Shown: positions 1-64,000 of the stretch, piece by piece
Layout: each line of letters begins with the position of its first letter
Numbering within the stretch: position 1 is the first letter of the stretch
NCBI GenBank assembly: GCA_948436975.1
Contig: CAOJJB010000001.1
Coordinates: 80,095 to 144,094, forward strand
Direction: 5' to 3'
Length of the DNA: 64,000 nucleotides
Source of the DNA: an uncultured Clostridium sp.
GTDB taxonomy: Bacteria; Bacillota; Clostridia; TANB77; CAG-508
Translations under genes and position numbers: made by a program
Notes under the pieces: generated by a model
What the model saw: only the letters and a program-made list of their open reading frames with translations
The model's database searches: none
What the model was told of the DNA's origin: nothing

Positions 1-136
1 CATTATATAAAGTAGTTTTTGTATCTGAAAAGTGTCTTTCATAATTTGAATATATTGTTTCTAACTGTTCATTTAAAATGACGATTTTAACTGTTGTTGA
101 ACCTATATCTAACCCTACATGCAATAATTCTTTCAT
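1..136 (-). CDS. 5' end (45 codons) of a BadF/BadG/BcrA/BcrD-type ATPase (acyl-CoA dehydratase activase-like); continues past the window start
   Basis: Open-ended, so absent from the ORF track. The reverse complement of 1..136 reads MKELLHVGLDIGSTTVKIVILNEQLETIYSNYERHFSDTKTTLYN without a stop. LGxDxGSTxxK is the phosphate-1 loop of ASKHA/BcrAD-type ATPases. No strong RBS precedes the ATG (complement of 134..136). Confidence 0.5.
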   Translation of the reverse strand, partial: MKELLHVGLDIGSTTVKIVILNEQLETIYSNYERHFSDTKTTLYN

Positions 137-214
137 ATTTTTGTTATGTTAGTAAAACTAACATTTCTCCTGTTTTAAAATTTAGATTTTTTGGGAAATA
201 TCTATAAACCTTTT

Positions 215-280
215 AGAAATAACTTATTATAATTTTTTATTTTATATAAATTATACAAAAAATTATAATAAATTATTTCT
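215..280. repeat. 24-bp imperfect inverted repeat (1 mismatch) with an 18-bp spacer, in the promoter region of the minus-strand gene at 1..136
   Basis: agaaataacttattataatttttt (215..238) matches the reverse complement of aaaaaattataataaattatttct (257..280) with one mismatch. Each arm contains a TATAAT-like hexamer. Confidence 0.5.
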
Positions 281-387
281 TTAATATCTTGTATATTATA
301 ACTTTTGTCGTATTTTGTCAATGTTTATATTTACCATAGATTAAAATATTATTAAGCTTTTAAATAAAAATTTTTTTTATTTTGTCA

Positions 388-434
388 AGTCAAAAAAGAA
401 ACTCACAAATTTGATTTTTGTGAGTTTCTTTTTT
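388..434 (-). terminator. Rho-independent terminator of the hemolysin-III gene
   Basis: A perfect 15-bp stem (aaagaaactcacaaa 395..409 with tttgtgagtttcttt 417..431) and a 7-nt loop. On the minus strand a U-run follows (complement of caaaaaa at 391..397). Confidence 0.8.
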
Positions 435-1092
435 ATAGTTTTAAAACATATATTAATATAAAAAAGTATTGACATGCACTACCTAACATTACAAATATAT
501 GAAAAATTTCATGAAAACCGAAATGTTTAAATTTGATTTTTGGCCATTTGAAAGCATATATTAATCCGCCAATGGTATAAAATATACCACCAACTAAAAG
601 CCATAATAGACTATATAATAAATTTGCTTCTTTAAATACTTGTATTAATGGTATAGCAGCAATTAATACAAACCATCCCATTATAACATAAATACTAGTT
701 GTAAGTGCACGTGGAGCTTTTATCCAAATAGATGTGAGTATAATTCCTAAAATTGCTAATCCCCAAATAATACCAAATATACTCCATCCCCAAGGTCCTC
801 TTAATGGACCTAAACATATAGGTGTATAACTTGCAGCAATTAGAACATAAATCATTATATGATCAAATTTTCTAAATACGTTTAATCCTTTGCTTCCTAT
901 ATTTAACCAATGATATAGAGTGCTAAATAGATACATTAGGAAAAGTCCTACACCAAATATTGTAAAAGATACAACATCAAAAGCATCCCCCCATATAGCT
1001 GCGAAAACAATTAAAACTACTAATCCAATAAGTGATAGTCCTGCTCCGATACAGTGGGTTAAGCCACTTACTAAATCTCTAACTTTTGCCAT
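433..1092 (-). CDS. Hemolysin III / PAQR family membrane protein
   Basis: 219 aa with about 7 TM segments. Conserved His-containing motifs are LYHWLN and the C-terminal FGFHEIFHIFVMLGSACQYF, typical of the Hly-III/YqfA family. Confidence 0.85.
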   Translation of the reverse strand: MAKVRDLVSGLTHCIGAGLSLIGLVVLIVFAAIWGDAFDVVSFTIFGVGLFLMYLFSTLYHWLNIGSKGLNVFRKFDHIMIYVLIAASYTPICLGPLRGPWGWSIFGIIWGLAILGIILTSIWIKAPRALTTSIYVIMGWFVLIAAIPLIQVFKEANLLYSLLWLLVGGIFYTIGGLIYAFKWPKIKFKHFGFHEIFHIFVMLGSACQYFFILIYVLKL

Positions 1093-1263
1093 AATAAATT
1101 CCTTTCAAAAATTATATATATATAATACTATAAATAATTTATATAGTCAATGATGTAATTATAAAAAAAAGAATATCTAGTTATTGAAAACAGATTAAAC
1201 TTGTTTAAATTTTCATGAATAAATAGAACTTTAAAGAATAGTATTTACAAAGGAGGAAAAGCT

Positions 1264-1857
1264 ATGCAAAAATGGATAATTTTAATAGTTGTTTTTATAA
1301 TTATAATATTAAGTATATTTATTATATCAAATGTTAGTTTTGAAACTGAATATACACCAGAGAGCGAAATTGAAGAAGTTGAACTTAGAAAAACAATAGT
1401 TACACTGTATTTTAAGGATAAGACATCTGGAGAATTGGCTAAAGAAACTAGATTAATAGATTCGAAAGATTTATTAAAAAATCCATACAATGAGTTGTTA
1501 GATTTATTAATTAGTGGTCCAGAAAATAGTAATTATGAAAAAATAATTCCAGATGGGGTATCAGTAATTGATAATAAATTTGAAAATGGATGTGTAACTA
1601 TTAATTTTAGTAAGGAATTGTCAGAATTAAATTTGGATGAAGCTTCTAAAACTAATATAACTAATTCTATTTTAAATACGTTAACTCAATTAACAGAAGT
1701 AAATAGTATAAAAATTTTAATTGATGGGCAAGAAATGGGAATAAATTTTGAAAATGTTAAAAATACAGGAAATGAAAGTAATGTTAATAATAATGTAAAT
1801 ATAACTAATACTTCTACAAATATAGAAAATATGACATTAAATGAAATCACTGAATAA
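1264..1857 (+). CDS. gerM: GerMN-domain protein (sporulation/germination GerM-like), N-terminally membrane anchored
   Basis: RBS aaaggagga lies upstream. The protein has an N-terminal TM. The segments TLYFKD...ETRLI...NPYNELLDLLISGP...IPDGVSVID...ENGCVTINFSKE...ILNTLTQLTEVNSIKILIDGQE match the GerMN pattern. There is a single domain and an Asn-rich tail. Confidence 0.6.
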   Translation: MQKWIILIVVFIIIILSIFIISNVSFETEYTPESEIEEVELRKTIVTLYFKDKTSGELAKETRLIDSKDLLKNPYNELLDLLISGPENSNYEKIIPDGVSVIDNKFENGCVTINFSKELSELNLDEASKTNITNSILNTLTQLTEVNSIKILIDGQEMGINFENVKNTGNESNVNNNVNITNTSTNIENMTLNEITE

Positions 1858-1918
1858 TAACTTATTGATAAATCCAATAAAAAATGCTAAAATAGAGTAG
1901 TTATAGGAGGAAGATTAG

Positions 1919-2656
1919 TTGTTGTTAGAAAATGAACGAATAGATGATTTAGAATATAAGGGATTAAAAATTATACAGAATAAAGAAGGTTTTTGTTTTG
2001 GCATAGATAGTGTATTGTTAGCTGATTATGCAAAAAATCTAAAAGATGACTCAACTGTAATAGATATTGGTACAGGAACAGGAATTATTTCACTATTATT
2101 ATGTAAAAAAACTAATTTACAGAAGATTTATGGTATAGAAATTCAAAAAGATGTTGCAGAAATGGCTGATAGAAGTGTAAAATTGAATAAATTAGAAGAT
2201 AAGATTAAGATAATAAATACTAATATAAAGGAAGTTTTTAATATTTTAAAACCATATCAATATGATGTTGTAGTAACTAATCCGCCATATAAAAAAATAA
2301 ATACAGGAATTAAAAATTTGGAAATAAAGAAACTTATTTCTAGACATGAAGTTGAATGTACATTAGAAGATATAATTGAAAATGCTAGTAGATTACTAAA
2401 AGATTTGGGTGAATTTTATATGGTACATAGAGCTGAAAGATTGGTTGATATTATGTGTTTACTTAGAAAATATAAATTAGAGCCTAAAAATATTAGATTT
2501 GTACATTCTAAAATAAATGATAAACCAACATTAATTTTAATAAGAGCTGTAAGAAATGCAAAAGAGTTTTTGAAAATAGATAAACCACTTATAATATATA
2601 AAAATAATAATGATTATACTGATGAAATTTTGAAAATATATAATAAAGATATGTAG
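1919..2656 (+). CDS. SAM-dependent N6-adenine methyltransferase, tRNA1(Val) m6A37 methyltransferase-like (B. subtilis YabB-like)
   Basis: TTG start lies 8 nt after AGGAGG (1905..1910). VIDIGTGTGI is SAM motif I and VVTNPPYKK is the NPPY catalytic motif. The gene sits directly upstream of rsmI, as yabB-yabC do in Bacillus. Confidence 0.7.
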   Translation: MLLENERIDDLEYKGLKIIQNKEGFCFGIDSVLLADYAKNLKDDSTVIDIGTGTGIISLLLCKKTNLQKIYGIEIQKDVAEMADRSVKLNKLEDKIKIINTNIKEVFNILKPYQYDVVVTNPPYKKINTGIKNLEIKKLISRHEVECTLEDIIENASRLLKDLGEFYMVHRAERLVDIMCLLRKYKLEPKNIRFVHSKINDKPTLILIRAVRNAKEFLKIDKPLIIYKNNNDYTDEILKIYNKDM

Positions 2657-2669
2657 AAAGGGATAATGA

Positions 2670-3506
2670 ATGTTAGGAAAATTATATTTAGTAGCAACTC
2701 CAATAGGTAATTTAGAGGATATAACGTTAAGAGCTTTGAGAATATTAAAAGAAGTTGATATTATTGCAGCTGAAGATACAAGACATACATTAGGTTTATT
2801 AAACCACTTTGAAATATCAAAACCTTTAATTAGTTATTATAAGCAAAATGAAAAAATTAAAAGTAATTTTTTAATTGAAAAGTTGCTAGAGGGAAAAGAC
2901 ATTGCAGTTGTTTCAGATGCAGGAACTCCAGGGATTTCTGATCCTGGGGAAGAAATAGTGAAGTGTGCAATAGAAAATAATATAGAAGTAATTCCAATTC
3001 CAGGAGCATGTGCATTAATAAATGCACTAATTGCTTCTGGTTTGTCTACAAGAGAATTTTGTTTTATAGGTTTTTTATCTTCTATAAAAAAAGATAAGAG
3101 AGAAAAATTAGAAGATTTAAAATATGAAACAAGAACATTAATTTTATATGAAGCTCCACATAAACTAAAGGGAACTTTGGAGAATATTTTAGAAATTTTA
3201 GGAGATAGAAAAATAGTTCTTGCAAAAGAAATTACTAAAATTCATGAATATTTTATTAGAAATAATGTAAGTAGTATTTTGGAAAGAATAGATGAAATAA
3301 AAGGTGAGTTTGTTATTTTAATAGAGGGAAGTATAGAATCTAAAAAAGATATTGAACTTATAAAGATGAATGAAATGTCTTTAGAGGAGCATTACAATTT
3401 ATATGAGAAACAAGGATTTACTAAAAAGGATATAATAAAGAAAATTGCTAAAGATAGAAATGTTAATAAAAATGAAGTTTATCAATCTTTTTTAAATAAG
3501 TCATAA
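2670..3506 (+). CDS. rsmI: 16S rRNA (cytidine1402-2'-O)-methyltransferase RsmI
   Basis: The N-terminus LYLVATPIGNLEDITLRALRILKEVDIIAAEDTRHT and the motif VSDAGTPGISDPG are hallmark RsmI/tetrapyrrole-methylase-fold motifs. Confidence 0.9.
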   Translation: MLGKLYLVATPIGNLEDITLRALRILKEVDIIAAEDTRHTLGLLNHFEISKPLISYYKQNEKIKSNFLIEKLLEGKDIAVVSDAGTPGISDPGEEIVKCAIENNIEVIPIPGACALINALIASGLSTREFCFIGFLSSIKKDKREKLEDLKYETRTLILYEAPHKLKGTLENILEILGDRKIVLAKEITKIHEYFIRNNVSSILERIDEIKGEFVILIEGSIESKKDIELIKMNEMSLEEHYNLYEKQGFTKKDIIKKIAKDRNVNKNEVYQSFLNKS

Positions 3507-3559
3507 ATTACATTTTTTTATATTAATTTAGTTTTTTAATATTATTGAAATATACTATA

Positions 3560-3607
3560 AAAAACTCAGGAGCAGACATTGCACTGCTCCTGAGAACTTT
3601 TGTTTTT
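3560..3607. terminator. Bidirectional rho-independent terminator between the convergent rsmI and the small minus-strand gene
   Basis: A perfect 11-bp GC-containing stem (ctcaggagcag 3565..3575 with ctgctcctgag 3584..3594) and an 8-nt loop. It is flanked by an A-run upstream and a T-rich tract downstream. Confidence 0.85.
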
Positions 3608-3651
3608 ATCCATATTAAGTTTTAAGGTGTTTGTATGTGCTGACAGTAGAT

Positions 3652-3939
3652 TTATTTTCGTTTACTGAGTATCTCTGTGAATTCATTTAACTCAGTGATC
3701 AGAATTTCTTCTGAAATATTCTCTTGATGGAATTGAATGATAGTATTATCCATCAATGTGAATTTTTCATTCAATTCATTATCTACAAATTTGCTATATT
3801 TGCGAAGCTGTAATTGTAATTTCATCAAAGCTTTTTCAAGAGGTTTGTGCTGCTCGTGTTTACTGATGACAAAATTTACTTGAGCTAATAAATCCTGGCT
3901 GATAGTTGAGTACAATGTGATTGTTTTTGAATGTTCCAT
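3652..3939 (-). CDS. Small all-helical hypothetical protein (95 aa)
   Basis: I shortened the track ORF (3652..4017) to the ATG at complement 3937..3939 (MEHSKTITLY...), because AAGGAG lies 8 nt upstream on the minus strand. I recognised no family. It is one of only a few minus-strand genes here and looks slightly more GC-rich than its neighbours by eye. Confidence 0.55.
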   Translation of the reverse strand: MEHSKTITLYSTISQDLLAQVNFVISKHEQHKPLEKALMKLQLQLRKYSKFVDNELNEKFTLMDNTIIQFHQENISEEILITELNEFTEILSKRK

Positions 3940-4219
3940 ACAAAAAACTCCTTTCAATATACATAGATGAGATAAAATCACAGCTGTTAAGATGCTGTGA
4001 ATGGATATAGATAACAAATATCAACTTATTATAACATTTTTTAATTAATTAGTCAAAATTTTGTTAATAACACTTTTAATAATAGAGTTATACTATATTT
4101 CAGTAATATTACAAAATTAAATTACTAGGATTTATTAAGGTAATCTATTGTTTTTTTTATATAAAAATGATATATTATTTATGAAAAACTATAATAATAG
4201 ATATATTATGGAGGTTTAA

Positions 4220-5746
4220 ATGAGCAGAAGTCGAGGAAGAAGAGTTGATAATGTACCGAGGCTAAATATCAAAAAGGTATTTGCTACCATAATTGCAATA
4301 ATGGTATTTATAATGATAACAATTTCATTAAAGAAAATATTAACTTCTAATGATAAACAAACTAAAGATGTTTCTTCACTTACAACATATGTATCAGTTT
4401 ATGAAAATGACAAATGGGGAGTTATAGATAATAAAGGAAATAAAGTAATAAATTTAGAATATGATGAAATAGTGGTAGTTCCAGATGAAAATCAAGGGAT
4501 TTTTATTTGTACTTATAATATAGATTACAATAATGAAACATATCAAACTAAAGTTTTAGATGAAAAAGGAAAAGAAATTTTAACAGAATATCAAATGGTA
4601 GAAGCTTTAGAAAATACTAATAAAAATACTATTTGGTATGAAAGTAATGTTTTAAAACATCAAAAAAATGGAAAATATGGATTAATAGATTTTAAAGGAA
4701 AAGAGTTAATTGAACCTATATATGATAAAATATATGCATTACAAGGAATAGAAAAAAGTATTATAATAGAAAAAGATGGAAAAAAGGGGTTAGTAAATGG
4801 TAGTACAGGAGAAATAATAATACAACCTGAATATATAGAAATAAAAAGTATTGCAAAAACATATGAAGATGGTTATATAGTGAAAAATAATGAGAATAAA
4901 TATGGAGTAATAGCACCAGATAAAACTAAGATTTTGGAAGAAAAATATGATGATATAAAAAATGTTACTGGAAACAATTACTATGTTGTTGTAGAAAATG
5001 GAGTATTAGAAGTAGTTGATGCAACAGCTAATGTTATTTTAAATAGTGGTTATGATAGTATACAAGAAATTGAACTAGATAATTTTGTTATAATAAAAAA
5101 TAATAAGTATGGTGTAATAGATAAAGAAGGACAAACAATTATTGCACCAGATTATGATAAAATTCAATTTGCTTTTTCTGATTATTTTATAGCACAAAAA
5201 AGCGGTAAATATGGAATAATAGATAAATTAGGAAATATAAAGATTGACTTTAATTATAATAATATAAACTATATAAAAACAGCTGATTTTTTTGAAGCTG
5301 AAAAGGAAGATTACACATCAGATATAATAGATAGAAACTTTAATACAATTTTAAGTAGTACAATTATTTCTGAACTTAATATTGAAGATGGATATTTAAG
5401 AGTAAGAGTTAATAATGATTACAAATACTATAATTTTAAATTTGAGGAAAAAAGTAATAAAGAGATATTAACAAGAAATACATTATTTTTAGTTAAAGAA
5501 AATGGAAAGTATGGTTATGAGAATAAAAATGGAGATAGGATAGTAGACTGCATTTATGATGATGCAAAAGAACAAAATCAGTTTGGATATTGTGCAGTGA
5601 ATAAAGGTGGTCTTTGGGGAGTATTAAAATCAGATGGTACAGTAATCGTTGAACCAAGTAGAAACTTAGAAAACTATTTATATATAGATTTCATTTCTGA
5701 ATGGAATAGATATAATGATTTAAGTTTAAATGTATACACAAAGTAA
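4220..5746 (+). CDS. WG-repeat (KWG-type) protein, type II membrane anchored
   Basis: RBS ggagg lies upstream. A basic N-terminus (SRSRGRR) is followed by a TM segment. There are at least 8 repeats of the form K(W/Y)G(V/L/I)ID.(K/E)G..(I/V)I.P.YD, for example KWGVIDNKGNKVI, KYGLIDFKGKELIEPIYD and KYGVIDKEGQTIIAPDYD. Confidence 0.75.
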   Translation: MSRSRGRRVDNVPRLNIKKVFATIIAIMVFIMITISLKKILTSNDKQTKDVSSLTTYVSVYENDKWGVIDNKGNKVINLEYDEIVVVPDENQGIFICTYNIDYNNETYQTKVLDEKGKEILTEYQMVEALENTNKNTIWYESNVLKHQKNGKYGLIDFKGKELIEPIYDKIYALQGIEKSIIIEKDGKKGLVNGSTGEIIIQPEYIEIKSIAKTYEDGYIVKNNENKYGVIAPDKTKILEEKYDDIKNVTGNNYYVVVENGVLEVVDATANVILNSGYDSIQEIELDNFVIIKNNKYGVIDKEGQTIIAPDYDKIQFAFSDYFIAQKSGKYGIIDKLGNIKIDFNYNNINYIKTADFFEAEKEDYTSDIIDRNFNTILSSTIISELNIEDGYLRVRVNNDYKYYNFKFEEKSNKEILTRNTLFLVKENGKYGYENKNGDRIVDCIYDDAKEQNQFGYCAVNKGGLWGVLKSDGTVIVEPSRNLENYLYIDFISEWNRYNDLSLNVYTK

Positions 5747-5771
5747 CATAAGATAAAGGTAGGTAATAACA

Positions 5772-7031
5772 GTGGAACTAATGACAAAATATCAATATAC
5801 GTATTTCATACATCCATATATTGTTGATGAAACAAGATATGATAAATATATATTAAAACTTTTAAAAGATAAGAAGTGCTTATATAAGGTTTTTGAAAAA
5901 GAGAAAGATTTAGATATATATAATTTCTTTTTACCTAATATAAGATCTTATTTGTTTCCTTCTTTTGAATTAAGAGGAGAAGGATTAAAAGAATTTAATG
6001 ATAGTAAGATAGAAAATAAAAAAAGAAAGATTTTAAAAGATTCAGTAGCGTATTTTACTTATGATTTTGCAGAAGATATACAAGGTAAAGTAGGAGCGGA
6101 GAATGGTATTTTCTTTAAAATAGAAGGAATAGAGATAATTTGTTTTAATACTGGAATATGCTTTTTTACAATGAAAACACATTTAGAAAATACTAATAAA
6201 TTTTCAGACTTATTAAACTTTAATTATAGATTTAAAGGTATAAATTCTGAATTTGCAGGGCTAAGAGATTATGAAAATATTAATATACAGACAGACACTT
6301 TTAATGATATTAAAGATATTTCAGAATTTATAAAACAGATTACTGGTATTAGTACAAGAAGTAAATCTTCTAATAAAGAAGATTTAGTTAATTCACAATT
6401 TTATACTTATTCTTATGTATGTGTTGAAACTAGTAATTGGAGTGAAAAATCAAGTTTTGATTATATTGAAAATGATTTTTTACGATTTGCCAATGTTTTA
6501 CCTAGTAATTATAATTCAGATTTTAATAAAGCTAATATAGAGCATAATTTGCATATAATAGAAAAATTTAAATATATCAAAACAACAATTTCAAATACTA
6601 GTTCAAATGTGATATGTTCTGGAATAGATACTTATAATTATACTAAATTGCCATATGAATATGAAAACCAATATTTTTATTTATATATTTTGTCTTTATA
6701 TAAAAAGATGTTTCTAATGAAACTTAATTCTGATTTTAGACAGTATGATGTAATTGTCAAGATGAGAGAAAGTTTTGCAAAATTTACTAGAAAGCTTTGG
6801 AATAAAGAAGTTACATTAGATGATACTGGTTCATTATACTATAAAACATTAAATAATACATTAGAATTAAATGAATTATATACAGAAATTCAAAATAAGT
6901 ATGAAGTAATTTATAAAGACTTAAATATAGAGAAAAATAATAGATATTATTCTATAATAGTTATATTATTAATATTTTCTTTAATGTTTAATACTGTAAA
7001 TATTATATTTTTAATGTATTGGTTATCTTAA
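5772..7031 (+). CDS. Hypothetical protein with a C-terminal membrane segment (419 aa)
   Basis: GTG start lies 8 nt after aaaggtagg (5755..5763). The body looks like a soluble alpha/beta region, followed by long helices (QYFYLYILSLYKKMFLMKLNSDF) and a hydrophobic tail (YYSIIVILLIFSLMFNTVNIIFLMYWLS). No recognisable catalytic motif. The gene is tightly packed between the WG-repeat gene and acpS. Confidence 0.6.
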   Translation: MELMTKYQYTYFIHPYIVDETRYDKYILKLLKDKKCLYKVFEKEKDLDIYNFFLPNIRSYLFPSFELRGEGLKEFNDSKIENKKRKILKDSVAYFTYDFAEDIQGKVGAENGIFFKIEGIEIICFNTGICFFTMKTHLENTNKFSDLLNFNYRFKGINSEFAGLRDYENINIQTDTFNDIKDISEFIKQITGISTRSKSSNKEDLVNSQFYTYSYVCVETSNWSEKSSFDYIENDFLRFANVLPSNYNSDFNKANIEHNLHIIEKFKYIKTTISNTSSNVICSGIDTYNYTKLPYEYENQYFYLYILSLYKKMFLMKLNSDFRQYDVIVKMRESFAKFTRKLWNKEVTLDDTGSLYYKTLNNTLELNELYTEIQNKYEVIYKDLNIEKNNRYYSIIVILLIFSLMFNTVNIIFLMYWLS

Positions 7032-7046
7032 GGAAGAGGGAATAAT

Positions 7047-7418
7047 ATGAAAATAGCTAATGGAACAGATATTATAGAGATTAGAAGAATAAAAAAATGT
7101 ATTGATAGAAATGGTGATAAATTTTTAAAGAGAATATTTACAGATAATGAAATAAGATACTGTGAAAGTAGAAAATTTCAAAAATTTCAAAGTTATGCAG
7201 TTAGATTTGCTGCTAAAGAGGCAGTATATAAAGCTTTAAGTGATTATATAGATTTTGAATATTCATGGAGAGATTTTGAGGTTCAAAATAATGCTCTTGG
7301 TAAACCAAAAATAAAATTAAATTTTCAAATAGCAAATTTAGAAAGTATAGAAATTAGTCTTTCACATTGTAAAGAATATGCTATTGCTAATGTTGTTGCT
7401 ATATATAAGGAGAATTAA
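7047..7418 (+). CDS. acpS: Holo-[acyl-carrier-protein] synthase (4'-phosphopantetheinyl transferase)
   Basis: 123 aa. Contains GTDIIEIRRI, FAAKEAVYKAL and ISLSHCKEYAIANV, which are typical AcpS motifs. Confidence 0.85.
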   Translation: MKIANGTDIIEIRRIKKCIDRNGDKFLKRIFTDNEIRYCESRKFQKFQSYAVRFAAKEAVYKALSDYIDFEYSWRDFEVQNNALGKPKIKLNFQIANLESIEISLSHCKEYAIANVVAIYKEN

Positions 7419-8183
7419 ATGGAATTTTTTGATTCACATTCTCATTATAATGATGAGAAATATAATGATGATAGAGATGAAATAATAAATAAAATATATA
7501 AAGAAGGAATAACATCAACAGTTTGTGTTGGATATGATTTAGTAAAAAGTAAGTATGCTTTAGAGATTGCTAAAAATAACAATTTTATTTATTCTACTGT
7601 TGGAATTTCTCCTAATGATATTGAAGATTTCACATATGATAATTTATTAGAAATAGAAAAGTTGGCTAAAGATCATAAAGTAGTAGCAATAGGTGAGATT
7701 GGATTAGATTATTATTGGAATAAAGAAAACAAAGAAAAACAAAAAGAGTTATTTGTGAAACAGATAGATATAGCAAATAAGTTACATAAACCTATTGTTA
7801 TTCATACAAGAGATGCTGCTATTGATACAATAGATATCTTAAAAAAACATTCAGTTATAGAAAAAGGGATATTTCATTGTTGTCCATTAAATCAAGAACT
7901 TATAAAAGAAGGACTGAAATTAGATTTTTATATATCTTTTAGTGGGAATATTACTTTTAAAAATGCTAAATCTGAAGAGGCTGTTTCTTTAGTCCCTTTG
8001 GATAAAATTCTGATAGAAACAGATTCTCCATATCTCAGTCCTGAACCTTTGAGAGGAACTAGAAATAATTCTATTAATGTAAAATTAGTAGCACAAAGAA
8101 TTGCTGATATTAAAAATATTTCTCTTGAAGAGGTTGCTAAGATAACTTATGAGAATGCAAATAGAGTGTTTAAAATTAAGTAA
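7419..8183 (+). CDS. tatD: TatD-family metal-dependent hydrolase/DNase (YabD-like)
   Basis: Contains FDSHSHYND (the HxH metal site), IGEIGLDYYW, VIHTRDA and ETDSPYLSP. The start directly abuts the acpS stop. Confidence 0.9.
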   Translation: MEFFDSHSHYNDEKYNDDRDEIINKIYKEGITSTVCVGYDLVKSKYALEIAKNNNFIYSTVGISPNDIEDFTYDNLLEIEKLAKDHKVVAIGEIGLDYYWNKENKEKQKELFVKQIDIANKLHKPIVIHTRDAAIDTIDILKKHSVIEKGIFHCCPLNQELIKEGLKLDFYISFSGNITFKNAKSEEAVSLVPLDKILIETDSPYLSPEPLRGTRNNSINVKLVAQRIADIKNISLEEVAKITYENANRVFKIK

Positions 8184-8232
8184 AATTCATTTCAGTAGTG
8201 TTGTTATACATTGCTTGAAATGAATTTTTTGT
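8183..8232 (+). terminator. Rho-independent terminator after tatD
   Basis: A 12-bp stem (aaattcatttca 8183..8194 with tgaaatgaattt 8216..8227), followed by a T-run to about 8230. The 21-nt loop is large. Confidence 0.6.
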
Positions 8233-8542
8233 TTATTATGGAAAAACATTCCATGGAAAAGGATTTTAAAAAGTTTTACAATTTATATGAAAGAGGAGTA
8301 TAAATTGTATTATTGATAAAAGTTATAGTAAGTGTGTTATTTTAGAAAAAATAAGAAATACAAAATGAAGTTTTACTACAAAAAATTTAATAAATAAAAG
8401 TCTGTAATCATTGTTTTCGTAAGAAATTTATTAAATTTAACAAAAAAAGTAACATAAACTTAATATAATTATACAAAAACACTTCAATTGGTTTTCCGTA
8501 AAAGGTTTTTCCAAGAATTGGTTGGACTGTAAAAAAGTGCTA

Positions 8543-8570
8543 TTGAAAAAAAAAATCAAAATGCTATGAT
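8543..8570 (+). promoter_or_regulatory. Candidate sigma-A promoter of the LRR-dockerin gene, with an A10 tract in the spacer
   Basis: TTGAAA (8543..8548), then a 16-nt spacer that begins with the A-run 8546..8555, then TATGAT (8565..8570). RBS GGGAGG lies at about 8590 and the ATG at 8603. Confidence 0.4.
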
Positions 8571-8602
8571 AATACTAATGAAAAATTCAGGGAGGATTTA
8601 TT

Positions 8603-11600
8603 ATGAAAAGGAAAATGTTAATCTCAATTGCATTAATTATGATTATGCTATTGAATTGCATGATGCCAATTATGGTAAATGCAGTAACAGGTGAAGAGAT
8701 TCAACTAAACAGTAACTTATATAAAGCTGTTAAGAAAAGCCTTACAATACAAGGTATAGAGTTTTCAGCTGATGATGTTACTCACAAGTTAACTTTAAGT
8801 AATGGTACTAAATCTTCAATAACAAGATTAGACTTAAATGAAGCTTCAATTACAGATTTGACAGATTTAGATCAGTTTACAGAATTAACACACTTAGAGT
8901 TATCAGGAAATAATTTAACTCAAACAAGTAATTTAAATGTATTAAATAACTTATCAAAGTTAAACTATTTAGATTTATCTACTAACCAATTAGAAAATGT
9001 TAGTGATATAAAAAACTTAATAACTACATTACAAGAAAAAGGAACAATTATACTAAGTGGTCAACAGATTACTAGTATTGAAAAAGTTTTTGTAGATGGT
9101 GAAGAAGATTCAGACAATGCAGAAACTGCTACATTTGAGTTACCAAGTATATTAGAATTAGCTGGTTATATAAAATCAAATTGGAAATCAACAAAAAGTA
9201 AAGCAGAAACATCAAATGATATAGCACCATTTATAAGTGTTGATAGTATTCCTATGTATGTAACACCAGATAATAATAAAATATCAGTTAATATAAGCAG
9301 TGAAAGTGGTAAAGGATACAAAGGTCTACTAGAAGTTAATATACATATTTATGATGATGCTACTGAGGCTGGTAGTGCTAAAAATCCAAATAAAGCTGCT
9401 GAAAATATTTTAAATGGAAGTCAATTTAAACTTTATTATGTTGTACATGATAAATCATCAGAAGCTATTACTACAATGGATACAAATTTATATTATGCTA
9501 TAAAAGAGCAATTAACAGCTGGTCAAACTGTAAATTCACAATTAGAAAGCTATCCATACTCTGTTGATAAAAATGGAGATATTATATATCAAACTTATAC
9601 ATATACAACATCTGGAAATAATAGAACTTTAACAAATACAAAAACAGGTACAAATGATTATATATATGATTATAAAACTAATATTTTATATAAAAATAAT
9701 TCAGGAAATAAAGGTGCTGTAGTAAATACTATAGTAGAACCTACAATTGTTAATACAGCAGATGGTAATGGTACTATTACTTCAAAAGAAGGATATAAAG
9801 TTGCATATATAGGACAAGAAGCAAATAAGACACTTTATATTCAAGCATATGATGATGCTAAAACATTTGTAATAGATGATTTAGTTTTAACAAATAAAAT
9901 AACATCATTAATATTAAATAATAAACAAATTAGAGATTTAGATGGAATAGAATGTTTTATAGGTTTAACAAGTAAATTAAATGTTTCTCATAACTATTTA
10001 GATAATTTAACAGCTTTATATTATATGGATGCTCAAAAAGATAGTTGGGAAAAACAAATTGTTGATAAATATAATGATTATTTGAGAAATAGAAGTTATG
10101 GAAATTTATCAAAATCAGTAGAAAATGCTAAAAAAGTACAAGAAGATATAAATAAAAATTCTCAAGATATAACTAATGCATATAATCAAATTATAAACTT
10201 ATTAGTAGATGCATCTAAATTAGATGCTACAAAAGAGAATTATGAAGATGAAATAAAAAATAAGGCAACTTCTATCGAAAAAATATTAGATTCAATATAT
10301 GGATATACAGATGAACAAGGAAAATATCAAGCAGGTTATGTAGATAAAATAAAAGGATATACAGATGCTGGTAAAGCTGTAAAAGGTAATGTTGATGATT
10401 TAAATAAAGAAATATCTCAAATGTATAATTATTTAGCAAAATTATATGTAATATATAATAATGAATATAAATTAACAACTTTGTTAAGTCCTAATGTTAA
10501 TTATATAACTTATGATGAATATGAAAAATATGATAAAGCAACACGTGAATCAGCAGATACAGCAAAAGCTTTAGTTGAAGAAGAAATTGAATATTTAAAA
10601 ACTTTAGAGGCAGCAGGTGGTTTATCTGATTTAGATAAAGAATTATTAAAAACAGCTTTTTCAGGACTTAAATTTGATTCAGAAGAGGACAAAACACCAT
10701 TAGCAGATTATTTTACAAAATATTTAGAAGAAAATGCTTTAGGTAGAGTAAAATCATTAGAATTATTAGATAAATTTAGAGAAATAGGTATTTATTCAGA
10801 AATGGCAAATTATTGCCTAATTAAAAGAATGAATAAAAATACACCTAGTGGATATTGTTATGAAGAGGAATACTTAGAAAATAGAATAAAAGAATTAGAA
10901 ACAGAGGAAATTCCAACAGTTTTAGAACATAAAATGTTAGAATATGTAAAAAATAAAACTAAATATAATCAATTAGGTTTAAGCGAAGTATATGATAAAT
11001 ATAAAAATACTAAGTATACATATAAATTTGAAACTACTGCTATAGAGGTAAGTACATGCAAAGGTGCATATGATAGATTACATAATCAAACTCCTATAAT
11101 TGCTGGAACTAATGGATATACAAGCGAGCAATTAATAAAAAATGCGAAAGAAGCAGCAAAATTATTAGATACAGATACTACACAAATTACAAGTATAACT
11201 AATGTAGTAAATAAATTAGCTGGAAATGCAACTAGAGTAATTAGTAAAGTAGATTTATATGAAGTAATTGGTTCAACAACAAAATATACAAGTGAAGTTA
11301 ATAAATTATTCTTATATAATCAAATGATGAGTTTATCAAATAAATTATTAACTGGAGATGTAAGTAGATATGTTACATTACCAAGACTTAAAAACTTAGA
11401 TATATCATATAATGCTGAATTAGAAGATATATCAAGAATATCTGAATTAGAAACACTATATGAATTAAATGCAAGTTATTGTTATATAGGAGATATAGTA
11501 AATATTGATTGGACAGCTATGCCAAATCTAAAAAGATTATCTTTAGCATATAACTATATATCAGATATAAGCTCATTACTAGATATATCAACATTAAAAT

Positions 11601-12691
11601 CATTAGATTTAAGTAATAACTTAATATCAGGAAAATTAAATATTTCTGAACAACAATATATGAAATTATTCAAAAGAATGGAAGAATTTAATTTAGCAGG
11701 AAATCAAATTACAGATATAGAAAGCTTATTAATATATTTAGATTATATATCATCAGGAAATTATGCTAATTATTTAGCAAGAGAAGATACATTAAATATA
11801 AATTTAAATAATCAAGATATTGAATTAGTAATTAATGATAAAATAAGTTTAGAACAATATCCTACAACAATTGATGTAGAATTACCAAAAATATTTACAC
11901 AATTATTAGCAATAGATACAGAAAGAACAGGATTTGGTGAAACAAGCCAAAAAGGAAGAATAGAAGCCGAAGGAAAATATGTTACATTAAATACAAGAAC
12001 AGCAGGAGATAAAATAGGAAAAGTAGAAGTATTACCTATGAGTGGTAATGGAACAAAAGTGGATACATGTGTTGGAAGTGGAACAACAGCAACTATATAC
12101 TATACTGTTGAAGGAAATGCATCAAATCCAAATCCACCAGAGAACCCAGGAAATACAACAGATCCAGAAAATAAGCCAGTAGATCCAGGAAATATAATAG
12201 ATCCAGGAAACCCAGATGATTCAAACACAGGTGTTGATACAAGTAAGTTAGGATACAGAGTGGGAGAAGAATATTTAACAAATGTAGCAGCTATGACACC
12301 AGTTTCAGATTTCAAAACAATTTTACTAAATGGATTACAATATAATGTGGTAGTAACAAAAGATGAAAAAGAAGTTACATCAGGAAATATGATGACAGGT
12401 ATGTATGTAAAGATTTTAGATAAAGATGGAAATACAGTAGAAGATCAAAATGGAGACCTTTTAGTATATCAAGTAGTAGTAAAAGGTGATGTAAATGGAG
12501 ATGGAGTAGCAAATGCTTTTGATTCTAATTTAATAAAAGCATATAGAGTTGAAGTAACAAGATTAGAAGGAGCAGAATTTGAAGCAGCAGATATAAATAG
12601 TGATGGAAAAGTAGATGTTACAGATTCAAAACTATTATTATATCATAGAGCAGAAGTAGCAGGATATAACTTAAACTTTTCAAAAAAATAA
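8603..12691 (+). CDS. Secreted leucine-rich-repeat (internalin-like) protein with a long helical middle region and a C-terminal dockerin
   Basis: Signal peptide MKRKMLISIALIMIMLLNCMMPIMVNA. There are three blocks of about 22-aa LRRs, for example ITRLDLNEASITDLTDLDQFTELTHLELSGNNLTQ and LKRLSLAYNYISDISSLLDISTLKSLDLSNNLISG. A Pro/Asn linker reads NPNPPENPGNTTDPENKPVDPGNIIDPGNP. The C-terminus carries duplicated DVNGDGVANAFD and DINSDGKVDVTD Ca-binding loops. Confidence 0.8.
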   Translation: MKRKMLISIALIMIMLLNCMMPIMVNAVTGEEIQLNSNLYKAVKKSLTIQGIEFSADDVTHKLTLSNGTKSSITRLDLNEASITDLTDLDQFTELTHLELSGNNLTQTSNLNVLNNLSKLNYLDLSTNQLENVSDIKNLITTLQEKGTIILSGQQITSIEKVFVDGEEDSDNAETATFELPSILELAGYIKSNWKSTKSKAETSNDIAPFISVDSIPMYVTPDNNKISVNISSESGKGYKGLLEVNIHIYDDATEAGSAKNPNKAAENILNGSQFKLYYVVHDKSSEAITTMDTNLYYAIKEQLTAGQTVNSQLESYPYSVDKNGDIIYQTYTYTTSGNNRTLTNTKTGTNDYIYDYKTNILYKNNSGNKGAVVNTIVEPTIVNTADGNGTITSKEGYKVAYIGQEANKTLYIQAYDDAKTFVIDDLVLTNKITSLILNNKQIRDLDGIECFIGLTSKLNVSHNYLDNLTALYYMDAQKDSWEKQIVDKYNDYLRNRSYGNLSKSVENAKKVQEDINKNSQDITNAYNQIINLLVDASKLDATKENYEDEIKNKATSIEKILDSIYGYTDEQGKYQAGYVDKIKGYTDAGKAVKGNVDDLNKEISQMYNYLAKLYVIYNNEYKLTTLLSPNVNYITYDEYEKYDKATRESADTAKALVEEEIEYLKTLEAAGGLSDLDKELLKTAFSGLKFDSEEDKTPLADYFTKYLEENALGRVKSLELLDKFREIGIYSEMANYCLIKRMNKNTPSGYCYEEEYLENRIKELETEEIPTVLEHKMLEYVKNKTKYNQLGLSEVYDKYKNTKYTYKFETTAIEVSTCKGAYDRLHNQTPIIAGTNGYTSEQLIKNAKEAAKLLDTDTTQITSITNVVNKLAGNATRVISKVDLYEVIGSTTKYTSEVNKLFLYNQMMSLSNKLLTGDVSRYVTLPRLKNLDISYNAELEDISRISELETLYELNASYCYIGDIVNIDWTAMPNLKRLSLAYNYISDISSLLDISTLKSLDLSNNLISGKLNISEQQYMKLFKRMEEFNLAGNQITDIESLLIYLDYISSGNYANYLAREDTLNINLNNQDIELVINDKISLEQYPTTIDVELPKIFTQLLAIDTERTGFGETSQKGRIEAEGKYVTLNTRTAGDKIGKVEVLPMSGNGTKVDTCVGSGTTATIYYTVEGNASNPNPPENPGNTTDPENKPVDPGNIIDPGNPDDSNTGVDTSKLGYRVGEEYLTNVAAMTPVSDFKTILLNGLQYNVVVTKDEKEVTSGNMMTGMYVKILDKDGNTVEDQNGDLLVYQVVVKGDVNGDGVANAFDSNLIKAYRVEVTRLEGAEFEAADINSDGKVDVTDSKLLLYHRAEVAGYNLNFSKK
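12485..12665 (+). other. Dockerin module (type-I-like duplicated EF-hand loops) of the LRR protein
   Basis: GDVNGDGVANAFDSNLIKAYRVEVTRLEGAEFEAADINSDGKVDVTDSKLLLYHRAEVAG contains two DxNxDGxxxxxD loops, each followed by a helix. Confidence 0.8.
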
Positions 12692-12902
12692 AAGTAATTT
12701 GTAGTATATAAAATAAAATTTGTGAAAAAATATTAGTTAAGATTAATTTTATAGGGGAGTGCAAAGCACTTCCCAAACAAATAATATGTTTAAAAATATT
12801 TTTATTGTAAATAAATGTCAAATATACCAAAAAAAGGTATTGCAATTTAAAATAAGAAATGATATTCTTATAGTGTACAAGCAAAAGAGGAGAAGAATAA
12901 TT

Positions 12903-13820
12903 ATGAAAAAAAGTAAATTAATAATATTGCAATTATTTATTGCATCTGTACTAATCTGTACAAGTGTATATGCTGCTGTAAGTACGACTATAGGACTTTC
13001 AGTTTCTAATACATCTGTTAAAAGAGGTGATAAAGTTACTGTAACATTATCTTTGAAAGATGTAGATAGTAGTAAAAAAGTAACAAGTATTGATGGTTAT
13101 ATTAATTATAATACTAATATTTTTGAAACAATTAATGTTGATAGTATACAGAAAGATTCTGATGGTACTGTACAGATAGGAAATGAAAAATTGAAAGTAG
13201 AAGATGTAACAAATGCAACAGTAGAAGACTTACCAAGTTCATCAGCATATATAGCTTTTAATGGAGCACCATTAAGTGATGAAAACAATACAAGAATTGT
13301 AATTGATTTTAGTAGTGGAATTAATGCAAATACAGATTTATTAAAAATAGATTTTAAGGTAAAATCAGATGCTTCAATAGGAGAAATAAAAAATGCAATA
13401 ACTTATTCTAATTTTCATATAACAGCAGGATCAGAAGTAGTACAAGTTACAGAAAATATTAGCTTAAATATACAACAATCAGGAAATACCCAAAATCCAG
13501 ACCCTGATGAAAATAAGAATGAAAACAAAAACGAAAATATAAATGAAAATAACAATAAAAATGAAAACAAGAATGAAAATAAAAATGAGAATAAAAATGA
13601 TAGCAAAAATGAAAATAAAAACACAAATCAAAATATAAACAAGAATACAAATAAAAATATAAATAATACAACTAATATTTCAAATAGAAATATTAATGAC
13701 AATAGAGCATCAGGAATATTACCAGCAACAGGTGCAAAAGTTATAATATTACCAGCAATAGCTTTAATAATACTAGCATGTGTATGTTATAACAAATATA
13801 TAAAATATAAAGACATATAA
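12903..13820 (+). CDS. Cell-wall-anchored (LPATG) cohesin-like domain protein, a putative anchoring scaffoldin
   Basis: I shortened the track ORF (12759..) to the ATG at 12903 (MKKSKLIILQ...), which has agaggag about 8 nt upstream and begins a signal peptide. A beta-rich module of about 165 aa reads VKRGDKVTVTLSLKDVDSSKKVTSIDGYINYNTNIFETINV...LLKIDFKVKSDASIGEIKNAITYSNF and fits the cohesin pattern. It is followed by an Asn/Lys spacer, then LPATG (13719..13733), a TM segment and the basic tail YNKYIKYKD. Confidence 0.65.
   Translation: MKKSKLIILQLFIASVLICTSVYAAVSTTIGLSVSNTSVKRGDKVTVTLSLKDVDSSKKVTSIDGYINYNTNIFETINVDSIQKDSDGTVQIGNEKLKVEDVTNATVEDLPSSSAYIAFNGAPLSDENNTRIVIDFSSGINANTDLLKIDFKVKSDASIGEIKNAITYSNFHITAGSEVVQVTENISLNIQQSGNTQNPDPDENKNENKNENINENNNKNENKNENKNENKNDSKNENKNTNQNINKNTNKNINNTTNISNRNINDNRASGILPATGAKVIILPAIALIILACVCYNKYIKYKDI
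13506..13702 (+). repeat. Low-complexity Asn/Lys/Glu-coding microsatellite-like tract (NENK repeats), a putative wall-spanning spacer
   Basis: Imperfect reiterations of aatgaaaa(c/t)aa(a/g) encode NENKNENKNENINENNNKNENKNENKNENKNDSKNENKNTNQNINKNTNKNINN. Confidence 0.8.
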
Positions 13821-13846
13821 TGTTTTCTTGAAATAATAAAATCCCT

Positions 13847-13876
13847 AAAGAGATAGTTGAAACTATCTCTTTTTTG
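13847..13876 (+). terminator. Rho-independent terminator after the cohesin-like gene
   Basis: aagagatag (13848..13856) pairs with ctatctctt (13863..13871), with loop ttgaaa, followed by a T-run. Confidence 0.75.
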
Positions 13877-14019
13877 TTACAAAAAAGAAAAGAATATGAA
13901 AGTATTAATTACGTAAGAAAAGTTTGTAAAATTACATAAATTGTAAAAATATTTTTATATGCAATTTTAATAAAATATAGTATATTAAAATAAATATAAT
14001 AGGGATTGGAAAATGAAAA

Positions 14020-15492
14020 ATGAAGACAAATTATAAAATTTTTTTAGCTATATTATTTGAATTAATAATTTTAATAGGAATAGTAATAATAGGATTTAAA
14101 ATAAATAAAAAAGAAATAAATGTTGTAAATAAAAATATAGAACTTAATGCAGAGAATTTTGAAACAGAACAAATAAACAATACATTAAAAGAACATGAAA
14201 TAGGGTCATATAATTTAAAAAAAGATGCTACTATTGTATTAAAGTATATAGATAGAAATACTAATGAGGAAATATCAGAAGAAGTAATAAAAAAAGGAAG
14301 AATACTTGAAGAATATGACATTTCAGAACAACAAAAAGAAATATCTGGATATGTAATAGTTGAAAAGCCAGAATCAACAGGAAGATATACAAAAGAAAGA
14401 GAAGAAAAAGTATATACTTATGCAAGAGAAAGTAAAGTAATAGTAAATCATATAGATAAAAATACAGGAACAAAGCTAGAAGTATCAGAATACATTGGAA
14501 AAGAAGGTGATAAATATACATCTTCACCAAAGGATATAGAAAATTATGCAATTATAGAAGTACCTGAGCAAGAAACAGTAACAATGACAAAAGAACCAGT
14601 AACAATAAATTATTATTATGATAAAATATTAACAGGAGCAATAGAAAAACATATAGATATTACTACAAATGAATTATTAGAAACAACATTATATGAAGGA
14701 TCAGAAGGAGCAGAGTATAATACAGTATCGAAAGAATTTGAAGGATATAGTTTAGTAGAAAGTATGTTACCACAAAATGCAAATGGGCAATTAGGAGTAG
14801 AAGTAATAGAAATTAAATATTATTATATAAGAAAAATTTCAGTGAAAGTAGAATATATAAATAATATAACAAAACAACAAATAGAAAATAGTACAGAAAT
14901 AATAAGGGGAATTGAAGGAGATTCTTATAAAACAGAAGAAAAAAATTTTAATGAGTATAAACTTATATCTAAAACAGATAATATAACTGGAGAAATGAAA
15001 GCTATACAAAATGAACAAGGAAAAATAAATGATGAGATATTAGTGCAATATTATTATGTTAAAAAATCAGGAGGAGTGAAAGAACAACATATAGATAACG
15101 AAACAGGAGCTTTGTTAAAGGAAATAGTATATACAGGATATGAAGGAGAGAAATTCAATACTAATCCTAAATTTTTTGAAGGTTATGTATTATTAAATAA
15201 AGAAATACCTACAGAAATAGAAGGTATAATGAAAGAAAAAGATATAATAATAAAATATTATTATAAAAAGTTAGATCAAATAAAAGGCGAAGTTGCTAAT
15301 ATAGATAGTGAAGATACAGATAATAGTATGGTGGATACAGGAGATATATTAGTAATTACATCAATAGTAGTAGTTATTATATTAATTTTAATAAATACAT
15401 ATGAATTTAGTAGAGAACATAGAGAAAAAATAAAGAAAAAGATACAAGAAAAAGGATATAGAAAATTAGTAAGAAGGAGAATAAAAAGGTAG
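14020..15492 (+). CDS. Surface protein with five MucBP-like repeats, an N-terminal TM and a C-terminal TM plus basic tail
   Basis: Five repeats of about 65-75 aa have the form (V/I)xxx(Y/H)IDxxTxxxL....Y.G.EG..Y......F.GY.L.........(I/V)..YYY, for example VIVNHIDKNTGTKLEVSEYIGKEGDKYTSSPKDIENYAIIE...VTINYYY. The C-terminus reads MVDTGDILVITSIVVVIILILI followed by the very basic tail REHREKIKKKIQEKGYRKLVRRRIKR. Confidence 0.7.
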   Translation: MKTNYKIFLAILFELIILIGIVIIGFKINKKEINVVNKNIELNAENFETEQINNTLKEHEIGSYNLKKDATIVLKYIDRNTNEEISEEVIKKGRILEEYDISEQQKEISGYVIVEKPESTGRYTKEREEKVYTYARESKVIVNHIDKNTGTKLEVSEYIGKEGDKYTSSPKDIENYAIIEVPEQETVTMTKEPVTINYYYDKILTGAIEKHIDITTNELLETTLYEGSEGAEYNTVSKEFEGYSLVESMLPQNANGQLGVEVIEIKYYYIRKISVKVEYINNITKQQIENSTEIIRGIEGDSYKTEEKNFNEYKLISKTDNITGEMKAIQNEQGKINDEILVQYYYVKKSGGVKEQHIDNETGALLKEIVYTGYEGEKFNTNPKFFEGYVLLNKEIPTEIEGIMKEKDIIIKYYYKKLDQIKGEVANIDSEDTDNSMVDTGDILVITSIVVVIILILINTYEFSREHREKIKKKIQEKGYRKLVRRRIKR

Positions 15493-15518
15493 TTATTTTA
15501 TGTATTATAAATAAACTA

Positions 15519-15547
15519 TTGCATAAAAATAGTTATATTGGTATAAT
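15519..15547 (+). promoter_or_regulatory. Sigma-A-type promoter upstream of lemA
   Basis: TTGCAT (15519..15524), a 17-nt spacer, then TATAAT (15542..15547). TG sits at 15539..15540, one base further upstream than in the canonical TGnTATAAT extended -10. Confidence 0.6.
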
Positions 15548-15577
15548 ATATTAAATTTAATATATTGGAGGAAAAAA

Positions 15578-16129
15578 ATGGTAATTGCATTAATAGTTGT
15601 ATTGGTATTAATTATAATATTTGTTTCAATGTACAATAGACTAATACAATCAAGAAATAAAGTAAAAAATGCATGGGGACAGATAGATGTTCAATTGCAA
15701 AGAAGATTTGATTTAATACCAAATCTAGTTGAAGCAGTAAAAGGATATATGACACATGAACAAGATACATTAACAAAAGTTACAGAGTTGAGAACATCAT
15801 GGGCAAATGCAGTAACAGTAGGAGAAAAAGCTGATTTAGATAATCAGTTATCAGGAACTTTGAAAACGATTATGGCTGTTTCAGAAAATTATCCAGATTT
15901 AAAAGCAAATCAAAACTTTGCAACATTACAAGAAGAATTAAGAAGTACAGAAAATAAAATCTCTTATGCAAGACAATTTTACAATGATAGTGTTACAATG
16001 TATAATACAAAATTACAAGTTATACCTACAAATATAATTGCTTCTATGTTTCATTTTGAATCAGAAGAATTATTTAAAGCTGAATCAGAAGAAGCTAGAA
16101 AAAATGTAAAAGTTGATTTTAGTAAATAA
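15578..16129 (+). CDS. lemA: LemA family protein
   Basis: N-terminal TM, then YNRLIQSRNKVKNAWGQIDVQLQRRFDLIPNLVEAVKGYMTHE...YPDLKANQNF..LQEEL..TENKISYARQFYND, the canonical LemA sequence. It is paired with htpX as in many genomes. Confidence 0.9.
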   Translation: MVIALIVVLVLIIIFVSMYNRLIQSRNKVKNAWGQIDVQLQRRFDLIPNLVEAVKGYMTHEQDTLTKVTELRTSWANAVTVGEKADLDNQLSGTLKTIMAVSENYPDLKANQNFATLQEELRSTENKISYARQFYNDSVTMYNTKLQVIPTNIIASMFHFESEELFKAESEEARKNVKVDFSK

Positions 16130-16133
16130 TTAA

Positions 16134-16163
16134 AAAAGCCACTATTATATAGTGGTTTTTTTG
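16134..16163 (+). terminator. Weak hairpin plus T-run between lemA and htpX (possible partial terminator)
   Basis: ccactat (16139..16145) pairs with atagtgg (16149..16155) with a 3-nt loop, followed by 7 T residues. Confidence 0.4.
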
Positions 16164-16191
16164 TAAAATAATAATGAAGGAGGAGAACTAT

Positions 16192-17082
16192 ATGTATGAT
16201 GATATAAAGAAAAATAAAATAAAAACAGGAATGATTATTTTTATTTTTTTAACTATAATAACACTAATTTTATATTTTTTATGTTATTCTTTTGATTTTG
16301 GTGAATATGCTATAGTAATAGCATTAATATTTTCTATAATATCTACTATAGCAACATATTATAATTGTGATAAAGTAGTGCTTGCTTCAGTAAATGCTAG
16401 ACCAGCTACTAAAGAGGAAGATTTAAAGTTAACCAATATTTTAGAAGGCTTGATGATAACTTCAGGTCTTACATCAAAACCTAGATTATATGTAGTAGAT
16501 TCGAAACAACCAAATGCTTTTGCAACAGGAAGAAATCCAGAAAATGCTATAATTTGTGTTACACAAGGTTTATTAGAAAAATTAGATTATTATGAACTAG
16601 AAGGAGTCGTTGCACATGAACTTTCACATATTAAAAATTATGATATAAGATTATCAGCTGTTATTAGTGTTATGGTAGGATTTGTTATAATGTTATCAGA
16701 TATTTTTTTAAGAATATCATTTAGAAGTAAAAAGAAAAATGACGATAACAGTAGCGGAAATACGATAATCATGCTAATAGGTTGTGTTTTTCTTATAATT
16801 TCTCCAATTGTATCACAATTGATACAATTGGCTGTATCTAGGAGAAGAGAGTATTTAGCGGATGCAACAGCAATTTCTTTTACAAGAAATCCAGATGGAC
16901 TAATATCTGCTTTGAAAAAAATTAGTTCAGATGAAGAAGAACTAGATGTAGCAAGCAATAGCAATGCCCATATGTATATTGTAACCCCATTTAAAAATAA
17001 GAGAAAAAAACGTCAAAGTTCACTGTTTTCAACTCACCCAGGGATAGCTGAAAGAATAGAAGCCCTAGAGAAATTAAGATAA
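16192..17082 (+). CDS. htpX: M48-family zinc metalloprotease HtpX-like
   Basis: I moved the start to the ATG at 16192, 6-8 nt after GAAGGAGGAG; the track start 16174 overlaps the RBS. The protein has TM segments, the HELSHIKNYD (HExxH) motif, and a downstream REYLADA glutamate-containing motif. Confidence 0.85.
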   Translation: MYDDIKKNKIKTGMIIFIFLTIITLILYFLCYSFDFGEYAIVIALIFSIISTIATYYNCDKVVLASVNARPATKEEDLKLTNILEGLMITSGLTSKPRLYVVDSKQPNAFATGRNPENAIICVTQGLLEKLDYYELEGVVAHELSHIKNYDIRLSAVISVMVGFVIMLSDIFLRISFRSKKKNDDNSSGNTIIMLIGCVFLIISPIVSQLIQLAVSRRREYLADATAISFTRNPDGLISALKKISSDEEELDVASNSNAHMYIVTPFKNKRKKRQSSLFSTHPGIAERIEALEKLR

Positions 17083-17089
17083 TTGTTAA

Positions 17090-17118
17090 TTGACAAAATA
17101 ATAATTTAATAGTATAAT
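17090..17118 (+). promoter_or_regulatory. Consensus sigma-A promoter of the G5/3D-domain gene
   Basis: TTGACA (17090..17095), a 17-nt spacer, then TATAAT (17113..17118). Confidence 0.75.
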
Positions 17119-17145
17119 GACCTTGCAAGTTTGAGGAGGAGATTT

Positions 17146-18120
17146 ATGAAAACAGAACAAAAATTATCAATTAAGATAATTAGAAAAATCGTTTTTGTAA
17201 GTATTATTTTAATTTGCTTGTTAACAATAGGAGTAAAAGCTTCAAAATCTCAAGTAAACTATGTAACAATAGTTTTTCCAGAAGATTATGAAATAACTGT
17301 TATGACATCAAGTGTTTTAGTATCTGATATTTTATCAGAAAATCATATAATAGTTTTACCAGATGAAACCGTATATCCAAAAGAAGAAGATAAAATAGAT
17401 TTCACTAAAACTATTACTATAGCTAAAGCCACAGAAGAAAAGAAAATAATAGCAGAAGAAGTAGAAAGTGTTACAACAGAAGAGTTGCTAGGTAAGTATG
17501 TAACAGTAACAGAGAAGATTATTGTAGAGCAAGCAGAAATACCTTATGAAACAATAACCAAGGATGTATCTACTCAAGGAACTGAAACTAAAGATTCAGT
17601 TCTTCAAGAAGGTCAAAATGGTTTAAAAGAAACTAAATATAAGGTCAAATATCAAGATGAAGAAGAGATAGAAAGAATAATTATCTCAGAAACAATTTTA
17701 AAAGAACCAGTAAATAAAATAATTCAAATTTCTACAAAAATTGTTTCGAGATCTAAAAATAGAAATATGTCATATTCAGCTGACACTTTACAAGCAAGTG
17801 TTGCAGGAATGACACCAAAAGTTTCAACATTAAATACATCAGCATATTGCTCATGTGCAAGATGTACAGGAAAAACAAATGGGATAACTAGTTCTGGAGC
17901 TAGAGCAAAAGAATGGTATACAGTAGCAGCAGGTAGTGGATATCCAATAGGCACAGTAATATATGTTCCAGCTTTAGCAAATAAACCAAATGGTGGATGG
18001 TTTGTTGTTGAAGATAGAGGTGGAGCAATATCTAATAACAGAATAGATATTTATATGGGATCACATGCTTCAGCAATAGCTTTTGGAAGAAGAAATTTGG
18101 AGTGTTATATATATCAATAA
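17146..18120 (+). CDS. YabE-like cell-wall protein with DUF348-like, G5 and 3D (MltA/RlpA-like double-psi barrel) domains
   Basis: The start is set at the ATG at 17146, after GAGGAGGAG. The protein has a TM anchor. The G5-like segment is EIPYETITKDVSTQGTETKDSVLQEGQNGLKETKYKVKYQDEEE. The C-terminal 3D-domain motifs are YCSCARCTGKTNGITSSG...VAAGSGYPIGTVIYVP...FVVEDRGGAI..NRIDIYM. Confidence 0.8.
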   Translation: MKTEQKLSIKIIRKIVFVSIILICLLTIGVKASKSQVNYVTIVFPEDYEITVMTSSVLVSDILSENHIIVLPDETVYPKEEDKIDFTKTITIAKATEEKKIIAEEVESVTTEELLGKYVTVTEKIIVEQAEIPYETITKDVSTQGTETKDSVLQEGQNGLKETKYKVKYQDEEEIERIIISETILKEPVNKIIQISTKIVSRSKNRNMSYSADTLQASVAGMTPKVSTLNTSAYCSCARCTGKTNGITSSGARAKEWYTVAAGSGYPIGTVIYVPALANKPNGGWFVVEDRGGAISNNRIDIYMGSHASAIAFGRRNLECYIYQ

Positions 18121-18121
18121 A

Positions 18122-18165
18122 CAAAAAAGCAGTATAGTTTTAAATCTATACTGCTTTTTTGTTTT
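18122..18165 (+). terminator. Rho-independent terminator
   Basis: gcagtatag (18129..18137) pairs with ctatactgc (18146..18154). A-run and T-run flanks extend the stem, and TTTTTT follows. Confidence 0.85.
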
Positions 18166-18209
18166 AGAATAATGTAAATTAATATACAAATTTTATGTAT
18201 AAATTTTTC

Positions 18210-18238
18210 TTGACATATCTTTTTAGATGTAGTATTAT
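18210..18238 (+). promoter_or_regulatory. Sigma-A-type promoter upstream of comM
   Basis: TTGACA (18210..18215), a 17-nt spacer, then TATTAT (18233..18238). Confidence 0.6.
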
Positions 18239-18360
18239 AGTCAAAATTAAATAATAAATATTTATTAAATTTAAAATCTTAGGCATTCGCCAAAATTTTT
18301 CAAATCAAAATTAAAATTGAATAATTAATTTAATAGCTTCAAAGGAAAGGAGTGTTATTA

Positions 18361-19878
18361 ATGTTATCTATTGTAAAAAGTATAGTTTTACAAGGATTAG
18401 ATGGCATATTAATAAATGTTGAAACAGACATTTCATCAGGTATGCCATGTTGGGATGTAGTTGGATTACCAGATATTAATATTAAAGAATCAAAAGAAAG
18501 AGTAAGAACAGCTATAAAAAATTGCGGAATAAATCTGTTAAGTAGAAAATATATTATAAATTTATCACCAGCTTCAGTAAAAAAAACAGGAGCTAGCTTA
18601 GATCTAGCAATTGCTGTTGGAATTTTATGTTCTATGAATGTTATAAAACATAAGCATTTAGATAAATGTATTTTTATAGGAGAACTTTCATTAGATGGTA
18701 GATTAAATAAGGTAAATGGTATTTTGCCAATATGTGTTGAAGCAATAAAAAATGGAATTAATGAAGTTATATTGCCAAAAGAAAATGCAAAAGAGGCAGC
18801 AATAGTTAAAGAACTTAGAGTTATAGGAGTTAATAATTTAAAAGAAGTAATTAGCTATTTAAATAAAAAAATAGAAATACTTCCAGAAGAAATTAATATT
18901 AATAATGTATTTAAAGAGGTTAAAACTTCTACTATAGATTTTTCAGAAGTTAAAGGTCAAAAAATAATAAAAAGAGCTTTAGAAGTAGCAGCAGCTGGCG
19001 GACACAATTGTTTATTAATAGGAAGTCCTGGATCTGGAAAAACAATGATGGCAAGGAGAATTCCTACAATATTACCAAACTTAACATTTCGAGAATCATT
19101 AGAAATAACTAAAATTCATAGTATATCAGGAATATTAAGTGGTGAAAGTTTAGTTACCCAAAGACCGTTTAGAAGTCCACATCATACGATTACAGAAAAA
19201 GCTTTAGTAGGGGGAGGTAAAATACCAAAACCAGGAGAAGTTAGTTTAGCACATTTAGGAGTTCTATTTTTAGATGAACTATTAGAATTTAATAAAAATA
19301 CATTAGAAGTTTTAAGAATTCCCATGGAAGATGGAAAAATAAATATTAGTAGAGTAGGTATGAATATATCATATCCTTGTAATTTTATGCTAGTAGCTAG
19401 TATGAATCCATGTCCATGTGGATACTATGGAAGTAAAGAAAAACAATGTATATGTACAGAAATTCAAAGAAAAGCATATAAATCAAAACTTAGTGGACCA
19501 ATGTTAGATAGATTTGATATACATATAAAAGTACCTTCAATAAAATATAAAGATATAAATAAAAATAAAACACAAACCTCTGAAGAAATAAAAAATAATG
19601 TAAATAATGCTAGAAAGATACAACAAGAAAGATACAGAGAATATTCAATATTTTCAAATTCTGAATTGTCCCCAAAACTAATAGAAAAATATTGTAATTT
19701 AGAAAATAATGCAAAAGAAAAGTTAAAAATATATTTTGAAAAAATGAAACTGAGTTCAAGATCGTACTTTAAAATTTTAAAAGTTGCAAGAACAATAGCA
19801 GATTTAGAAAATAAAGATAAAATACAAGTACAACATATTTTAGAAGCTATACAGTACAGAAGCTTAGATAAAGTATAG
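18361..19878 (+). CDS. comM: YifB/ComM family Mg-chelatase-like AAA+ ATPase
   Basis: The start is set at the ATG at 18361, after AAGGAG. The N-terminal Lon-protease-like segment is LDLAIAVGIL. Walker A is GSPGSGKT. Also present are GVLFLDEL, the Cys cluster NPCPCGYYGSKEKQCIC and DRFDIHI. Confidence 0.9.
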   Translation: MLSIVKSIVLQGLDGILINVETDISSGMPCWDVVGLPDINIKESKERVRTAIKNCGINLLSRKYIINLSPASVKKTGASLDLAIAVGILCSMNVIKHKHLDKCIFIGELSLDGRLNKVNGILPICVEAIKNGINEVILPKENAKEAAIVKELRVIGVNNLKEVISYLNKKIEILPEEININNVFKEVKTSTIDFSEVKGQKIIKRALEVAAAGGHNCLLIGSPGSGKTMMARRIPTILPNLTFRESLEITKIHSISGILSGESLVTQRPFRSPHHTITEKALVGGGKIPKPGEVSLAHLGVLFLDELLEFNKNTLEVLRIPMEDGKINISRVGMNISYPCNFMLVASMNPCPCGYYGSKEKQCICTEIQRKAYKSKLSGPMLDRFDIHIKVPSIKYKDINKNKTQTSEEIKNNVNNARKIQQERYREYSIFSNSELSPKLIEKYCNLENNAKEKLKIYFEKMKLSSRSYFKILKVARTIADLENKDKIQVQHILEAIQYRSLDKV

Positions 19879-19890
19879 GAAAGAGGAATT

Positions 19891-20745
19891 ATGAAGTATC
19901 AAATAATTAATAAAATAGATTTTCCAAATAAATTGAAAAGAATAAAAAATGCACCTGAAAGAATATATGCAATTGGAAATATAGATATATTATATGAATC
20001 TTCTTTTGCAGTTGTTGGTAGTAGAAATGTAAGTGAATATGGAATTAAGAATTGTAAATTTTTTACAAAAGAATTAGTTTTGAGGAATATTCCCATAGTT
20101 AGTGGTATGGCTATTGGAACGGATACTGTTGCACATAGAACAGCTTTAGAAAATAACGGAAAAACAATAGCAGTTTTAGGAAGTGGATTTAATAATATTT
20201 TTCCAAAAGAAAATATAGAATTATTCTATAAAATTATAAGTAATAATGGTTTAGTTATTACAGAATACGAAGAATATGTGAAACCAGAAAAAGCAAATTT
20301 TCCAAAACGAAATAGAATAATAACAGCAATATCAGAAGGAACTTTAGTAATTGAGGCTGCTTATAGAAGTGGAACAAGTATAACAGCAAATAATGCTAGA
20401 GAACAAGGTAAGAAGGTATTTGCACTTCCAGGAAAGCTTGATAGTTATTTAGGAGTAGGAGTTAATAATCTAATTAAAAAAGGAGCAATTTTAACTACAA
20501 AAATAGAAGATATAATATATAGTTATCCACAATTTATGGATAGAAAGAGGATAAATTCAAATGTAAATATTAAAAGTGAATATTTACAAATATATAATGC
20601 AATACAAAATGAAGGACAAACACTAGATGAATTATTAATAGAAACTGAGTTAGAATTTAAACAGTTAATAGAGTTAATTTATAATATGGAATTAGAAGAA
20701 ATTATTTATGAAGATATAGATGGAAGATATAAAGTAAATAATTGA
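19891..20745 (+). CDS. dprA: DNA-processing protein DprA (Smf)
   Basis: Contains AVVGSRNVSEYG, VSGMAIGTDTVAHRTAL, IAVLGSGFNNIFPKEN and FPKRNRIITAISEGTLVIEAAYRSGT, the canonical DprA Rossmann-fold motifs. Confidence 0.9.
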   Translation: MKYQIINKIDFPNKLKRIKNAPERIYAIGNIDILYESSFAVVGSRNVSEYGIKNCKFFTKELVLRNIPIVSGMAIGTDTVAHRTALENNGKTIAVLGSGFNNIFPKENIELFYKIISNNGLVITEYEEYVKPEKANFPKRNRIITAISEGTLVIEAAYRSGTSITANNAREQGKKVFALPGKLDSYLGVGVNNLIKKGAILTTKIEDIIYSYPQFMDRKRINSNVNIKSEYLQIYNAIQNEGQTLDELLIETELEFKQLIELIYNMELEEIIYEDIDGRYKVNN

Positions 20746-20758
20746 AAGGAGAGTAAAT

Positions 20759-21121
20759 ATAAAACAAAGTTATAATAAAGAACTGGGTGATTATGGAGAA
20801 AGAATAGCAGTAAGTTATTTGGAAAAATTAGGCTATTTTGTATTAGAAAGAAATTTTGTAAGTAAAAGTGGAGAGATAGATATTATAGCAAAATATAAAG
20901 AAGAATATGTATTTGTAGAAGTAAAATATAGAAAGTCATGTTTATATGGTTATGCTTCTGAATCAGTAAATTTAAATAAGAAAAAACACATTTTGAAATG
21001 TAGTGAATACTTCATTTATAAGAACAATTTGAATTATAAACCTATTAGATTTGATGTTATTGAGATTTATGTAAGGAGAGGAAATATTGTTATAAATCAT
21101 ATAAAAAATGCTTTCTTTTAA
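20759..21121 (+). CDS. yraN: YraN family (UPF0102) endonuclease-like protein; the 5' end probably lies upstream of the track start, at a non-ATG codon
   Basis: The track ORF starts at TTG 20819 (MEKLGYFVLERNF...GEIDIIAK...FVEVKYR). The frame is open back to 20738 and encodes (I)KQSYNKELGDYGERIAVSY, which matches the conserved YraN N-terminus (G..GE..A..YL). The only plausible starts are ATA at 20759 (6 nt after AAAGGAGAG), or ATT/ATA at 20741/20738. Confidence 0.6.
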   Translation: MKQSYNKELGDYGERIAVSYLEKLGYFVLERNFVSKSGEIDIIAKYKEEYVFVEVKYRKSCLYGYASESVNLNKKKHILKCSEYFIYKNNLNYKPIRFDVIEIYVRRGNIVINHIKNAFF

Positions 21122-21284
21122 AAGCCTACGCAATAAGATATTATAGGATTTTTTTAGATTATAAATTATTTTTTGTAAAAAATGTAATTAAAAAGATATT
21201 AAAAAGATAAAAAAAGAACATAACTTAAAAAAACACTTTCCGAAAGGAGTTAGAAGATGCTTTTTTTATTGGAAAATATAGGTA

Positions 21285-21312
21285 TTGAATTGAAAAAAAA
21301 TATATTTATAAT
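21285..21312 (+). promoter_or_regulatory. Candidate sigma-A promoter of the 3864-aa gene, with an A8 tract in the spacer
   Basis: TTGAAT (21285..21290), a 16-nt spacer tgaaaaaaaatatatt, then TATAAT (21307..21312). AGGAG lies at about 21359 and the ATG at 21371. Confidence 0.5.
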
Positions 21313-21370
21313 TAATAAGTAAGTAGAATAGGATTAAAATACTATAATTTTATTAAGTTAGGAGAAACAA

Positions 21371-24300
21371 ATGAAGAGGAAAAAAAATATGCTAAAAAGA
21401 ATATTAGTAATAGCATTTTTATTAAGTATATTATCTAATCACTTAATGATTTTAGGTGAGGTAGCTAATATTGCTTTGGCAACAGATGTTGAGTGGAAAT
21501 CAGATTTTACAAGTGATATAAATACTGATAATTCACAAGAAAAAAATATTGAAGAAGAGGGGGAAAAATCTGACAGTTCTGAAGAAATCTTAGAAGAACC
21601 TAATAATACTGTTTCAGATGATATACCTGAAAATGAAGTAATTGTAGAAGATACAACTTCAGAGGAAAATGAAAAATCAGATGAAAGTATTCAAGATAAA
21701 ACACTTACAGAAGATGAAATAAAGAAACTTCAAGAAATTAAAGTTGATACTGAATTAGAAGTCAATAAAGTTATTAGATTTGATAATGAAGTTGAAAAAG
21801 GTGTTTTAGCAGATGTAATACTTAAATTTAATATTGATACAAAAGAATTTACTATCGATAATATGAATATCAATTTTGAACTTCCAAATATATTAGGAAT
21901 ATTGCCAAATAAATTTAAATTTGAAGAAATGTCTGATAATATAAGTTTTTCAAGAGAAGATGGTACAAATAGAATATCTTTAAATGCGAAAGATGTTTTA
22001 AATAATAATGAAGAAGTTAGATTAATTTTGGTTTATTCAGAAGATGCTTTTGATGGAAAAGAAATAAAAATTCTTGGAGATGTAATATTAGAAAAAGCAG
22101 GATATCCTATAAATCAAAGTTTTGAAGCAAATAAAGAATTACCAGATAGTACTGAAATCTTTGCAACTTATGGAATAAAATCAGAAAATGCTAGTAAATA
22201 TAAAGGTTATTTGTATGCAAATACTGTGTTAGAAAATAAAAAAGATTTTCCTTATACAATAGTTGATGTAATAGATATTAAAGATAAAGACTTTATAGAC
22301 GAAATTATAGTAGAAAATAACATAGATAAAATAGTATTAGATACAAAGGAAATAGATTTAATTAATTTAGTTACATATAAGTCTACTTCAATAAATGTTG
22401 AGGAATTTAACTCTATATTAGGAGAAGATGGATATATAGAAATATATAACCAATTAAATGAAAAAATTGGTGAAATTAATAAAGAAACTCAAATAAGAAA
22501 TAATAGTTATGTATTTGATTATAGTGTTGATGTAGATAGAGTAACTTTTAAAATTAAAAATATTAAAGAAAATCAAACTTTAAATATTAAAAATGAAAAG
22601 ATAATTAAGGGTACAGATACATTTTCAAGAGATTATGTAAAATCATTTAAAACAATAAAATCACAGACTATAAATAAGGTAGCAAAAATTATTGATGATA
22701 ATGAAGTTGTAGTACAAAGTATTAATACAGAGAATAATATAAATTTAGAAGAAACTGAATCAAAAATGACATTAGAAATGAGTACAAAAGATTTGATTAC
22801 AACTGATACAAATGAAGTAACATTTACTACTGTTTTAAAAAATAATGAAGAGGCTTATGAATTATTTAGAAATCCAGTGATTTCTATTGAATTACCAGAA
22901 GCGGTGGAAAGTGCAGAAATTAAAAATGTTAATTTATTATATAAGAATGGTTTATCATTAGAAAATTGGAACGTTATAAAAAATGAACATGGTTTAAATG
23001 AAATACAGGTTGCTTTATCTGGAACACAAAATGAATATGAACCAGGTACATTAATCGAAGGAACAACAGTATTAGTTACAGCTGATTTACATTTAAATAA
23101 AATTACAGCTAATGGAAAGAGTACAGTAAAACTTAGATATACAAATGAAATAGGAACTAATATTTCTTATGCAGTAGTTGGTAAGAATAGTGAAGATATT
23201 GAAGTTAATTATGTTTCAAGAAGTGGTATATTAAAGGAAACTAAATTAGAAAACTTTAATAAAGAAAATGAAGTTTTAGTAGGATATGATGATCAATCAA
23301 TAATAGGAAAAATAGACACAGATACTGTAGCTAAAACAGCAAAAGTTTCAACAGTAATAATGAATAATTATAATAATGATATAAGAAATGTTGAAATAGT
23401 AGGTAAAATACCATTTGTTGGTAATACAAAAGATGGAGTAGATTTAAATACAACATTTAATACAAGTCTTGCTGATAAAATTGATCTAAATGGATTAGTT
23501 GGAAAAGTATATTATTCTTATGAAGAAGATCCAGATAGAGTTAATGGAAATTGGATGGAAACTGTTAATGATTTTTCGCAAGTAAAGAGCTTTAAAGTTA
23601 TTTTAAATAATTCTAGTATGAAGGTTGGAGAACAAGTAGAGGTTTCATATAACTTAAATATTCCAGAAAATGTTGGATATAATGAAACTGCATATAATTT
23701 GTTTACAACTTACTATAATTTAAATAATGAGGAAATATCAGATTCTTCTATTGTTGGATTAGAAACAGAGGTTAAAGATATTCAAATTGAAGATTGCCAA
23801 GTAGTAGAGGAAACACCTGAATTAACTATAGGAACACAAGTTACAAGAGCAGGAACAGCATTAGAGGAGAACGAAGAAGTAAATGAAGGGCAGATTTTAA
23901 GATATAATGTAGTAGTAACAAATAAATCTAATAAACCAATAACAAATATTAATTTAAAGGGGTTAGCGGAAAATACTAATAGCTATTATTGGCATACATT
24001 TACTATAACAAGTAGTACAGATGGTGAGGAAACTTTAACAGGAGAATGGAAAGAGGATTTAGAAGGTAAACATTTATATGAAGAGTTAAAAATAGAAACT
24101 TTAGCTCCTGGTGAAACAGCTAATTTTGAATATCAAGTAAAAGTAAAACATTTAAATGAGATTAAAAATCCAGAGATATATGGAAAAGTTTTAATTTCAG
24201 CTGATGGCATAGAAGAAAAAGAATATAATACTATTAAAAATAAGATAAGAAAAGCAAAAATAGAATTAAGTGTAACAAGAAATGGTCATGAAAATGCTAA

Positions 24301-27300
24301 TTTAATGATAATTAATTCCAATGATATGTACAATTTAACAGCAACAGTAAAGAATATTTCTGGTATGGATTTGAAAGATGTAAAAGTAAATGTTATGTTA
24401 CCAGAATTAATTGAGTATAGTTCAACTGAAACAGAAATTTATAACATGAATAATTCAGCTATAATAACATCTGAAAATATTTCAACAGGAACAATGGTTA
24501 CTTTTTCTTTACCAACAATGACAAAAGATGAAATCATAAAACTTAATATTGCTGCTAATACAGGCAGTATAGACCTAAATTTGAGTGAAACTACTGTAAC
24601 AGTTATAGGAAATGCAAATATTGATGGACAGTTATATTTAAGTAATGACTATACAAGAACTGTTACTCAAAGTGAAACAAGTTTTAAGATAAATTATACA
24701 TCAAATCCTGAAAATGGTTCAATAGTGAAACATGGAGATGAGATTTTATATAATATTGAGATTCAAAATGTAGGTTTTGCATCTGCGCTTCTTGATTTTA
24801 CAGATTTTCTGCCATTTGGATTAAATATCAATAGTGCTATAGTGAGTTTTCCAAATGGACGACAAGAGAATTTGGAAATTACAGAATATAATTATTTTAT
24901 GGTAGACTATATATTAAAACCACAAGAAAGTGTAATTATAAATGTAAGTAGTAATGTTAATATAGAGGATTTGAGAACAAATCAGAAAACAATAGAAAAT
25001 AGACTTGAACTAGAGCCAACAGCTAATGTAAATGATATAGAAGATATTATATTTTATATAGATCCAAGTCAACTAATTCCAGATGAAGAAGATAATAATG
25101 TAAATAATGATGATAATATTCCTTCAGATGATGATAATATAGAAGAACCAGATTTTCCTTTAGATGAGGATAATGAAAACAAAGAAGATAATAATCAAAC
25201 AGAGGAAGATAATAATATTAATGAAGAAATAAATAATAATACACAAGATAATGATGTAAAAGATGACACAAAAGGTGATATAGAAAATAATATAATACAA
25301 GATGATACAAATGATACTGTAAAAGACAATGAATCAGAACTAGATTTCTTTATTGATAATAAAGAAAATATTAATAAAGATAGAGTAGAAGAAACAGTAA
25401 ATTCAATAAAATATTCAATTTCAGGAAAAGCATGGTTAGATGATAATAAAGATGGTTTGTATGACAATGAAGAATTATTGAAAAATACAACAGTAATGTT
25501 ATTTAAGATTGATAGTTTAAGTTATGCAAATGTAAAAGATTCAAATTTGATTAATAAAATTAGTACAAATGATGATGGGGAATATATATTTAATAATTTA
25601 GAAGAGGGTAAATATGTTGTAGCTTTTGAGTATGATAGTGTTAAATATGAAGTTACAACTTATCAAACAAATGAAAAATCAGCCTCAAAGAATTCTAAAG
25701 TAATTTCGAAAGAATTAGTAATAAATAATGATAAACGATTGTACGCTGTATCAGATATAATTGATATTTCAAATAAAAACATTATAAATATAAACATGGG
25801 ACTTAAAGAAAAATCTGATTTTGATATGGGAATTACGACTTATGTAAAAAAAGTAACAATAGAAAATCAAAAGGGTATACAAACTGAAGAATTTTGTGAA
25901 ACTGATAGAATTGCTAAAATTGAAATTCCATCAAAACAATTAAATGCATCTAAGGTACAAATAGAGTATATAGTAAAAGTAACTAATAATGGTAAAATGG
26001 CAGGATATGTAAATCAAATTGCTAATTATATACCTAAAGGATTAAATTTTGATAATTCTCAAAATTTGAATTGGCAATTAGGACAAGATGGTGTTTTATA
26101 TAGTTCATCACTAAACAAAGTTTTGATAGATCCAGGTGATTCAAAAGAAATAGTTTTAATATTAACTAAAGCTATGAATGAAAATAGTACAGGTATTTAT
26201 AAAAATATAGCAGAAATTGTAGAAGCGACAAATGATTTACAATTAGAGGATTATAATCAAAATAATAATAGTTCAACAGTAGAATTATTATTAAGTATAA
26301 AAACAGGTGCTATATATTATATATTAGTTATAATAATTGCGTTAGCAATAGCTTTTATTGCAATGCTTATAGTAAGTAAATTAATTAAAAATGATAGAAC
26401 TAAAATTAATTTTATTAATAAAATTATTATAGTAGTTTCATTAATAGTTATTATTTCACTTTGTATAATAATAAAAGTATATGGAGCAGATTATACAATA
26501 GGTACTACTGATGGTAATTTTATATCATGTTGGCCTATTACAAAATTTATTACACATAATTTTCAATTAAAACAAACAGTGGGACTTAATGAGGTAAATA
26601 CAGATTATTGGAATGTAAAAACAGATATGTGTATAGCTGGTGCAGATATTAGTGGTCTATCAGCTTCAACATCGCGTTATATTGCTAGTATTACAGATAT
26701 AAGGAACAAGACTCAATTTACTACTAAATCTATCAAAGGATCAAAAACAAATAAGACACCAGCAGCAGCGAGATTAGCATATTTAAGTTATGTTGCTGAA
26801 ACAGGAAAAAAATATGATGGTAGTACTTATAGTTCAGATATAGCTTTAGGAGCTTATAAAAGTATGTTTACTGTATATTGGTGGTATGATAGAGCAGGTT
26901 TAGATAAAGTATTTAATGTAACTTTTTCAGGTAATCCTCAAGTAGAATATGAAGGTAATATACCATCAGCAAATGCTTTTTTAGAAGATGCTAAAACATA
27001 TGCAAACAACTTAACAGCAGCTGGTACAGTAAGTAATACTACAAATAAAACAAAATTAGAATATGTATCTAGCAAAGATGCTTTTGGGCCTATTAAATGT
27101 AAATTTCCAAATAATGCTGTTTTACAGATAGCAAAAGATGGTAGAAATTTTACTAATTATAGTGGTAAAATAAAAAACAGTAGTGGAGCAGAGGTAAATT
27201 ATAACAGTACAAACTTTAAAAACTTTAATGATAAAAATTTTTATATACCAATGTCTGAGTTAAAAAATGTAGATTTAACAAAAGTGAAAATAAGAATTAA

Positions 27301-30300
27301 AGCAGATCAAAAATATTATAGTGCTAGAATATTAGCTGTTTTTGCTCCTGGTGATGGACAAAATAGAGCTGAGATGAGAGGATATGAGGAAACAGAAACT
27401 ACAAAAGTAGATTGGACATTAAATGCAATAGCAGATGTTAGTGTAAGTAAAACTGTTTATAAAAAAGCTAAAAGTGATAATACAAGTGCTAGTAATATAG
27501 ATTCAAAAAAGAAAAATAATGTAATACCATATGTAGATAGAAAAGATTGTGTTTATTTTAATATAACAATATCAAATAATGGAGCCCCAATATCTTTAAA
27601 GTTAACTGATACATATAATGCAAATCATTATGAATTTATTAGAATGTTTAAAGGGACTAATGCTAATGCAAGTAATGAAAGGGTACAAAAGACTTCTGGA
27701 AAATTGGAAAAAACAATTACAGTACCTACTGGAAATACAGTTTATACTGTTGTTCTTAGAATTAAAGAAAATCTTGCTATGAATCAACTGGATAAGAACT
27801 TAACTAATAAAGCTAAAATAAGTGATTTTAAAATAGGTAATAAACCTGTACAAAATAAAAGAGGAAATAAAGAGGAAGATTCTGACTATGTAAAATGTAA
27901 ACGTTATTCAATAGGTATAACCAAAGAGGCAGGAGATGTTTATGAGGTTGGAGATACTATAGACTATAAAATTAAAGTGAAAAATAAATCAACAGACAGT
28001 AAATATGGAGCAATAACATATAAAATTAAAGAAAGTATTCCAGATGGTTTTGAATACAAAGGCGGATTAAATAGCAGTTATGAAGCAAGTGGTACAGTAA
28101 AGGCTAAGAGTGGAGAAAATGAAAAAGATTATACTGTAAAAATGAGAGTAACAGATAAATTATTAAATACATCAGCAACAACTAGAAAAAATACAGTACA
28201 AATAACATCAGCTAAAAATAGAAATGGTGTAGAATTAAAAGGTAAATATTTAGAAAATTCAACTTTGAAAGCTGAAAAAACTGTAAAAATACTTGGATAC
28301 AATATGAGCATATCAAAAACAGTAGAAGTGGTATCGGACAATAAAGGAAATCCAACTGGAGATAACACGATGTGTGAATTAGGAGATATAATTACATACA
28401 AGATTGATATAAAAAATACAGGTACACAAGGTAATAGTGGAAATATTCATAATATTGTTTTAGAAGATATATTTAAAACTGAAGAACTTAAATTTATATC
28501 ATCAGAAGGTACAGGTTGGACACATGGAGCTAATTACACATATGCAGGACCACTGGCACCAGGAAGTACAGCAACATTAAAATTGAAATTTGAAGTTATA
28601 TTAGAAAGTAAGAAAAAAGTAAAAATTACAAATACAGGAAAAGTTACAAGTGCTACAAATAAAAATGGTATAAAATTAACACATATTGTACCAAAAGAAT
28701 CATCTGTATCAGTAGAATATCAAACATATGATATGGGAGTATGGAAATATATTACAAGTAGTAATTCAGTATCAATATCAGGTAGGGATAAAAAGACAAA
28801 TAAGGAAAAATATAATTCACCAATAGAAGTAGAGAAATATGATAATGTAGTATATACCTTAAAAGTTCAAAATACTGGAACAACAAAACTAAAAGACATA
28901 ACATTTGTAGATACATTAGAAAATGGTTTAAAATATAATTCAGAAATATCTATGAAGAAATATAATGGTCAAGGAAAAGAAGATTCAACAAGTTCTCAAA
29001 TTACACGAACAGTGAATAATAATGAAATTACATATTCATATCCAAATGAATTATTACCAAATGAGGCAATAGTAATAGAATTAAAATGCGATATTTCAAT
29101 GAGTAATATGTATTTATTAAATTTAAAAAATGAAATAAAACTAACTGTTGTTAAAAACAGAAACGATATAGATTTAGTAAAAAAAGATTTAGTAAATTAT
29201 ACAAATTATGAAAATGAGGATTATGTAAGATTAAAGAACTTAGTTATATCAGGAAAGGTTTGGATAGATAAAAATCAAGATGGTATAATGGATAGTGGGG
29301 AAGAAAATTTATCAGGAATTCAAGTAATACTTCATGATGATACAAATAAAAAAGTAGCAACAACATATACAACAACAGATGGTTCATATAAATTTTCAGA
29401 AACAACTGGAGTAACTGCAAATGGAAGTGCAAGTAATAAAAAAATGGTTGAAGGTGGAAATAATTCAGGAAGAGTTATTAAAGCAACAAATAGAGATGAT
29501 GCTACAGGAAACTATAATGAAAAAAGTCAGTATATAAACTATTATATAGAGTTTTATTATAATGGTGTAAAATATAATTCAACAGTTTATGCAGGAGATA
29601 ATGGAAAAGCTAATATAACGGGATCAGATAATTCGATATCAACAAATTATATGAAAGATTCAAATGCTTATGAATTTTCTGAAATAAGAGATGAACTTAA
29701 TAATAGTTTTGAAACTATACAATATAATTCTGGAATTAAAGGAATAGTAGAGGGAACTAATAATATTAAAAATATTTCTTATACTAAAGACAGACATAAT
29801 AGTACATTAGACTTTACAGAAACAGTAGGAATAAGTTCTTATAGTTTCATACAAAAAGGTAGACCATATAATAATCAGTTAGCAAATGGAAACAATATAA
29901 ACATGTTATTTTTCTCTCAAACAGGAGAAACAGAATATTTGAAATATATTAATTTAGGATTACAAGCAAGGGAACTAGATATAGAACTAAAGAATGATGT
30001 ATATAATTTAAAGACAACTGTAAATGGTATACAAATGAATTATGAATTTAATCAAGGAAAAGTACCTAATTCACCATATGGCGGAGAATATGTAACAGGT
30101 GGAGTAAATAAACCTATAAATTACACATTTAGGTTATATACTTCAGACTATTACTATAAACACACAATGTATGAAAATCAAGATGTTGTAAAATATAAAG
30201 AACATACAGAATTGAACACAGAAATAACATATAAAATGACTATAAAAAATAATAATACAAAATATGATAATAAAGCTTATACAAAAATAAGAGAAATAGT

Positions 30301-32965
30301 AAATTATTATAGTCCTGAATTTAAGAAATATGATCCAAATAATAATACTAAAGTTATAAAAGTACAAAAAGATGGATATTTAAAAGAAGAAACAATAAAT
30401 AAAGTACAAGCTAGATATGAATACATTAATAAAAATGGAGTTAAAACAACAGGAACAGCAACTTTAAGTAATACACCAATTTATTCAAGACATTCAAAAT
30501 TAAATATTGGACAAAAATATAATGTTATGTATCTAAGTGGATTTGATGATATAAAACTAGCAAGAGGAGAAGAACTAAATGTTTATATTACATTTGTAGT
30601 AGATACTGAGGATGGAACAGAAGCTACAAATTTAAAATTAGGAAATAAAAATAATATTGCAGAAATAAATGCATATTCAACATATTACGAAGAAGGAAAT
30701 AAAGCAGCAGGATTTATTGATATGAATTCAAATCCAGGTAACTTAGGATTAAAAACAGATTCAAATAAGCCAGCAGGAATTGAAAATGGAGATATAGAAG
30801 ATTATAGTAATTATGAAAATGATACTTATAAAACAGGTATAAGATTAGCAACTTCAAATATACCAGACAATCCACCAGACAATCCGCCAGATAATCCACC
30901 AGGTGGAGATTTGGAAAGAATTATAAGAGGTAGTGTTTGGGATGATGCTAGATCAGAAGTAATAGAAAAAGATAACAATAAACAATATATAGGAAATGGT
31001 TTAAAAAATGTAGGAACAAGCTTAGATAAGAGAATAGAAGAAGCAGCGTATAATAAAAAGCAAAATGGAAATAAAAAACTAGTAGATGAATCAAAAGATA
31101 GTCCTGTTGAAAATGTAAAAGTAACTTTACTAGAAATAGTAAAAATACCAAATAGTAACTCACAAGGTGAGAAGATTTATGAACAAAATATTTCTACATG
31201 GAGTGATGCTATTACAACAAGAAGAAGTGGAACTGATGGTTCATATGAATTGAAATCTTTCATTCCAGGAAGTTACATAGTAAGATTTGATTATGGTGAT
31301 GATAAATCTAATGAAGTATATAATGGACAGGAATATAAATCAACAAAATACTATAATGTAGATAATTTGATAACATCAGCACCAGATTCAGGAGATAAAG
31401 TATTAGCAAAACTTGAAGAAGAAAAATATTCTGATGCTAGAGATGATGAAATAAGAAGATTAGAAGTAATAAGATGGAGTGAAGTTGTAAATAACCAAAA
31501 AACAGCAGAAGCACAAAAACCAATAGATCATGATGCAGAATTCTTAAAAAATACTTGTATGAATGCTAATACAGTTACATTCCCTGTAAGAGCTGAAAAA
31601 ACAACATATGATAAATTACAATATAACTTTAATGAGTATAGTACAATGATGAAAAATAATTCTAGATATGAAATAAAAAATATAGATTTTGGTATAGAAT
31701 ATAGGCCAGAAACAAATGTATATATAAAAGAATTTATATCAAGAATCCAATTGACAACTTCTGATGGAAAAACTTTGGCAGATATAAAATTTGATAATGT
31801 TTATGAAGAAAATACAAAAATAATTATAGGTACAACTTTAAATGAAAAAGATTCAATTGGACATGAGAATTTACAATACTTACCAACAGCACAAAATGTA
31901 AAAGGTTTAGCTTATTTAAATGTTGATGAAGATTTATTACAAGGATGCACAGTAGATATAACATATGTTTTCTCTGTACATAATGATAGTGAGGTAGACA
32001 GAATCAATAAAAGGTTGTATAATTTAAGATATAAACAAGATGCTAATGGTTATGAAGAATATTTCGATGATGATTATACAGCAGCGGGAACAGCTAGAAA
32101 TGAGTTATACAGTAAGTATTATGTACCAAATACATCATATAGAACTAAAGATAAATTATCATTTAATGGAACTGATGGATATTATGGAAAATACTTAGGA
32201 GAAACATATTATTCAGGAAAAGTAGGTTCAGAAGATATAGTGGCAGAATTAAAAGTCGATAAAATATTAGATTATGTAGATAATCACATGACAATGGAAA
32301 CAAGTAAAAATGCAGTAACAGATCAATATTGGAGAACAATGACAGATGAAGAGTTAAAAGATGGTGGATTACTATCAGGAACTATATATTCAGAAGTAGT
32401 AGAGAAATTAAAAGAAAATGGAGAAATTCTAGAAAAAGTATATAATAAATTAATAGATGTTAATGGAATTGCATACGATATAAGTGAAAAACATAATTTA
32501 GCAATATCAGTAGATGATAGAATGTCTGCAAATGATAGTAATAATATGAATAAACTTTTATCTATATTCTTAAAACCAAAAGTTGCAAATAAAACTGAAT
32601 GTGCAGGAAATATATATATGGTATCTTCAAAAGTGCTTTCAGGTGAAAGTGAAACTGAAAATATGACATATGATAATAGTTCTGAAATAATTCAATATAC
32701 ATCAGTAACTGGTAGAGTAACTAGACTTGGAACAACAGTTGGAAATCTAGAAATGAAGACAGAAGGTAGGACATATGAAGATGACTCTGACTTTACAGAA
32801 AGAGTAATATTAACTCCACCTACTGGACTAGAAATAACTAAATATTATATAAGTCTAGCGATGGATCAAATAATAATTGTTACTATATGTATAGGTGTTA
32901 TTATAGTAGCAATAATACTAAAGAAAAATATTAAACATATCAGTTTTAAGAAATTTTATAAATAA
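21371..32965 (+). CDS. Giant (3864 aa) surface adhesin-like protein with DUF11-type repeat domains and SdrD-B-like domains; contains an internal sorting-signal/signal-peptide junction
   Basis: N-terminal signal peptide. DUF11-like motifs include GQILRYNVVVTNKSNKPITNINLKG, GDEILYNIEIQNVGFA, GDTIDYKIKVKNKS, GDIITYKIDIKNTGTQ and YDNVVYTLKVQNTGTTKLKDITFVDTL. SdrD-B-like motifs include ISGKAWLDDNKDGLYDNEE...TNDDGEYIFNNLEEGKYVV, ISGKVWIDKNQDGIMDSGEE...TTDGSYKF and IRGSVWDD...GTDGSYELKSFIPGSYIVRF. An acidic linker spans about 25075..25345 and a (PDNP)x3 repeat spans 30863..30901. The C-terminus reads TPPTG (32813..32827), then a TM and the tail KKNIKHISFKKFYK. Confidence 0.8.
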   Translation: MKRKKNMLKRILVIAFLLSILSNHLMILGEVANIALATDVEWKSDFTSDINTDNSQEKNIEEEGEKSDSSEEILEEPNNTVSDDIPENEVIVEDTTSEENEKSDESIQDKTLTEDEIKKLQEIKVDTELEVNKVIRFDNEVEKGVLADVILKFNIDTKEFTIDNMNINFELPNILGILPNKFKFEEMSDNISFSREDGTNRISLNAKDVLNNNEEVRLILVYSEDAFDGKEIKILGDVILEKAGYPINQSFEANKELPDSTEIFATYGIKSENASKYKGYLYANTVLENKKDFPYTIVDVIDIKDKDFIDEIIVENNIDKIVLDTKEIDLINLVTYKSTSINVEEFNSILGEDGYIEIYNQLNEKIGEINKETQIRNNSYVFDYSVDVDRVTFKIKNIKENQTLNIKNEKIIKGTDTFSRDYVKSFKTIKSQTINKVAKIIDDNEVVVQSINTENNINLEETESKMTLEMSTKDLITTDTNEVTFTTVLKNNEEAYELFRNPVISIELPEAVESAEIKNVNLLYKNGLSLENWNVIKNEHGLNEIQVALSGTQNEYEPGTLIEGTTVLVTADLHLNKITANGKSTVKLRYTNEIGTNISYAVVGKNSEDIEVNYVSRSGILKETKLENFNKENEVLVGYDDQSIIGKIDTDTVAKTAKVSTVIMNNYNNDIRNVEIVGKIPFVGNTKDGVDLNTTFNTSLADKIDLNGLVGKVYYSYEEDPDRVNGNWMETVNDFSQVKSFKVILNNSSMKVGEQVEVSYNLNIPENVGYNETAYNLFTTYYNLNNEEISDSSIVGLETEVKDIQIEDCQVVEETPELTIGTQVTRAGTALEENEEVNEGQILRYNVVVTNKSNKPITNINLKGLAENTNSYYWHTFTITSSTDGEETLTGEWKEDLEGKHLYEELKIETLAPGETANFEYQVKVKHLNEIKNPEIYGKVLISADGIEEKEYNTIKNKIRKAKIELSVTRNGHENANLMIINSNDMYNLTATVKNISGMDLKDVKVNVMLPELIEYSSTETEIYNMNNSAIITSENISTGTMVTFSLPTMTKDEIIKLNIAANTGSIDLNLSETTVTVIGNANIDGQLYLSNDYTRTVTQSETSFKINYTSNPENGSIVKHGDEILYNIEIQNVGFASALLDFTDFLPFGLNINSAIVSFPNGRQENLEITEYNYFMVDYILKPQESVIINVSSNVNIEDLRTNQKTIENRLELEPTANVNDIEDIIFYIDPSQLIPDEEDNNVNNDDNIPSDDDNIEEPDFPLDEDNENKEDNNQTEEDNNINEEINNNTQDNDVKDDTKGDIENNIIQDDTNDTVKDNESELDFFIDNKENINKDRVEETVNSIKYSISGKAWLDDNKDGLYDNEELLKNTTVMLFKIDSLSYANVKDSNLINKISTNDDGEYIFNNLEEGKYVVAFEYDSVKYEVTTYQTNEKSASKNSKVISKELVINNDKRLYAVSDIIDISNKNIININMGLKEKSDFDMGITTYVKKVTIENQKGIQTEEFCETDRIAKIEIPSKQLNASKVQIEYIVKVTNNGKMAGYVNQIANYIPKGLNFDNSQNLNWQLGQDGVLYSSSLNKVLIDPGDSKEIVLILTKAMNENSTGIYKNIAEIVEATNDLQLEDYNQNNNSSTVELLLSIKTGAIYYILVIIIALAIAFIAMLIVSKLIKNDRTKINFINKIIIVVSLIVIISLCIIIKVYGADYTIGTTDGNFISCWPITKFITHNFQLKQTVGLNEVNTDYWNVKTDMCIAGADISGLSASTSRYIASITDIRNKTQFTTKSIKGSKTNKTPAAARLAYLSYVAETGKKYDGSTYSSDIALGAYKSMFTVYWWYDRAGLDKVFNVTFSGNPQVEYEGNIPSANAFLEDAKTYANNLTAAGTVSNTTNKTKLEYVSSKDAFGPIKCKFPNNAVLQIAKDGRNFTNYSGKIKNSSGAEVNYNSTNFKNFNDKNFYIPMSELKNVDLTKVKIRIKADQKYYSARILAVFAPGDGQNRAEMRGYEETETTKVDWTLNAIADVSVSKTVYKKAKSDNTSASNIDSKKKNNVIPYVDRKDCVYFNITISNNGAPISLKLTDTYNANHYEFIRMFKGTNANASNERVQKTSGKLEKTITVPTGNTVYTVVLRIKENLAMNQLDKNLTNKAKISDFKIGNKPVQNKRGNKEEDSDYVKCKRYSIGITKEAGDVYEVGDTIDYKIKVKNKSTDSKYGAITYKIKESIPDGFEYKGGLNSSYEASGTVKAKSGENEKDYTVKMRVTDKLLNTSATTRKNTVQITSAKNRNGVELKGKYLENSTLKAEKTVKILGYNMSISKTVEVVSDNKGNPTGDNTMCELGDIITYKIDIKNTGTQGNSGNIHNIVLEDIFKTEELKFISSEGTGWTHGANYTYAGPLAPGSTATLKLKFEVILESKKKVKITNTGKVTSATNKNGIKLTHIVPKESSVSVEYQTYDMGVWKYITSSNSVSISGRDKKTNKEKYNSPIEVEKYDNVVYTLKVQNTGTTKLKDITFVDTLENGLKYNSEISMKKYNGQGKEDSTSSQITRTVNNNEITYSYPNELLPNEAIVIELKCDISMSNMYLLNLKNEIKLTVVKNRNDIDLVKKDLVNYTNYENEDYVRLKNLVISGKVWIDKNQDGIMDSGEENLSGIQVILHDDTNKKVATTYTTTDGSYKFSETTGVTANGSASNKKMVEGGNNSGRVIKATNRDDATGNYNEKSQYINYYIEFYYNGVKYNSTVYAGDNGKANITGSDNSISTNYMKDSNAYEFSEIRDELNNSFETIQYNSGIKGIVEGTNNIKNISYTKDRHNSTLDFTETVGISSYSFIQKGRPYNNQLANGNNINMLFFSQTGETEYLKYINLGLQARELDIELKNDVYNLKTTVNGIQMNYEFNQGKVPNSPYGGEYVTGGVNKPINYTFRLYTSDYYYKHTMYENQDVVKYKEHTELNTEITYKMTIKNNNTKYDNKAYTKIREIVNYYSPEFKKYDPNNNTKVIKVQKDGYLKEETINKVQARYEYINKNGVKTTGTATLSNTPIYSRHSKLNIGQKYNVMYLSGFDDIKLARGEELNVYITFVVDTEDGTEATNLKLGNKNNIAEINAYSTYYEEGNKAAGFIDMNSNPGNLGLKTDSNKPAGIENGDIEDYSNYENDTYKTGIRLATSNIPDNPPDNPPDNPPGGDLERIIRGSVWDDARSEVIEKDNNKQYIGNGLKNVGTSLDKRIEEAAYNKKQNGNKKLVDESKDSPVENVKVTLLEIVKIPNSNSQGEKIYEQNISTWSDAITTRRSGTDGSYELKSFIPGSYIVRFDYGDDKSNEVYNGQEYKSTKYYNVDNLITSAPDSGDKVLAKLEEEKYSDARDDEIRRLEVIRWSEVVNNQKTAEAQKPIDHDAEFLKNTCMNANTVTFPVRAEKTTYDKLQYNFNEYSTMMKNNSRYEIKNIDFGIEYRPETNVYIKEFISRIQLTTSDGKTLADIKFDNVYEENTKIIIGTTLNEKDSIGHENLQYLPTAQNVKGLAYLNVDEDLLQGCTVDITYVFSVHNDSEVDRINKRLYNLRYKQDANGYEEYFDDDYTAAGTARNELYSKYYVPNTSYRTKDKLSFNGTDGYYGKYLGETYYSGKVGSEDIVAELKVDKILDYVDNHMTMETSKNAVTDQYWRTMTDEELKDGGLLSGTIYSEVVEKLKENGEILEKVYNKLIDVNGIAYDISEKHNLAISVDDRMSANDSNNMNKLLSIFLKPKVANKTECAGNIYMVSSKVLSGESETENMTYDNSSEIIQYTSVTGRVTRLGTTVGNLEMKTEGRTYEDDSDFTERVILTPPTGLEITKYYISLAMDQIIIVTICIGVIIVAIILKKNIKHISFKKFYK
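26294..26488 (+). other. Internal junction: sorting-signal-like (SIKTG + TM + basic) followed immediately by a signal-peptide-like segment (basic n-region + h-region + VYG|A)
   Basis: aa 1642-1706 read SIKTG-AIYYILVIIIALAIAFIAMLIV-SKLIKNDRTKINFINK-IIIVVSLIVIISLCIII-KVYG|ADYTIG. All of this is in frame, with no stop, ATG or RBS in between. Confidence 0.65.
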
Positions 32966-33079
32966 TGATCAAAGGTGATCAATGGGACGTCCAAAATGCT
33001 TAAAATAAGCAGAATGTACGTCCCAATGCTTACCATTTTACAGATATTACCTTTGTTCAAATAAAAAAGGGAGAAGTAT

Positions 33080-34231
33080 ATGAATAAAAAAGATTGGAAA
33101 AAGTGGTTGTTTTGGTTTTCTTTTGCAGTTGCTTCAATAGTTGTATATAAGACTATTGATAGTGTTTCTTCTATAATTTCTGGAATAGGGAACTTTTTTG
33201 GATTAATAATGCCATTTTTTATGGCTTTACTTGTAGCATATATTTTGTATATGCCATGTAAAACTATAGAAAATGTGGTAAAGAAAACTAAATTTAATTT
33301 TTTAAAAAAACGTTCACGAGGATTGAGTGTTTTAATAGTGTATTTTATTACAGCACTTATAATATTTATAATAATTAATTTTATTATTCCAACTGTAAAA
33401 ACTAGTATAATAGATTTAGTAGAGAATTTACCAAATTATTATAATAGTGCAATAGAATATGTTGACAACTTAGATGAAGATTCTATGTTAGCTAAGTTAA
33501 ATATACATGAATATATAAATAATTTAAAAGAAATTAATATAGGAAAAGAAATAGTAAATTGGATAAATATGGATAATATTAATTCTTATATAAAAGGAAT
33601 AGTAGGAGCAGCTAATATTGTTTTTAATATATTCGTTACAATTGTAGTTTCAGTATATATACTACTTGAAAGATCAGATATTAGAAATTTTTTAGAAAAT
33701 CTTTCTAAAGCTATATTTGATAAAAAAGCTAACATGACTATTGCAAGATATTATAGAAAAACAAATAGTATATTTTTTAATTTTATAGCAAGTCAAGTAA
33801 TAGATGCTATTATTGTTGGAATAATAACTTCAATAGCAATGAGTATAATGAGAATAAAATATGCTGTATTACTAGGCTTATTGATAGGATTATTTAATAT
33901 AATTCCATATTTTGGAGCAATAATTGCAGTAGCTATATCACTTGTAATAACAGTATTTACAGGTGGATTTATGCAAGCTATTTGGCTTGGAATTGTAGTT
34001 ATAATATTACAACAAATTGATGCTAATATTATTAATCCTAAAATATTAGGTAACTCACTAAATTTAAGTCCTATTTTAGTTATATTTGCGGTAACAGTTG
34101 GTGGAACATATTTTGGAGTATTAGGAATGTTTTTAGGAGTACCAATAGCAGCTTTTATAAAATTAATACTTGGGGATTTTATAGATTATAAGAATAAAAA
34201 GGGATTTTTAGATAAAGTACAAGCAAAATAG
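33080..34231 (+). CDS. AI-2E family transporter (PerM/YhhT, UPF0118)
   Basis: Multi-TM protein. The segments NIIPYFGAIIAVAISLV and LNLSPILVIFAVTVGGTYFGVLGMFLGVPIAA are typical of the family. RBS agggag lies upstream. Confidence 0.85.
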   Translation: MNKKDWKKWLFWFSFAVASIVVYKTIDSVSSIISGIGNFFGLIMPFFMALLVAYILYMPCKTIENVVKKTKFNFLKKRSRGLSVLIVYFITALIIFIIINFIIPTVKTSIIDLVENLPNYYNSAIEYVDNLDEDSMLAKLNIHEYINNLKEINIGKEIVNWINMDNINSYIKGIVGAANIVFNIFVTIVVSVYILLERSDIRNFLENLSKAIFDKKANMTIARYYRKTNSIFFNFIASQVIDAIIVGIITSIAMSIMRIKYAVLLGLLIGLFNIIPYFGAIIAVAISLVITVFTGGFMQAIWLGIVVIILQQIDANIINPKILGNSLNLSPILVIFAVTVGGTYFGVLGMFLGVPIAAFIKLILGDFIDYKNKKGFLDKVQAK

Positions 34232-34258
34232 AACAGTAAGATGTTATATATTTTATTA

Positions 34259-34305
34259 AACTCCAGACCTATAATTTTTTAGGACTGGAGTTATTATTTT
34301 TTTAT
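34259..34305. terminator. Bidirectional terminator between convergent genes
   Basis: aactccagacct (34259..34270) pairs with aggactggagtt (34281..34292) with 1 mismatch. The hairpin is flanked by a T-rich tract downstream and an A-rich tract upstream. Confidence 0.7.
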
Positions 34306-34317
34306 TACTTAATTTAG

Positions 34318-34917
34318 TTATGTTATAATATTAAAGGAATTTACAACTTCAGTAATGATATTCGTGTATAGGTTTAAATTCTCTAAAGGAAATTCTATAT
34401 CAAAAATATAGTATCTATTATTGTATTGTAACCAAATAACTTGTAGATAAAAAGGTGTGCTGGTTGAAGAGTCTAAATAATGAAAACTATAAGTGTAAGC
34501 TGTATTATTTTGTATAGAAAATTCTGTTATATCTGATAAATTTGAATAGGTTTTATATTCTTCAATATAAGATCTTAAATCAGCAGATACAATTTCATCT
34601 AAAGTACGATTTTCTATTAAATCTTTATGTGATATAAAAATATTTAAGTTATTAGGTGATCGCAATTCTATTAAATAATCATTTAAGGATTTATATTGTG
34701 ATAGTTCATATTGTTTTGATAATTCTATACTAATTGTTTTATTAATATCATAAAAAACTGAGTTAGGATTTTGATCATCTGTTGTAATATTGTTCTTCTT
34801 AAAAAATATATTGGATAATATTTCTGAAATAACAATGATTATAAATAAAATAAGTATAATTGCTAGTATTAATTTTTTCATATTTAGTTGTTTATGATAT
34901 TCAAAAATTTCATTCAT
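34318..34917 (-). CDS. Hypothetical membrane-anchored protein (199 aa)
   Basis: GAGGAG lies 6 nt upstream of the ATG on the minus strand. A TM segment (KKLILAIILILFIIIVISEIL) is followed by an extracytoplasmic domain of about 150 aa. I recognised no family. Confidence 0.6.
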   Translation of the reverse strand: MNEIFEYHKQLNMKKLILAIILILFIIIVISEILSNIFFKKNNITTDDQNPNSVFYDINKTISIELSKQYELSQYKSLNDYLIELRSPNNLNIFISHKDLIENRTLDEIVSADLRSYIEEYKTYSNLSDITEFSIQNNTAYTYSFHYLDSSTSTPFYLQVIWLQYNNRYYIFDIEFPLENLNLYTNIITEVVNSFNIIT

Positions 34918-35054
34918 ATTTTTCTCCTCTATTTATTATATAATAGTAAATTTTTTCAAAAAAATCAACTGTTTATTTATATTAAATATTGTAAATATGG
35001 TTTTATCTTGTTATAATAAATATGTAAATAAAAAAAAGAAGGAGTTGAGTTGTC

Positions 35055-35261
35055 ATGTGTGATGAAAAAATTCAAGCAATTCAAGATGTTATAAAAATGA
35101 CGTCTAGATTAGATTTAGAATGTTTAAATTCTATTAAAATTTTAATGGAAAAGGCAATTGATTCCGAATTATTTAGACTTAAACCTAATGTTAATTTGCA
35201 AGAAATGGATATTGATGAAAAAGTTATTTTGTTGGATAGTTTAATAGAAAACAAGAAATAA
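35055..35261 (+). CDS. Small hypothetical protein (68 aa)
   Basis: AAGGAG lies about 11 nt upstream. The composition is helical and no motif was recognised. A hairpin terminator follows at about 35375..35406. Confidence 0.4.
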   Translation: MCDEKIQAIQDVIKMTSRLDLECLNSIKILMEKAIDSELFRLKPNVNLQEMDIDEKVILLDSLIENKK

Positions 35262-35374
35262 TAAGTTAAATCACTTGAAAAATCTAACAGTTTCTATCAA
35301 TAAAGCAAAAGAAGCTGTTGCAAAGGATGAGAAAGGCTATAATACTATAATACGGCGAAGTAAAAGAGAGGATA

Positions 35375-35406
35375 GGGGGTACCTAGAAGGTTACCCTCTT
35401 TTTTCT
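35375..35406 (+). terminator. Rho-independent terminator (bulged GC-rich stem plus T-run)
   Basis: gggggtacc pairs with ggttaccctc, with loop tagaa, followed by ttttttc. Confidence 0.6.
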
Positions 35407-35497
35407 ATTTATATAGAATTTTTTAGAAGAATTATAATAGTAAAATAGATTAAAACTTTAAACATCTTATTTCCCTAAGAAAAAAAGCAAAAAGTGC

Positions 35498-35527
35498 TTG
35501 ACTTAAGTGTACTAGTTGATATATAAT
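35498..35527 (+). promoter_or_regulatory. Sigma-A promoter of rpoB-rpoC, with a leader of about 200 nt
   Basis: TTGACT (35498..35503), an 18-nt spacer, then TATAAT (35522..35527). The leader 35535..35738 contains several hairpins, for example tttgggag/ctctcaaa and actattt/aaatagt followed by a T-run. Confidence 0.65.
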
Positions 35528-35738
35528 ATTGTAGTAAATTTGGGAGTTAGGCGCGTTTTTGCTCTCAAAAAAGTATTACAAAAGTTTAATAAGAGGAATT
35601 GAATAAGAGTGGAACTATTTGAAAATAGTGTTTTTTGGCAGGGACACTGTTTGAAAATAACAACCTTTTATTACAAGAGGGACTTATTAAATATTTAAAT
35701 ACAACCTGCTAAATATTAAAAGAAGGTGGGATTTTATT

Positions 35739-38700
35739 TTGAAAAAAATAAAAGTAAAAGATGTAGTACATGAGAAATGTGTACGTAAAACTTTTTCTAA
35801 AATAGGTGATTTTGTAGAAATACCTAATTTATTAAAAGTACAAAAAGATTCTTATAATTGGTTTATAAAAGAAGGATTAGGGGAAGTATTAAAAGATATT
35901 TCACCAATAGTAGATTATTCAGGAAACTTAGTATTAGAATTTTTTGACTACTACATGGAAGACAAAACAAAATATACTTTAGAAGAAGCAAAAGAAAGAG
36001 ATGCAACATATTCTACAAGATTACATGTAAAAGTTAGACTAATTAATCGTGAAACAGGAGAAATAAAAGAACAAGAAATTTATTTGGGTGATTTCCCTCT
36101 TATGACTGAAAGTGGAACATTTGTTATAAATGGAGCAGAAAGAGTTGTAGTAAGTCAGTTAGTTCGTTCACCAGGTTGTTATTATGATTCAAGCTATGAC
36201 AAAACAGGAAAGAAACTTTATACAGGAGCAGTAATGCCAATAAGAGGAGCTTGGATTGAATATGAAACAGACAGTAATGATGTATTTTGGGTAAGACTAG
36301 ATAGAACAAGAAAATTACCTGTTACATCATTATTAAGAGCAATAGGTCTAGATACAGATGAAAAAATATTAGACTTTTTTGGAGAAGAAGACAAATTATT
36401 AGCAACAATAGCTAAAGATCCAGTGAAAACATCAGATGAAGCATTAATAGAGATATATAAAAAATTAAGACCAGGAGAATTACCAACAGTTGATGCAGCG
36501 AGAAATTTATTTGATGGATTATTCTTTGATAATAGAAGATATGATTTATCAAAAGTTGGTAGGTATAAATATAATAAAAAATTAAGTTTAGCATCAAGAA
36601 TAGCAAGTCATATAGCATATGAAACAATAGTAAATCCAGAAACAGGAGAAGTTATAGTAGAAAAAGATGAAAAGATTTCGAGAGATGCAGCAAGACAAAT
36701 ACAAAATTCTGGAATAAACATAGTATATGTAAATATAGAAGGAAAAAAAGCAAAAGTAATAGGAAATGGAACAGTAGATATAAAAGAATTTATTGATCCA
36801 GCTATTGCAGAAGAATTAAAGATAAAAGTAGATGTTAATTATGCAGTATTACAAAATATATTAGAAACAACAAAAAATGATAAAGAATTAAAAAAAGCAA
36901 TAGAAGAAAGATTAGATGAATTAGTTCCAAAACATATTGTTACAGAAGACATATTAGCTTCAATAAACTACTTATTAAATTTAGAATATAATTTATTTAT
37001 AACAGATCCAGCAAAACCAAAATTAGGATATTTAGATGATATAGATCATCTAGGAAATAGACGTATCAGATGTGTTGGAGAATTATTACAAAATCAATTT
37101 AGAATTGGTTTAACAAGACTTGAAAGAGTTGTACGTGAAAGAATGACATTACAAGATTTAGATGTAGTAACACCACAAAGTTTGATAAACACAAAGCCAA
37201 TAACATCTTCAATTAGAGAATTTTTTGGAAGTTCTCAATTATCACAATTTATGGATCAAACTAATCCATTGTCAGAATTAACACATAAAAGAAGAATATC
37301 AGCATTAGGACCAGGAGGTTTATCAAGAGAAAGAGCAGGTTTTGAAGTACGTGATATTCACTATACACACTATGGAAGACTATGTCCAATAGAATCACCA
37401 GAAGGACCAAACATTGGACTTATATCAGCACTTTCAACTTTTGCAATAATAAATGAATATGGATTTATAGAAACACCATATAGAAAAATAAATAAAGAAA
37501 CATGTCAAGTAACAGATGAAGTAACATATATGACAGCAGATGAGGAAGATATGTATATCATATGTCAAGCATCAGAACCACTTGATGAAAATAATTGTCT
37601 AGTAAATAGCAGAATTAGAGTAAGAGATAGAGAAGAAATAAAAGAAATAGAAAAATCAGAAGTAGATTATATAGATGTTTCTCCAAAACAATTAGTATCA
37701 GTAGGAGCTGCAATGATACCATTCTTAGAACATGATGATGCTAACCGTGCACTTATGGGATCAAACATGCAACGTCAAGCGGTTCCATTAATGATTACAG
37801 ACTCACCAATGGTAGGGACAGGAATAGAATATAAAGCAGCTAAAGATTCAGGAGTTATGATAATAGCAGAAGAAAATGGTGTAGTAGAAACTGTTGAAGG
37901 GGATAGAATTATTGTAAAAAATGAAGCTGGACAAAAAAGAACATATAAATTAAGAAAATTCAAAAGAACAAATGGTAGTACATGTATTAATCAAAGACCA
38001 ATAGTAAAAGAAGGGGAAGCAGTTAAACGTGGAGATGTTATAGCTGATGGACCTGCAACAGATAAAGGAGAAATGGCTTTAGGTAAAAACTTACTTATAG
38101 CATTTACAACTTGGGAAGGTTATAACTATGAAGATGCTATTCTATTAAATGAAAGACTAGTAAAAGAAGATGTATTAACATCAATGCATATAGAAGATTA
38201 TGATTGTGAATGTAGAGATACAAAATTAGGACCAGAAGAAATTACACGTGATATACCAAATGTTGGAGAAGATTCACTAAGAGATTTAGATGAAAATGGT
38301 ATAATCAGAGTTGGAGCTGAAGTTAGACCAGGAGATATATTAGTAGGTAAAGTTACACCAAAAGGAGAAACAGAATTAACAGCAGAAGAAAGATTACTAA
38401 GAGCAATATTTGGTGAAAAAGCAAGAGAGGTTAGAGATACTTCTTTAAGAGTACCACATGGAGAAGCTGGAACAATAGTTGATGTTAAAGTATTTACAAG
38501 AGATAATTCAGATGAACTATCTCCAGGAGTAAATCAAGTAATAAGAATTTATATAGCTCAAAAAAGAAAGATATCAGTTGGAGATAAAATGGCTGGACGT
38601 CATGGTAACAAAGGTGTTATTTCAAGAATATTACCAGAAGAAGATATGCCATTTTTACCAGATGGAACACCAGTAGATGTTGTTTTAAATCCACTTGGAG

Positions 38701-39491
38701 TACCTTCTCGTATGAACTTAGGACAGGTGCTTGAAGTTCATTTAGGAGCGGCAGCAAGAATGTTGGGATGGAAAATGGCAACACCAGTATTTGATGGTGC
38801 AACAGAAGAGGATATTGAAGCAATGCTAGAAACAGCAGGACTAGAAACAAATGGTAAATCAATTTTATATGATGGAAGAACAGGAGAACCATTTGATCAA
38901 CCAATTACAGTAGGTATAATGTACATGTTAAAACTTCACCACTTAGTAGATGATAAAATACATGCTCGTTCAACAGGACCATACTCATTAGTTACACAAC
39001 AACCACTTGGAGGTAAAGCTCAATTTGGAGGACAAAGATTTGGAGAGATGGAAGTTTGGGCATTAGAAGCTTATGGTGCTGCATATACATTACAAGAAAT
39101 ACTAACTGTTAAATCAGATGATGTTGTAGGTAGAGTAAAAACATATGAAGCAATAGTTAAAGGTGAAAATATCCCTGAACCAGGAATTCCAGAATCTTTC
39201 AAAGTATTAATAAAAGAATTACAATCATTAGGCTTAAATGTAAAACTTTATAGTGATTCTGATGAAGAGATTGAAATAAAAGAACATATAGAAGAAGGTT
39301 TAGACGGTATAGAAGAAAGAATTGATGAGAGTGAACTAGAGGAAGAAAATCTAAATGAAATTAGTGAAGATCAGTTAGATGATTTAGAAGATGATGAAGA
39401 AGATGAATTTTTTACTAATATTTTAGATGAAGATGAATTACCAGATGATAAATTATTTAAAGAGTTAGAAGCAGAAGATGATGATGAGTAA
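35739..39491 (+). CDS. rpoB: DNA-directed RNA polymerase subunit beta, with an acidic C-terminal tail of about 80 aa
   Basis: TTG start lies 8 nt after gaaggtggg. Unmistakable RpoB motifs are present: [75 protein letters not shown]. Confidence 0.98.
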
Positions 39492-39502
39492 AATATAGTT
39501 TA

Positions 39503-39731
39503 TTAATATATTATATTGATAATTGTCTTTAAGTTATATATTTCATTATTACGAATTCTCAGTATTACTATATTTTTGTAGTAATTATAGTTTTTATATT
39601 AAGTAGCGCCCTCAAATACAAGTTTGAGATTCCCTACTTAATATAAAAATAATTCCTAACAAAAATGCCATTTACATTCGAATTCATTATTAGAAATATA
39701 TAATCTTAAAGAAAGGTTGTTAATATATTAA
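39503..39731. repeat. Nested inverted-repeat element (MITE-like or structured RNA) in the rpoB-rpoC spacer
   Basis: The outer arms, 39503..39558 and 39680..39731, pair in about 35 bp spread over four helices (ttaatatatta, ctttaag, ttatatatttc, gaattc). Inside is a perfect 16-bp stem (tttttatattaagtag 39591..39606 with ctacttaatataaaaa 39634..39649) enclosing a GC-containing loop with the mini-hairpin ctcaaa/tttgag. A further 7-bp hairpin spans 39564..39585. Confidence 0.7.
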
Positions 39732-39904
39732 ATAAATTGTATTAACTTAATTACTAAATTAATTTAATAATATATTTTCAAAATATTTTAAATACAGTAA
39801 GGAATTGTTCAGCAGTGTATAATTTAAAGTGTATTTGAAAATTTGGTAAATAATAAATATTTGCTACCTAAATAAAGAAAGATTATAAGGGGGCTACTTT
39901 AAAA

Positions 39905-42900
39905 GTGGAAGAATTAGAAGTTTTTAATAAGTTAAAAATCGGATTAGCTTCAGATGAGAAAGTAAGAGAATGGTCTCATGGTGAAGTAAAAAAACCAGAA
40001 ACTATTAATTATAGAACATTAAAACCAGAAAAAGATGGTTTATTTTGTGAAAAAATATTTGGTCCAACAAAAGATTGGGAATGTCATTGTGGAAAATACA
40101 AGAGAGTTAGATATAAAGGAATAGTTTGTGATAGATGTGGTGTTGAAGTTACAACAGCAAAAGTAAGAAGAGAAAGAATGGGACATATAGAACTTGCAGC
40201 TCCAATTGCACATATTTGGTATTTTAAAGGTATTCCAAGTAGAATAGGATTATTACTTGATATATCTCCTAGAAGTTTAGAAAAAGTTATATATTTTGCA
40301 TCTTATATAGTTACAGATAAAGGAACATCTGGACTATTAAAGTGTCAAGTATTAACAGAAAAAGAATATATAGAAGCAAATGATAAATATGGAAGAGGAT
40401 CTTTCAAAGCTGAAATGGGTGCAGAAGCTATTAAAAAATTATTAGAAGAATTGGATATTGAAAAACTATCTGTACAATTGAAAAAAGAACTTTCAAAAGC
40501 AAGTGAACAAAAGAAAGCAAAAATAATAAAAAGATTAGATACAGTAGAATCATTTAGAGTTTCTGAAAACAAACCAGAGTGGATGATAATGAATGTTATT
40601 CCAGTTATACCACCAGAATTAAGACCAATGGTTCAATTAGATGGTGGTAGATTTGCTACTTCAGATTTAAATGATTTATATAGAAGAGTTATAAATAGAA
40701 ATAACAGATTAAAAAGATTATTAGAATTAGGAGCACCAGAAATAATTGTAAGAAATGAAAAACGTATGTTACAAGAATCTGTAGATGCCTTAATAGATAA
40801 TAGTAGAAGAGGAAGACCAGTTACAGGAGCTGGAAATAGACCTTTAAAATCATTATCAGATATGCTTAAAGGAAAACAAGGTAGATTTCGTCAAAACCTT
40901 TTAGGAAAAAGAGTTGACTATTCAGGACGTTCAGTTATAGTTGTTGGTCCAGAATTAAAAATTTATCAATGTGGACTTCCAAAAGAAATGGCGGTTGAAC
41001 TATTTAAACCATTTGTAATGAAAGAATTAGTTGGTAGAGGAATAGCACATAATATAAAAAATGCAAAAAGAATGGTAGAAAAATTAAGACCAGAAGTATG
41101 GGATATATTAGAAGAAGTTATTCAAGACCATCCTGTAATGTTGAACCGTGCTCCAACATTACACAGATTAGGTATCCAAGCATTTCAACCAATACTAGTT
41201 GAAGGTAGAGCAATAAAACTTCATCCATTAGTATGTACAGCTTTTAATGCTGACTTTGACGGTGATCAAATGGCTGTTCATGTTCCATTAACTCCAGAAG
41301 CAATTGCAGAAGCTAGATACTTAATGTTATCTACAAATAATTTACTTAAACCACAAGATGGTAAACCAGTTACAGTACCTACACAAGATATGATTCTTGG
41401 AGCATATTACTTAACTGTACAAATTGATGGAGAAAAAGGTGAAGGACTATATTTTAAAGATGAAGATGAAGCAATGATAGCATATCAAAATGGTGATGTT
41501 GGATTGCATTGTAAAATTAAGGTAAGAAGATTTAAAGAAGATGAAAATGGAGAAATTAAATATAAAACAATAGAAACAACAGTTGGTAGATTAATATATA
41601 ATCAAGGAATACCACAAGATTTAGGATTTGTTGATAGAACAGATCCAGAGAGAGAGTTGGATTTAGAAATTGATTTCCCTGTAATTAAAAAGAATTTAGG
41701 AAAAATAGTTGCAAATTGTATAAATGTACATGGATTATCTAAAACAGCAGAAGTTTTAGACTATATAAAATCTACTGGTTATAAATATTCAACAAAAGGA
41801 GCTATAACAGTTTCTGTTGCTGATGTTGCTGTTCCTGAAGCAAAAAAAGATATTTTATCACAAGCAGATGAAAATGTTACAAAAATATTTAAACAATATC
41901 AACGTGGTATGATTACTAATGATGAAAGATATGATGCTATTATAAAAATATGGGAAAAAGCAACAGATGATGTAACAGAAGCTATGAAAAATAATTTTGA
42001 TGAATTAAATCCAATATATATGATGGCACAATCTGGAGCCCGTGGTAATATGAATCAGTTAAGACAAATTGCAGGTATGCGTGGACTTATGGCAAATACA
42101 TCTGGTAAAGCTGTTGAAATACCAGTAAAATCTTGTTTCCGTGAAGGATTAGATTCACTTGAATATTTCATTTCTGCCCATGGTGCTAGAAAAGGTTTAA
42201 CAGATACAGCTTTAAGAACAGCTGACTCTGGTTATTTAACAAGAAGACTAGTTGATGTTTCACAAGATATTATTATAAGAGAACAAGATTGTGGAGCAAC
42301 AAAAGGAATAGAGGTAGAAGACATAAAAGATGGAAATCAGATTATTGAACCATTAGAAGAAAGACTTGTTGGTAGATATCCTTTAGAAGAAATTAAAAAT
42401 CCTGAATCAGGAGAAATTATAGTTGATACAGATACAATGATTACAGACAAAATAGCAAAAGATATAGTAAAAGCTGGTTATACTAAAGTTAAAGTTCGTT
42501 CTATATTAGAATGTAGAGCAAGACATGGAGCTTGTAGTAAATGTTATGGTATGGGATTAGCTACTCGTGAAAGAGTAAATGAAGGAGAATCTGTTGGTAT
42601 TATAGCTGCTCAATCAATTGGTGAACCAGGAACACAGCTTACAATGAGAACTTTCCATACAGGAGGTGTAGCTGGAGGAGATATTACACAAGGTCTTCCT
42701 AGAGTTGAAGAGTTATTTGAAGCTAGAAATCCAAAAGGTTTAGCTATAATAACTGAAATAGATGGAAAAGTAAAAATAAATGATGACAAAAAAAGAAAAG
42801 AAGTTATTGTTACAAGTAATGATAATAGTAAAACTTATACAATTAGTTTTGGTTCAAAATTAAAGGTAAAAGATGGTGATGAACTTAAAGCGGGGGATCC

Positions 42901-43426
42901 TATTACAGAAGGATCTATAAATCCAGCAGATTTACTAGCAGTAAAAGGTGTAGAAGGAGTTTATACTTATATTATTGCTGAAGTACAAAAAGTATATAGA
43001 AACCAAGGTGTTGATATTAATGATAAGCATATTGAAGTTATTGCAAGACAAATGCTTAAAAAAGTTAGAATTGAAGATCCAGGAGATACTGAGTTCTATA
43101 CAGCTTCATTAGTAGATTTATTAGAAGTAGAATTTAGAAATGAAGAATTAATAGCTGAAGGAAAGAAACCAGCAACATATAAAAGAGTATTACTTGGTAT
43201 AACAAAGGCTTCACTTGCAACAGAAAGTTTCTTATCAGCAGCATCATTCCAAGAAACAACAAAGGTATTAACAGAAGCTGCTATAAAAGGAAAAGTAGAT
43301 AATTTAATGGGATTAAAAGAAAATGTTATAATTGGTAAATTAATTCCAACAGGAACAGGTTTAAAACGTTATCAAAATATAAAAATTAATACAGAAAGAA
43401 TAGAAAGTATAGATGAATTAAGTTAA
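39905..43426 (+). CDS. rpoC: DNA-directed RNA polymerase subunit beta'
   Basis: GTG start follows taaggggg. The zinc-finger region is [23 protein letters not shown], the catalytic motif is [14 protein letters not shown], and the trigger-loop/bridge-helix motifs are present. Confidence 0.98.
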
Positions 43427-43430
43427 AATA

Positions 43431-43466
43431 AAGAAATAGAGGAATTTCCTCTATTTCTTTATTTTT
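43431..43466 (+). terminator. Strong rho-independent terminator after rpoC
   Basis: A perfect 13-bp stem (aagaaatagagga with tcctctatttctt), a 3-nt loop, and a T-run. Confidence 0.85.
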
Positions 43467-43795
43467 AGGAAGTTTTTTTCTAATTTTGTAAATGTAAAAA
43501 ATATATGGACAATTTATCAAAATTTTGTTTTATGCATATTAAATATTATTATATTAATTAAAAAAATGAATAAAGAGAAATAAAAGAATAATTATAAGTA
43601 TTACGGAAATAGAAGGATGCATAAAATATTAAAAAAAGAATGAATTTGTAATAAAAAAAATATATTAATTTAAAATATAGAAAATACTAGTAAATTCAAG
43701 AGATATATATAATAATAGAATATTACAATGATTGTATAAATAGCATAAAAATGCTATAATTAAAAATAATTAAAAAATAGAAGGAAGGAAAATTT

Positions 43796-46700
43796 ATGAA
43801 AACTGGTAAGAAGAAAATATTAATAACAGCATGTACAGTATCCTTATTGACAATAAGCACTTGTTTTTTTGCTAATGCAAATGTAGCAGAAAAAGATGAA
43901 CAATCAAAAGTATTGCAAGTTTCTAGTGAAAATATGGTTTTAGATACTGACTACGTAATAGAACAATCTAAAGATTTACTGACACAGTCAATTGAAAATA
44001 TAGAGTTACAGACTATAGAAGCAGATTTTGAGTCTAAAAATGCAATAAAAGTTCCAGCATTGCCAACAACATATTCTGCTGAAACAAGAGCAACTGGGAA
44101 ATTTACATATTTATCAGATATACCACGTATGAGTAAATCAACTACTAAATATGGTACTATTCTTAATGACATAACATCAAGTAATACTAAAATAACAGTA
44201 AAGGTTGGTGGTACAGCAACAAGTTTTGATAAAGGTATTTGGGCACATGCAACTTCTGATGTATATTATGATTTAAGAAATTTTAAAGAATATGATTATT
44301 TTTCTGCATATTTAGGGTTAAATACTACATCAAATGGTGGGAATGGTGTTACATTCGTTATTTCAACATCAAATGATGGTCAAAATTGGATAGAAAAATA
44401 TAGAGCAGAAGTATTGCCAAACCAAAATGCAGTAGAATGTAGAATACCTATAGAAGGAAATAGATACTTAAGACTATATGCAAATGATAATGGAGCAAAT
44501 GGTAAAGATCACTCAGTATATGCAGATGCTAAATTATTAACAGCAGATTATAGTGATGGAACAGGAATTCCTACAGTATTTGATTTAGAAGCTCAAATCA
44601 GAAATATGGATGAAAATGATCCTAAACTTGAACATATGGTTTTACAAAGAGAATTTGTATCAAGAGTAGGAAGAACAACATTACTTGATTTTGTAAATCA
44701 GGGTGATTCAAGTAGAGAAACACTAGGATGGTTAATGGGGGATAGTGATACTTTAGGGTTATATTTTTATGGTAGTACACCTATTGGTGGTTATAAAAAT
44801 TCTTTAAATGTTTTAACAAAATTATACCAAACATATAAAAATGATTTAAATGATGATACAGTAAAAAATGGTGTACGTAATGGTGATTTATTTAAAAAAA
44901 TGATTATGGCTATTTCACATACTCATTCTACACTAGTACGTTCATTTTTGCCTAATGTTGAGGAAGATGGAGTTACAAATTCAAATCGTAATGATCCAAA
45001 TAGTTCACATGTATCAGATCCAGTAAGACGTTATGCAGTTTATAAAAAAATGTACTTAGCAGATAAATTAAGCTCTGTATTTCCAAAACTAGAAGTTGAG
45101 GAAATGAAAGTTGTTGTGAGAGCACTAATATCAGATAATGAAATTGAATGGTTTAGGGATTATATTGCAAGTAGAGGTCCATATACTCATGCTTGGCTAT
45201 CATATAATGCAAAATTTAGATATTTTGAGGATAAATATTATAGTGAAGAAAATAAAACTATGTGGAATAATAAATTTCACTTTTTAGAATATGGTATACC
45301 ATATCAAAAATATTTAGTTCCACAATGGATAGTTTATGCAGCGGGAACTCAATGTGTTGGTTTTGGAGATACGAGTGCTAATGCATATAGTTCAACGGGT
45401 ATACCAGCATTTCCAGTTCATCAACCTGGTCATATTGCTTATGGAGTTGCACATTATAATAGTAATGGAGATGCTTCTTGGCAATTATATAATTCAGGTG
45501 CAACTTGGGGAAATTCATCATATGGTACATCTACATTTTATAATGCAACTAAAAATTCTCCTACTAAACAAGCCGTATATTCATATAGAGGGTTGCTAGG
45601 CTGGGGACAACAATACTCTACTGGATGTGAAAATTTAAGTTATTTAGCAATTGCTCAAGAGGCAGTTAATGATTATAGCAATTATCTAATAGCAGAAAAA
45701 TATGTAATGCTTGCAAATGCCTATAAAGGTGATGTAGCAAAACAAGAAGAATTTTATCGTAAAGCAATAAATGCTCAAAATATAAATGTTGATGCTTGGT
45801 ATGCTTTAGTACAATTATATAAAAATAGTAATGTATATACAGAAGAAGATTGTTTGAATCTTATAAAAGAATTTCAAGTCATATATAAAGTAAGACCTCT
45901 TGCATTTTATGATTTATTTGGAATGATTATTGGAAAGATTACTACTCCAACATTAAATGCAGAAGCTGTTTCTTTAAAAACAGCAACATTACAATGGGCT
46001 GAAGTAAGTTCAAATAGCATACATAGATCTGTTGCTCAGGTACTATTAGGTAAACCACAATCAGAACTTGCAACATTCTCATTTGATGGTCAATATGCAG
46101 GTCAAATAAGATTAGGGTCAATGTTTAATGAAGATAACAGATCAACATGGGAGTATTCAATAGATGGTGGAAAAACTTGGACAGAAACAGATCAGTTATA
46201 TGTACAATTAACAGAAACAGAATTAGTAGGTGTTAATGAAAGAGATCATATTAGAGTTCATATTATAGGTACAGAGATAAGAAGTACAATACAAATAGAT
46301 AAAACATTAATATTAAGTCCTGATATGGAGCTTTATGAAAATGATGCAGAAGATACTTTTTTTGTTTATGGTAATAGAAAATTAGATTGGAAATATACTG
46401 ATGATTCAGGTGGAGCTTCTGCTTGGAAATCTTATGATGAAGTAAAACCTAATTTATCAGGTAATAGAAAATTGACTGTAAGACCATCTGCTACTGGAAC
46501 AAATTTACCAGCAAATGTACATGTTTTTACTTTTACTGATAATAAATATGAAGCAAATGAAACATATATTAAGGTAAAAAATTTATCAGTTGTAGACAGT
46601 ACACCTTCTAGCAAGAATACACCAGCTAAAAATGCAATAGATGGGAATTTTGGTCTTTGGGAAACCCAACAATATACTCATGATTTTACTAGATGGTTGT

Positions 46701-49700
46701 CAGCTAGTAAAACAGATGAAAATAAATTTATTACACTTGAATTTAAAGAGCCAGTATATTTATCAAGACTAGATTATATACCATCAGATGAACAAAACCA
46801 TTCAGGTCTTGGTAGCAAACCATTTCTTGGCAGAATTATGCAAGGTGAAGTTTTAGGAAGTATGGATGGAGAAAATTGGACTAAACTTGGTGATATAAAT
46901 AATTGGGCAAATAATGCTTCAACAAAAACACTAAGATTTGCTGAAACACAAAAAGTAAAATATATAAAAATTATAGCAACGCAAACAAATGATGGATATA
47001 TAGGAGCTAGAGGATTCAATTTTTATGAAGATACAACAAAAGAGTCTCCACCAACAGCAACAGTTATGTATAGTACAACTCAAAAAACAAATAAAGAAGT
47101 TGTAGCAACACTTGAAAATTTTAATTCAGATACAGTTGTAGTGGAAAATGGAATAACAAGTTATACATTTACAGAAAATGGATCATATACTTTTAATTTA
47201 AGAGATACAGAAAATGGAAGAACAAATGAAGTTGTTGCAAGTGTTACTTGGATAGATAGGGAAAAACCATCTGCAGATATACAATATATAGAGTTACCAA
47301 ATACTAAAGGTCATGTTCAAGCAAAAGTTGTAAATATCAGCAAAAATGTATTTATATTAGACGAACAAGATAGACCAATTAGATATATAGAAAATAGTGG
47401 TAATAATATTTATGAATTTAATTTTGATCCTGATACTAAACAAATAATAAATATGGTTCTAAAGGATACAAATAATAATATTAAATGGTTAAGAGGATAT
47501 AAATTATTAGATCCAAGTAAACCAGTAAGTAATATATTTGAGGATCCAACTAAAGATATGACAGGTATGGGATTTCCAGCATCAATGACTTCTATGGGTT
47601 ATACAGAAGACAAAGAATATATTATTGCATATTTTGCAGCATACAGTGGAGCAAATATTACAAAGGAAATCATTTATGATGAAAATCTTAAAAATGCAAC
47701 AGCAAATTATACAGCAGAAGAACTTGCGGAATTTAGAACACGTTATACTACAGACGTTCAAGAAGATATACTAAAATATGTATTTACTAAAAATGGAGAA
47801 AAAACATATAAATTAAGAGATAGAATTGGAAATACATCAGAAATAAAAATGGCAGTAGATTGGATAAATAGAGGTCCATATATTGCTGAGATATCTTATG
47901 ATAAAGAAAGTTTAACAAATGAAGATGTTACAGCAACACTTACATTTAAAGAAGAAGGAGTAAAAATAACTAACTTAGAAGAAGGAGTTATAGAAACTTC
48001 AAATGGTGGTAAATATGTATTTACAGAAAATGGAGATTTTAGATTTAAACTTTTAGATGCCGAAAATGTTGAAAGTTATTTAGATGCAAAGGTAACTATA
48101 ATAGATAGGCAAGTACCACAAGGAATTATTACTTATAATACAACAAGACCAACAAATCAAGATGTAACAGCAACAATCGATTTTGACAAAACAAATGTAA
48201 CAATAACAAATAATGATGGAAAGAACACATATACATTTACAGAAAATGGAAGTTTTACATTTGAGTTTGTAGATAAAGCAGGAAATGTTGGAACAATGAT
48301 AGCAGCAGTTGATTGCATTGATAGAACTACTCCAATAGCTCAAATATCATACAGTACAACTTCTCCAACAAATAGGGAAGTTGTTGCAAACATAGTAGAT
48401 TCTAATAAAGATATAACTATTACTAATAATAATGGTGATAGTGTATATACATTTACAGAAAATGGAGAGTTTACATTTGAATTTGTAGATGAAGCTGGAA
48501 ATACAGGAACAGCAATAGCAAAAGTTGATTGGATTGATAAAGAAGAAATTATACCAACAATAAATTATAGAATAAATAGCCCAACTGGAAAAGCAGAAAC
48601 AGCAATAATTACATTTAATAAAGCAAATGTAACAATAACAAATAATAATGGTAAAAATACACATAGATTTGAAGATAATGGAGAATTTACTTTTGAATTT
48701 AGAGATGAAGCTGGAAATACAGGAACAGCAACAGCAAAAGTTGATTGGATTGATAAAGTAATACCAACAGCACGTATATTTTATAGTGAAACAAGTGGAA
48801 CAAAAGGACCAGTTACAGCAACATTAATTAGTCCAACAAAAGAAATAACTGTTACAAATAATGGAGGAAATCGCATCTATACATTTACAAAAAATGGAAA
48901 ATTTACTTTTGAGTATGAAGATAAAGCTGGAAACTTAGGTGAAACTGTGGCAGAGGTAACTTGGATAGATAACGAAGCACCAACAGCAACAATTACTTAT
49001 AGTACAACAGAAGATACAAAATCACCAGTAGTTGCAACCCTTCATTTAGAAGATCCAAATATGGGATTACTTCCAACAACTCAAACTTATACATTCACAA
49101 AGAATGGTGAGTATACATTTAATTTTGAAGATAGTTTAGGAAATAAAGGAACAAAGACAGCGATAGTTAATTGGATTTATAGTGGAGATTTAACGGCAGA
49201 TATTAAATATGAAAAAACAGATGATGGAGTTTTAGCTACTTTAGTAAATGAAAGTAGAAATATAACAATAACTAATAATGGGGGAAATAGAACATATTTA
49301 CTTACAGAAGAAAATAGTACATTCACATTTGAATATATGGACAGTTTTGGAGAAGTAGGGATAGCAGAAGCAAAATTTGAAAATATGAATGGACCTGCAA
49401 CTATAAATTATAGTATTAAAACAAGCCTTACATCAGTAAATGGAGTGCCAACAATGATTGCAAAAATGAGAGCAGATCTTGTACTTCCACTTGGATATCA
49501 AATGAAGAAAGCTACTGCACCAAAATATTATCTATTTGCTGAAAAAGGAACTTATACGTTTGAATATATAAATAAAGAAACAGGTGAAGAATATAAAGCG
49601 ACAGCAACAGCTGATTGGTTCCCAGAAGTTAGTGCTGAGTATAGTACAACAGAATTAACCCAAAACAGTGTAGATTTAGTAATTCATTTTAATAAAGAAG

Positions 49701-52700
49701 GTGAAGAGTTAGAATTAGAAAATAATTTAAATGTAGCTACTAGTAAATATCCAGAAACAATAGGATATTATATAGAGAAGAAAGAAGGAGCATTAAATAC
49801 TTATACAATTAAGCACAATATAACTATTACTTTAATGTTTAAGTATCAAGGACAGAGAATATTAACACTTCCAGTCTCTGTAACTAATATAGACGAAGTT
49901 GAACCAGTAGGAACTATAAAATATAGTAATACAGAACCTACTTACAGAAATGTAACAGCAACAATTGAATTTAATAAACCAAATGTTAAAATTTTAAATA
50001 ATGAAGGAAAAGATACATTTAGATTTGAGGAAAATGGAAGCTTTACATTTGAATATGAAGATGAAGTAGGACGTAGAAGAACATCAACAGCTAATGTAGA
50101 TTGGATTATAGAAGACTCTGATGATGTAGTACCAACTATTTTATACAGTGAGAAAGAACCAACTAACAAAGATGTTATTGCTACAATTACATTTGATCAA
50201 GATGAGGTAAGAATTGTAGATGAGCAAGGAAATGATATACCTAATGGAAATATATATACATTTACAGAAAATGGAACACATGTGTTTAACTATATAGATA
50301 AAAAAGGAAAAGCTGGAACAGCAACAGCAGAAGTATTTAACATAGACAAAGAGGTTCCAATAGCTAATATAACATATAGCACAACTGATAAAACTAATAA
50401 ACCAGTAACAGCTACTATTAGTTTTAATGAAGAAAATGTAATAGTTGAAGGTGGAGATACACATACATTTGATGATAGTGGATCTTATACATTTAATTTT
50501 ATGGATCAAGCTGGAAATAGAGGTTCAGCAGTAGCAGAGGTTGACTGGATACGTAAAACATTACCAAATGCAACAATAACCTATGATGAAACAGAATTAA
50601 CATGCAAAGATGTAACAGCAACAATTAGTTTCGATTTAGAAAATGTAGATATTATAGATGAAGAGGGAAATGTAATTCCTGATGGAGATCAATATGTATT
50701 TACAGAAAATGGAACACATATATTTAGATTTAGAGGTCCTTATGGAAATGAAGGTTCAGCAGTTGCAAGAGTAAATTACATTGATAAAGTATTACCAGTT
50801 CCAACAATAACATATGATGTTGAAAACCAAACAAGTGGAAATGTAACTGCAACAATTACTTTTGACAAACGTAATGTAACAGTAGAAGGTGGAAATAAAC
50901 ATGTATTCACTACTAATGGAGAGCATACATTCAATTTTATGGATGAAGCTGGAAATAAAGGCTGGGCAACTGCAAAAGTAACTTGGATTGATAGTGATTT
51001 ACCAATAGCAAGTATCACTTATAGTCCAGAGAGGCCAGTTGGATCTGCTAAAGTGAACACAGATGTAGTAGCAACAATAAGCTTTAATGAAGAAAATGTA
51101 AAAATAGTAAATAATGGTGGAAGCAATAAGTATACTTTTGAACAAAATGGAGAGTATGAATTTGCATTTGAAAATGAAAAAGGTGAAAGAGGAACAGCTT
51201 TGGCACAAGTAAGTTGGATAGATAAAGAAGTTCCAAAAGCAACAATAACTTATGATAAGACTGGGCCAACAAATCAAGATGTAACAGCTAGAATAACATT
51301 TGATAAAGAAAATGTAAGAATAACAAATAATGGAGGAAAGAATACTTATACATTTACAGAAAACAATGAATTTGAATTTGAGTTTGTAGGACCATCAGGA
51401 AATACTGGAAAAGCAAAAGCAACAGTTAATTGGATTGATAAAGTTGCACCAGTTGCAACAATAACATATAATCCAGAAAATTTAAGCAACGGAGATGTAG
51501 TAGCAACAATTACATTTAATGAAGAAGATGTTACGATAACAAACAATGACGGAAAGAATACCTATACGTTTACAGAAAATAGTGAGTTTATGTTTGAATT
51601 TAGAGATAGAGCTGGAAATACAGGAAGTAAACTTGCAAAAGTAACTTGGATAGATAAAGAAGCTTTAAATGCAACAATTTCATATAACATAAATGAACTA
51701 ACAAATCAAGATGTAATAGCTAGTATTAGCTTTAACAAAGAAAATGTAACAGTAGGAGGTGGAAACACACATACATTTACAGAGAATGGAGAGTATACTT
51801 TTGAATATATAGATGGTGCTGGAAACAGAGGAAGTAAGCTTGCGAAGGTTGATTGGATTGATAAGAAAGTACCAATAGGAACAATCACATATAGTACAAC
51901 AAATCCAACAAATCAAAATGTAACTGCAACCATAAACTTTGATAAGGAAGATGTAACAATAACAAATAATGATGGAAATAGCACATATACATTTACAGAA
52001 AATAGCGAATTTACTTTTGAATTTGTAGATAGGGCTGGAAACATTGGTACATCAAAAGCATATGTTGATTGGATAGATAGAAAACTACCAGTAGCAACAA
52101 TAACTTATAACATAAATACTTTGACAAATCATGATGTAGTAGCAACAATAACTTTTGATAAAGATAATGTAGAAGTAGAAGGTGGAAATACACATACATT
52201 TACAGAAAATGGAGAATATGAATTTGCATTTATAGGACCTGCTGGAAATATTGGAACAGCAATAGCAAAGGTTGACTGGATAGATAAAAAAGCGCCAGTA
52301 GCAACAATAACATATAGCACAACAAATCCAACAAGTTCTGAAGTTACAGCTAGAATAACATTTGATAAAGAAAATGTTATTGTAGAAGGTGGAAATATTC
52401 ATACATTTACAGATAATGATGAATTTATATTTAAGTTTATAGACGCTGCTGGAAATACAGGAACAGCAAAAGCAAAAGTTACATGGATAGATAAGACATT
52501 ACCAAAAGCAACAATAACATATAGTACAACAGAGTTAACAAATCAAGATGTAACAGCAACAATTAGTTTTGATAAAGAAGATGTAAGAATAATAAATAAT
52601 AACGGAAGTAATATTTATACTTTTACAAGTAATGGAAAATTTGAATTTGAATTTGTAGGACCTGATGGAAATAGAGGAACAGCAATAGCAGAAGTTAATT

Positions 52701-55700
52701 GTATAGATAAGGATGTGCCAGTTGCAGAAATTAGTTATGATATAACTACTCCAACAAATAAAAATGTAACAGCAATAATTACATTTAATGAGGAAAATGT
52801 AACAGTAAAAGATGGAAATACACATGTATTTGAAGATAGTGGAGAATATACATTTGAATTTGAAGATAAAGCAGGAAACAGGGGTACAGCAGTAGCAAAA
52901 GTTGATTGGATAAAGAAAACATTGCCAAATGCAACCTTCACATATAATATAGACACATTAACAAATCAAGATGTAACAGTTACAATCAGTTTTGATAGAG
53001 AAGGAACAATAGTTACAAATAATGATGGAAACAATACTTATACATTTACTAAAAATGGAAACTTTACATTTGAATTTATAGGACCTTATGGAAATGCAGG
53101 TGTAGCAACAGCAAGTGTGGACTGGATAGATAAAGAAGTTCCAGTACCAACAATAACTTATAGTACAACAGAAATGACAAACCAAGATGTAACAGCAACA
53201 ATTACATTTAATGAGGAAAATGTAATTGTAAAAGGTGGAAATACACATGTATTTGAAGATAGTGGAGAATATATATTTGAATTTGAAGATAAAGCAGGAA
53301 ACAAGGGTACAGCAGTAGCAAAAGTTGATTGGTTAAAGAAAACATTGCCAAATGCAACAATAACATATAGTACAACAAATCCAACAAATCATGATGTAAT
53401 TGCAACAATTACTTTTGATATAGAAGGTGTTATTGTATTAGGTGGAAACACACATAGATTTACTGAAAATGGAACATATTTATTTGAATTTGTAGGACCT
53501 TATGGAAATAAAGGAACAGCAAGGGCAGAAGTTTATTGGATAGATAGAGTTGAGCCAAATGCAACAATAACATATAGCACAACAAATCCAACAAATCATG
53601 ATGTAATTGCAACAGTTACTTTTGATAAAGAAAATGTAAGAATAACAAACAATGATGGAAAGAATACGTATACATTTACAGAAAATGGTCAATTTGAGTT
53701 TGAATTTGTAGGACCTGCTGGAAATACAGGTGTTGCGATTGCAACTGTAGATTGGATTGACAAAACATTACCAAAAGCAACAATCACATATAACACAACA
53801 GAACTAACAAATCAAGATGTAACAGCTAGTATTACATTTGATAAAGAAAATGTAAGAATAATAAACAATGATGGAAAGAATATGTATACATTTACAGAAA
53901 ATGGTCAATTTGAATTTGAATTTGTAGGGCCTGCTGGAAATAGAGGAACAGCAATAGCAAAAGTTGACTGGATAGATAAAGTGATACCAGTAGCAGAAAT
54001 TAGTTATAGTATAGAGAGTGCAACAAATCAGCCAGTAATAGCTACAATAACCTTTAATGAAGAAGATGTTGTAGTAGAAGGTGGAAATACACATACATTT
54101 ACAGAAAATGGAGAGTATATCTTTAAGTATTCAGATAAAGCTGGAAATCAAGGTGCAAAACTTGCAAAAGTTACATGGATAGATAAGACATTACCAGTTG
54201 CAACAATTACTTATGATATAAATGATTTAACAAATCAAGATGTAATAGCTAGTATAGCATTTGACAAAGAAAATGTTGTAGTAGAAGGTGGAAATACACA
54301 TACATTTATAGAAAATGGAGAGTATCAATTTAAGTTTGTAGGACCAGCTGGAAATAAAGGAACAGCAATTGCAAGAGTAGATTGGATTGATAAAATAGCA
54401 CCAACAGCAGAAGTAACTTATAATATTACAACAGAAACAGAAGAAAATGTAATTGCAACTTTAGAAAACGAAAGTGAAGAAATTACAATAACAAATAATG
54501 ATGGAAATAACACATATACATTTACACAAAATGGAACATTTACATTTGAATTTAGAGATGAAGCAGGAAATAAAGGAACAGCTATAGCTACTGTAAATTG
54601 GATTAAAATGTCTGAAGATGAATATCAAGAACTTAAGACTAAAGCTATTGAAAAAATAGAAGCTTATAGATCTACAGTAACTGATGAAGAATTAAATAAT
54701 AAGAAAATTAATACAAATGTTAAAAATGATGTTATTGCAGCTTATGATCTTTTAAGAAATGCAGACAAAGCTGAATATACGGAATTTATTAACAGAATAA
54801 AACAAGGTGGAAAACCAATTATTACATTAGTAGAAAATAGTTACAATATTATAGTTGGAACACCAATTAACTTATATAAACTTATTACTATAAAAGATAA
54901 TGAAGATGGAGTTATTGAATCAAATAGTGAAAATGTAAAAATAACAACAAACCTAGACACAAGTGTTCCAGGAGTTTATACTGTAGAATATGAAGTAACA
55001 GATGTTGATAAAAATATATCTACTATATCAATAGAAATAACGGTATTAGAGGAGCAGATAGAATCAGAATTAATAGCAACAATTTCTTATGATATAACTG
55101 ATTTAACAAATCAAGATGTAACAGCAACAATTTCATTTAATAAAGATGATGTAAATATTATAGATGAAGAAGGAAATATAATTCCTAATGGACATGAATA
55201 CGTATTTACAGAAAATGGAACACATATATTCCGTTATCAAGATAAAAATGGCAACATAGGTGAGAAAATAGCAGAAGTAACATGGATAGATAAAGTAGAA
55301 CCTATAGCAACAATAACATATAGTACAGAAGTAGAAACACTAGAGCCAGTAATAGCAACAGTAAGCTTTGATAAAGAAAATGTAATAATAACAAATAATG
55401 ATGGAAATAACACATATACTTTTACAGAAAATGGAGAATTTACATTTGAATTTAGAGATGAAGCAGGAAATACAGGAACAATAACTGCTGTAGTTAGTTG
55501 GATAGAAAATGTTGATAATGATAGTGATATTACTTCTAGTGAGTATGAAATAGAAGGACAATATATAACAAGAATTATACCAAATACTACTGTATTAGAA
55601 TTTAAAAATAATATACAAACAACACAGAATGTTATTATAAAAGATAAGGATCAAAATGTAGTAAGTGATGAAGAAGAAGTTAAAACTGGTATGACAATAG

Positions 55701-55930
55701 AAGTTGGAGAAAGATCAAAATATATTCTTGTAGTTATAGGAGATATAGATGGTAATGGAAAAATTACAGTTACTGACTTAGCTAGAATGAAATTACATCT
55801 TATAGAATCTAATGAGTTAATAGGAAGTGCATTTAAAGCAGCCGATATTAATAATGATGGTAATATTACAGCTACTGATTTAGCAAAAATAAAATTAATA
55901 TTAATTAATAAATTAACATTAGGTAATTAG
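43796..55930 (+). CDS. Giant (4044 aa) secreted protein: NPCBM-like domain, transglutaminase/papain-like Cys-His core, F5/8 type C (discoidin) domain, about 35 tandem Ig-like repeats, a DUF5011-like Ig domain and a C-terminal dockerin
   Basis: Signal peptide MKTGKKKILITACTVSLLTISTCFFANA. The NPCBM-like segment (about 44095..44545) reads FTYLSDIP...FDKGIWAHATSDVYYDL...YLRLYANDNGANGKDHSVYADAKL. The Cys-His core spans about 45340..45500. The discoidin-like segment (about 46565..47030) reads AKNAIDGNF...FITLEFKEPVYLSRLDYIPS...YIKIIATQTNDGYIGARGFNFYED. The repeats span 47048..55510 and the dockerin 55739..55915. Confidence 0.85.
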   Translation: MKTGKKKILITACTVSLLTISTCFFANANVAEKDEQSKVLQVSSENMVLDTDYVIEQSKDLLTQSIENIELQTIEADFESKNAIKVPALPTTYSAETRATGKFTYLSDIPRMSKSTTKYGTILNDITSSNTKITVKVGGTATSFDKGIWAHATSDVYYDLRNFKEYDYFSAYLGLNTTSNGGNGVTFVISTSNDGQNWIEKYRAEVLPNQNAVECRIPIEGNRYLRLYANDNGANGKDHSVYADAKLLTADYSDGTGIPTVFDLEAQIRNMDENDPKLEHMVLQREFVSRVGRTTLLDFVNQGDSSRETLGWLMGDSDTLGLYFYGSTPIGGYKNSLNVLTKLYQTYKNDLNDDTVKNGVRNGDLFKKMIMAISHTHSTLVRSFLPNVEEDGVTNSNRNDPNSSHVSDPVRRYAVYKKMYLADKLSSVFPKLEVEEMKVVVRALISDNEIEWFRDYIASRGPYTHAWLSYNAKFRYFEDKYYSEENKTMWNNKFHFLEYGIPYQKYLVPQWIVYAAGTQCVGFGDTSANAYSSTGIPAFPVHQPGHIAYGVAHYNSNGDASWQLYNSGATWGNSSYGTSTFYNATKNSPTKQAVYSYRGLLGWGQQYSTGCENLSYLAIAQEAVNDYSNYLIAEKYVMLANAYKGDVAKQEEFYRKAINAQNINVDAWYALVQLYKNSNVYTEEDCLNLIKEFQVIYKVRPLAFYDLFGMIIGKITTPTLNAEAVSLKTATLQWAEVSSNSIHRSVAQVLLGKPQSELATFSFDGQYAGQIRLGSMFNEDNRSTWEYSIDGGKTWTETDQLYVQLTETELVGVNERDHIRVHIIGTEIRSTIQIDKTLILSPDMELYENDAEDTFFVYGNRKLDWKYTDDSGGASAWKSYDEVKPNLSGNRKLTVRPSATGTNLPANVHVFTFTDNKYEANETYIKVKNLSVVDSTPSSKNTPAKNAIDGNFGLWETQQYTHDFTRWLSASKTDENKFITLEFKEPVYLSRLDYIPSDEQNHSGLGSKPFLGRIMQGEVLGSMDGENWTKLGDINNWANNASTKTLRFAETQKVKYIKIIATQTNDGYIGARGFNFYEDTTKESPPTATVMYSTTQKTNKEVVATLENFNSDTVVVENGITSYTFTENGSYTFNLRDTENGRTNEVVASVTWIDREKPSADIQYIELPNTKGHVQAKVVNISKNVFILDEQDRPIRYIENSGNNIYEFNFDPDTKQIINMVLKDTNNNIKWLRGYKLLDPSKPVSNIFEDPTKDMTGMGFPASMTSMGYTEDKEYIIAYFAAYSGANITKEIIYDENLKNATANYTAEELAEFRTRYTTDVQEDILKYVFTKNGEKTYKLRDRIGNTSEIKMAVDWINRGPYIAEISYDKESLTNEDVTATLTFKEEGVKITNLEEGVIETSNGGKYVFTENGDFRFKLLDAENVESYLDAKVTIIDRQVPQGIITYNTTRPTNQDVTATIDFDKTNVTITNNDGKNTYTFTENGSFTFEFVDKAGNVGTMIAAVDCIDRTTPIAQISYSTTSPTNREVVANIVDSNKDITITNNNGDSVYTFTENGEFTFEFVDEAGNTGTAIAKVDWIDKEEIIPTINYRINSPTGKAETAIITFNKANVTITNNNGKNTHRFEDNGEFTFEFRDEAGNTGTATAKVDWIDKVIPTARIFYSETSGTKGPVTATLISPTKEITVTNNGGNRIYTFTKNGKFTFEYEDKAGNLGETVAEVTWIDNEAPTATITYSTTEDTKSPVVATLHLEDPNMGLLPTTQTYTFTKNGEYTFNFEDSLGNKGTKTAIVNWIYSGDLTADIKYEKTDDGVLATLVNESRNITITNNGGNRTYLLTEENSTFTFEYMDSFGEVGIAEAKFENMNGPATINYSIKTSLTSVNGVPTMIAKMRADLVLPLGYQMKKATAPKYYLFAEKGTYTFEYINKETGEEYKATATADWFPEVSAEYSTTELTQNSVDLVIHFNKEGEELELENNLNVATSKYPETIGYYIEKKEGALNTYTIKHNITITLMFKYQGQRILTLPVSVTNIDEVEPVGTIKYSNTEPTYRNVTATIEFNKPNVKILNNEGKDTFRFEENGSFTFEYEDEVGRRRTSTANVDWIIEDSDDVVPTILYSEKEPTNKDVIATITFDQDEVRIVDEQGNDIPNGNIYTFTENGTHVFNYIDKKGKAGTATAEVFNIDKEVPIANITYSTTDKTNKPVTATISFNEENVIVEGGDTHTFDDSGSYTFNFMDQAGNRGSAVAEVDWIRKTLPNATITYDETELTCKDVTATISFDLENVDIIDEEGNVIPDGDQYVFTENGTHIFRFRGPYGNEGSAVARVNYIDKVLPVPTITYDVENQTSGNVTATITFDKRNVTVEGGNKHVFTTNGEHTFNFMDEAGNKGWATAKVTWIDSDLPIASITYSPERPVGSAKVNTDVVATISFNEENVKIVNNGGSNKYTFEQNGEYEFAFENEKGERGTALAQVSWIDKEVPKATITYDKTGPTNQDVTARITFDKENVRITNNGGKNTYTFTENNEFEFEFVGPSGNTGKAKATVNWIDKVAPVATITYNPENLSNGDVVATITFNEEDVTITNNDGKNTYTFTENSEFMFEFRDRAGNTGSKLAKVTWIDKEALNATISYNINELTNQDVIASISFNKENVTVGGGNTHTFTENGEYTFEYIDGAGNRGSKLAKVDWIDKKVPIGTITYSTTNPTNQNVTATINFDKEDVTITNNDGNSTYTFTENSEFTFEFVDRAGNIGTSKAYVDWIDRKLPVATITYNINTLTNHDVVATITFDKDNVEVEGGNTHTFTENGEYEFAFIGPAGNIGTAIAKVDWIDKKAPVATITYSTTNPTSSEVTARITFDKENVIVEGGNIHTFTDNDEFIFKFIDAAGNTGTAKAKVTWIDKTLPKATITYSTTELTNQDVTATISFDKEDVRIINNNGSNIYTFTSNGKFEFEFVGPDGNRGTAIAEVNCIDKDVPVAEISYDITTPTNKNVTAIITFNEENVTVKDGNTHVFEDSGEYTFEFEDKAGNRGTAVAKVDWIKKTLPNATFTYNIDTLTNQDVTVTISFDREGTIVTNNDGNNTYTFTKNGNFTFEFIGPYGNAGVATASVDWIDKEVPVPTITYSTTEMTNQDVTATITFNEENVIVKGGNTHVFEDSGEYIFEFEDKAGNKGTAVAKVDWLKKTLPNATITYSTTNPTNHDVIATITFDIEGVIVLGGNTHRFTENGTYLFEFVGPYGNKGTARAEVYWIDRVEPNATITYSTTNPTNHDVIATVTFDKENVRITNNDGKNTYTFTENGQFEFEFVGPAGNTGVAIATVDWIDKTLPKATITYNTTELTNQDVTASITFDKENVRIINNDGKNMYTFTENGQFEFEFVGPAGNRGTAIAKVDWIDKVIPVAEISYSIESATNQPVIATITFNEEDVVVEGGNTHTFTENGEYIFKYSDKAGNQGAKLAKVTWIDKTLPVATITYDINDLTNQDVIASIAFDKENVVVEGGNTHTFIENGEYQFKFVGPAGNKGTAIARVDWIDKIAPTAEVTYNITTETEENVIATLENESEEITITNNDGNNTYTFTQNGTFTFEFRDEAGNKGTAIATVNWIKMSEDEYQELKTKAIEKIEAYRSTVTDEELNNKKINTNVKNDVIAAYDLLRNADKAEYTEFINRIKQGGKPIITLVENSYNIIVGTPINLYKLITIKDNEDGVIESNSENVKITTNLDTSVPGVYTVEYEVTDVDKNISTISIEITVLEEQIESELIATISYDITDLTNQDVTATISFNKDDVNIIDEEGNIIPNGHEYVFTENGTHIFRYQDKNGNIGEKIAEVTWIDKVEPIATITYSTEVETLEPVIATVSFDKENVIITNNDGNNTYTFTENGEFTFEFRDEAGNTGTITAVVSWIENVDNDSDITSSEYEIEGQYITRIIPNTTVLEFKNNIQTTQNVIIKDKDQNVVSDEEEVKTGMTIEVGERSKYILVVIGDIDGNGKITVTDLARMKLHLIESNELIGSAFKAADINNDGNITATDLAKIKLILINKLTLGN
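47048..55510 (+). repeat. In-frame tandem array of about 35 repeat units (207-231 bp; 69-77 aa Ig-like modules), interrupted at 54606..55070
   Basis: The consensus is P.ATITYSTT.PTNQDVTATITFDKENV.ITNNDGKNTYTFTENGEFTFEF.D.AGN.GTA.AKVDWIDK. There are three subtypes: ITNNDGKNTYTF (72 aa), VEGGNTHTF (69 aa) and IIDEEGN.IP.G..YVF (77 aa). The 35 units come from my manual count. Confidence 0.9.
55739..55915 (+). other. Dockerin module of the 4044-aa protein
   Basis: GDIDGNGKITVTDLARMKLHLIESNELIGSAFKAADINNDGNITATDLAKIKLILIN contains two 12-residue Ca-binding loops of the DxNxDGxxxxxD type (Asp/Asn swapped at loop positions 3 and 5 in the first) plus helices. It is preceded by the same type of linker module as in the LRR protein. 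Confidence 0.8.
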
Positions 55931-55954
55931 TATACTATTAGAGTTATAAGATTT

Positions 55955-55995
55955 AGAGTGTTAACAATAATCAAAATTGTTAGCACTCTTTTGTT
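55955..55995 (+). terminator. Rho-independent terminator after the 4044-aa gene
   Basis: agagtgttaacaat pairs with attgttagcactct (14 bp, one G-U pair), with a 7-nt loop and TTTT following. Confidence 0.8.
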
Positions 55996-56169
55996 ATTAT
56001 ATTAAATTGATTTAAGATTACTACATTTAGAAATATTAGTAGTAGCAAAAATCAACAGATTGTAAACTTAATAAATAGAAGTATTGATTTAGATTGCAAG
56101 ATAGTATATAATAATAAATGTAAGATAAAAAGTAATCTATAAAGATATGATTACCAAGAGGAGATTCAA

Positions 56170-56814
56170 ATGAGAAATAAAAGAATTTTAGTAATATCAA
56201 TAATAGTATTTATAATAGTTGCATTGGTTGCATTATTATTAGTTTTAAATAAGGGACATATTGGAGAATATTCTTTGGTATATGTAGAACCAGTAGAAGA
56301 AAAAGAAGAAGAGATAAAGCCACAACTTAAATTAGAATTAGAAAAAGAATTATTATCATCAAAAAACAAAAAGGAAGTATCAGAAATGACAGTTACAATA
56401 GATGGAGAAAATGTTACAGAAGGAGTAGAATTTTCTTCATCAGATGAAGAAGTAGTAAAGATTAATGAAGATAATAAATTAGTAGCAGTAAAAGATGGAA
56501 AATCTATAATTACAGCTACATATGATGGAATGGATGCAACAGCAGAAATAAGAGTAATAACACCAATAAAATCTATGACATTTAGTTCAACAAATAGTAC
56601 AATAAGAGTAGGAAAAGACTTACAAATGAAACTAAAAGTAACACCATCAGATGCTTATATAGATACATTAACATACACATCAAGTGATGAGGAAATTGCT
56701 ACAGTTGATGCAAGTGGAATAGTAACTGGAGTAGCTCCTGGAAAAGTAATTATAACAGTATATGATACATATACTGAAACAGAAAAGTCAGTAAAATTGA
56801 CAATAAAAAAATAA
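56170..56814 (+). CDS. Membrane-anchored protein with two Big_2 (bacterial Ig-like group 2) domains
   Basis: RBS agaggag lies upstream and the protein has an N-terminal TM. The first Big_2 pattern is VEFSSSDEEVVKINEDNKLVAVKDGKSIITATYDGMDATAEIRV and the second is LTYTSSDEEIATVDASGIVTGVAPGKVIITVYD. Confidence 0.75.
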   Translation: MRNKRILVISIIVFIIVALVALLLVLNKGHIGEYSLVYVEPVEEKEEEIKPQLKLELEKELLSSKNKKEVSEMTVTIDGENVTEGVEFSSSDEEVVKINEDNKLVAVKDGKSIITATYDGMDATAEIRVITPIKSMTFSSTNSTIRVGKDLQMKLKVTPSDAYIDTLTYTSSDEEIATVDASGIVTGVAPGKVIITVYDTYTETEKSVKLTIKK

Positions 56815-56836
56815 TTAAAAGTAATATATAATTGAG

Positions 56837-56878
56837 ATGCCAACATTATTAGAAATAATAATGTTGGCATTTTTTTTG
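56837..56878 (+). terminator. Strong rho-independent terminator
   Basis: A perfect 14-bp stem (atgccaacattatt with aataatgttggcat), a 6-nt loop, and T8. Confidence 0.9.
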
Positions 56879-57201
56879 TTACCAAATTTTACTTCAATTT
56901 CCTAATATAGAAAATTTGCATTATATTACATGAAATTATTTTTAAGAATTTTTATGTATATAAAATTAGTAAGATTTAGGATATTTATATATAGTGAAAC
57001 CTATAATTCCCTAAGAAATCTTATAGAAATATTACAAAATGTTAGTGAAAAATAATAAAAAAGAAATAAAATTTCTTTAAAGTATTTCCTTACATAAAAT
57101 ATACTTATTGTAACATATGTGAAATTGTTATTAATATAAGAAAGTAGTATATTTAAATTACTAAAATAGCGTTTAGTGCAAGTAAAAGGAGAAAATCTAA
57201 T

Positions 57202-60200
57202 ATGGATTTAAAGAAATTTTTTAAAACAAAGTATATAAAATTGTTTGCAATAGTGATAGTTTTGATTTTAACAATAGGACTATTTTTTAAAGTAAGTGAA
57301 ACTATAAGAGTAAAAGGAAATAGTTCTTTGTCAAAAGTAATAGAATATGCAATAGTAAATGATGGTGAAAATGTAATTGAAGGAACAAATGGTAATATTG
57401 AATTTGATGCATTTTTTATAGGAAAAAATGACGAAGGAATAGATGAAAAATTTAGAGGAACTTGCAAACAAATTGGATATGAAGATACTTTGTATATGGA
57501 ATTAAACGTATTAGAAGGAACATTAAAAAACGCACAAATTGTAATAAATGATGGAACAGAAAGTGGAAATATTTATTTACAAGGATCAATTATAAAAGAT
57601 GATGAAATAAAAGAAAATGTAATAGAAAATAGTATAAAAACAATAAGTTTAAATTCAATGTCAAATAAATCTAAAACAATAACAGCTAAAGTACATTCAG
57701 GGAATTATACATATGAAAGTAAAAAAATGGAAGCTTTAGGAAATAATTCTGAGAACTATAGTAAAATAAATAAAATAACACTACAGGGAATATATGTAAC
57801 TCCTACTGGAAGGGAAATACAGATAAATAAAGATGTTGAATTTACAGTGGATTGGTATGGGGAAGTAGAAGCACAAATACCAGAGTATGTATATGGAAAT
57901 ATAGAAAATCTAAATCAAGTAAAAGATATTAATACAGCTATTGATGAAGATTATGATGAATTTAATGTTAATTTTGATTTTTATGTACAAGAAACTAAAA
58001 ATGAGTTATTAATAGAGAACTTAAATGTAAATATGAATATACCTAATTTAAATGGATATAAACCAAAATATGTAAAAGTAAAATCTCCATATATAGACTA
58101 TAATTATGATGAAGAAATAGGTAATTTAAATATAAATAAATTTAATTCAGAAAGCAAAGTAATAGATGGAATTGATGGTAAAAATAGAGTCAATAAGTTT
58201 AAAATAGAAATAATATATCCATTAGAGGCTTATAAAAGTAATAGTTTTAGTATATTACAGTTAAACATTCCAGTAGAATCATATTATGAATGTAGTAATA
58301 ACCCTAATGAAGGTATAATAATTTATAATGAAAACTATACTGATGAGGATGAAAAGTATTCAGAAATATACTTTGAAAATCCAATAGTATCAGAAAGTGT
58401 AAAAGAAATACTTACATTAACTTATAAAGGAAATGATTTTACAGAAAACAAATTTGAGATAGAAGTTAGAGGATTAAATTCAGAAAAAGGAGATATATCA
58501 AAATCAAGAGTATTAGATATTTTTAATGAAAATTCAGTTGGTGAAATTGGAGAAAGATATCTATCTATTTGGCATGGAATAAATAAAAATAACAATTCAA
58601 GTTCAAAAATGATAATGAAAGAAGGCAAAAACGAAGGAGAACAAATAGTAGATCAGTTCGTAAAAAATAATAATGAAACTCAAAATATAGATGATTTTAC
58701 TAAAAATGTAGGTATATATTTTGGTAATCCAATGCTATCATTAGGAAAAGATGGAGAAATTAGAGTTTATGATGATGAAACAAATAAATTAATAAAAAGA
58801 TTTACCAAAGATAATTGGAATTCATATTCAGAAAATAATCCATATTATTATGAAATGCCAGTAAAACATATCAGAATTGAAACAAGTAGTGTAAGTCAAA
58901 ATAGTAGTATATTTGTATATAATATAAAAGAACTAGATGATTATAAAATAGCTCAAAGCTATACAAAAGAGGAATTTGAAAATATACAATATATTCAAAG
59001 TATATTATCAGGATATTTAAATAATGAACTTATAAATATCAGTACAAATAAAAGAGAATATATAGGAGATGTAAAAAATAATAATATATCAAATTTAAAT
59101 TTAAAATTGTTATTGTCTGAAGAAACAGAATTTATAGATTCAGATTGTGCATTTAGATTAACTGGTAAAAATCATGAAAATGGAACAATTTCTAATGATG
59201 ACTTATTATTTACAAATTTAATGTATGATGAGGAATATATTTTAGAGGAAGTATCTTTAAATGGAGATATACAGGAAAAAATATATATTAAAGACAGAAT
59301 AGTTTTTGTTATAACAAAAGAAAACAAAATAGTAATAAAATCTGGTGATAAAGATAGAAATCTTATAATGGAACTTTTAATATATACAGATTTGAAAGTA
59401 TTACTAAAAGAGAAAAACACTACAAATCCAATTTCTAATGCTACTTTTAAATTAACTGGTTCAAATTATGAGCAGAGTAAAATTGTTAAAACTAATTCAA
59501 ATGGTGAAGCTATTTTTAAGGGATTAGTATGTAATGATGGATATGTTTTAGAAGAAATAGATTCAAATGAATATATAAAAACAGAAAATATATCATTTTA
59601 TATATCAATGGATAGAGGAATAGTAATAGAAAAAGAAACTAATGATGGAATTATAGAAGAAGAAATACCATCAAGTATAGTAGATAATGTTGCTATTTTA
59701 AATATTGAAAATGTAAAGCTTGAAAAGTTTAATTTAGAAATAAATAAAATTATAAGAAATGAAAATATTGGATTGCCAAATGTAAAGTATAAACTTTATT
59801 GTGAAAAAGAATACATTGGAGAATATGTAACAGATGAAACTGGCAAAATTGTTATTGAAAATCTATATGAATATAATGCAATTCAAAATACAAGTGGAAT
59901 GTATACTTTAGAAGAGATATCAATACCTGATGGATATACTAAATCAGAAAATTTAAAATTTAGAGTAGAATATAGACCTGATGGACTTAAATTTATTACT
60001 ACATCTGGAAATGTTGATAAACAAGTAGTAGATAGAAATAATATAAGTATAACTTTAGGAACAAATAATATTTCAACACCAAGTTTTAAATTAGTAAATA
60101 AAGATAGAGAAACAGGAACTATTTTAGCAGGTTCAAAATTTGCAATATATAATGTTAAAACAACTGGAGATGAAGTTGCTTTAGATGTTAATTATAATAT

Positions 60201-63200
60201 ACTAGGAACAAAAGAAATAATTAATGGACAAACATATTATGTTTTAACAACAAATGAAAATGGTGAAATTCAAGCTAACTTGAGAGAAGGTTTATATAAA
60301 GCGGTTCAATTAGAAACTTTAGATAATAGATATGATTTAACAGATAATGTTTATTATTTTGGTATAGGTGTAAGTGATTGGAAAGATGAAAAGATTATTA
60401 CTGTAAATGAAAATGATAATATCAAAGAAATGAAGAAAACAAGTGATAATGGTTTTATAGGAGTTGGAACATTTTATAATGATACTATAATAATTGGAGA
60501 TAAAGTTATAAATAATACAGGAAGATCTGATGGATTTATAGTTAAATATAATTCATATGGAGAAGTTGAATGGATAGAAACAGCAAAAGGAGAAGCATAT
60601 GATGGATTTAATACTGTATTAGAAACTAGAGATGGAGGATATATAGTATCAGGACATTCTGTATCACAAGGTGTTCAAGATGCAACTGTTTATATAGGTC
60701 AATATAAAATAGATACAACAAATGATAAAAATTTTATTGTTAAATTTAATAATTTAGGAGATGTAGAGTGGGTTAGATTATTAGATGATAATGGAAAATT
60801 TAATATTGATTCTATATTAGAATTAGATGATGGATATATAGTAGCTGGTAAATTTAGTAGTGAAAGTATAAATATATCAGGTATATCTATTAATAATAAA
60901 TCTGGAAAAATGGAAGGAATAGATACATATTATAATGATAGTATTATAGCTAAGTATAATAAAAATGGAGAATTTCAATGGGTTAATTCTTTTGGTGGAG
61001 ATAAATCAGATACTATTTCAAATATTATAAATACAAAAGATAATGGAATTATTGTTTGTGGAGATATATACAGTACAGAAATAGAAATAGGAGAAAATAC
61101 TTTTTTTAACGAGCCAAATTTAAATGAAATTTATGAGCATTTTGCTATACTAGTGAAATATAATGCTTTAGGGAATATTGAATGGAGTAAATCTATAATA
61201 GGAAAAAATGATGTTACTATTACAACAATAAAAGAGAATCGAGATACAAGTATAATAGTAGGTGGAACTTTTTGTGGTACAATACAAATAAATGATAGTA
61301 TACTAAAAAATGAACCAATAGAAGGAACATATTATAGTGATGGAATGATTATAAAAATGTCTAATAATGGAGAATTTCAATGGGCTAAAGCAATACAAGG
61401 AGATAATACAGAATCTATTAAAAAAGTTGTAGAATTAGATAACGAGGATTATATTGCGATAGGAAATTATAATGGAAGTTATGTAAAAATAGGAGAATTT
61501 ATATTAGAAAATGAATTTTTAAAAAATGACTTGTTTGGCGAGGAATATGAATATTATCCATCTAGTGTTGTTGTAATTAGATATGATACAAATGGTAGTG
61601 TAAAAAATGTACAATCTATAAAAGGAGATGCTGATAGTAGTATTAAAGATGTGTTATCAACAGAAGATGGTGGATATGTAATATCAGGAATTTCTGGAGC
61701 TAGTAATATAAATATAAATGGAATATATACAATACCTAATATACCAATTATAAATTCAGTAATTGATAATGAAATTAGAAATAATGAATTAGATGATGAT
61801 ATTGGAATAGAAGATATAGAAATTAGTTATAATGAATATGATTTTATTGCTAAATTTAATCAAAATGATAATGTAGAATGTGGTGAATTTATAGAAACAA
61901 CAAATCTAGAATTGCAAAAATATAATAATAATTGTATTGCAGTATCAACTTATGATAATAAATTACTTTCTAAAGAGTTAATAGTACCATTAAAAACAAG
62001 TATAAAAGAAATATACAATTCTATTAATAAATTTAGAATTGTAACTAATTGTAATGATGGTGGAACTATATCAGGTAAAGAGAAAGTAGTATATGAAACA
62101 GTAAAATATGGTGAAAATAGTACAAAAGAAATAAAAATACAACCAGAAGATGGATATGAAATAGGAACAATTACAATAAATGAAGAGCCATATAGTTTTC
62201 AATTAGAAGAAGATGGAAGTGTAACAATACCAAAATTTGAAAATTTAACAGAAGATAAAAAAATAATAGTGAAGTTTGTACCAGATGAAGAAAAGCTAAT
62301 AATAAATGTAACAGATGAAACAGGAAATAAAATACCAAAAGCATTATTTGCTATTAAAGATTTAGATTATGAAGACATAGAAGAAATAAGATTTATAACA
62401 GACAAAGAAGGAAGAGCAGTAGTACAAGCATCACTAGGAACATATGAAATAAGAAGTATAAGTATACCAGATGGTTATCAAGAAAATTATAGAGAAGAAT
62501 ACATATTTGAAGATGAAGATCAAAACACAATTAATATAAGGTTACAAAAACTAGATAAAGTAACAGTACATCATTATTTAAAAGATAAACAAGGAAATTA
62601 TACAAAAACAAAAGTTGCAGAAGATGATATATATAAAGCAAAAACAGGAGAAAAATATAATGTACAAGCAAAATTAGATTTAAAAGAGTATGAACTAATA
62701 AAAGATTCAAATAATAAATATATAATTCCAAATGGAACCAACTATGTATCAGAACCAGCAATAGGGGAATATAGAGGAAACAAAGAAGTAATATTTTATT
62801 ATGAAGAAAGAGGCACTAGATTAATAGTACACCATTACCAAGCTGGAACAGATGAAAAAGCAATTTTAGGAGATGGAAATTTAGTAGAGGATGAGATATA
62901 TAGTGGCCATAAAGGTCAAGAATATAGTATAAATCGTATTCCAAAATATAATGAAGCAGATAAATCAAGAACATTAGCAGAAGGATATGATTTAGTAGAT
63001 ATACTTGGAAAAGAAACAGGAAATTATGGAGAAAATGAAATAATTGTATATTATTATTATGATATATCAAAATTCTCAATAACAACTAGAGTAGTTAAAC
63101 ATATAGAAATAACTCAAGAAGGAGAAGAAATTGAAGTAAAAGGTGGGACAATTTCAGGAGAAGAAGAAAGACCTTATGAAACAGTAGACTTTGGAGGATA

Positions 63201-64000
63201 TAGCACAAATGAGTTTATAATAACACCAGATTTTGGATATGAAATAAAATATGTAAAAATAAATGGTATAGATGTAGACTATATGGTAGATTCAGAAGGA
63301 AATGCAGAATTAGGATATATTGATAATATTAGAGAAGATAAAAAAATAGAAGTATTTTTTGATAGAATGGTAGGATCTGTAATAGTTCATTATTATGATG
63401 AAGAAACTAATGAAAAAATAATGGAAGATGAAGAAGTTACAGGATATGTAGGTTATACTTATGAACTAGAACCTAGTGAAAATATACCAGAATATTATGA
63501 AAAAACAAGAGAAGAGGGAGCAGTTACAGGAGTATTTCAAAAAGAACCACAAGAAGCAAGTTTTTATTTTAGAATAAAAAATTATGATTATATAATAGAA
63601 TATTATTATGATGAACAAATAGATGAAAGTAAGACAGAAACAAATCAGGCTAAATATGGTGAAGAAATAACAGAAGATACTTTAGCAGAAAAAATACAAA
63701 ATAATTTAAAATCAGGTTTTGAATTTGATAGTAGTAATACAAACTTACCACTAATAATAACAGAAGATTCTCAAAATAATATAATAAGAATATTTTATAC
63801 AAGTAAAGAAGGAGTAGATAAAAATAAATCAACTTATACAGTAAAATATTACTATGATAATATTCTTGATGAAACAAAAACTGAAAAAAATTCAGCAGAA
63901 ATAGGAAGCATAATTGATACATATGTAGATAAATGTTTAGAAGGATATGAATTAAGTTCTACAAAAGGATTAGGATTAGTAGTAGATAAAGATCCTGAAA
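57202..64000 (+). CDS. Giant surface protein, 5' part only (more than 2266 aa; runs off the window): Cna-B/SpaA-like domains, a 7-bladed SBBP-type beta-propeller region, divergent InlB-B-repeat-like domains and MucBP-like repeats
   Basis: Not in the ORF track because no stop is reached. ATG 57202 lies 8-10 nt after AAAGGAG, and the frame is closed upstream by TAA at 57154. I translated the whole stretch by hand and spot-checked the frame at 58501, 60001, 61501, 63001 and 63961; no stops were found. The N-terminus is MDLKKFFKTKYIKLFAIVIVLILTIGLFF. Cna-B-like segments (about 59420..60340) include NATFKLTGSNYEQSKIVKTNSNGEAIFKGL and VKYKLYCEK...TDETGKIVIENL. SBBP-like blades (about 60400..61900) include DGFIVKYNSYGEVEWIE, FIVKFNNLGDVEWVR, IIAKYNKNGEFQWVN, ILVKYNALGNIEWSK and MIIKMSNNGEFQWAK. 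MucBP-like repeats (from 62560) include VTVHHYLKDKQGNY and LIVHHYQAGTDEK. Confidence 0.85.
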   Translation, partial: MDLKKFFKTKYIKLFAIVIVLILTIGLFFKVSETIRVKGNSSLSKVIEYAIVNDGENVIEGTNGNIEFDAFFIGKNDEGIDEKFRGTCKQIGYEDTLYMELNVLEGTLKNAQIVINDGTESGNIYLQGSIIKDDEIKENVIENSIKTISLNSMSNKSKTITAKVHSGNYTYESKKMEALGNNSENYSKINKITLQGIYVTPTGREIQINKDVEFTVDWYGEVEAQIPEYVYGNIENLNQVKDINTAIDEDYDEFNVNFDFYVQETKNELLIENLNVNMNIPNLNGYKPKYVKVKSPYIDYNYDEEIGNLNINKFNSESKVIDGIDGKNRVNKFKIEIIYPLEAYKSNSFSILQLNIPVESYYECSNNPNEGIIIYNENYTDEDEKYSEIYFENPIVSESVKEILTLTYKGNDFTENKFEIEVRGLNSEKGDISKSRVLDIFNENSVGEIGERYLSIWHGINKNNNSSSKMIMKEGKNEGEQIVDQFVKNNNETQNIDDFTKNVGIYFGNPMLSLGKDGEIRVYDDETNKLIKRFTKDNWNSYSENNPYYYEMPVKHIRIETSSVSQNSSIFVYNIKELDDYKIAQSYTKEEFENIQYIQSILSGYLNNELINISTNKREYIGDVKNNNISNLNLKLLLSEETEFIDSDCAFRLTGKNHENGTISNDDLLFTNLMYDEEYILEEVSLNGDIQEKIYIKDRIVFVITKENKIVIKSGDKDRNLIMELLIYTDLKVLLKEKNTTNPISNATFKLTGSNYEQSKIVKTNSNGEAIFKGLVCNDGYVLEEIDSNEYIKTENISFYISMDRGIVIEKETNDGIIEEEIPSSIVDNVAILNIENVKLEKFNLEINKIIRNENIGLPNVKYKLYCEKEYIGEYVTDETGKIVIENLYEYNAIQNTSGMYTLEEISIPDGYTKSENLKFRVEYRPDGLKFITTSGNVDKQVVDRNNISITLGTNNISTPSFKLVNKDRETGTILAGSKFAIYNVKTTGDEVALDVNYNILGTKEIINGQTYYVLTTNENGEIQANLREGLYKAVQLETLDNRYDLTDNVYYFGIGVSDWKDEKIITVNENDNIKEMKKTSDNGFIGVGTFYNDTIIIGDKVINNTGRSDGFIVKYNSYGEVEWIETAKGEAYDGFNTVLETRDGGYIVSGHSVSQGVQDATVYIGQYKIDTTNDKNFIVKFNNLGDVEWVRLLDDNGKFNIDSILELDDGYIVAGKFSSESINISGISINNKSGKMEGIDTYYNDSIIAKYNKNGEFQWVNSFGGDKSDTISNIINTKDNGIIVCGDIYSTEIEIGENTFFNEPNLNEIYEHFAILVKYNALGNIEWSKSIIGKNDVTITTIKENRDTSIIVGGTFCGTIQINDSILKNEPIEGTYYSDGMIIKMSNNGEFQWAKAIQGDNTESIKKVVELDNEDYIAIGNYNGSYVKIGEFILENEFLKNDLFGEEYEYYPSSVVVIRYDTNGSVKNVQSIKGDADSSIKDVLSTEDGGYVISGISGASNININGIYTIPNIPIINSVIDNEIRNNELDDDIGIEDIEISYNEYDFIAKFNQNDNVECGEFIETTNLELQKYNNNCIAVSTYDNKLLSKELIVPLKTSIKEIYNSINKFRIVTNCNDGGTISGKEKVVYETVKYGENSTKEIKIQPEDGYEIGTITINEEPYSFQLEEDGSVTIPKFENLTEDKKIIVKFVPDEEKLIINVTDETGNKIPKALFAIKDLDYEDIEEIRFITDKEGRAVVQASLGTYEIRSISIPDGYQENYREEYIFEDEDQNTINIRLQKLDKVTVHHYLKDKQGNYTKTKVAEDDIYKAKTGEKYNVQAKLDLKEYELIKDSNNKYIIPNGTNYVSEPAIGEYRGNKEVIFYYEERGTRLIVHHYQAGTDEKAILGDGNLVEDEIYSGHKGQEYSINRIPKYNEADKSRTLAEGYDLVDILGKETGNYGENEIIVYYYYDISKFSITTRVVKHIEITQEGEEIEVKGGTISGEEERPYETVDFGGYSTNEFIITPDFGYEIKYVKINGIDVDYMVDSEGNAELGYIDNIREDKKIEVFFDRMVGSVIVHYYDEETNEKIMEDEEVTGYVGYTYELEPSENIPEYYEKTREEGAVTGVFQKEPQEASFYFRIKNYDYIIEYYYDEQIDESKTETNQAKYGEEITEDTLAEKIQNNLKSGFEFDSSNTNLPLIITEDSQNNIIRIFYTSKEGVDKNKSTYTVKYYYDNILDETKTEKNSAEIGSIIDTYVDKCLEGYELSSTKGLGLVVDKDPE

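Follow-up and report, generated by a model that had tools for sequence, protein, structure and literature searches.

In Clostridium perfringens, cohesins and dockerins belong to the glycosidases and toxins themselves, not to a dedicated protein that carries a cohesin on a sortase anchor, and they link enzymes to one another. Proteins of that dedicated kind have been described elsewhere. Sca2 of R. bromii is an LPXTG protein with one cohesin; experiments found that it binds dockerins from a 2xLRR protein, a peptidase and enzymes, and a role as a general device for surface anchoring was proposed by its authors (PMC4611034). ScaE of R. flavefaciens likewise has a single cohesin and an LPXTG motif and is linked covalently by sortase to the wall, and the same organism contains LRR-dockerin proteins (PMC2930009). 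In the mucinolysome of Limousia, cSca5 has an N-terminal cohesin and an LPxTG anchor and is predicted to hold adaptor scaffoldins, glycoside hydrolases (GHs) and peptidases (PMC12997984). Because sortase-anchored single-cohesin proteins are already documented in these cases, the display concept considered below is not new.

The locus described here lies in a 64-kb stretch of DNA (the window) from a gut Clostridium of 25% GC and small genome, which belongs to the Ca. Scatovivens / CAG-508 (GTDB TANB77) group. We put at about 0.72 the probability that the two genes at 8603-12691 and 12903-13820 constitute a conserved module for surface display, in which a sortase-anchored cohesin holds the X-dockerin of an LRR protein. 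A wall-anchored cohesin together with an LRR-dockerin protein is a real and already familiar form of Gram-positive surface display; cohesin-dockerin anchoring is previously undescribed in this lineage. The features of the two genes are as follows:

8603-12691, + strand: gene for the 1362-aa secreted LRR-X-dockerin cargo, with a signal peptide (ORF; Pfam LRR_4, LRR_8, Dockerin_1)
12116-12238, + strand: Pro/Asn/Asp-rich linker, aa 1172-1212, from the body of the LRR protein to the X-dockerin (sequence)
12239-12481, + strand: X module, aa 1213-1293, small, beta with one helix, abutting the dockerin (AF2)
12482-12688, + strand: dockerin of the LRR protein, aa 1294-1362, with two Ca-binding loops (Pfam, PDB matches, Foldseek)
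12885-12892, + strand: Shine-Dalgarno sequence AAGAGGAG, 10 nt 5' of the ATG of the cohesin gene (sequence)
12903-13820, + strand: gene for the 305-aa anchoring cohesin, signal peptide aa 1-24 (ORF, Shine-Dalgarno sequence, N-termini of homologues)
12975-13478, + strand: cohesin module, aa 25-192 (Pfam, AF2, Foldseek)
13488-13718, + strand: Asn/Lys-rich low-complexity spacer, aa 196-272 (sequence, AF2)
13719-13817, + strand: sorting signal, with LPATG at 13719-13733, then a hydrophobic segment and the basic tail NKYIKYKDI (sequence)
13847-13872, + strand: terminator-like hairpin followed by a T run, 3' of the cohesin gene (consensus scan, weak evidence)

The 1362-aa protein had been called internalin-like, and it is so in its repeats only. 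Internalin-like LRR blocks are found at aa ~70-160 and ~908-1042 (LRR_4, 66.6 bits in Pfam), and a phmmer search of PDB matched the LRRs of internalins A, H and B (InlA with E 1.6e-10 at aa 909-1041). A Listeria-type internalin identity was rejected, since the full-length NCBIfam model internalin_A scored 47 bits versus a cut-off of 1600 and the LRR blocks alone match. The duplicated Ca loops that a preliminary description of this DNA placed within 12485-12665 are indeed there, with DVNGDGVANAFD starting at aa 1296 (DNA 12488) and DINSDGKVDVTD at aa 1330 (DNA 12590). Dockerin_1 (PF00404, gathering cut-off 22.9 bits) matched aa 1294-1345 with 37.4 bits, and there are further dockerin matches in PDB. 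Across 23 sequences the loop Asp/Asn residues are invariant or at least 90% conserved, and this type of dockerin has a conserved C-terminal extension, KLLLYHRAEVxGYxLN[YF]. In an AF2 model of the last 149 aa (pLDDT 91, pTM 0.86) the X module and dockerin form one rigid body; the helical part has the three-helix dockerin fold and matched the C. thermocellum type I dockerin 2ccl_B (Foldseek TM 0.93, rmsd 0.9 A over 61 residues), while Foldseek found no PDB fold match for the X part.

The ATG of the cohesin gene lies exactly 211 bp past the LRR-dockerin gene, and this start is supported by the Shine-Dalgarno sequence and by the N-terminus MKK.KLI, which is common to all 63 aligned homologues; the search found 282 homologues, most with precomputed PF00963 matches, and NCBIfam has no family for the protein. 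Every part previously reported for it (signal peptide, cohesin, Asn/Lys spacer, LPATG with a TM and basic tail) is present, and the architecture is that of ScaE, Sca2 and cSca5: a signal peptide, one cohesin, a C-terminal LPXTG, a hydrophobic segment and a positive tail. Profile searches and a structure prediction, both proposed in the preliminary description, bear out the cohesin. Pfam Cohesin (PF00963, gathering cut-off 24.1 bits) matched aa 32-186 at 35.0 bits (E 2e-8; profile positions 3-132 of 139), a modest sequence signal, and the PDB sequence/profile matches are to cohesins of CipC, ScaC and OlpA, with the sequence matches confined to the N-terminal third. The AF2 model is all beta over aa 30-190, with pLDDT mostly >90, and in a Foldseek comparison with PDB the top 20 matches are all cohesins (probability 1.00), the best being the C. 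perfringens GH33 cohesin 2vo8 (TM 0.74); type I cohesins gave TM 0.61-0.64. By both methods, then, the 305-aa protein has the flattened beta-sandwich (jelly-roll) of ~150 aa that marks a cohesin. The profile E-values for cohesin and dockerins range from 2e-8 to 7e-12, arguing that these modules are not chance motifs. The spacer, with 33 Asn and 10 Lys in 77 aa, has a pLDDT of ~30, indicating disorder; its composition is kept in homologues and its length is variable, and it is presumed to be a wall-spanning stalk. The LPATG occupies aa 273-277, and P274 and G277 are invariant in the 63 homologues, in which the motif reads LPATG or IPAAG.

A second dockerin had been proposed at the C-terminus of a giant protein encoded further along the window, and Dockerin_1 matched it at aa 3982-4033 with 45.8 bits:

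43796-55930, + strand: gene for the 4044-aa secreted giant, with an NPCBM/CBM51-like domain, many Ig-like repeats and a C-terminal X-dockerin (Pfam NPCBM, Big_3_2, Dockerin_1)
55529-55927, + strand: X module (aa 3912-3981) and near-symmetrical dockerin of a second type (aa 3982-4044) of the giant (Pfam, alignment)

The loops of this dockerin are DIDGNGKITVTD and DINNDGNITATD; it was assessed by sequence, and that of the LRR protein by sequence and fold. As in type I dockerins, there are in both cases two segments of ~22 residues, in which an EF-hand-like Ca loop of the pattern D-x-[ND]-x-[DN]-G-...-D precedes a helix, and a paired-dockerin-loop regex run over the whole 64-kb window found just these two. 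As for the rest of the giant, the earlier picture of an Ig-repeat/NPCBM/discoidin protein stands for the Ig-like repeats and for the NPCBM/CBM51-like domain (44105-44536; 72 bits in Pfam, E 8e-14 to PDB 2vmg/2vmh) and fails for discoidin (F5/8 type C), whose weak match of 19.4 bits is under the cut-off. No NCBIfam family was found for the giant, and neither it nor the LRR protein has a GH domain by Pfam, NCBIfam or PDB sequence search, in agreement with what had been claimed. The 214-aa TM + Big_2 protein beside the giant (56170-56814) was considered as a hidden cohesin and rejected (hhalign probability 1.4%).

In the proposed mechanism, the 305-aa protein would be exported and then cleaved at LPATG by a sortase encoded elsewhere, giving a covalent link to peptidoglycan. 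The disordered Asn/Lys stalk would carry the single type-I-like cohesin beyond the wall, where it would bind the C-terminal X-dockerin of the neighbouring LRR protein in a non-covalent, Ca2+-dependent manner, and the LRR protein would thereby be held on the cell surface. Because the same type of dockerin tags a few other proteins in relatives, the cohesin would serve as a base anchor, as ScaE, Sca2 and cSca5 do. The carriers of this dockerin were gathered by an exhaustive phmmer search (a word-indexed search with the 78-aa dockerin gave only fragments of 62-121 aa, uninformative on cargo). LRR proteins account for 34 of the 40 representatives scanned, and so the term general anchor may overstate the case and the two proteins could be a dedicated pair. 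Besides the LRR protein of the window, the carriers include LRR proteins of the BspA type, others that combine LRRs and a papain-like domain, small secreted Coh-X-Doc adaptors, and an S8 subtilase on the same-clade contig L036, where the flanking genes are 64-80% identical to window 1264-3506. A 303-aa ORF upstream of this S8 protease was rejected as an adaptor, as it has no Pfam match and neither a cohesin-like stretch nor a dockerin in its translation; the two ORFs overlap where that of the protease starts, so that the 303-aa ORF may be the N-terminal part of the protease split off by a frameshift.

In all 26 species-level genomes that were retrieved via the cohesin, the genes stand in the order tatD - LRR-Doc - Coh - LemA - M48, and this linkage argues that the LRR-dockerin protein and the cohesin are a functional pair. 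Every LRR-Doc orthologue ends in the same dockerin, which is the best-conserved part of the protein (mean pairwise identity 70%, versus 47% outside it; the cohesin module has 58%). Distances of the dockerin correlate with those of the cohesin at r = 0.65, versus 0.39 with those of the LRR body; such adjacency and correlated divergence can also come from shared rapid evolution of surface proteins without direct binding. A consensus scan found no terminator-like site between the LRR-Doc and cohesin genes. A promoter scan was uninformative in this 25%-GC DNA (62 sites versus 68 expected), and the window has no Rfam match at gathering thresholds. No sortase was matched by Pfam among window ORFs of at least 150 aa, and no ORF with the sortase TLxTC motif was found in the window or in 40 related loci.

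The conserved linkage speaks against the view that cohesin and dockerins do not interact, with the dockerins being Ca-binding or stabilising modules or binding another ligand, and adjacency reflecting co-regulation only. Many non-cellulosomal dockerins have no known partner, and yet the linkage was seen in each of the 26 genomes, the LRR protein evolves fast but conserves its dockerin best, the cohesin and dockerin folds are both canonical, and homologous architectures bind experimentally; we regard this view as highly improbable. Rather less remote, although still doubtful, is a promiscuous cohesin that docks the LRR protein, the giant and any other dockerin protein interchangeably, much as in the sortase-anchored platform for interchangeable giants suggested in the preliminary description. 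The 64 kb contain one cohesin and two dockerin proteins, a related X module precedes both dockerins (and those of the Coh-X-Doc adaptors), and Sca2 and cSca5 bind or are predicted to bind many dockerins. However, the two dockerins have strongly different recognition helices (the LRR protein has the motifs FDSNLIKAYRVEV and TDSKLLLYHRAEVAGYNLNF, the giant the near-symmetrical TDLARMKLHLIE and TDLAKIKLILIN), the X-dockerins are only ~30% identical, and the giant lies 30 kb away from the cohesin gene, which is instead linked to that of the LRR protein. Alignment with the Coh-X-Doc adaptors and other carriers places the giant's dockerin in its own family, which recurs on a separate set of proteins; judged by sequence, the two window dockerins are thus of different types. 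Furthermore, at locus L030 of another organism, a gene like that of the giant adjoins a different, LPKAG-anchored cohesin, only distantly related to the one in the window. What survives of the earlier suggestion is the identity of the cohesin and the two dockerins, the sorting signal, the lack of a detectable GH domain in the cargo and the linkage of the cohesin to the LRR-dockerin gene, whereas a single platform for interchangeable giants is not supported in the form proposed; for the giant's dockerin, the partner is probably another cohesin, with its gene beyond the window.

The adaptors of related genomes raise another prospect, which we think less likely than not: a hierarchical network of several specificities, in which the 305-aa cohesin would be the base anchor only, and secreted Coh-X-Doc adaptors would plug into it and offer a second cohesin for the capture of other dockerins. 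Same-clade contigs L040/L041 encode a 295-aa adaptor with a signal peptide, a cohesin-like module, X and an LRR-type dockerin, directly followed by the gene of a protein that has a dockerin at its N-terminus; P0316, the adaptor to which this cohesin-like module is related, exceeds the Pfam Cohesin cut-off. The giant-type X-Doc has adaptors of its own, a parallel set found beside an M26-peptidase giant with an N-terminal dockerin. Against such a network, the window has no adaptor gene; the site to the left of the Germane-domain gene (1264-1857) is variable, with an adaptor gene in relatives but an HlyIII gene here, and the cohesin-dockerin pairings are all predicted ones. The network would resemble the anchor-adaptor-cargo arrangements of cellulosomes. 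It seems to us improbable that the locus instead shows one portion of a larger enzyme complex, akin to a mucinolysome or amylosome, with dockerin-tagged GHs encoded elsewhere in the genome. The NPCBM/CBM51-type glycan-binding module of the giant, the MucBP proteins nearby and the Limousia LPxTG cohesin that is predicted to anchor GHs and peptidases for mucin degradation would all suit such a complex, and the view is limited to 64 kb of the genome; but none of the 40 scanned representative carriers of the LRR-type dockerin has a GH domain, nor does either cargo, and CAG-508 genomes are small (a near-complete contig is ~1.17 Mb). The labels cellulosome, amylosome and mucinolysome were rejected, as no GH cargo was found in the 64 kb of this genome that were seen. 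A multi-cohesin primary scaffoldin, also typical of such complexes, is absent from the window, which has one cohesin, and the relatives examined show single-cohesin adaptors only. A broader and somewhat unlikely generalization would be that uncultured CAG-508/TANB77 gut Clostridia of small genome possess a glycosidase-free adhesin display with at least two orthogonal X-dockerin specificities, LPXTG base cohesins and secreted Coh-X-Doc adaptors, the genes of each cognate cohesin and dockerin staying side by side as exchangeable cassettes. Its cargo on the cell surface would be giant adhesins (with LRRs, NPCBM or Ig repeats) as well as proteases (S8, papain-like, and M26 IgA-protease-like), and its purpose attachment to host or partner.

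Very large proteins that bind host or glycan occupy 54% of the 64-kb window, and for the way in which they are retained at the surface of an uncultured gut lineage with a reduced genome (Ca. Scatovivens / CAG-508), the two-gene module offers a concrete, testable model. The module widens the range of non-cellulosomal cohesin-dockerin anchoring past ruminococci, Limousia and C. perfringens, and leaves the understanding of how cohesins and dockerins work unchanged. A naturally paired, strongly conserved Coh / X-Doc couple, with a probable second, orthogonal type of dockerin, could also serve surface-display engineering.

Compared with the systems introduced above, the locus shares with C. perfringens the non-cellulosomal use of cohesins and dockerins in a low-GC gut Clostridium, as well as CBM51/NPCBM modules (2vmg). 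With cSca5 it shares the setting of a non-cellulosomal Coh-Doc system of the gut, but the Limousia system is built on mucin-degrading GHs and multi-cohesin scaffoldins, whereas only LRR/adhesin-like and protease cargo, and at most single-cohesin adaptors in relatives, are seen here. Sca2 resembles the 305-aa protein in its small size, its single cohesin and its sortase signal at the C-terminus, although a close sequence relationship between the two is undetectable. Sca2 belongs to Ruminococcaceae rather than TANB77/CAG-508, and its main cargo is GH13 amylases, whereas GH cargo was not seen here; in addition, the anchor gene is here fixed beside an LRR-dockerin gene whose dockerin has a novel X module. 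The type III ScaE of R. flavefaciens / R. champanellensis is similar in that its partners ScaB and CttA carry an X-module-dockerin dyad. However, ScaE anchors a cellulosome, the dockerin fold here is type I, and the X module is unrelated to those of the ScaE partners (4iu2 is a weak match). Type I and C. perfringens cohesins (TM 0.61-0.74) resemble the fold of the cohesin here more than ScaE does (2zf9_B, Foldseek rank 47, TM 0.41), and this ranking, together with the PDB sequence matches to CipC, ScaC and OlpA, led us to reject ScaE orthology. By analogy, the 305-aa cohesin would thus work like ScaE without being its orthologue.

Sequence comparison argues that the LRR protein and the cohesin protein encoded next to it form a real and conserved non-cellulosomal cohesin-dockerin anchoring pair, a kind of system that is already known. 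The genes and modules concerned, with those of the giant NPCBM protein that carries a second dockerin, are as follows.

Genes and Pfam domains of the cohesin and dockerin proteins in the window
8603-12691, + strand: LRR protein, 1362-aa ORF (ORF map); LRR_4, 66.6 bits (cut-off 27), best stretch aa 997-1042; Dockerin_1, 37.4 bits (cut-off 22.9), aa 1294-1345
12759-13820, + strand: longer ORF over the cohesin gene, 353 aa (ORF map)
12903-13820, + strand: cohesin protein, 305 aa; Cohesin, 35.0 bits (E 2e-8, cut-off 24.1), aa 32-186
43796-55930: giant, 4044 aa; NPCBM, 72 bits (cut-off 23.9), aa 104-247; Big_3_2, 56.7 bits (cut-off 23.3), aa 2676-2761; Dockerin_1, 45.8 bits (cut-off 22.9), aa 3982-4033

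The true start of the cohesin gene is taken to be ATG 12903, because a Shine-Dalgarno sequence, AAGAGGAG, lies 10 nt 5' of it and because the resulting N-terminus, MKK.KLI, is common to all 63 aligned homologues. The gap between the LRR gene and the cohesin gene is therefore 211 bp, the figure given in the preliminary description, and the only terminator-like hairpin of the pair lies 3' of the cohesin gene. In the C-terminal part of the cohesin protein, a spacer of 77 aa with 33 Asn and 10 Lys leads to LPATG and on through a hydrophobic segment to the tail NKYIKYKDI. The preliminary description had proposed this architecture of cohesin, Asn/Lys spacer and LPATG anchor, together with a dockerin at the end of both the LRR protein and the giant; the Pfam matches and the sorting signal read in the sequence bear out all three assignments. 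A paired-loop regular expression run over the whole window finds these two dockerins only.

Predicted structures lead to the same module identities. In the AF2 model of the cohesin protein (63 homologues), aa 30-190 form an all-beta module with pLDDT mostly >90, and the spacer is disordered. The top 20 Foldseek matches of this model in the PDB are all cohesins, among them CaCohA2 (6kgd), 2vo8 (the cohesin of C. perfringens GH33, TM-score 0.74), OlpA, OlpC, CipA and CipC. Over its N-terminal strands, the cohesin also matched the CipC, ScaC and OlpA cohesins when the PDB was searched by sequence and by profile. For the C-terminal 149 aa of the LRR protein the model has pLDDT 91 and pTM 0.86 and shows an X module of about 80 aa (beta with one helix) packed on a three-helix dockerin; the latter superimposes on 2ccl_B, a type I dockerin of C. 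thermocellum (TM-score 0.93, rmsd 0.9 A). No fold match for this X module was found in the PDB, and the X modules (about 70-80 aa) ahead of both dockerin types, at 12239-12481 and 55529-55738, match no Pfam family.

The pair is conserved in related gut bacteria. The cohesin protein has 282 homologues, unnamed or "hypothetical", in "Clostridia bacterium" MAGs, and a scan of GTDB species genomes yielded 26 loci, in MAGs from mouse, rabbit, chicken, sheep, roe deer and human gut. Some of the genomes bear the name Candidatus Scatovivens, a genus that GTDB places in order TANB77, family CAG-508 (PMC13106387); the GC content of the window is 23-30%. All 26 loci keep the gene order 419-aa gene, acpS, tatD, LRR-dockerin gene, cohesin gene, LemA, M48 peptidase and G5/3D protein. 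Identity to the window is 70-90% for the flanking housekeeping genes, 40-76% for the cohesin and only 28-61% for the LRR protein. Nonetheless, the same dockerin ends every LRR orthologue, and its tail, KLLLYHRAEVxGYxLNY, is almost invariant. Across 16 species, mean pairwise identity is 70% for this dockerin, 58% for the cohesin module, 55% for the X module and 47% for the remainder of the LRR protein, and dockerin distances correlate better with those of the cohesin (r = 0.65) than with those of the LRR body (r = 0.39). Such correlated divergence is suggestive of functional pairing, though not proof of it.

Several other features of these loci were observed. The 419-aa protein (5772-7031), encoded directly 5' of acpS, is 65-90% identical in all related loci and has a C-terminal transmembrane segment, with no Pfam or NCBIfam match. 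In some MAGs the LRR-dockerin gene is broken into shorter ORFs (L014 9116-9862, 249 aa; L020 7398-9863, 822 aa), and many database entries are dockerin-only fragments of about 95 aa; these could be assembly errors, frameshift errors or pseudogenes. Between the cohesin gene and LemA, the window has a gene (14020-15492) for a 490-aa protein with an N-terminal transmembrane segment, five MucBP repeats and a C-terminus of ...NSMVDTGD, a transmembrane segment and a very basic tail. This gene is found only in contigs of the window's species (L001, L003; its start also in L002); in the other 26 species LemA directly follows the cohesin gene.

The best-supported model is that a sortase would anchor the single-cohesin 305-aa protein, which would then hold the neighbouring LRR protein non-covalently by its X-dockerin. 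The sorting signal, the linkage of the two genes, their pattern of conservation, the identity and fold of the modules and the existence of two dockerin classes are observed; the sortase processing, a Ca2+-dependent binding of cohesin to dockerin, and its specificity are inferred. A search of the 64-kb window for a sortase gene found none.

In some relatives the anchored cohesin may bind a protease or an adaptor as well. The homologue search returned only proteins near the query length (none longer than 121 aa with a query of 78 aa, or than 524 aa with one of 300 aa), and domain-only queries therefore miss full-length carriers. In an exhaustive phmmer search, the matches to the LRR-type dockerin were single, C-terminal and 53-77% identical. 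Pfam scans of 40 carriers gave 34 LRR proteins (three also with a papain-like domain), two BspA-type LRR_5 proteins, one S8 subtilase with Big_2 domains (P0311) and three secreted cohesin-X-dockerin adaptors of about 295-313 aa (P0316 and the related P0330 and P0339), of which P0316, at 25.3 bits, scores above the Pfam cut-off for Cohesin. The subtilase is from the same clade as the window organism; the Germane, MTS and TP_methylase genes that come after its gene on contig L036 share 64-80% identity with window 1264-3506. The subtilase gene, with X-dockerin, occupies a variable site that corresponds to window 137-1263, has a conserved minus-strand gene (2-136) on one side and the Germane-domain gene on the other, and is filled in the window by an HlyIII gene (433-1092, minus strand). 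In L040/L041 the site holds the adaptor P0339. The gene upstream of P0339 has 89% identity to window 2-136 (minus strand), and directly 3' of P0339 lies a gene for a protein with N-terminal dockerin, Big_3 and Big_2 domains.

The preliminary description had one anchored cohesin displaying the LRR protein and the giant interchangeably, a possible but less likely reading that the dockerin sequences do not support. The helices of the giant's dockerin, TDLARMKLHLIE and TDLAKIKLILIN, are nearly symmetrical, unlike those of the LRR protein, and the two X-dockerins are only about 30% identical. A homologue search with the giant's last 300 aa found its dockerin type on fragments of Ig-repeat/NPCBM giants and on a second set of cohesin-X-dockerin adaptors of about 300 aa (P0206, P0198, P0203 and others), all on contigs of about 26% GC; the giant itself has a 3957-aa orthologue in mouse MAGs. 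The P0206 adaptor adjoins a giant of 2682 aa from the M26 (IgA-protease) family, which has a dockerin at its N-terminus. The adaptor's contig (L030) also encodes, at 4199-4945 beside fragments of a gene like that of the window's giant, a protein of 248 aa that consists of signal peptide, cohesin, LPKAG, transmembrane segment and basic tail. This cohesin is distant from that of the window (hhalign probability 97.5% over 74 columns; no BLASTP match). There are thus at least two dockerin groups, and the preferred partner of the giant's dockerin is probably another cohesin, encoded outside the window. These L030 genes and L031 1397-9445, from another 26%-GC gut organism, suggest that bacteria of this sort use cohesin-dockerin pairs more widely, for adhesins as well as proteases.

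The genes of four secreted or surface proteins of very large size take up 54% of the window (8603-12691, 21371-32965, 43796-55930 and 57202-64000), a striking share given that near-complete contigs of this lineage measure about 1.2 Mb. That at 57202-64000, of the SpaA/MucBP kind, extends past the window end and has at least 2266 aa, and that at 21371-32965 is a 3864-aa DUF11/SdrD_B protein. The C-terminus of the latter (32800-32965) runs from ...LTPPTGLE through a hydrophobic segment to a basic tail, and may be a non-canonical (PPxTG-like) sorting signal, unlike the LPATG of the cohesin protein.

Glycoside hydrolase domains were sought by Pfam, NCBIfam and PDB sequence searches and found neither in the window's two dockerin proteins, in agreement with the preliminary description, nor, by Pfam, in the 40 scanned carriers of the LRR-type dockerin; no multi-cohesin scaffoldin was found in the 64-kb window. 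For these two reasons the system, as far as the window shows it, does not fall under the definitions of cellulosome, amylosome or mucinolysome. In the library of papers searched, none connects cohesins or dockerins with TANB77, CAG-508 or Scatovivens. The window's system works in like manner to three known anchors: R. flavefaciens ScaE, a single cohesin with LPXTG in an organism that also has LRR-dockerin proteins (PMC2930009); R. bromii Sca2, a cohesin protein with a sortase signal, shown in vitro to bind a 2xLRR protein and a peptidase through their dockerins and proposed by its authors as a general anchoring mechanism (PMC4611034); and Limousia cSca5, a highly expressed LPxTG cohesin that anchors a gut "mucinolysome" (PMC12997984). 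It is not orthologous to ScaE, because its folds sit closest to type I; ScaE (2zf9) ranks only 47th among the Foldseek PDB matches of the cohesin model. It is distinguished by its lineage, by the new X module and by an anchor gene strictly linked to the LRR cargo gene, with hints of a two-specificity network that includes adaptors and giant adhesins or proteases.

Follow-up and report, generated by a model that had tools for sequence, protein, structure and literature searches.

By analogy, the closest known layout to that of the gene described here is the N-terminus of the streptococcal Zmp/IgA1 proteases, in which a signal peptide, an LPXTG motif and two membrane segments precede a large ectodomain, the second segment having been proposed as a second signal peptide with a signal peptidase site, S2, before that ectodomain (PMC3518915). 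The window (the whole 64,000-nucleotide stretch of DNA that was analysed, from an uncultured gut Clostridia bacterium with a genome GC content of 26%) holds a gene that likewise consists of one ORF with a signal peptide, a sorting-like motif, two hydrophobic segments and then a large ectodomain. It differs from Zmp in that its motif, SIKTG, follows a complete adhesin module of ~1600 residues, whereas Zmp carries a true LPXTG after a short part; in that its downstream module has a C-terminal anchor of its own; and in that its origin from two adjacent genes is traceable in its relatives. An HExxH motif, the mark of the zinc metalloprotease domain of Zmp, was absent from the 3864 residues, and Pfam gave no protease match.

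In build, the protein resembles the fibrillar adhesins and TIE proteins (named for thioester, isopeptide and ester domains) of Gram-positives, being giant and having a signal peptide, a thioester-domain-like tip (weak match), a stalk of CLIPPER/DUF11 and CnaB-type (SdrD-B) domains and a C-terminal anchor (PMC12617251). The known ones are single-module, whereas the window gene comprises two complete modules with a predicted membrane hairpin between them, and its C-terminal motifs depart from canonical LPXTG. For Clostridium difficile SrtB the motif is (S/P)PXTG, and both LPETG and NVQTG, the sole proline-less clostridial candidate, remained uncleaved in vitro (PMC4155245). In SrtB substrates and the window protein alike, a motif with a final TG comes before a membrane helix and a basic tail, and the xPPTG of the downstream module is near (S/P)PXTG; unlike those substrates, the window has TPPTG and SIKTG, and relatives swap the T for F or Y.

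The arrangement involves no new principle, as the streptococcal Zmp has the same helix arrangement and precursors split by signal peptidase are known. The fbcH gene of Bradyrhizobium japonicum, in work credited to Thony-Meyer and co-workers in 1989 and 1991, reportedly encodes a cytochrome b-c1 precursor that comes apart at a signal peptide within the chain, signal peptidase presumably making the cut. It too is a single bacterial ORF for two membrane or periplasmic proteins parted at an internal signal peptide, but these are unrelated proteins of a respiratory complex in a Gram-negative organism, and there is no sorting-like motif. In flavivirus structural regions and similar viral polyproteins, stop-transfer helices alternate with internal signals, and signal peptidase parts the consecutive ectodomains; viruses, however, use the eukaryotic ER and their sequences are unrelated, whereas the window gene would yield only two products and stems from a recent gene fusion. 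A literature search on internal signal peptides and sortase polyproteins returned nothing relevant.

Gene Structure and Coordinates

The gene and its ribosome-binding site are located as follows:

21371..32965, plus strand: fused A-B adhesin gene, a single unbroken frame of 3864 aa, precursor of ~436 kDa
21360..21364, plus strand: Shine-Dalgarno AGGAG of this giant ORF, read from the sequence, 6 nt 5' of the ATG at 21371

An open frame of 11.6 kb at 26% GC cannot have arisen by chance. With a 19-residue window, the Kyte-Doolittle value exceeded 1.8 at only four sites of the 3864-aa protein, the maxima being at residues 11-29 (2.25), 1651-1669 (3.28), 1685-1703 (3.26) and 3832-3850 (2.79). The first and last sites agree with the first-pass annotation, which had given the protein its own N-terminal signal peptide and, at the C-terminus, a second sequence resembling a sorting signal; the former has hydrophobic segment 11-29 after a basic start, the latter TPPTG at 3815-3819, a membrane helix and KKNIKHISFKKFYK. 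The central pair of hydrophobic segments that it had described was also recovered, at residues 1647-1668 and 1685-1701 on either side of a basic 16-residue loop, and its coordinates were right, codon 1642 beginning at nt 26294 and codon 1706 finishing at nt 26488. In order, the junction consists of SIKTG (1642-1646), 22 hydrophobic residues from A1647 to V1668, the stretch S1669 KLIKNDRTKINFIN K1684, the residues I1685 to I1701, KVYG ending at G1705, and A1706 followed by DYTIG.

Free-Standing and Fused Forms in Relatives

Both halves of the frame have free-standing homologues, designated genes A and B:

21482..26305, plus strand: module A ectodomain (aa 38-1645), homologous to free-standing gene A; Pfam DUF11/CLIPPER and SdrD_B
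26486..32962, plus strand: module B (aa 1706-3864, ~243 kDa), a homologue of gene B as it occurs on its own in relatives

Module A was colinear by tblastn with gene A of two loci (L002 and L003), and relatives P0001 and P0002 matched the module A part only; a homologue search with a 761-aa junction query retrieved only two relatives. HMMER matches to module B included five proteins of 2063-2250 aa with N-terminal signal peptides of their own (P0006, P0007, P0010, P0012, and P0018), and the homology was also evident from an alignment (A1) and from seventy A-to-B pairs. These 70 pairs, co-oriented and adjacent, come from uncultured gut Clostridia represented by MAGs; the start of gene B was taken as the first start codon with a hydrophobic stretch within 45 residues. 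The gap between the two genes had a median of 13.5 nt, and a lone in-frame stop codon lay between them in 18 of the pairs. In the junctions that were read (L002, L003, and L021), the stop of A, a Shine-Dalgarno sequence and the ATG of B followed one another, with spacers of 21, 3, and 12 nt, respectively. Gene A of the split pairs ended with xxxTG, a membrane helix and a basic tail, and the listed gene B N-termini displayed the layout of a signal peptide.

This two-gene adhesin operon was present in ~70 species-level genomes, often tandem-duplicated, from humans, rabbits, chickens, mice and ruminants. Gene A is built of a signal peptide, a CLIPPER/DUF11 and SdrD-B stalk, xxxTG, a membrane helix and a basic tail; gene B of a signal peptide, a thioester-domain-like tip, a CLIPPER and SdrD-B stalk, xPPTG, a membrane helix and a basic tail. 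The C-terminal motifs of the operon ([ST][IV]xTG, xPP[TFY]G and a terminal KK[FVI]Y[KR]) are conserved, and they are unusual.

The order at the window locus is dprA-yraN-[gene]-AI-2E transporter-rpoB. Split pairs L014, L021, and L028 lie directly 5' of the AI-2E-orf199 genes that also follow the window's fused gene, and rpoB (90-92% amino acid identity) comes next after AI-2E-orf199 in L021 and L028. The fused loci L005, L006, and L007 have comM-dprA-yraN upstream in common with the window, and L005 and L007 have AI-2E-orf199-rpoB downstream in common with it; L006 ends inside the gene. Split and fused forms stand at an orthologous locus, with rpoB next wherever the fetched locus extends far enough. 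The comparison of orthologous loci that the first-pass annotation had called for gave two genes in the split relatives and one in the positional orthologues L005, L006, and L007, and its proposal that two adjacent adhesin genes had fused seamlessly is upheld by split pairs at ~70 loci, three of them at the window's own. Since the genes are split at ~70 loci and fused in diverged relatives at the same locus, the window carries the fixed, fused form of a conserved pair of adhesin genes.

The fused form also occurred in the diverged proteins P0003 (49% identity), P0005, P0009, P0013, P0004, P0015, and P0052. A helix, a basic loop, a second helix and a small-x-small site made up the layout in 12 fused junctions (the window and 11 others). 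Over the conserved C-terminal region of module B, the eight relatives with enough of that module for comparison (L004-L007, P0003, P0005, P0009, and P0013) shared 38-80% identity among themselves and with the window. The contig of P0004 (L078) carries unrelated or garbled sequence upstream of the A tail, so that this relative supports continuity across the junction only. In a neighbour-joining tree that has no bootstrap, P0004 and P0013 branched separately from the main clade of fused forms; that the genes of this adhesin family have fused more than once is no more than a possibility.

The fusion probably arose as A lost its stop codon and B its start codon, along with the short spacer between them, and in many relatives one base change in the stop codon would be enough to bring it about. 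The route may have been loss of a stop codon or a small deletion; the present loops (12-18 aa) are shorter than plain read-through of the most similar split pairs would make them. An excess of in-frame A/B arrangements, sought as a sign of programmed read-through, was not obtained (24, 33, and 13 pairs in the three frames), frame 0 not being enriched.

Most relatives have two genes, and because 18 pairs differ from a fusion by one stop codon, a single base error could mimic it; the unbroken frame might then be a fault of sequencing or assembly, or two ordinary genes recently inactivated by mutation. However, at least three further contigs encode the identical protein, and one of these, a 14,144-bp contig from an independent Logan assembly, showed 0 mismatches to the window. 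Four other GTDB species (L004-L007) also have the fusion, as do several metagenome proteins with 30-60% identity to that of the window; all these are too diverged to have an error in common, and both halves stay open across the 11.6 kb in a genome of 26% GC. An artefact or decay is thus effectively refuted, and we regard its probability as next to nil.

Domain Composition of Modules A and B

The ends of the two modules comprise the following features:

21371..21481, plus strand: module A signal peptide (aa 1-37), with MKRKKNMLKR, a hydrophobic core (segment 11-29) and a predicted cleavage site between ALA and T
25808..26305, plus strand: last membrane-proximal CARDB/CLIPPER-like beta-sandwich of A (aa ~1480-1645), from AlphaFold2 and Foldseek, final strand STVELLLSIK(T)
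26294..26308, plus strand: SIKTG motif (aa 1642-1646), a form of the family-wide [ST][IVL]xTG that closes gene A
26486..27460, plus strand: N-terminal tip of module B, thioester-domain-like, from alignment A4, with an invariant Cys1754 and a near-invariant Gln1997
32813..32827, plus strand: TPPTG motif (aa 3815-3819), preceding the C-terminal anchor of module B; xPPTG in near relatives
32870..32962, plus strand: C-terminal membrane helix (aa 3834-3850) and basic tail KKNIKHISFKKFYK; Kyte-Doolittle 2.79, 6 K/R in the tail

Six of the first 10 residues of the module A signal peptide are K or R, and the -3/-1 rule points to cleavage after ALA. Pfam assigned DUF11 to 5 stretches (E 2e-20) and SdrD_B to 2 stretches (E 7e-17) of the whole protein, whereas a thioester-domain match was absent from the same search, and the 18,950 NCBIfam models returned the DUF11 repeat family TIGR01451 only. 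BLASTP of A against B gave at most 30 bits; as this similarity is limited to common domain types (SdrD-B and DUF11), the ORF is not an internal duplication.

The last domain of A was modelled by AlphaFold2 with a pLDDT mostly of 85-97 over model residues 41-200, and its closest Foldseek hits were CARDB 3idu (E 1.4e-5) and CLIPPER 9ifr (E 2.1e-4). The tip of B reached a pLDDT of 73, and its top PDB folds were the thioester domains 6fwy and 6fwv, at a weak level (E 5.5e-4, TM ~0.2). A PDB sequence search with the conserved C-terminal 635 aa of module B gave no match. At the end of B, the KK[FVI]Y[KR] terminus recurred among relatives, and in distant pairs LPPFG or LPPYG replaced the xPPTG of the gene B tails.

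The Junction Between the Modules

Three features lie between the ectodomains:

26309..26374, plus strand: helix 1 (aa 1647-1668), formerly the C-terminal anchor of gene A, predicted to run from outside to inside; Kyte-Doolittle 3.28, AlphaFold helix at model residues 207-232
26375..26422, plus strand: basic loop SKLIKNDRTKINFINK (aa 1669-1684), 5 K/R and 1 D, read from the sequence
26423..26485, plus strand: helix 2 and c-region (aa 1685-1705, IIIVVSLIVIISLCIII-KVYG), formerly the signal peptide of gene B; Kyte-Doolittle 3.26, AlphaFold helix at model residues 238-267

AlphaFold modelled the junction as a beta-sandwich, a helix, a short loop and a helix. In split relatives protein A stops just past the equivalent of helix 1 and a basic tail, and these gene A ends bear out the derivation of helix 1 from a genuine C-terminal anchor. 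The basic loop would be cytoplasmic and would combine what was once the basic tail of A with what was once the n-region of the B signal peptide; the 11 other fused junctions likewise have short, K/R-rich loops in the place of SKLIKNDRTKINFINK. The layout of a signal peptide is complete at the junction, with KNDRTKINFINK as n-region, IIIVVSLIVIISLCIII as h-region and K-V-Y-G directly before A1706. In L077, a separate gene B ORF opens, after in-frame stops, with MMSFINKIIIIVSLVIIVALCLIIKEYG, which is near-identical to helix 2 of the window; this start, together with the gene B N-termini of split pairs, confirmed that helix 2 comes from a genuine N-terminal signal peptide. The likeliest signal peptidase I site is predicted between G1705 and A1706, and a small-x-small site ([VTA]-x-[AGS]) occurred right past helix 2 in 12 of 12 fused junctions, the helices themselves having diverged.

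The first-pass annotation had stated that the junction lacks a stop, an ATG and a Shine-Dalgarno sequence, which held for the stop and the Shine-Dalgarno but failed for the ATG, since codon 1665, inside helix 1, is an in-frame ATG. Module B could thus also be made alone from this codon (MLIVSKLIKNDRTKINFINK plus a hydrophobic core), the fusion being only apparent. The resulting signal peptide would be plausible, and the Met is kept in L004, L005, L006, and P0003; it is missing, however, in L007, P0005, P0009, P0004, P0013, P0015, and P0052, and no purine-rich Shine-Dalgarno lies upstream of it, the sole G-containing purine run in the junction being AAAAG at 26473, whereas strong AGGAG/GGAGG sequences occur at the gene's own start and at the gene B starts of relatives. 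We consider such an internal start very improbable.

Predicted Topology and Processing

The most convincing explanation, which we hold to be probably right, is a fixed in-frame fusion of a two-gene, fibrillar-adhesin-like operon whose product is most likely cut by signal peptidase I after G1705 into two membrane-anchored adhesins. As the anchor helix of A is joined to the signal peptide of B, the junction would insert as a helical hairpin, in keeping with its hydrophobicity, its charge and the structural model. Module A would be exported by Sec, with helix 1 acting as a stop-transfer segment and the basic loop remaining cytoplasmic; helix 2 would restart export, now of module B, and the last helix would anchor it, so that both giant ectodomains would end up outside, as if from two separate genes. 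Taken as a polyprotein, the 11.6-kb ORF would pass through Sec as export, stop-transfer, re-export and stop-transfer. A signal peptidase I cut past VYG would free the N-terminal tip of B, giving a ~189 kDa A held by the hairpin remnant and a ~243 kDa B anchored through the helix at its C-terminus. A cut by signal peptidase has also been proposed for this layout in the streptococcal Zmp proteases (PMC3518915), which favours the cleavage. In that case the fusion would make no functional difference, or would be of slight benefit by enforcing 1:1 co-expression of two partners.

The hairpin may instead stay uncleaved and tether two ectodomains of one ~430 kDa polypeptide, B being held at both ends by helix 2 and the C-terminal helix. 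The central helices are long enough to span the membrane and have a very high hydrophobicity (Kyte-Doolittle 3.3), AlphaFold shows two long helices with a tight loop, the hairpin is kept in 12 of 12 fused relatives, and nothing in the sequence proves cleavage. Moreover, helix 2, with a hydrophobic core of 17 residues (20-30 in the AlphaFold helix), is long enough to serve as a stable signal anchor. On the other hand, helix 2 has homologues in the N-terminal signal peptides of the free-standing B genes, which look cleavable, and the -3/-1 signal peptidase motif is present at all 12 junctions despite their divergence, although it could be inherited rather than selected, since several of these junctions are close relatives. 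The invariant Cys1754 lies 48 residues past the predicted cleavage site; in a tether, the putative tip of B would be pinned at the membrane and a stalk of >2000 residues would seem pointless, and a free N-terminus of B would be needed because a fibrillar adhesin must project its tip away from the cell. We regard the tether as less likely than the cut.

In a third scheme, a sortase would cut between T1645 and G1646 and between TPPT and G, and signal peptidase between G1705 and A1706, leaving both modules wall-linked and the hairpin discarded. Both halves have the three-part layout of a sorting signal, the TG before the gene A helix is strongly conserved across ~70 loci, and the xPPTG of module B resembles the (S/P)PXTG of Clostridium difficile SrtB (PMC4155245). 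A cohesin protein of the same genome (12759-13820) has a canonical LPATG, a helix and a basic tail, and a sortase is therefore probably encoded in the genome. SIKTG, however, contains no proline and falls outside the characterised sortase classes: it fits none of LPXTG, (S/P)PXTG, NPQTN, LPNTA and LAXTG, whereas TPPTG of module B fits xPxTG. For the protein as a whole, the 18,950 NCBIfam models yielded the DUF11 repeat family alone. AlphaFold places S-I-K-T at the final strand of a confidently folded domain (S-I-K within E194-204, T205 just past it) and makes G206 the hinge to the helix, so that conservation of TG can be structural.

The -1 position was T in 72 of 127 aligned C-terminal tails, all kinds pooled across loci, the F/Y at this position coming from xPP[FY]G gene B tails mixed in; in gene A tails alone it was T in nearly all cases and Q in a few. 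The exchange of T for F or Y in distant gene B tails (LPPFG, LPPYG) is unlike a sortase substrate, TG is lost in one fused relative (P0013, LKISKK), and a regular expression for the sortase signature TLxTC found no match in the window and 76 related loci (1.7 Mb). Cleavage by sortase at SIKTG is doubtful, and the double processing as a whole improbable. The first half of the junction keeps the layout of a sorting signal that had been ascribed to it, but its status as a Gram-positive sortase signal is doubtful in view of the missing proline, the NCBIfam result and the strand in the model. We favour a cut by signal peptidase only, without sortase; between this cut and the hairpin tether, sequence alone does not decide.

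Implications for Annotation and Secretion

Where a giant Gram-positive ORF contains an internal pair of hydrophobic segments, its single frame can encode two complete secreted proteins, and pipelines that report "one 3864-aa DUF11 protein" would for this reason miss the real products. For secretion, the locus is a natural experiment in joining an anchor helix to a signal peptide. Because the two together make a topologically neutral joint, adjacent surface-protein genes may fuse, and perhaps split again, while keeping export, and tandem surface display is a possible use of such a joint. The step to a "C-terminal anchor plus signal peptide" joint would have been taken at least once, and perhaps several times, in this family.

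The comparison also uncovered a conserved two-gene adhesin operon of gut Clostridia that is widespread and uncharacterised, and the fusion speaks for joint action of its two proteins; on the fullest reading it would be a Rosetta stone for A and B adhesins working as a 1:1 pair. For the joint reading, in which a surface polyprotein split by signal peptidase I, a plug-compatible fusion joint and a 1:1 pair of A and B all hold, the chances seem to us about even.

Elsewhere in the window, the ORF-poor stretch at 56.9-64 kb was considered as a candidate for rRNA, for which Rfam and ARAGORN found nothing; it corresponds to another giant ORF, which runs off the window.

A single reading frame with an internal hydrophobic pair

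The 26% GC window holds one unbroken ORF of 3864 aa with AGGAG upstream, in which the first-pass annotation had placed an anchor-like segment followed directly by a signal-peptide-like one. Its coordinates were the same on re-reading (nt 26294 is the start of codon 1642 and nt 26488 the end of codon 1706), and the one-frame fusion was confirmed, with the hydrophobic pair and the basic loop in place:

21371..32965 (+), giant ORF, 3864 aa
aa 1642-1646 (+), S1642 I K T G1646, preceded by ...NNNSSTVELLL
aa 1647-1668 (+), helix 1, A1647 IYYILVIIIALAIAFIAMLIV1668
aa 1669-1684 (+), basic loop, S1669 KLIKNDRTKINFINK1684, with five K/R and one D
aa 1685-1701 (+), helix 2, I1685 IIVVSLIVIISLCIII1701
aa 1702-1705 (+), K V Y G1705, then A1706 DYTIGTTDG..., with a predicted signal peptidase site at G1705|A1706
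from aa 1706 (+), predicted N-terminus of module B, the downstream half, after that cut, ADYTIGTTDGNFISCWPITK

A 19-residue Kyte-Doolittle scan of the giant ORF exceeded 1.8 at four places only (11-29, 1651-1669 with 3.28, 1685-1703 with 3.26, and 3832-3850). Six K/R lie in the first ten residues and six in the C-terminal tail, and TPPTG occupies aa 3815-3819. The junction had been described as lacking both an ATG and a Shine-Dalgarno; the latter held, none being found in the junction sequence before the ATG of codon 1665, but that codon is itself an in-frame ATG (Met1665, window 26363-26365) within helix 1. Met1665 is kept in the fused relatives L004, L005, L006 and P0003, and absent from more distant ones.

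At least three other contigs carry the identical 3864-aa protein; one of these, a Logan contig of 14,144 bp assembled independently from SRR17684630, showed zero mismatches to the window. The junction is not an artefact, and the presence of the same fusion in diverged relatives weighs more than the duplicate contigs.

Adjacent genes corresponding to the two halves in relatives

A homologue search with aa 1340-2100 gave two proteins (P0001 and P0002), which aligned to the upstream half, module A, only and ended in ...ISVKTG or ...ITIKTG, a hydrophobic helix and KKRKEK or KKVLRKI. A second large gene lay directly downstream on their contigs, and tblastn showed contigs L002 and L003 to be colinear with both window halves. 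Upstream of the split pair in L002 (1-9700), the MreB and penicillin-binding protein genes were called as several short pieces. This Logan contig seems to contain frameshifts or sequencing errors, given those fragmented housekeeping genes and the lack of a signal peptide in P0002; its A/B junction reads cleanly. Representative split junctions were as follows:

L002, ...KKVLRKI-TAA, 21 nt with GGAAGGGGG, ATG-MEIKDKMRNIRNIIILAIIMIIGICAISIPYVTA..., gene B of 2125 aa
L003, ...KKRKEK-TAA-aca-ATG-MDKLKKLILIIIFSIICIGINVFCNNTFA...
L021, ...KKIYR-TAG-GAG-GGA-AAA-GTT-ATG-KNAKKIITIISIII...

A GTDB scan of one genome per species with the module B alignment A1 returned 73 loci, every one from a metagenome-assembled genome of uncultured gut Clostridia (e.g., Candidatus Scatovivens, Clostridium sp. 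CAG:567, CAG:780, and CAG:793). Script-based detection found 70 A-to-B pairs in these loci. Gene A was typically 1650-2000 aa long and ended in [ILV][ST][ILV]xTG, a helix and a basic tail, and a signal peptide of its own opened gene B. A median of 13.5 nt separated the two (-29 to +21 in 67 of the 70), gene A stopped with TAA in 45 pairs and with TAG in 25, and in 18 pairs the two genes were in frame and divided by a single stop codon. A single base change in the L021 stop would, as read from the sequence, produce a helix, basic loop and helix junction like that of the window.

Two tandem A-B pairs occurred in many loci (L009, L011, L012, L016, L020, L022, L024-L027, and L029). Gene B of the second pair usually started with GTG, its first 8 nt shared with the 3' end of gene A (...RKGGV* / VFNM...); the conservation of this overlap suggests translational coupling.

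Fused relatives and direction of change

The four closest relatives in the GTDB scan were all fused: L005 and L007 (3911 and 4083 aa), plus L004 and L006, whose reading frames are cut off at the contig start and end, respectively. Searching 1.84 billion representatives exhaustively with HMMER (query aa 1600-2620) added three full-length fused proteins (P0003, 3865 aa, 49% identity; P0005, 4116 aa; P0009, 3942 aa, 31% identity) and four fragments spanning the junction (P0004, P0013, P0015, and P0052). Module A continues upstream on the P0013 contig across a 10-N scaffold gap; upstream sequence on the P0004 contig is garbled, and continuity is supported only over the junction itself. The same search returned free-standing gene B proteins that span 2063-2250 aa and all begin with a signal peptide (P0006, P0007, P0010, P0012, and P0018), two module B proteins without a signal peptide at the start that look 5'-truncated (P0008 and P0014), and free-standing gene A tails (P0055, P0068, P0069, and P0071).

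The comparison of orthologous loci proposed in the first-pass annotation, to see whether they carry one gene or two, found both states: fused in L005-L007 and split in L014, L021, and L028. Upstream of the fused gene, comM-dprA-yraN is common to the window, L005, L006, and L007, with G5/3D also shared by L005 and L007 and M48 by L005. Downstream, an AI-2E transporter, a reverse orf199 and rpoB follow in the window, L005, and L007; L006 ends inside the fused gene. In L014, L021, and L028 a split pair stands immediately upstream of the same AI-2E and orf199 genes, and rpoB comes next in L021 and L028 (90-92% amino acid identity). By this synteny, the window gene, those of L005-L007 and the split pairs at the AI-2E locus occupy orthologous positions, and the fused gene, found in diverged relatives, is an inherited one.

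Split pairs occur widely and fused genes only in near relatives of the window, which marks fusion as the derived state. Neighbour-joining on the C-terminal 1000 aa of module B, without bootstrap support, grouped the window, L004, L005, L007, and P0003 in one clade with P0005 and P0009 nearby, placed P0004 and P0013 elsewhere and nested the split P0007 within fused sequences, a hint that fusion or fission took place more than once.

Origin and structure of the junction

All 12 fused junctions shared one layout: a motif (mostly xxKTG; also ISIRTG, ISISTG, and a degenerate LKISKK), a first hydrophobic helix of 20-24 residues, a K/R-rich loop of 12-18, a second hydrophobic stretch of 17-20 and a small-x-small site (VYG|A, VYA|A, TYS|Y, TYA|I, VIA|D, AYA|K, VYA|G, VLA|E, VYA|A, VSA|Y, TYA|D, and ADA|A). 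On the short contig L077, a separate gene B preceded by several in-frame stops starts with MMSFINKIIIIVSLVIIVALCLIIKEYG, near-identical to K-INFINKIIIVVSLIVIISLCIIIKVYG in the window, which indicates that helix 2 descends from an N-terminal signal peptide. Homology with the split genes shows helix 1 to descend from the gene A anchor and helix 2 from the gene B signal peptide.

An AlphaFold2 model of aa 1441-1756 (15-sequence alignment A3) gave a confidently predicted beta-sandwich ending in the strand STVELLLSIK(T), with pLDDT mostly 85-97 across model residues 41-200, followed by a hinge at G1646, a helix (1647-1672), a five-residue turn and a second helix (1678-1707; pLDDT 62-78). The sandwich matched CARDB 3idu (E 1.4e-5) and the CLIPPER/DUF11 structure 9ifr (E 2.1e-4).

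Anchoring, export and processing

Sortase processing of the giant protein was considered. The organism probably possesses a sortase, as one protein of the window ends in LPATG, a helix and a basic tail:

12759-13820 (+), cohesin-domain protein, canonical C-terminal sorting signal (ILPATG, hydrophobic helix and YNKYIKYKDI), with a long NKNE repeat run before it

Seven points nevertheless make such processing unlikely. SIKTG lacks a proline; SrtB of Clostridium difficile cut (S/P)PXTG in vitro but neither NVQTG nor LPETG (PMC4155245); the 18,950 NCBIfam models returned only the DUF11 repeat family for the giant protein; SIKTG is modelled in the terminal strand of a folded domain; the motif is lost in P0013; xPPTG of module B becomes LPPFG or LPPYG in distant pairs; and no TLxTC sortase motif was found in the window and related loci (1.7 Mb). 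Of the sorting-signal layout initially assigned to SIKTG, the helix and basic patch are present, but the pentapeptide matches no characterised sortase class. The conserved TG may be structural, or may serve another, uncharacterised system.

Among B-type C-termini, the motif ahead of the anchor helix is xPPTG in near relatives, and pairs further removed (L029-L076) have LPPFG (29 cases) or LPPYG instead. PP-x-G with T, F or Y corresponds to no known sortase motif and may be a different sorting or processing signal. KK[FVI]Y[KR] (e.g., FKKFYK, KKVYK, and KKIYR) closes both genes in near relatives (L009, L011, L012, L014, L016, and L019-L028) and module B in the window (32948-32962), which suggests a cytoplasmic-tail motif recognised by some partner.

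The charge distribution at the junction fits the positive-inside rule. Module A would be exported via SecYEG, helix 1 would act as stop-transfer, leaving the basic loop in the cytoplasm, and helix 2 would restart export of module B, to be anchored by the final helix. Fusion would be tolerated because both ectodomains end outside, as they do from two genes. Signal peptidase I probably cuts at G1705|A1706, as the -3/-1 site is kept in all fused lineages and helix 2 is homologous to free-standing gene B signal peptides with similar small-x-small sites. The main rival, a permanent hairpin tethering both ectodomains, appears distinctly less plausible, given that an uncut helix 2 would pin the putative adhesive tip of module B, only 48 residues away, to the membrane.

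Relation to fibrillar adhesins and known precursors

Pfam identified five DUF11 and two SdrD-B stretches in the giant ORF, and NCBIfam the DUF11 repeat. DUF11 now bears the name CLIPPER and denotes an isopeptide-bonded domain from the stalks of fibrillar adhesins (PMC12617251). Within the first ~370 residues of module B, Cys1754 is invariant and Gln1997 nearly so (13 homologues), and an AlphaFold model of this region had meaningful PDB fold matches only to two thioester domains, from Enterococcus faecium TIE86 and a Bacillus anthracis TIE protein, both weak (E 5.5e-4, TM ~0.2). Both modules look like fibrillar adhesins, with a thioester-domain-like tip on the modelled module B. Recent duplication of one module from the other was rejected.

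Precursors split by signal peptidase include Bradyrhizobium fbcH, as well as viral polyproteins. In streptococcal Zmp/IgA1 proteases, a signal peptide and LPXTG precede a pair of hydrophobic segments, of which the latter has been proposed to serve as another signal peptide, complete with a signal peptidase site (PMC3518915). The giant protein would work in a similar way, though it falls outside the Zmp family: it lacks LPXTG and HExxH, a complete adhesin module makes up the upstream part, and module B carries its own anchor. The giant gene introduces no new principle; by sequence comparison it is a well-supported gene fusion with an instructive junction, pointing to an uncharacterised adhesin pair widespread in gut Clostridia. 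We did not find the A/B adhesin operon or its fused form described in the literature.

Other genes of the window

Further ORFs of the window are:

5772-7031 (+), 419-aa protein ending ...KYEVIYKDLNIEKNN and a C-terminal membrane helix
8603-12691 (+), LRR-repeat and dockerin protein, 1362 aa
14020-15492 (+), MucBP-repeat protein with an N-terminal membrane helix
43796-55930 (+), NPCBM, Big_3 and dockerin protein, 4044 aa
57157-63999 (+), further giant ORF of 2281 aa or more, N-terminal signal anchor, running past the window end

The cohesin protein is probably a wall-anchored scaffold for the nearby dockerin proteins, and together with the two dockerin giants it suggests that this gut Clostridia genome of 26% GC encodes a cohesin-dockerin system for surface display. 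The 4044-aa protein lies directly downstream of rpoB-rpoC, where rpsL-rpsG-fusA is usually expected. BLASTP detected no likeness of the 57157-63999 ORF to the fused protein.

The 419-aa protein had no Pfam match. In nine or more other loci, an ORF with a very similar tail (KYDIAYKDLNIEK and a helix) follows an A-B pair within ~10 kb (L044 21148, L048 20122, L050 17522, L052 21267, L056 18378, L058 18003, L060 17716, L064 20415, and L066 16781). This protein may be conserved as a neighbour of the adhesin operon. The MucBP-repeat protein, ending in ...MVDTGD, a helix and an unusually long basic tail (~30 residues), is another proline-free xxxTG and helix layout in the same genome.
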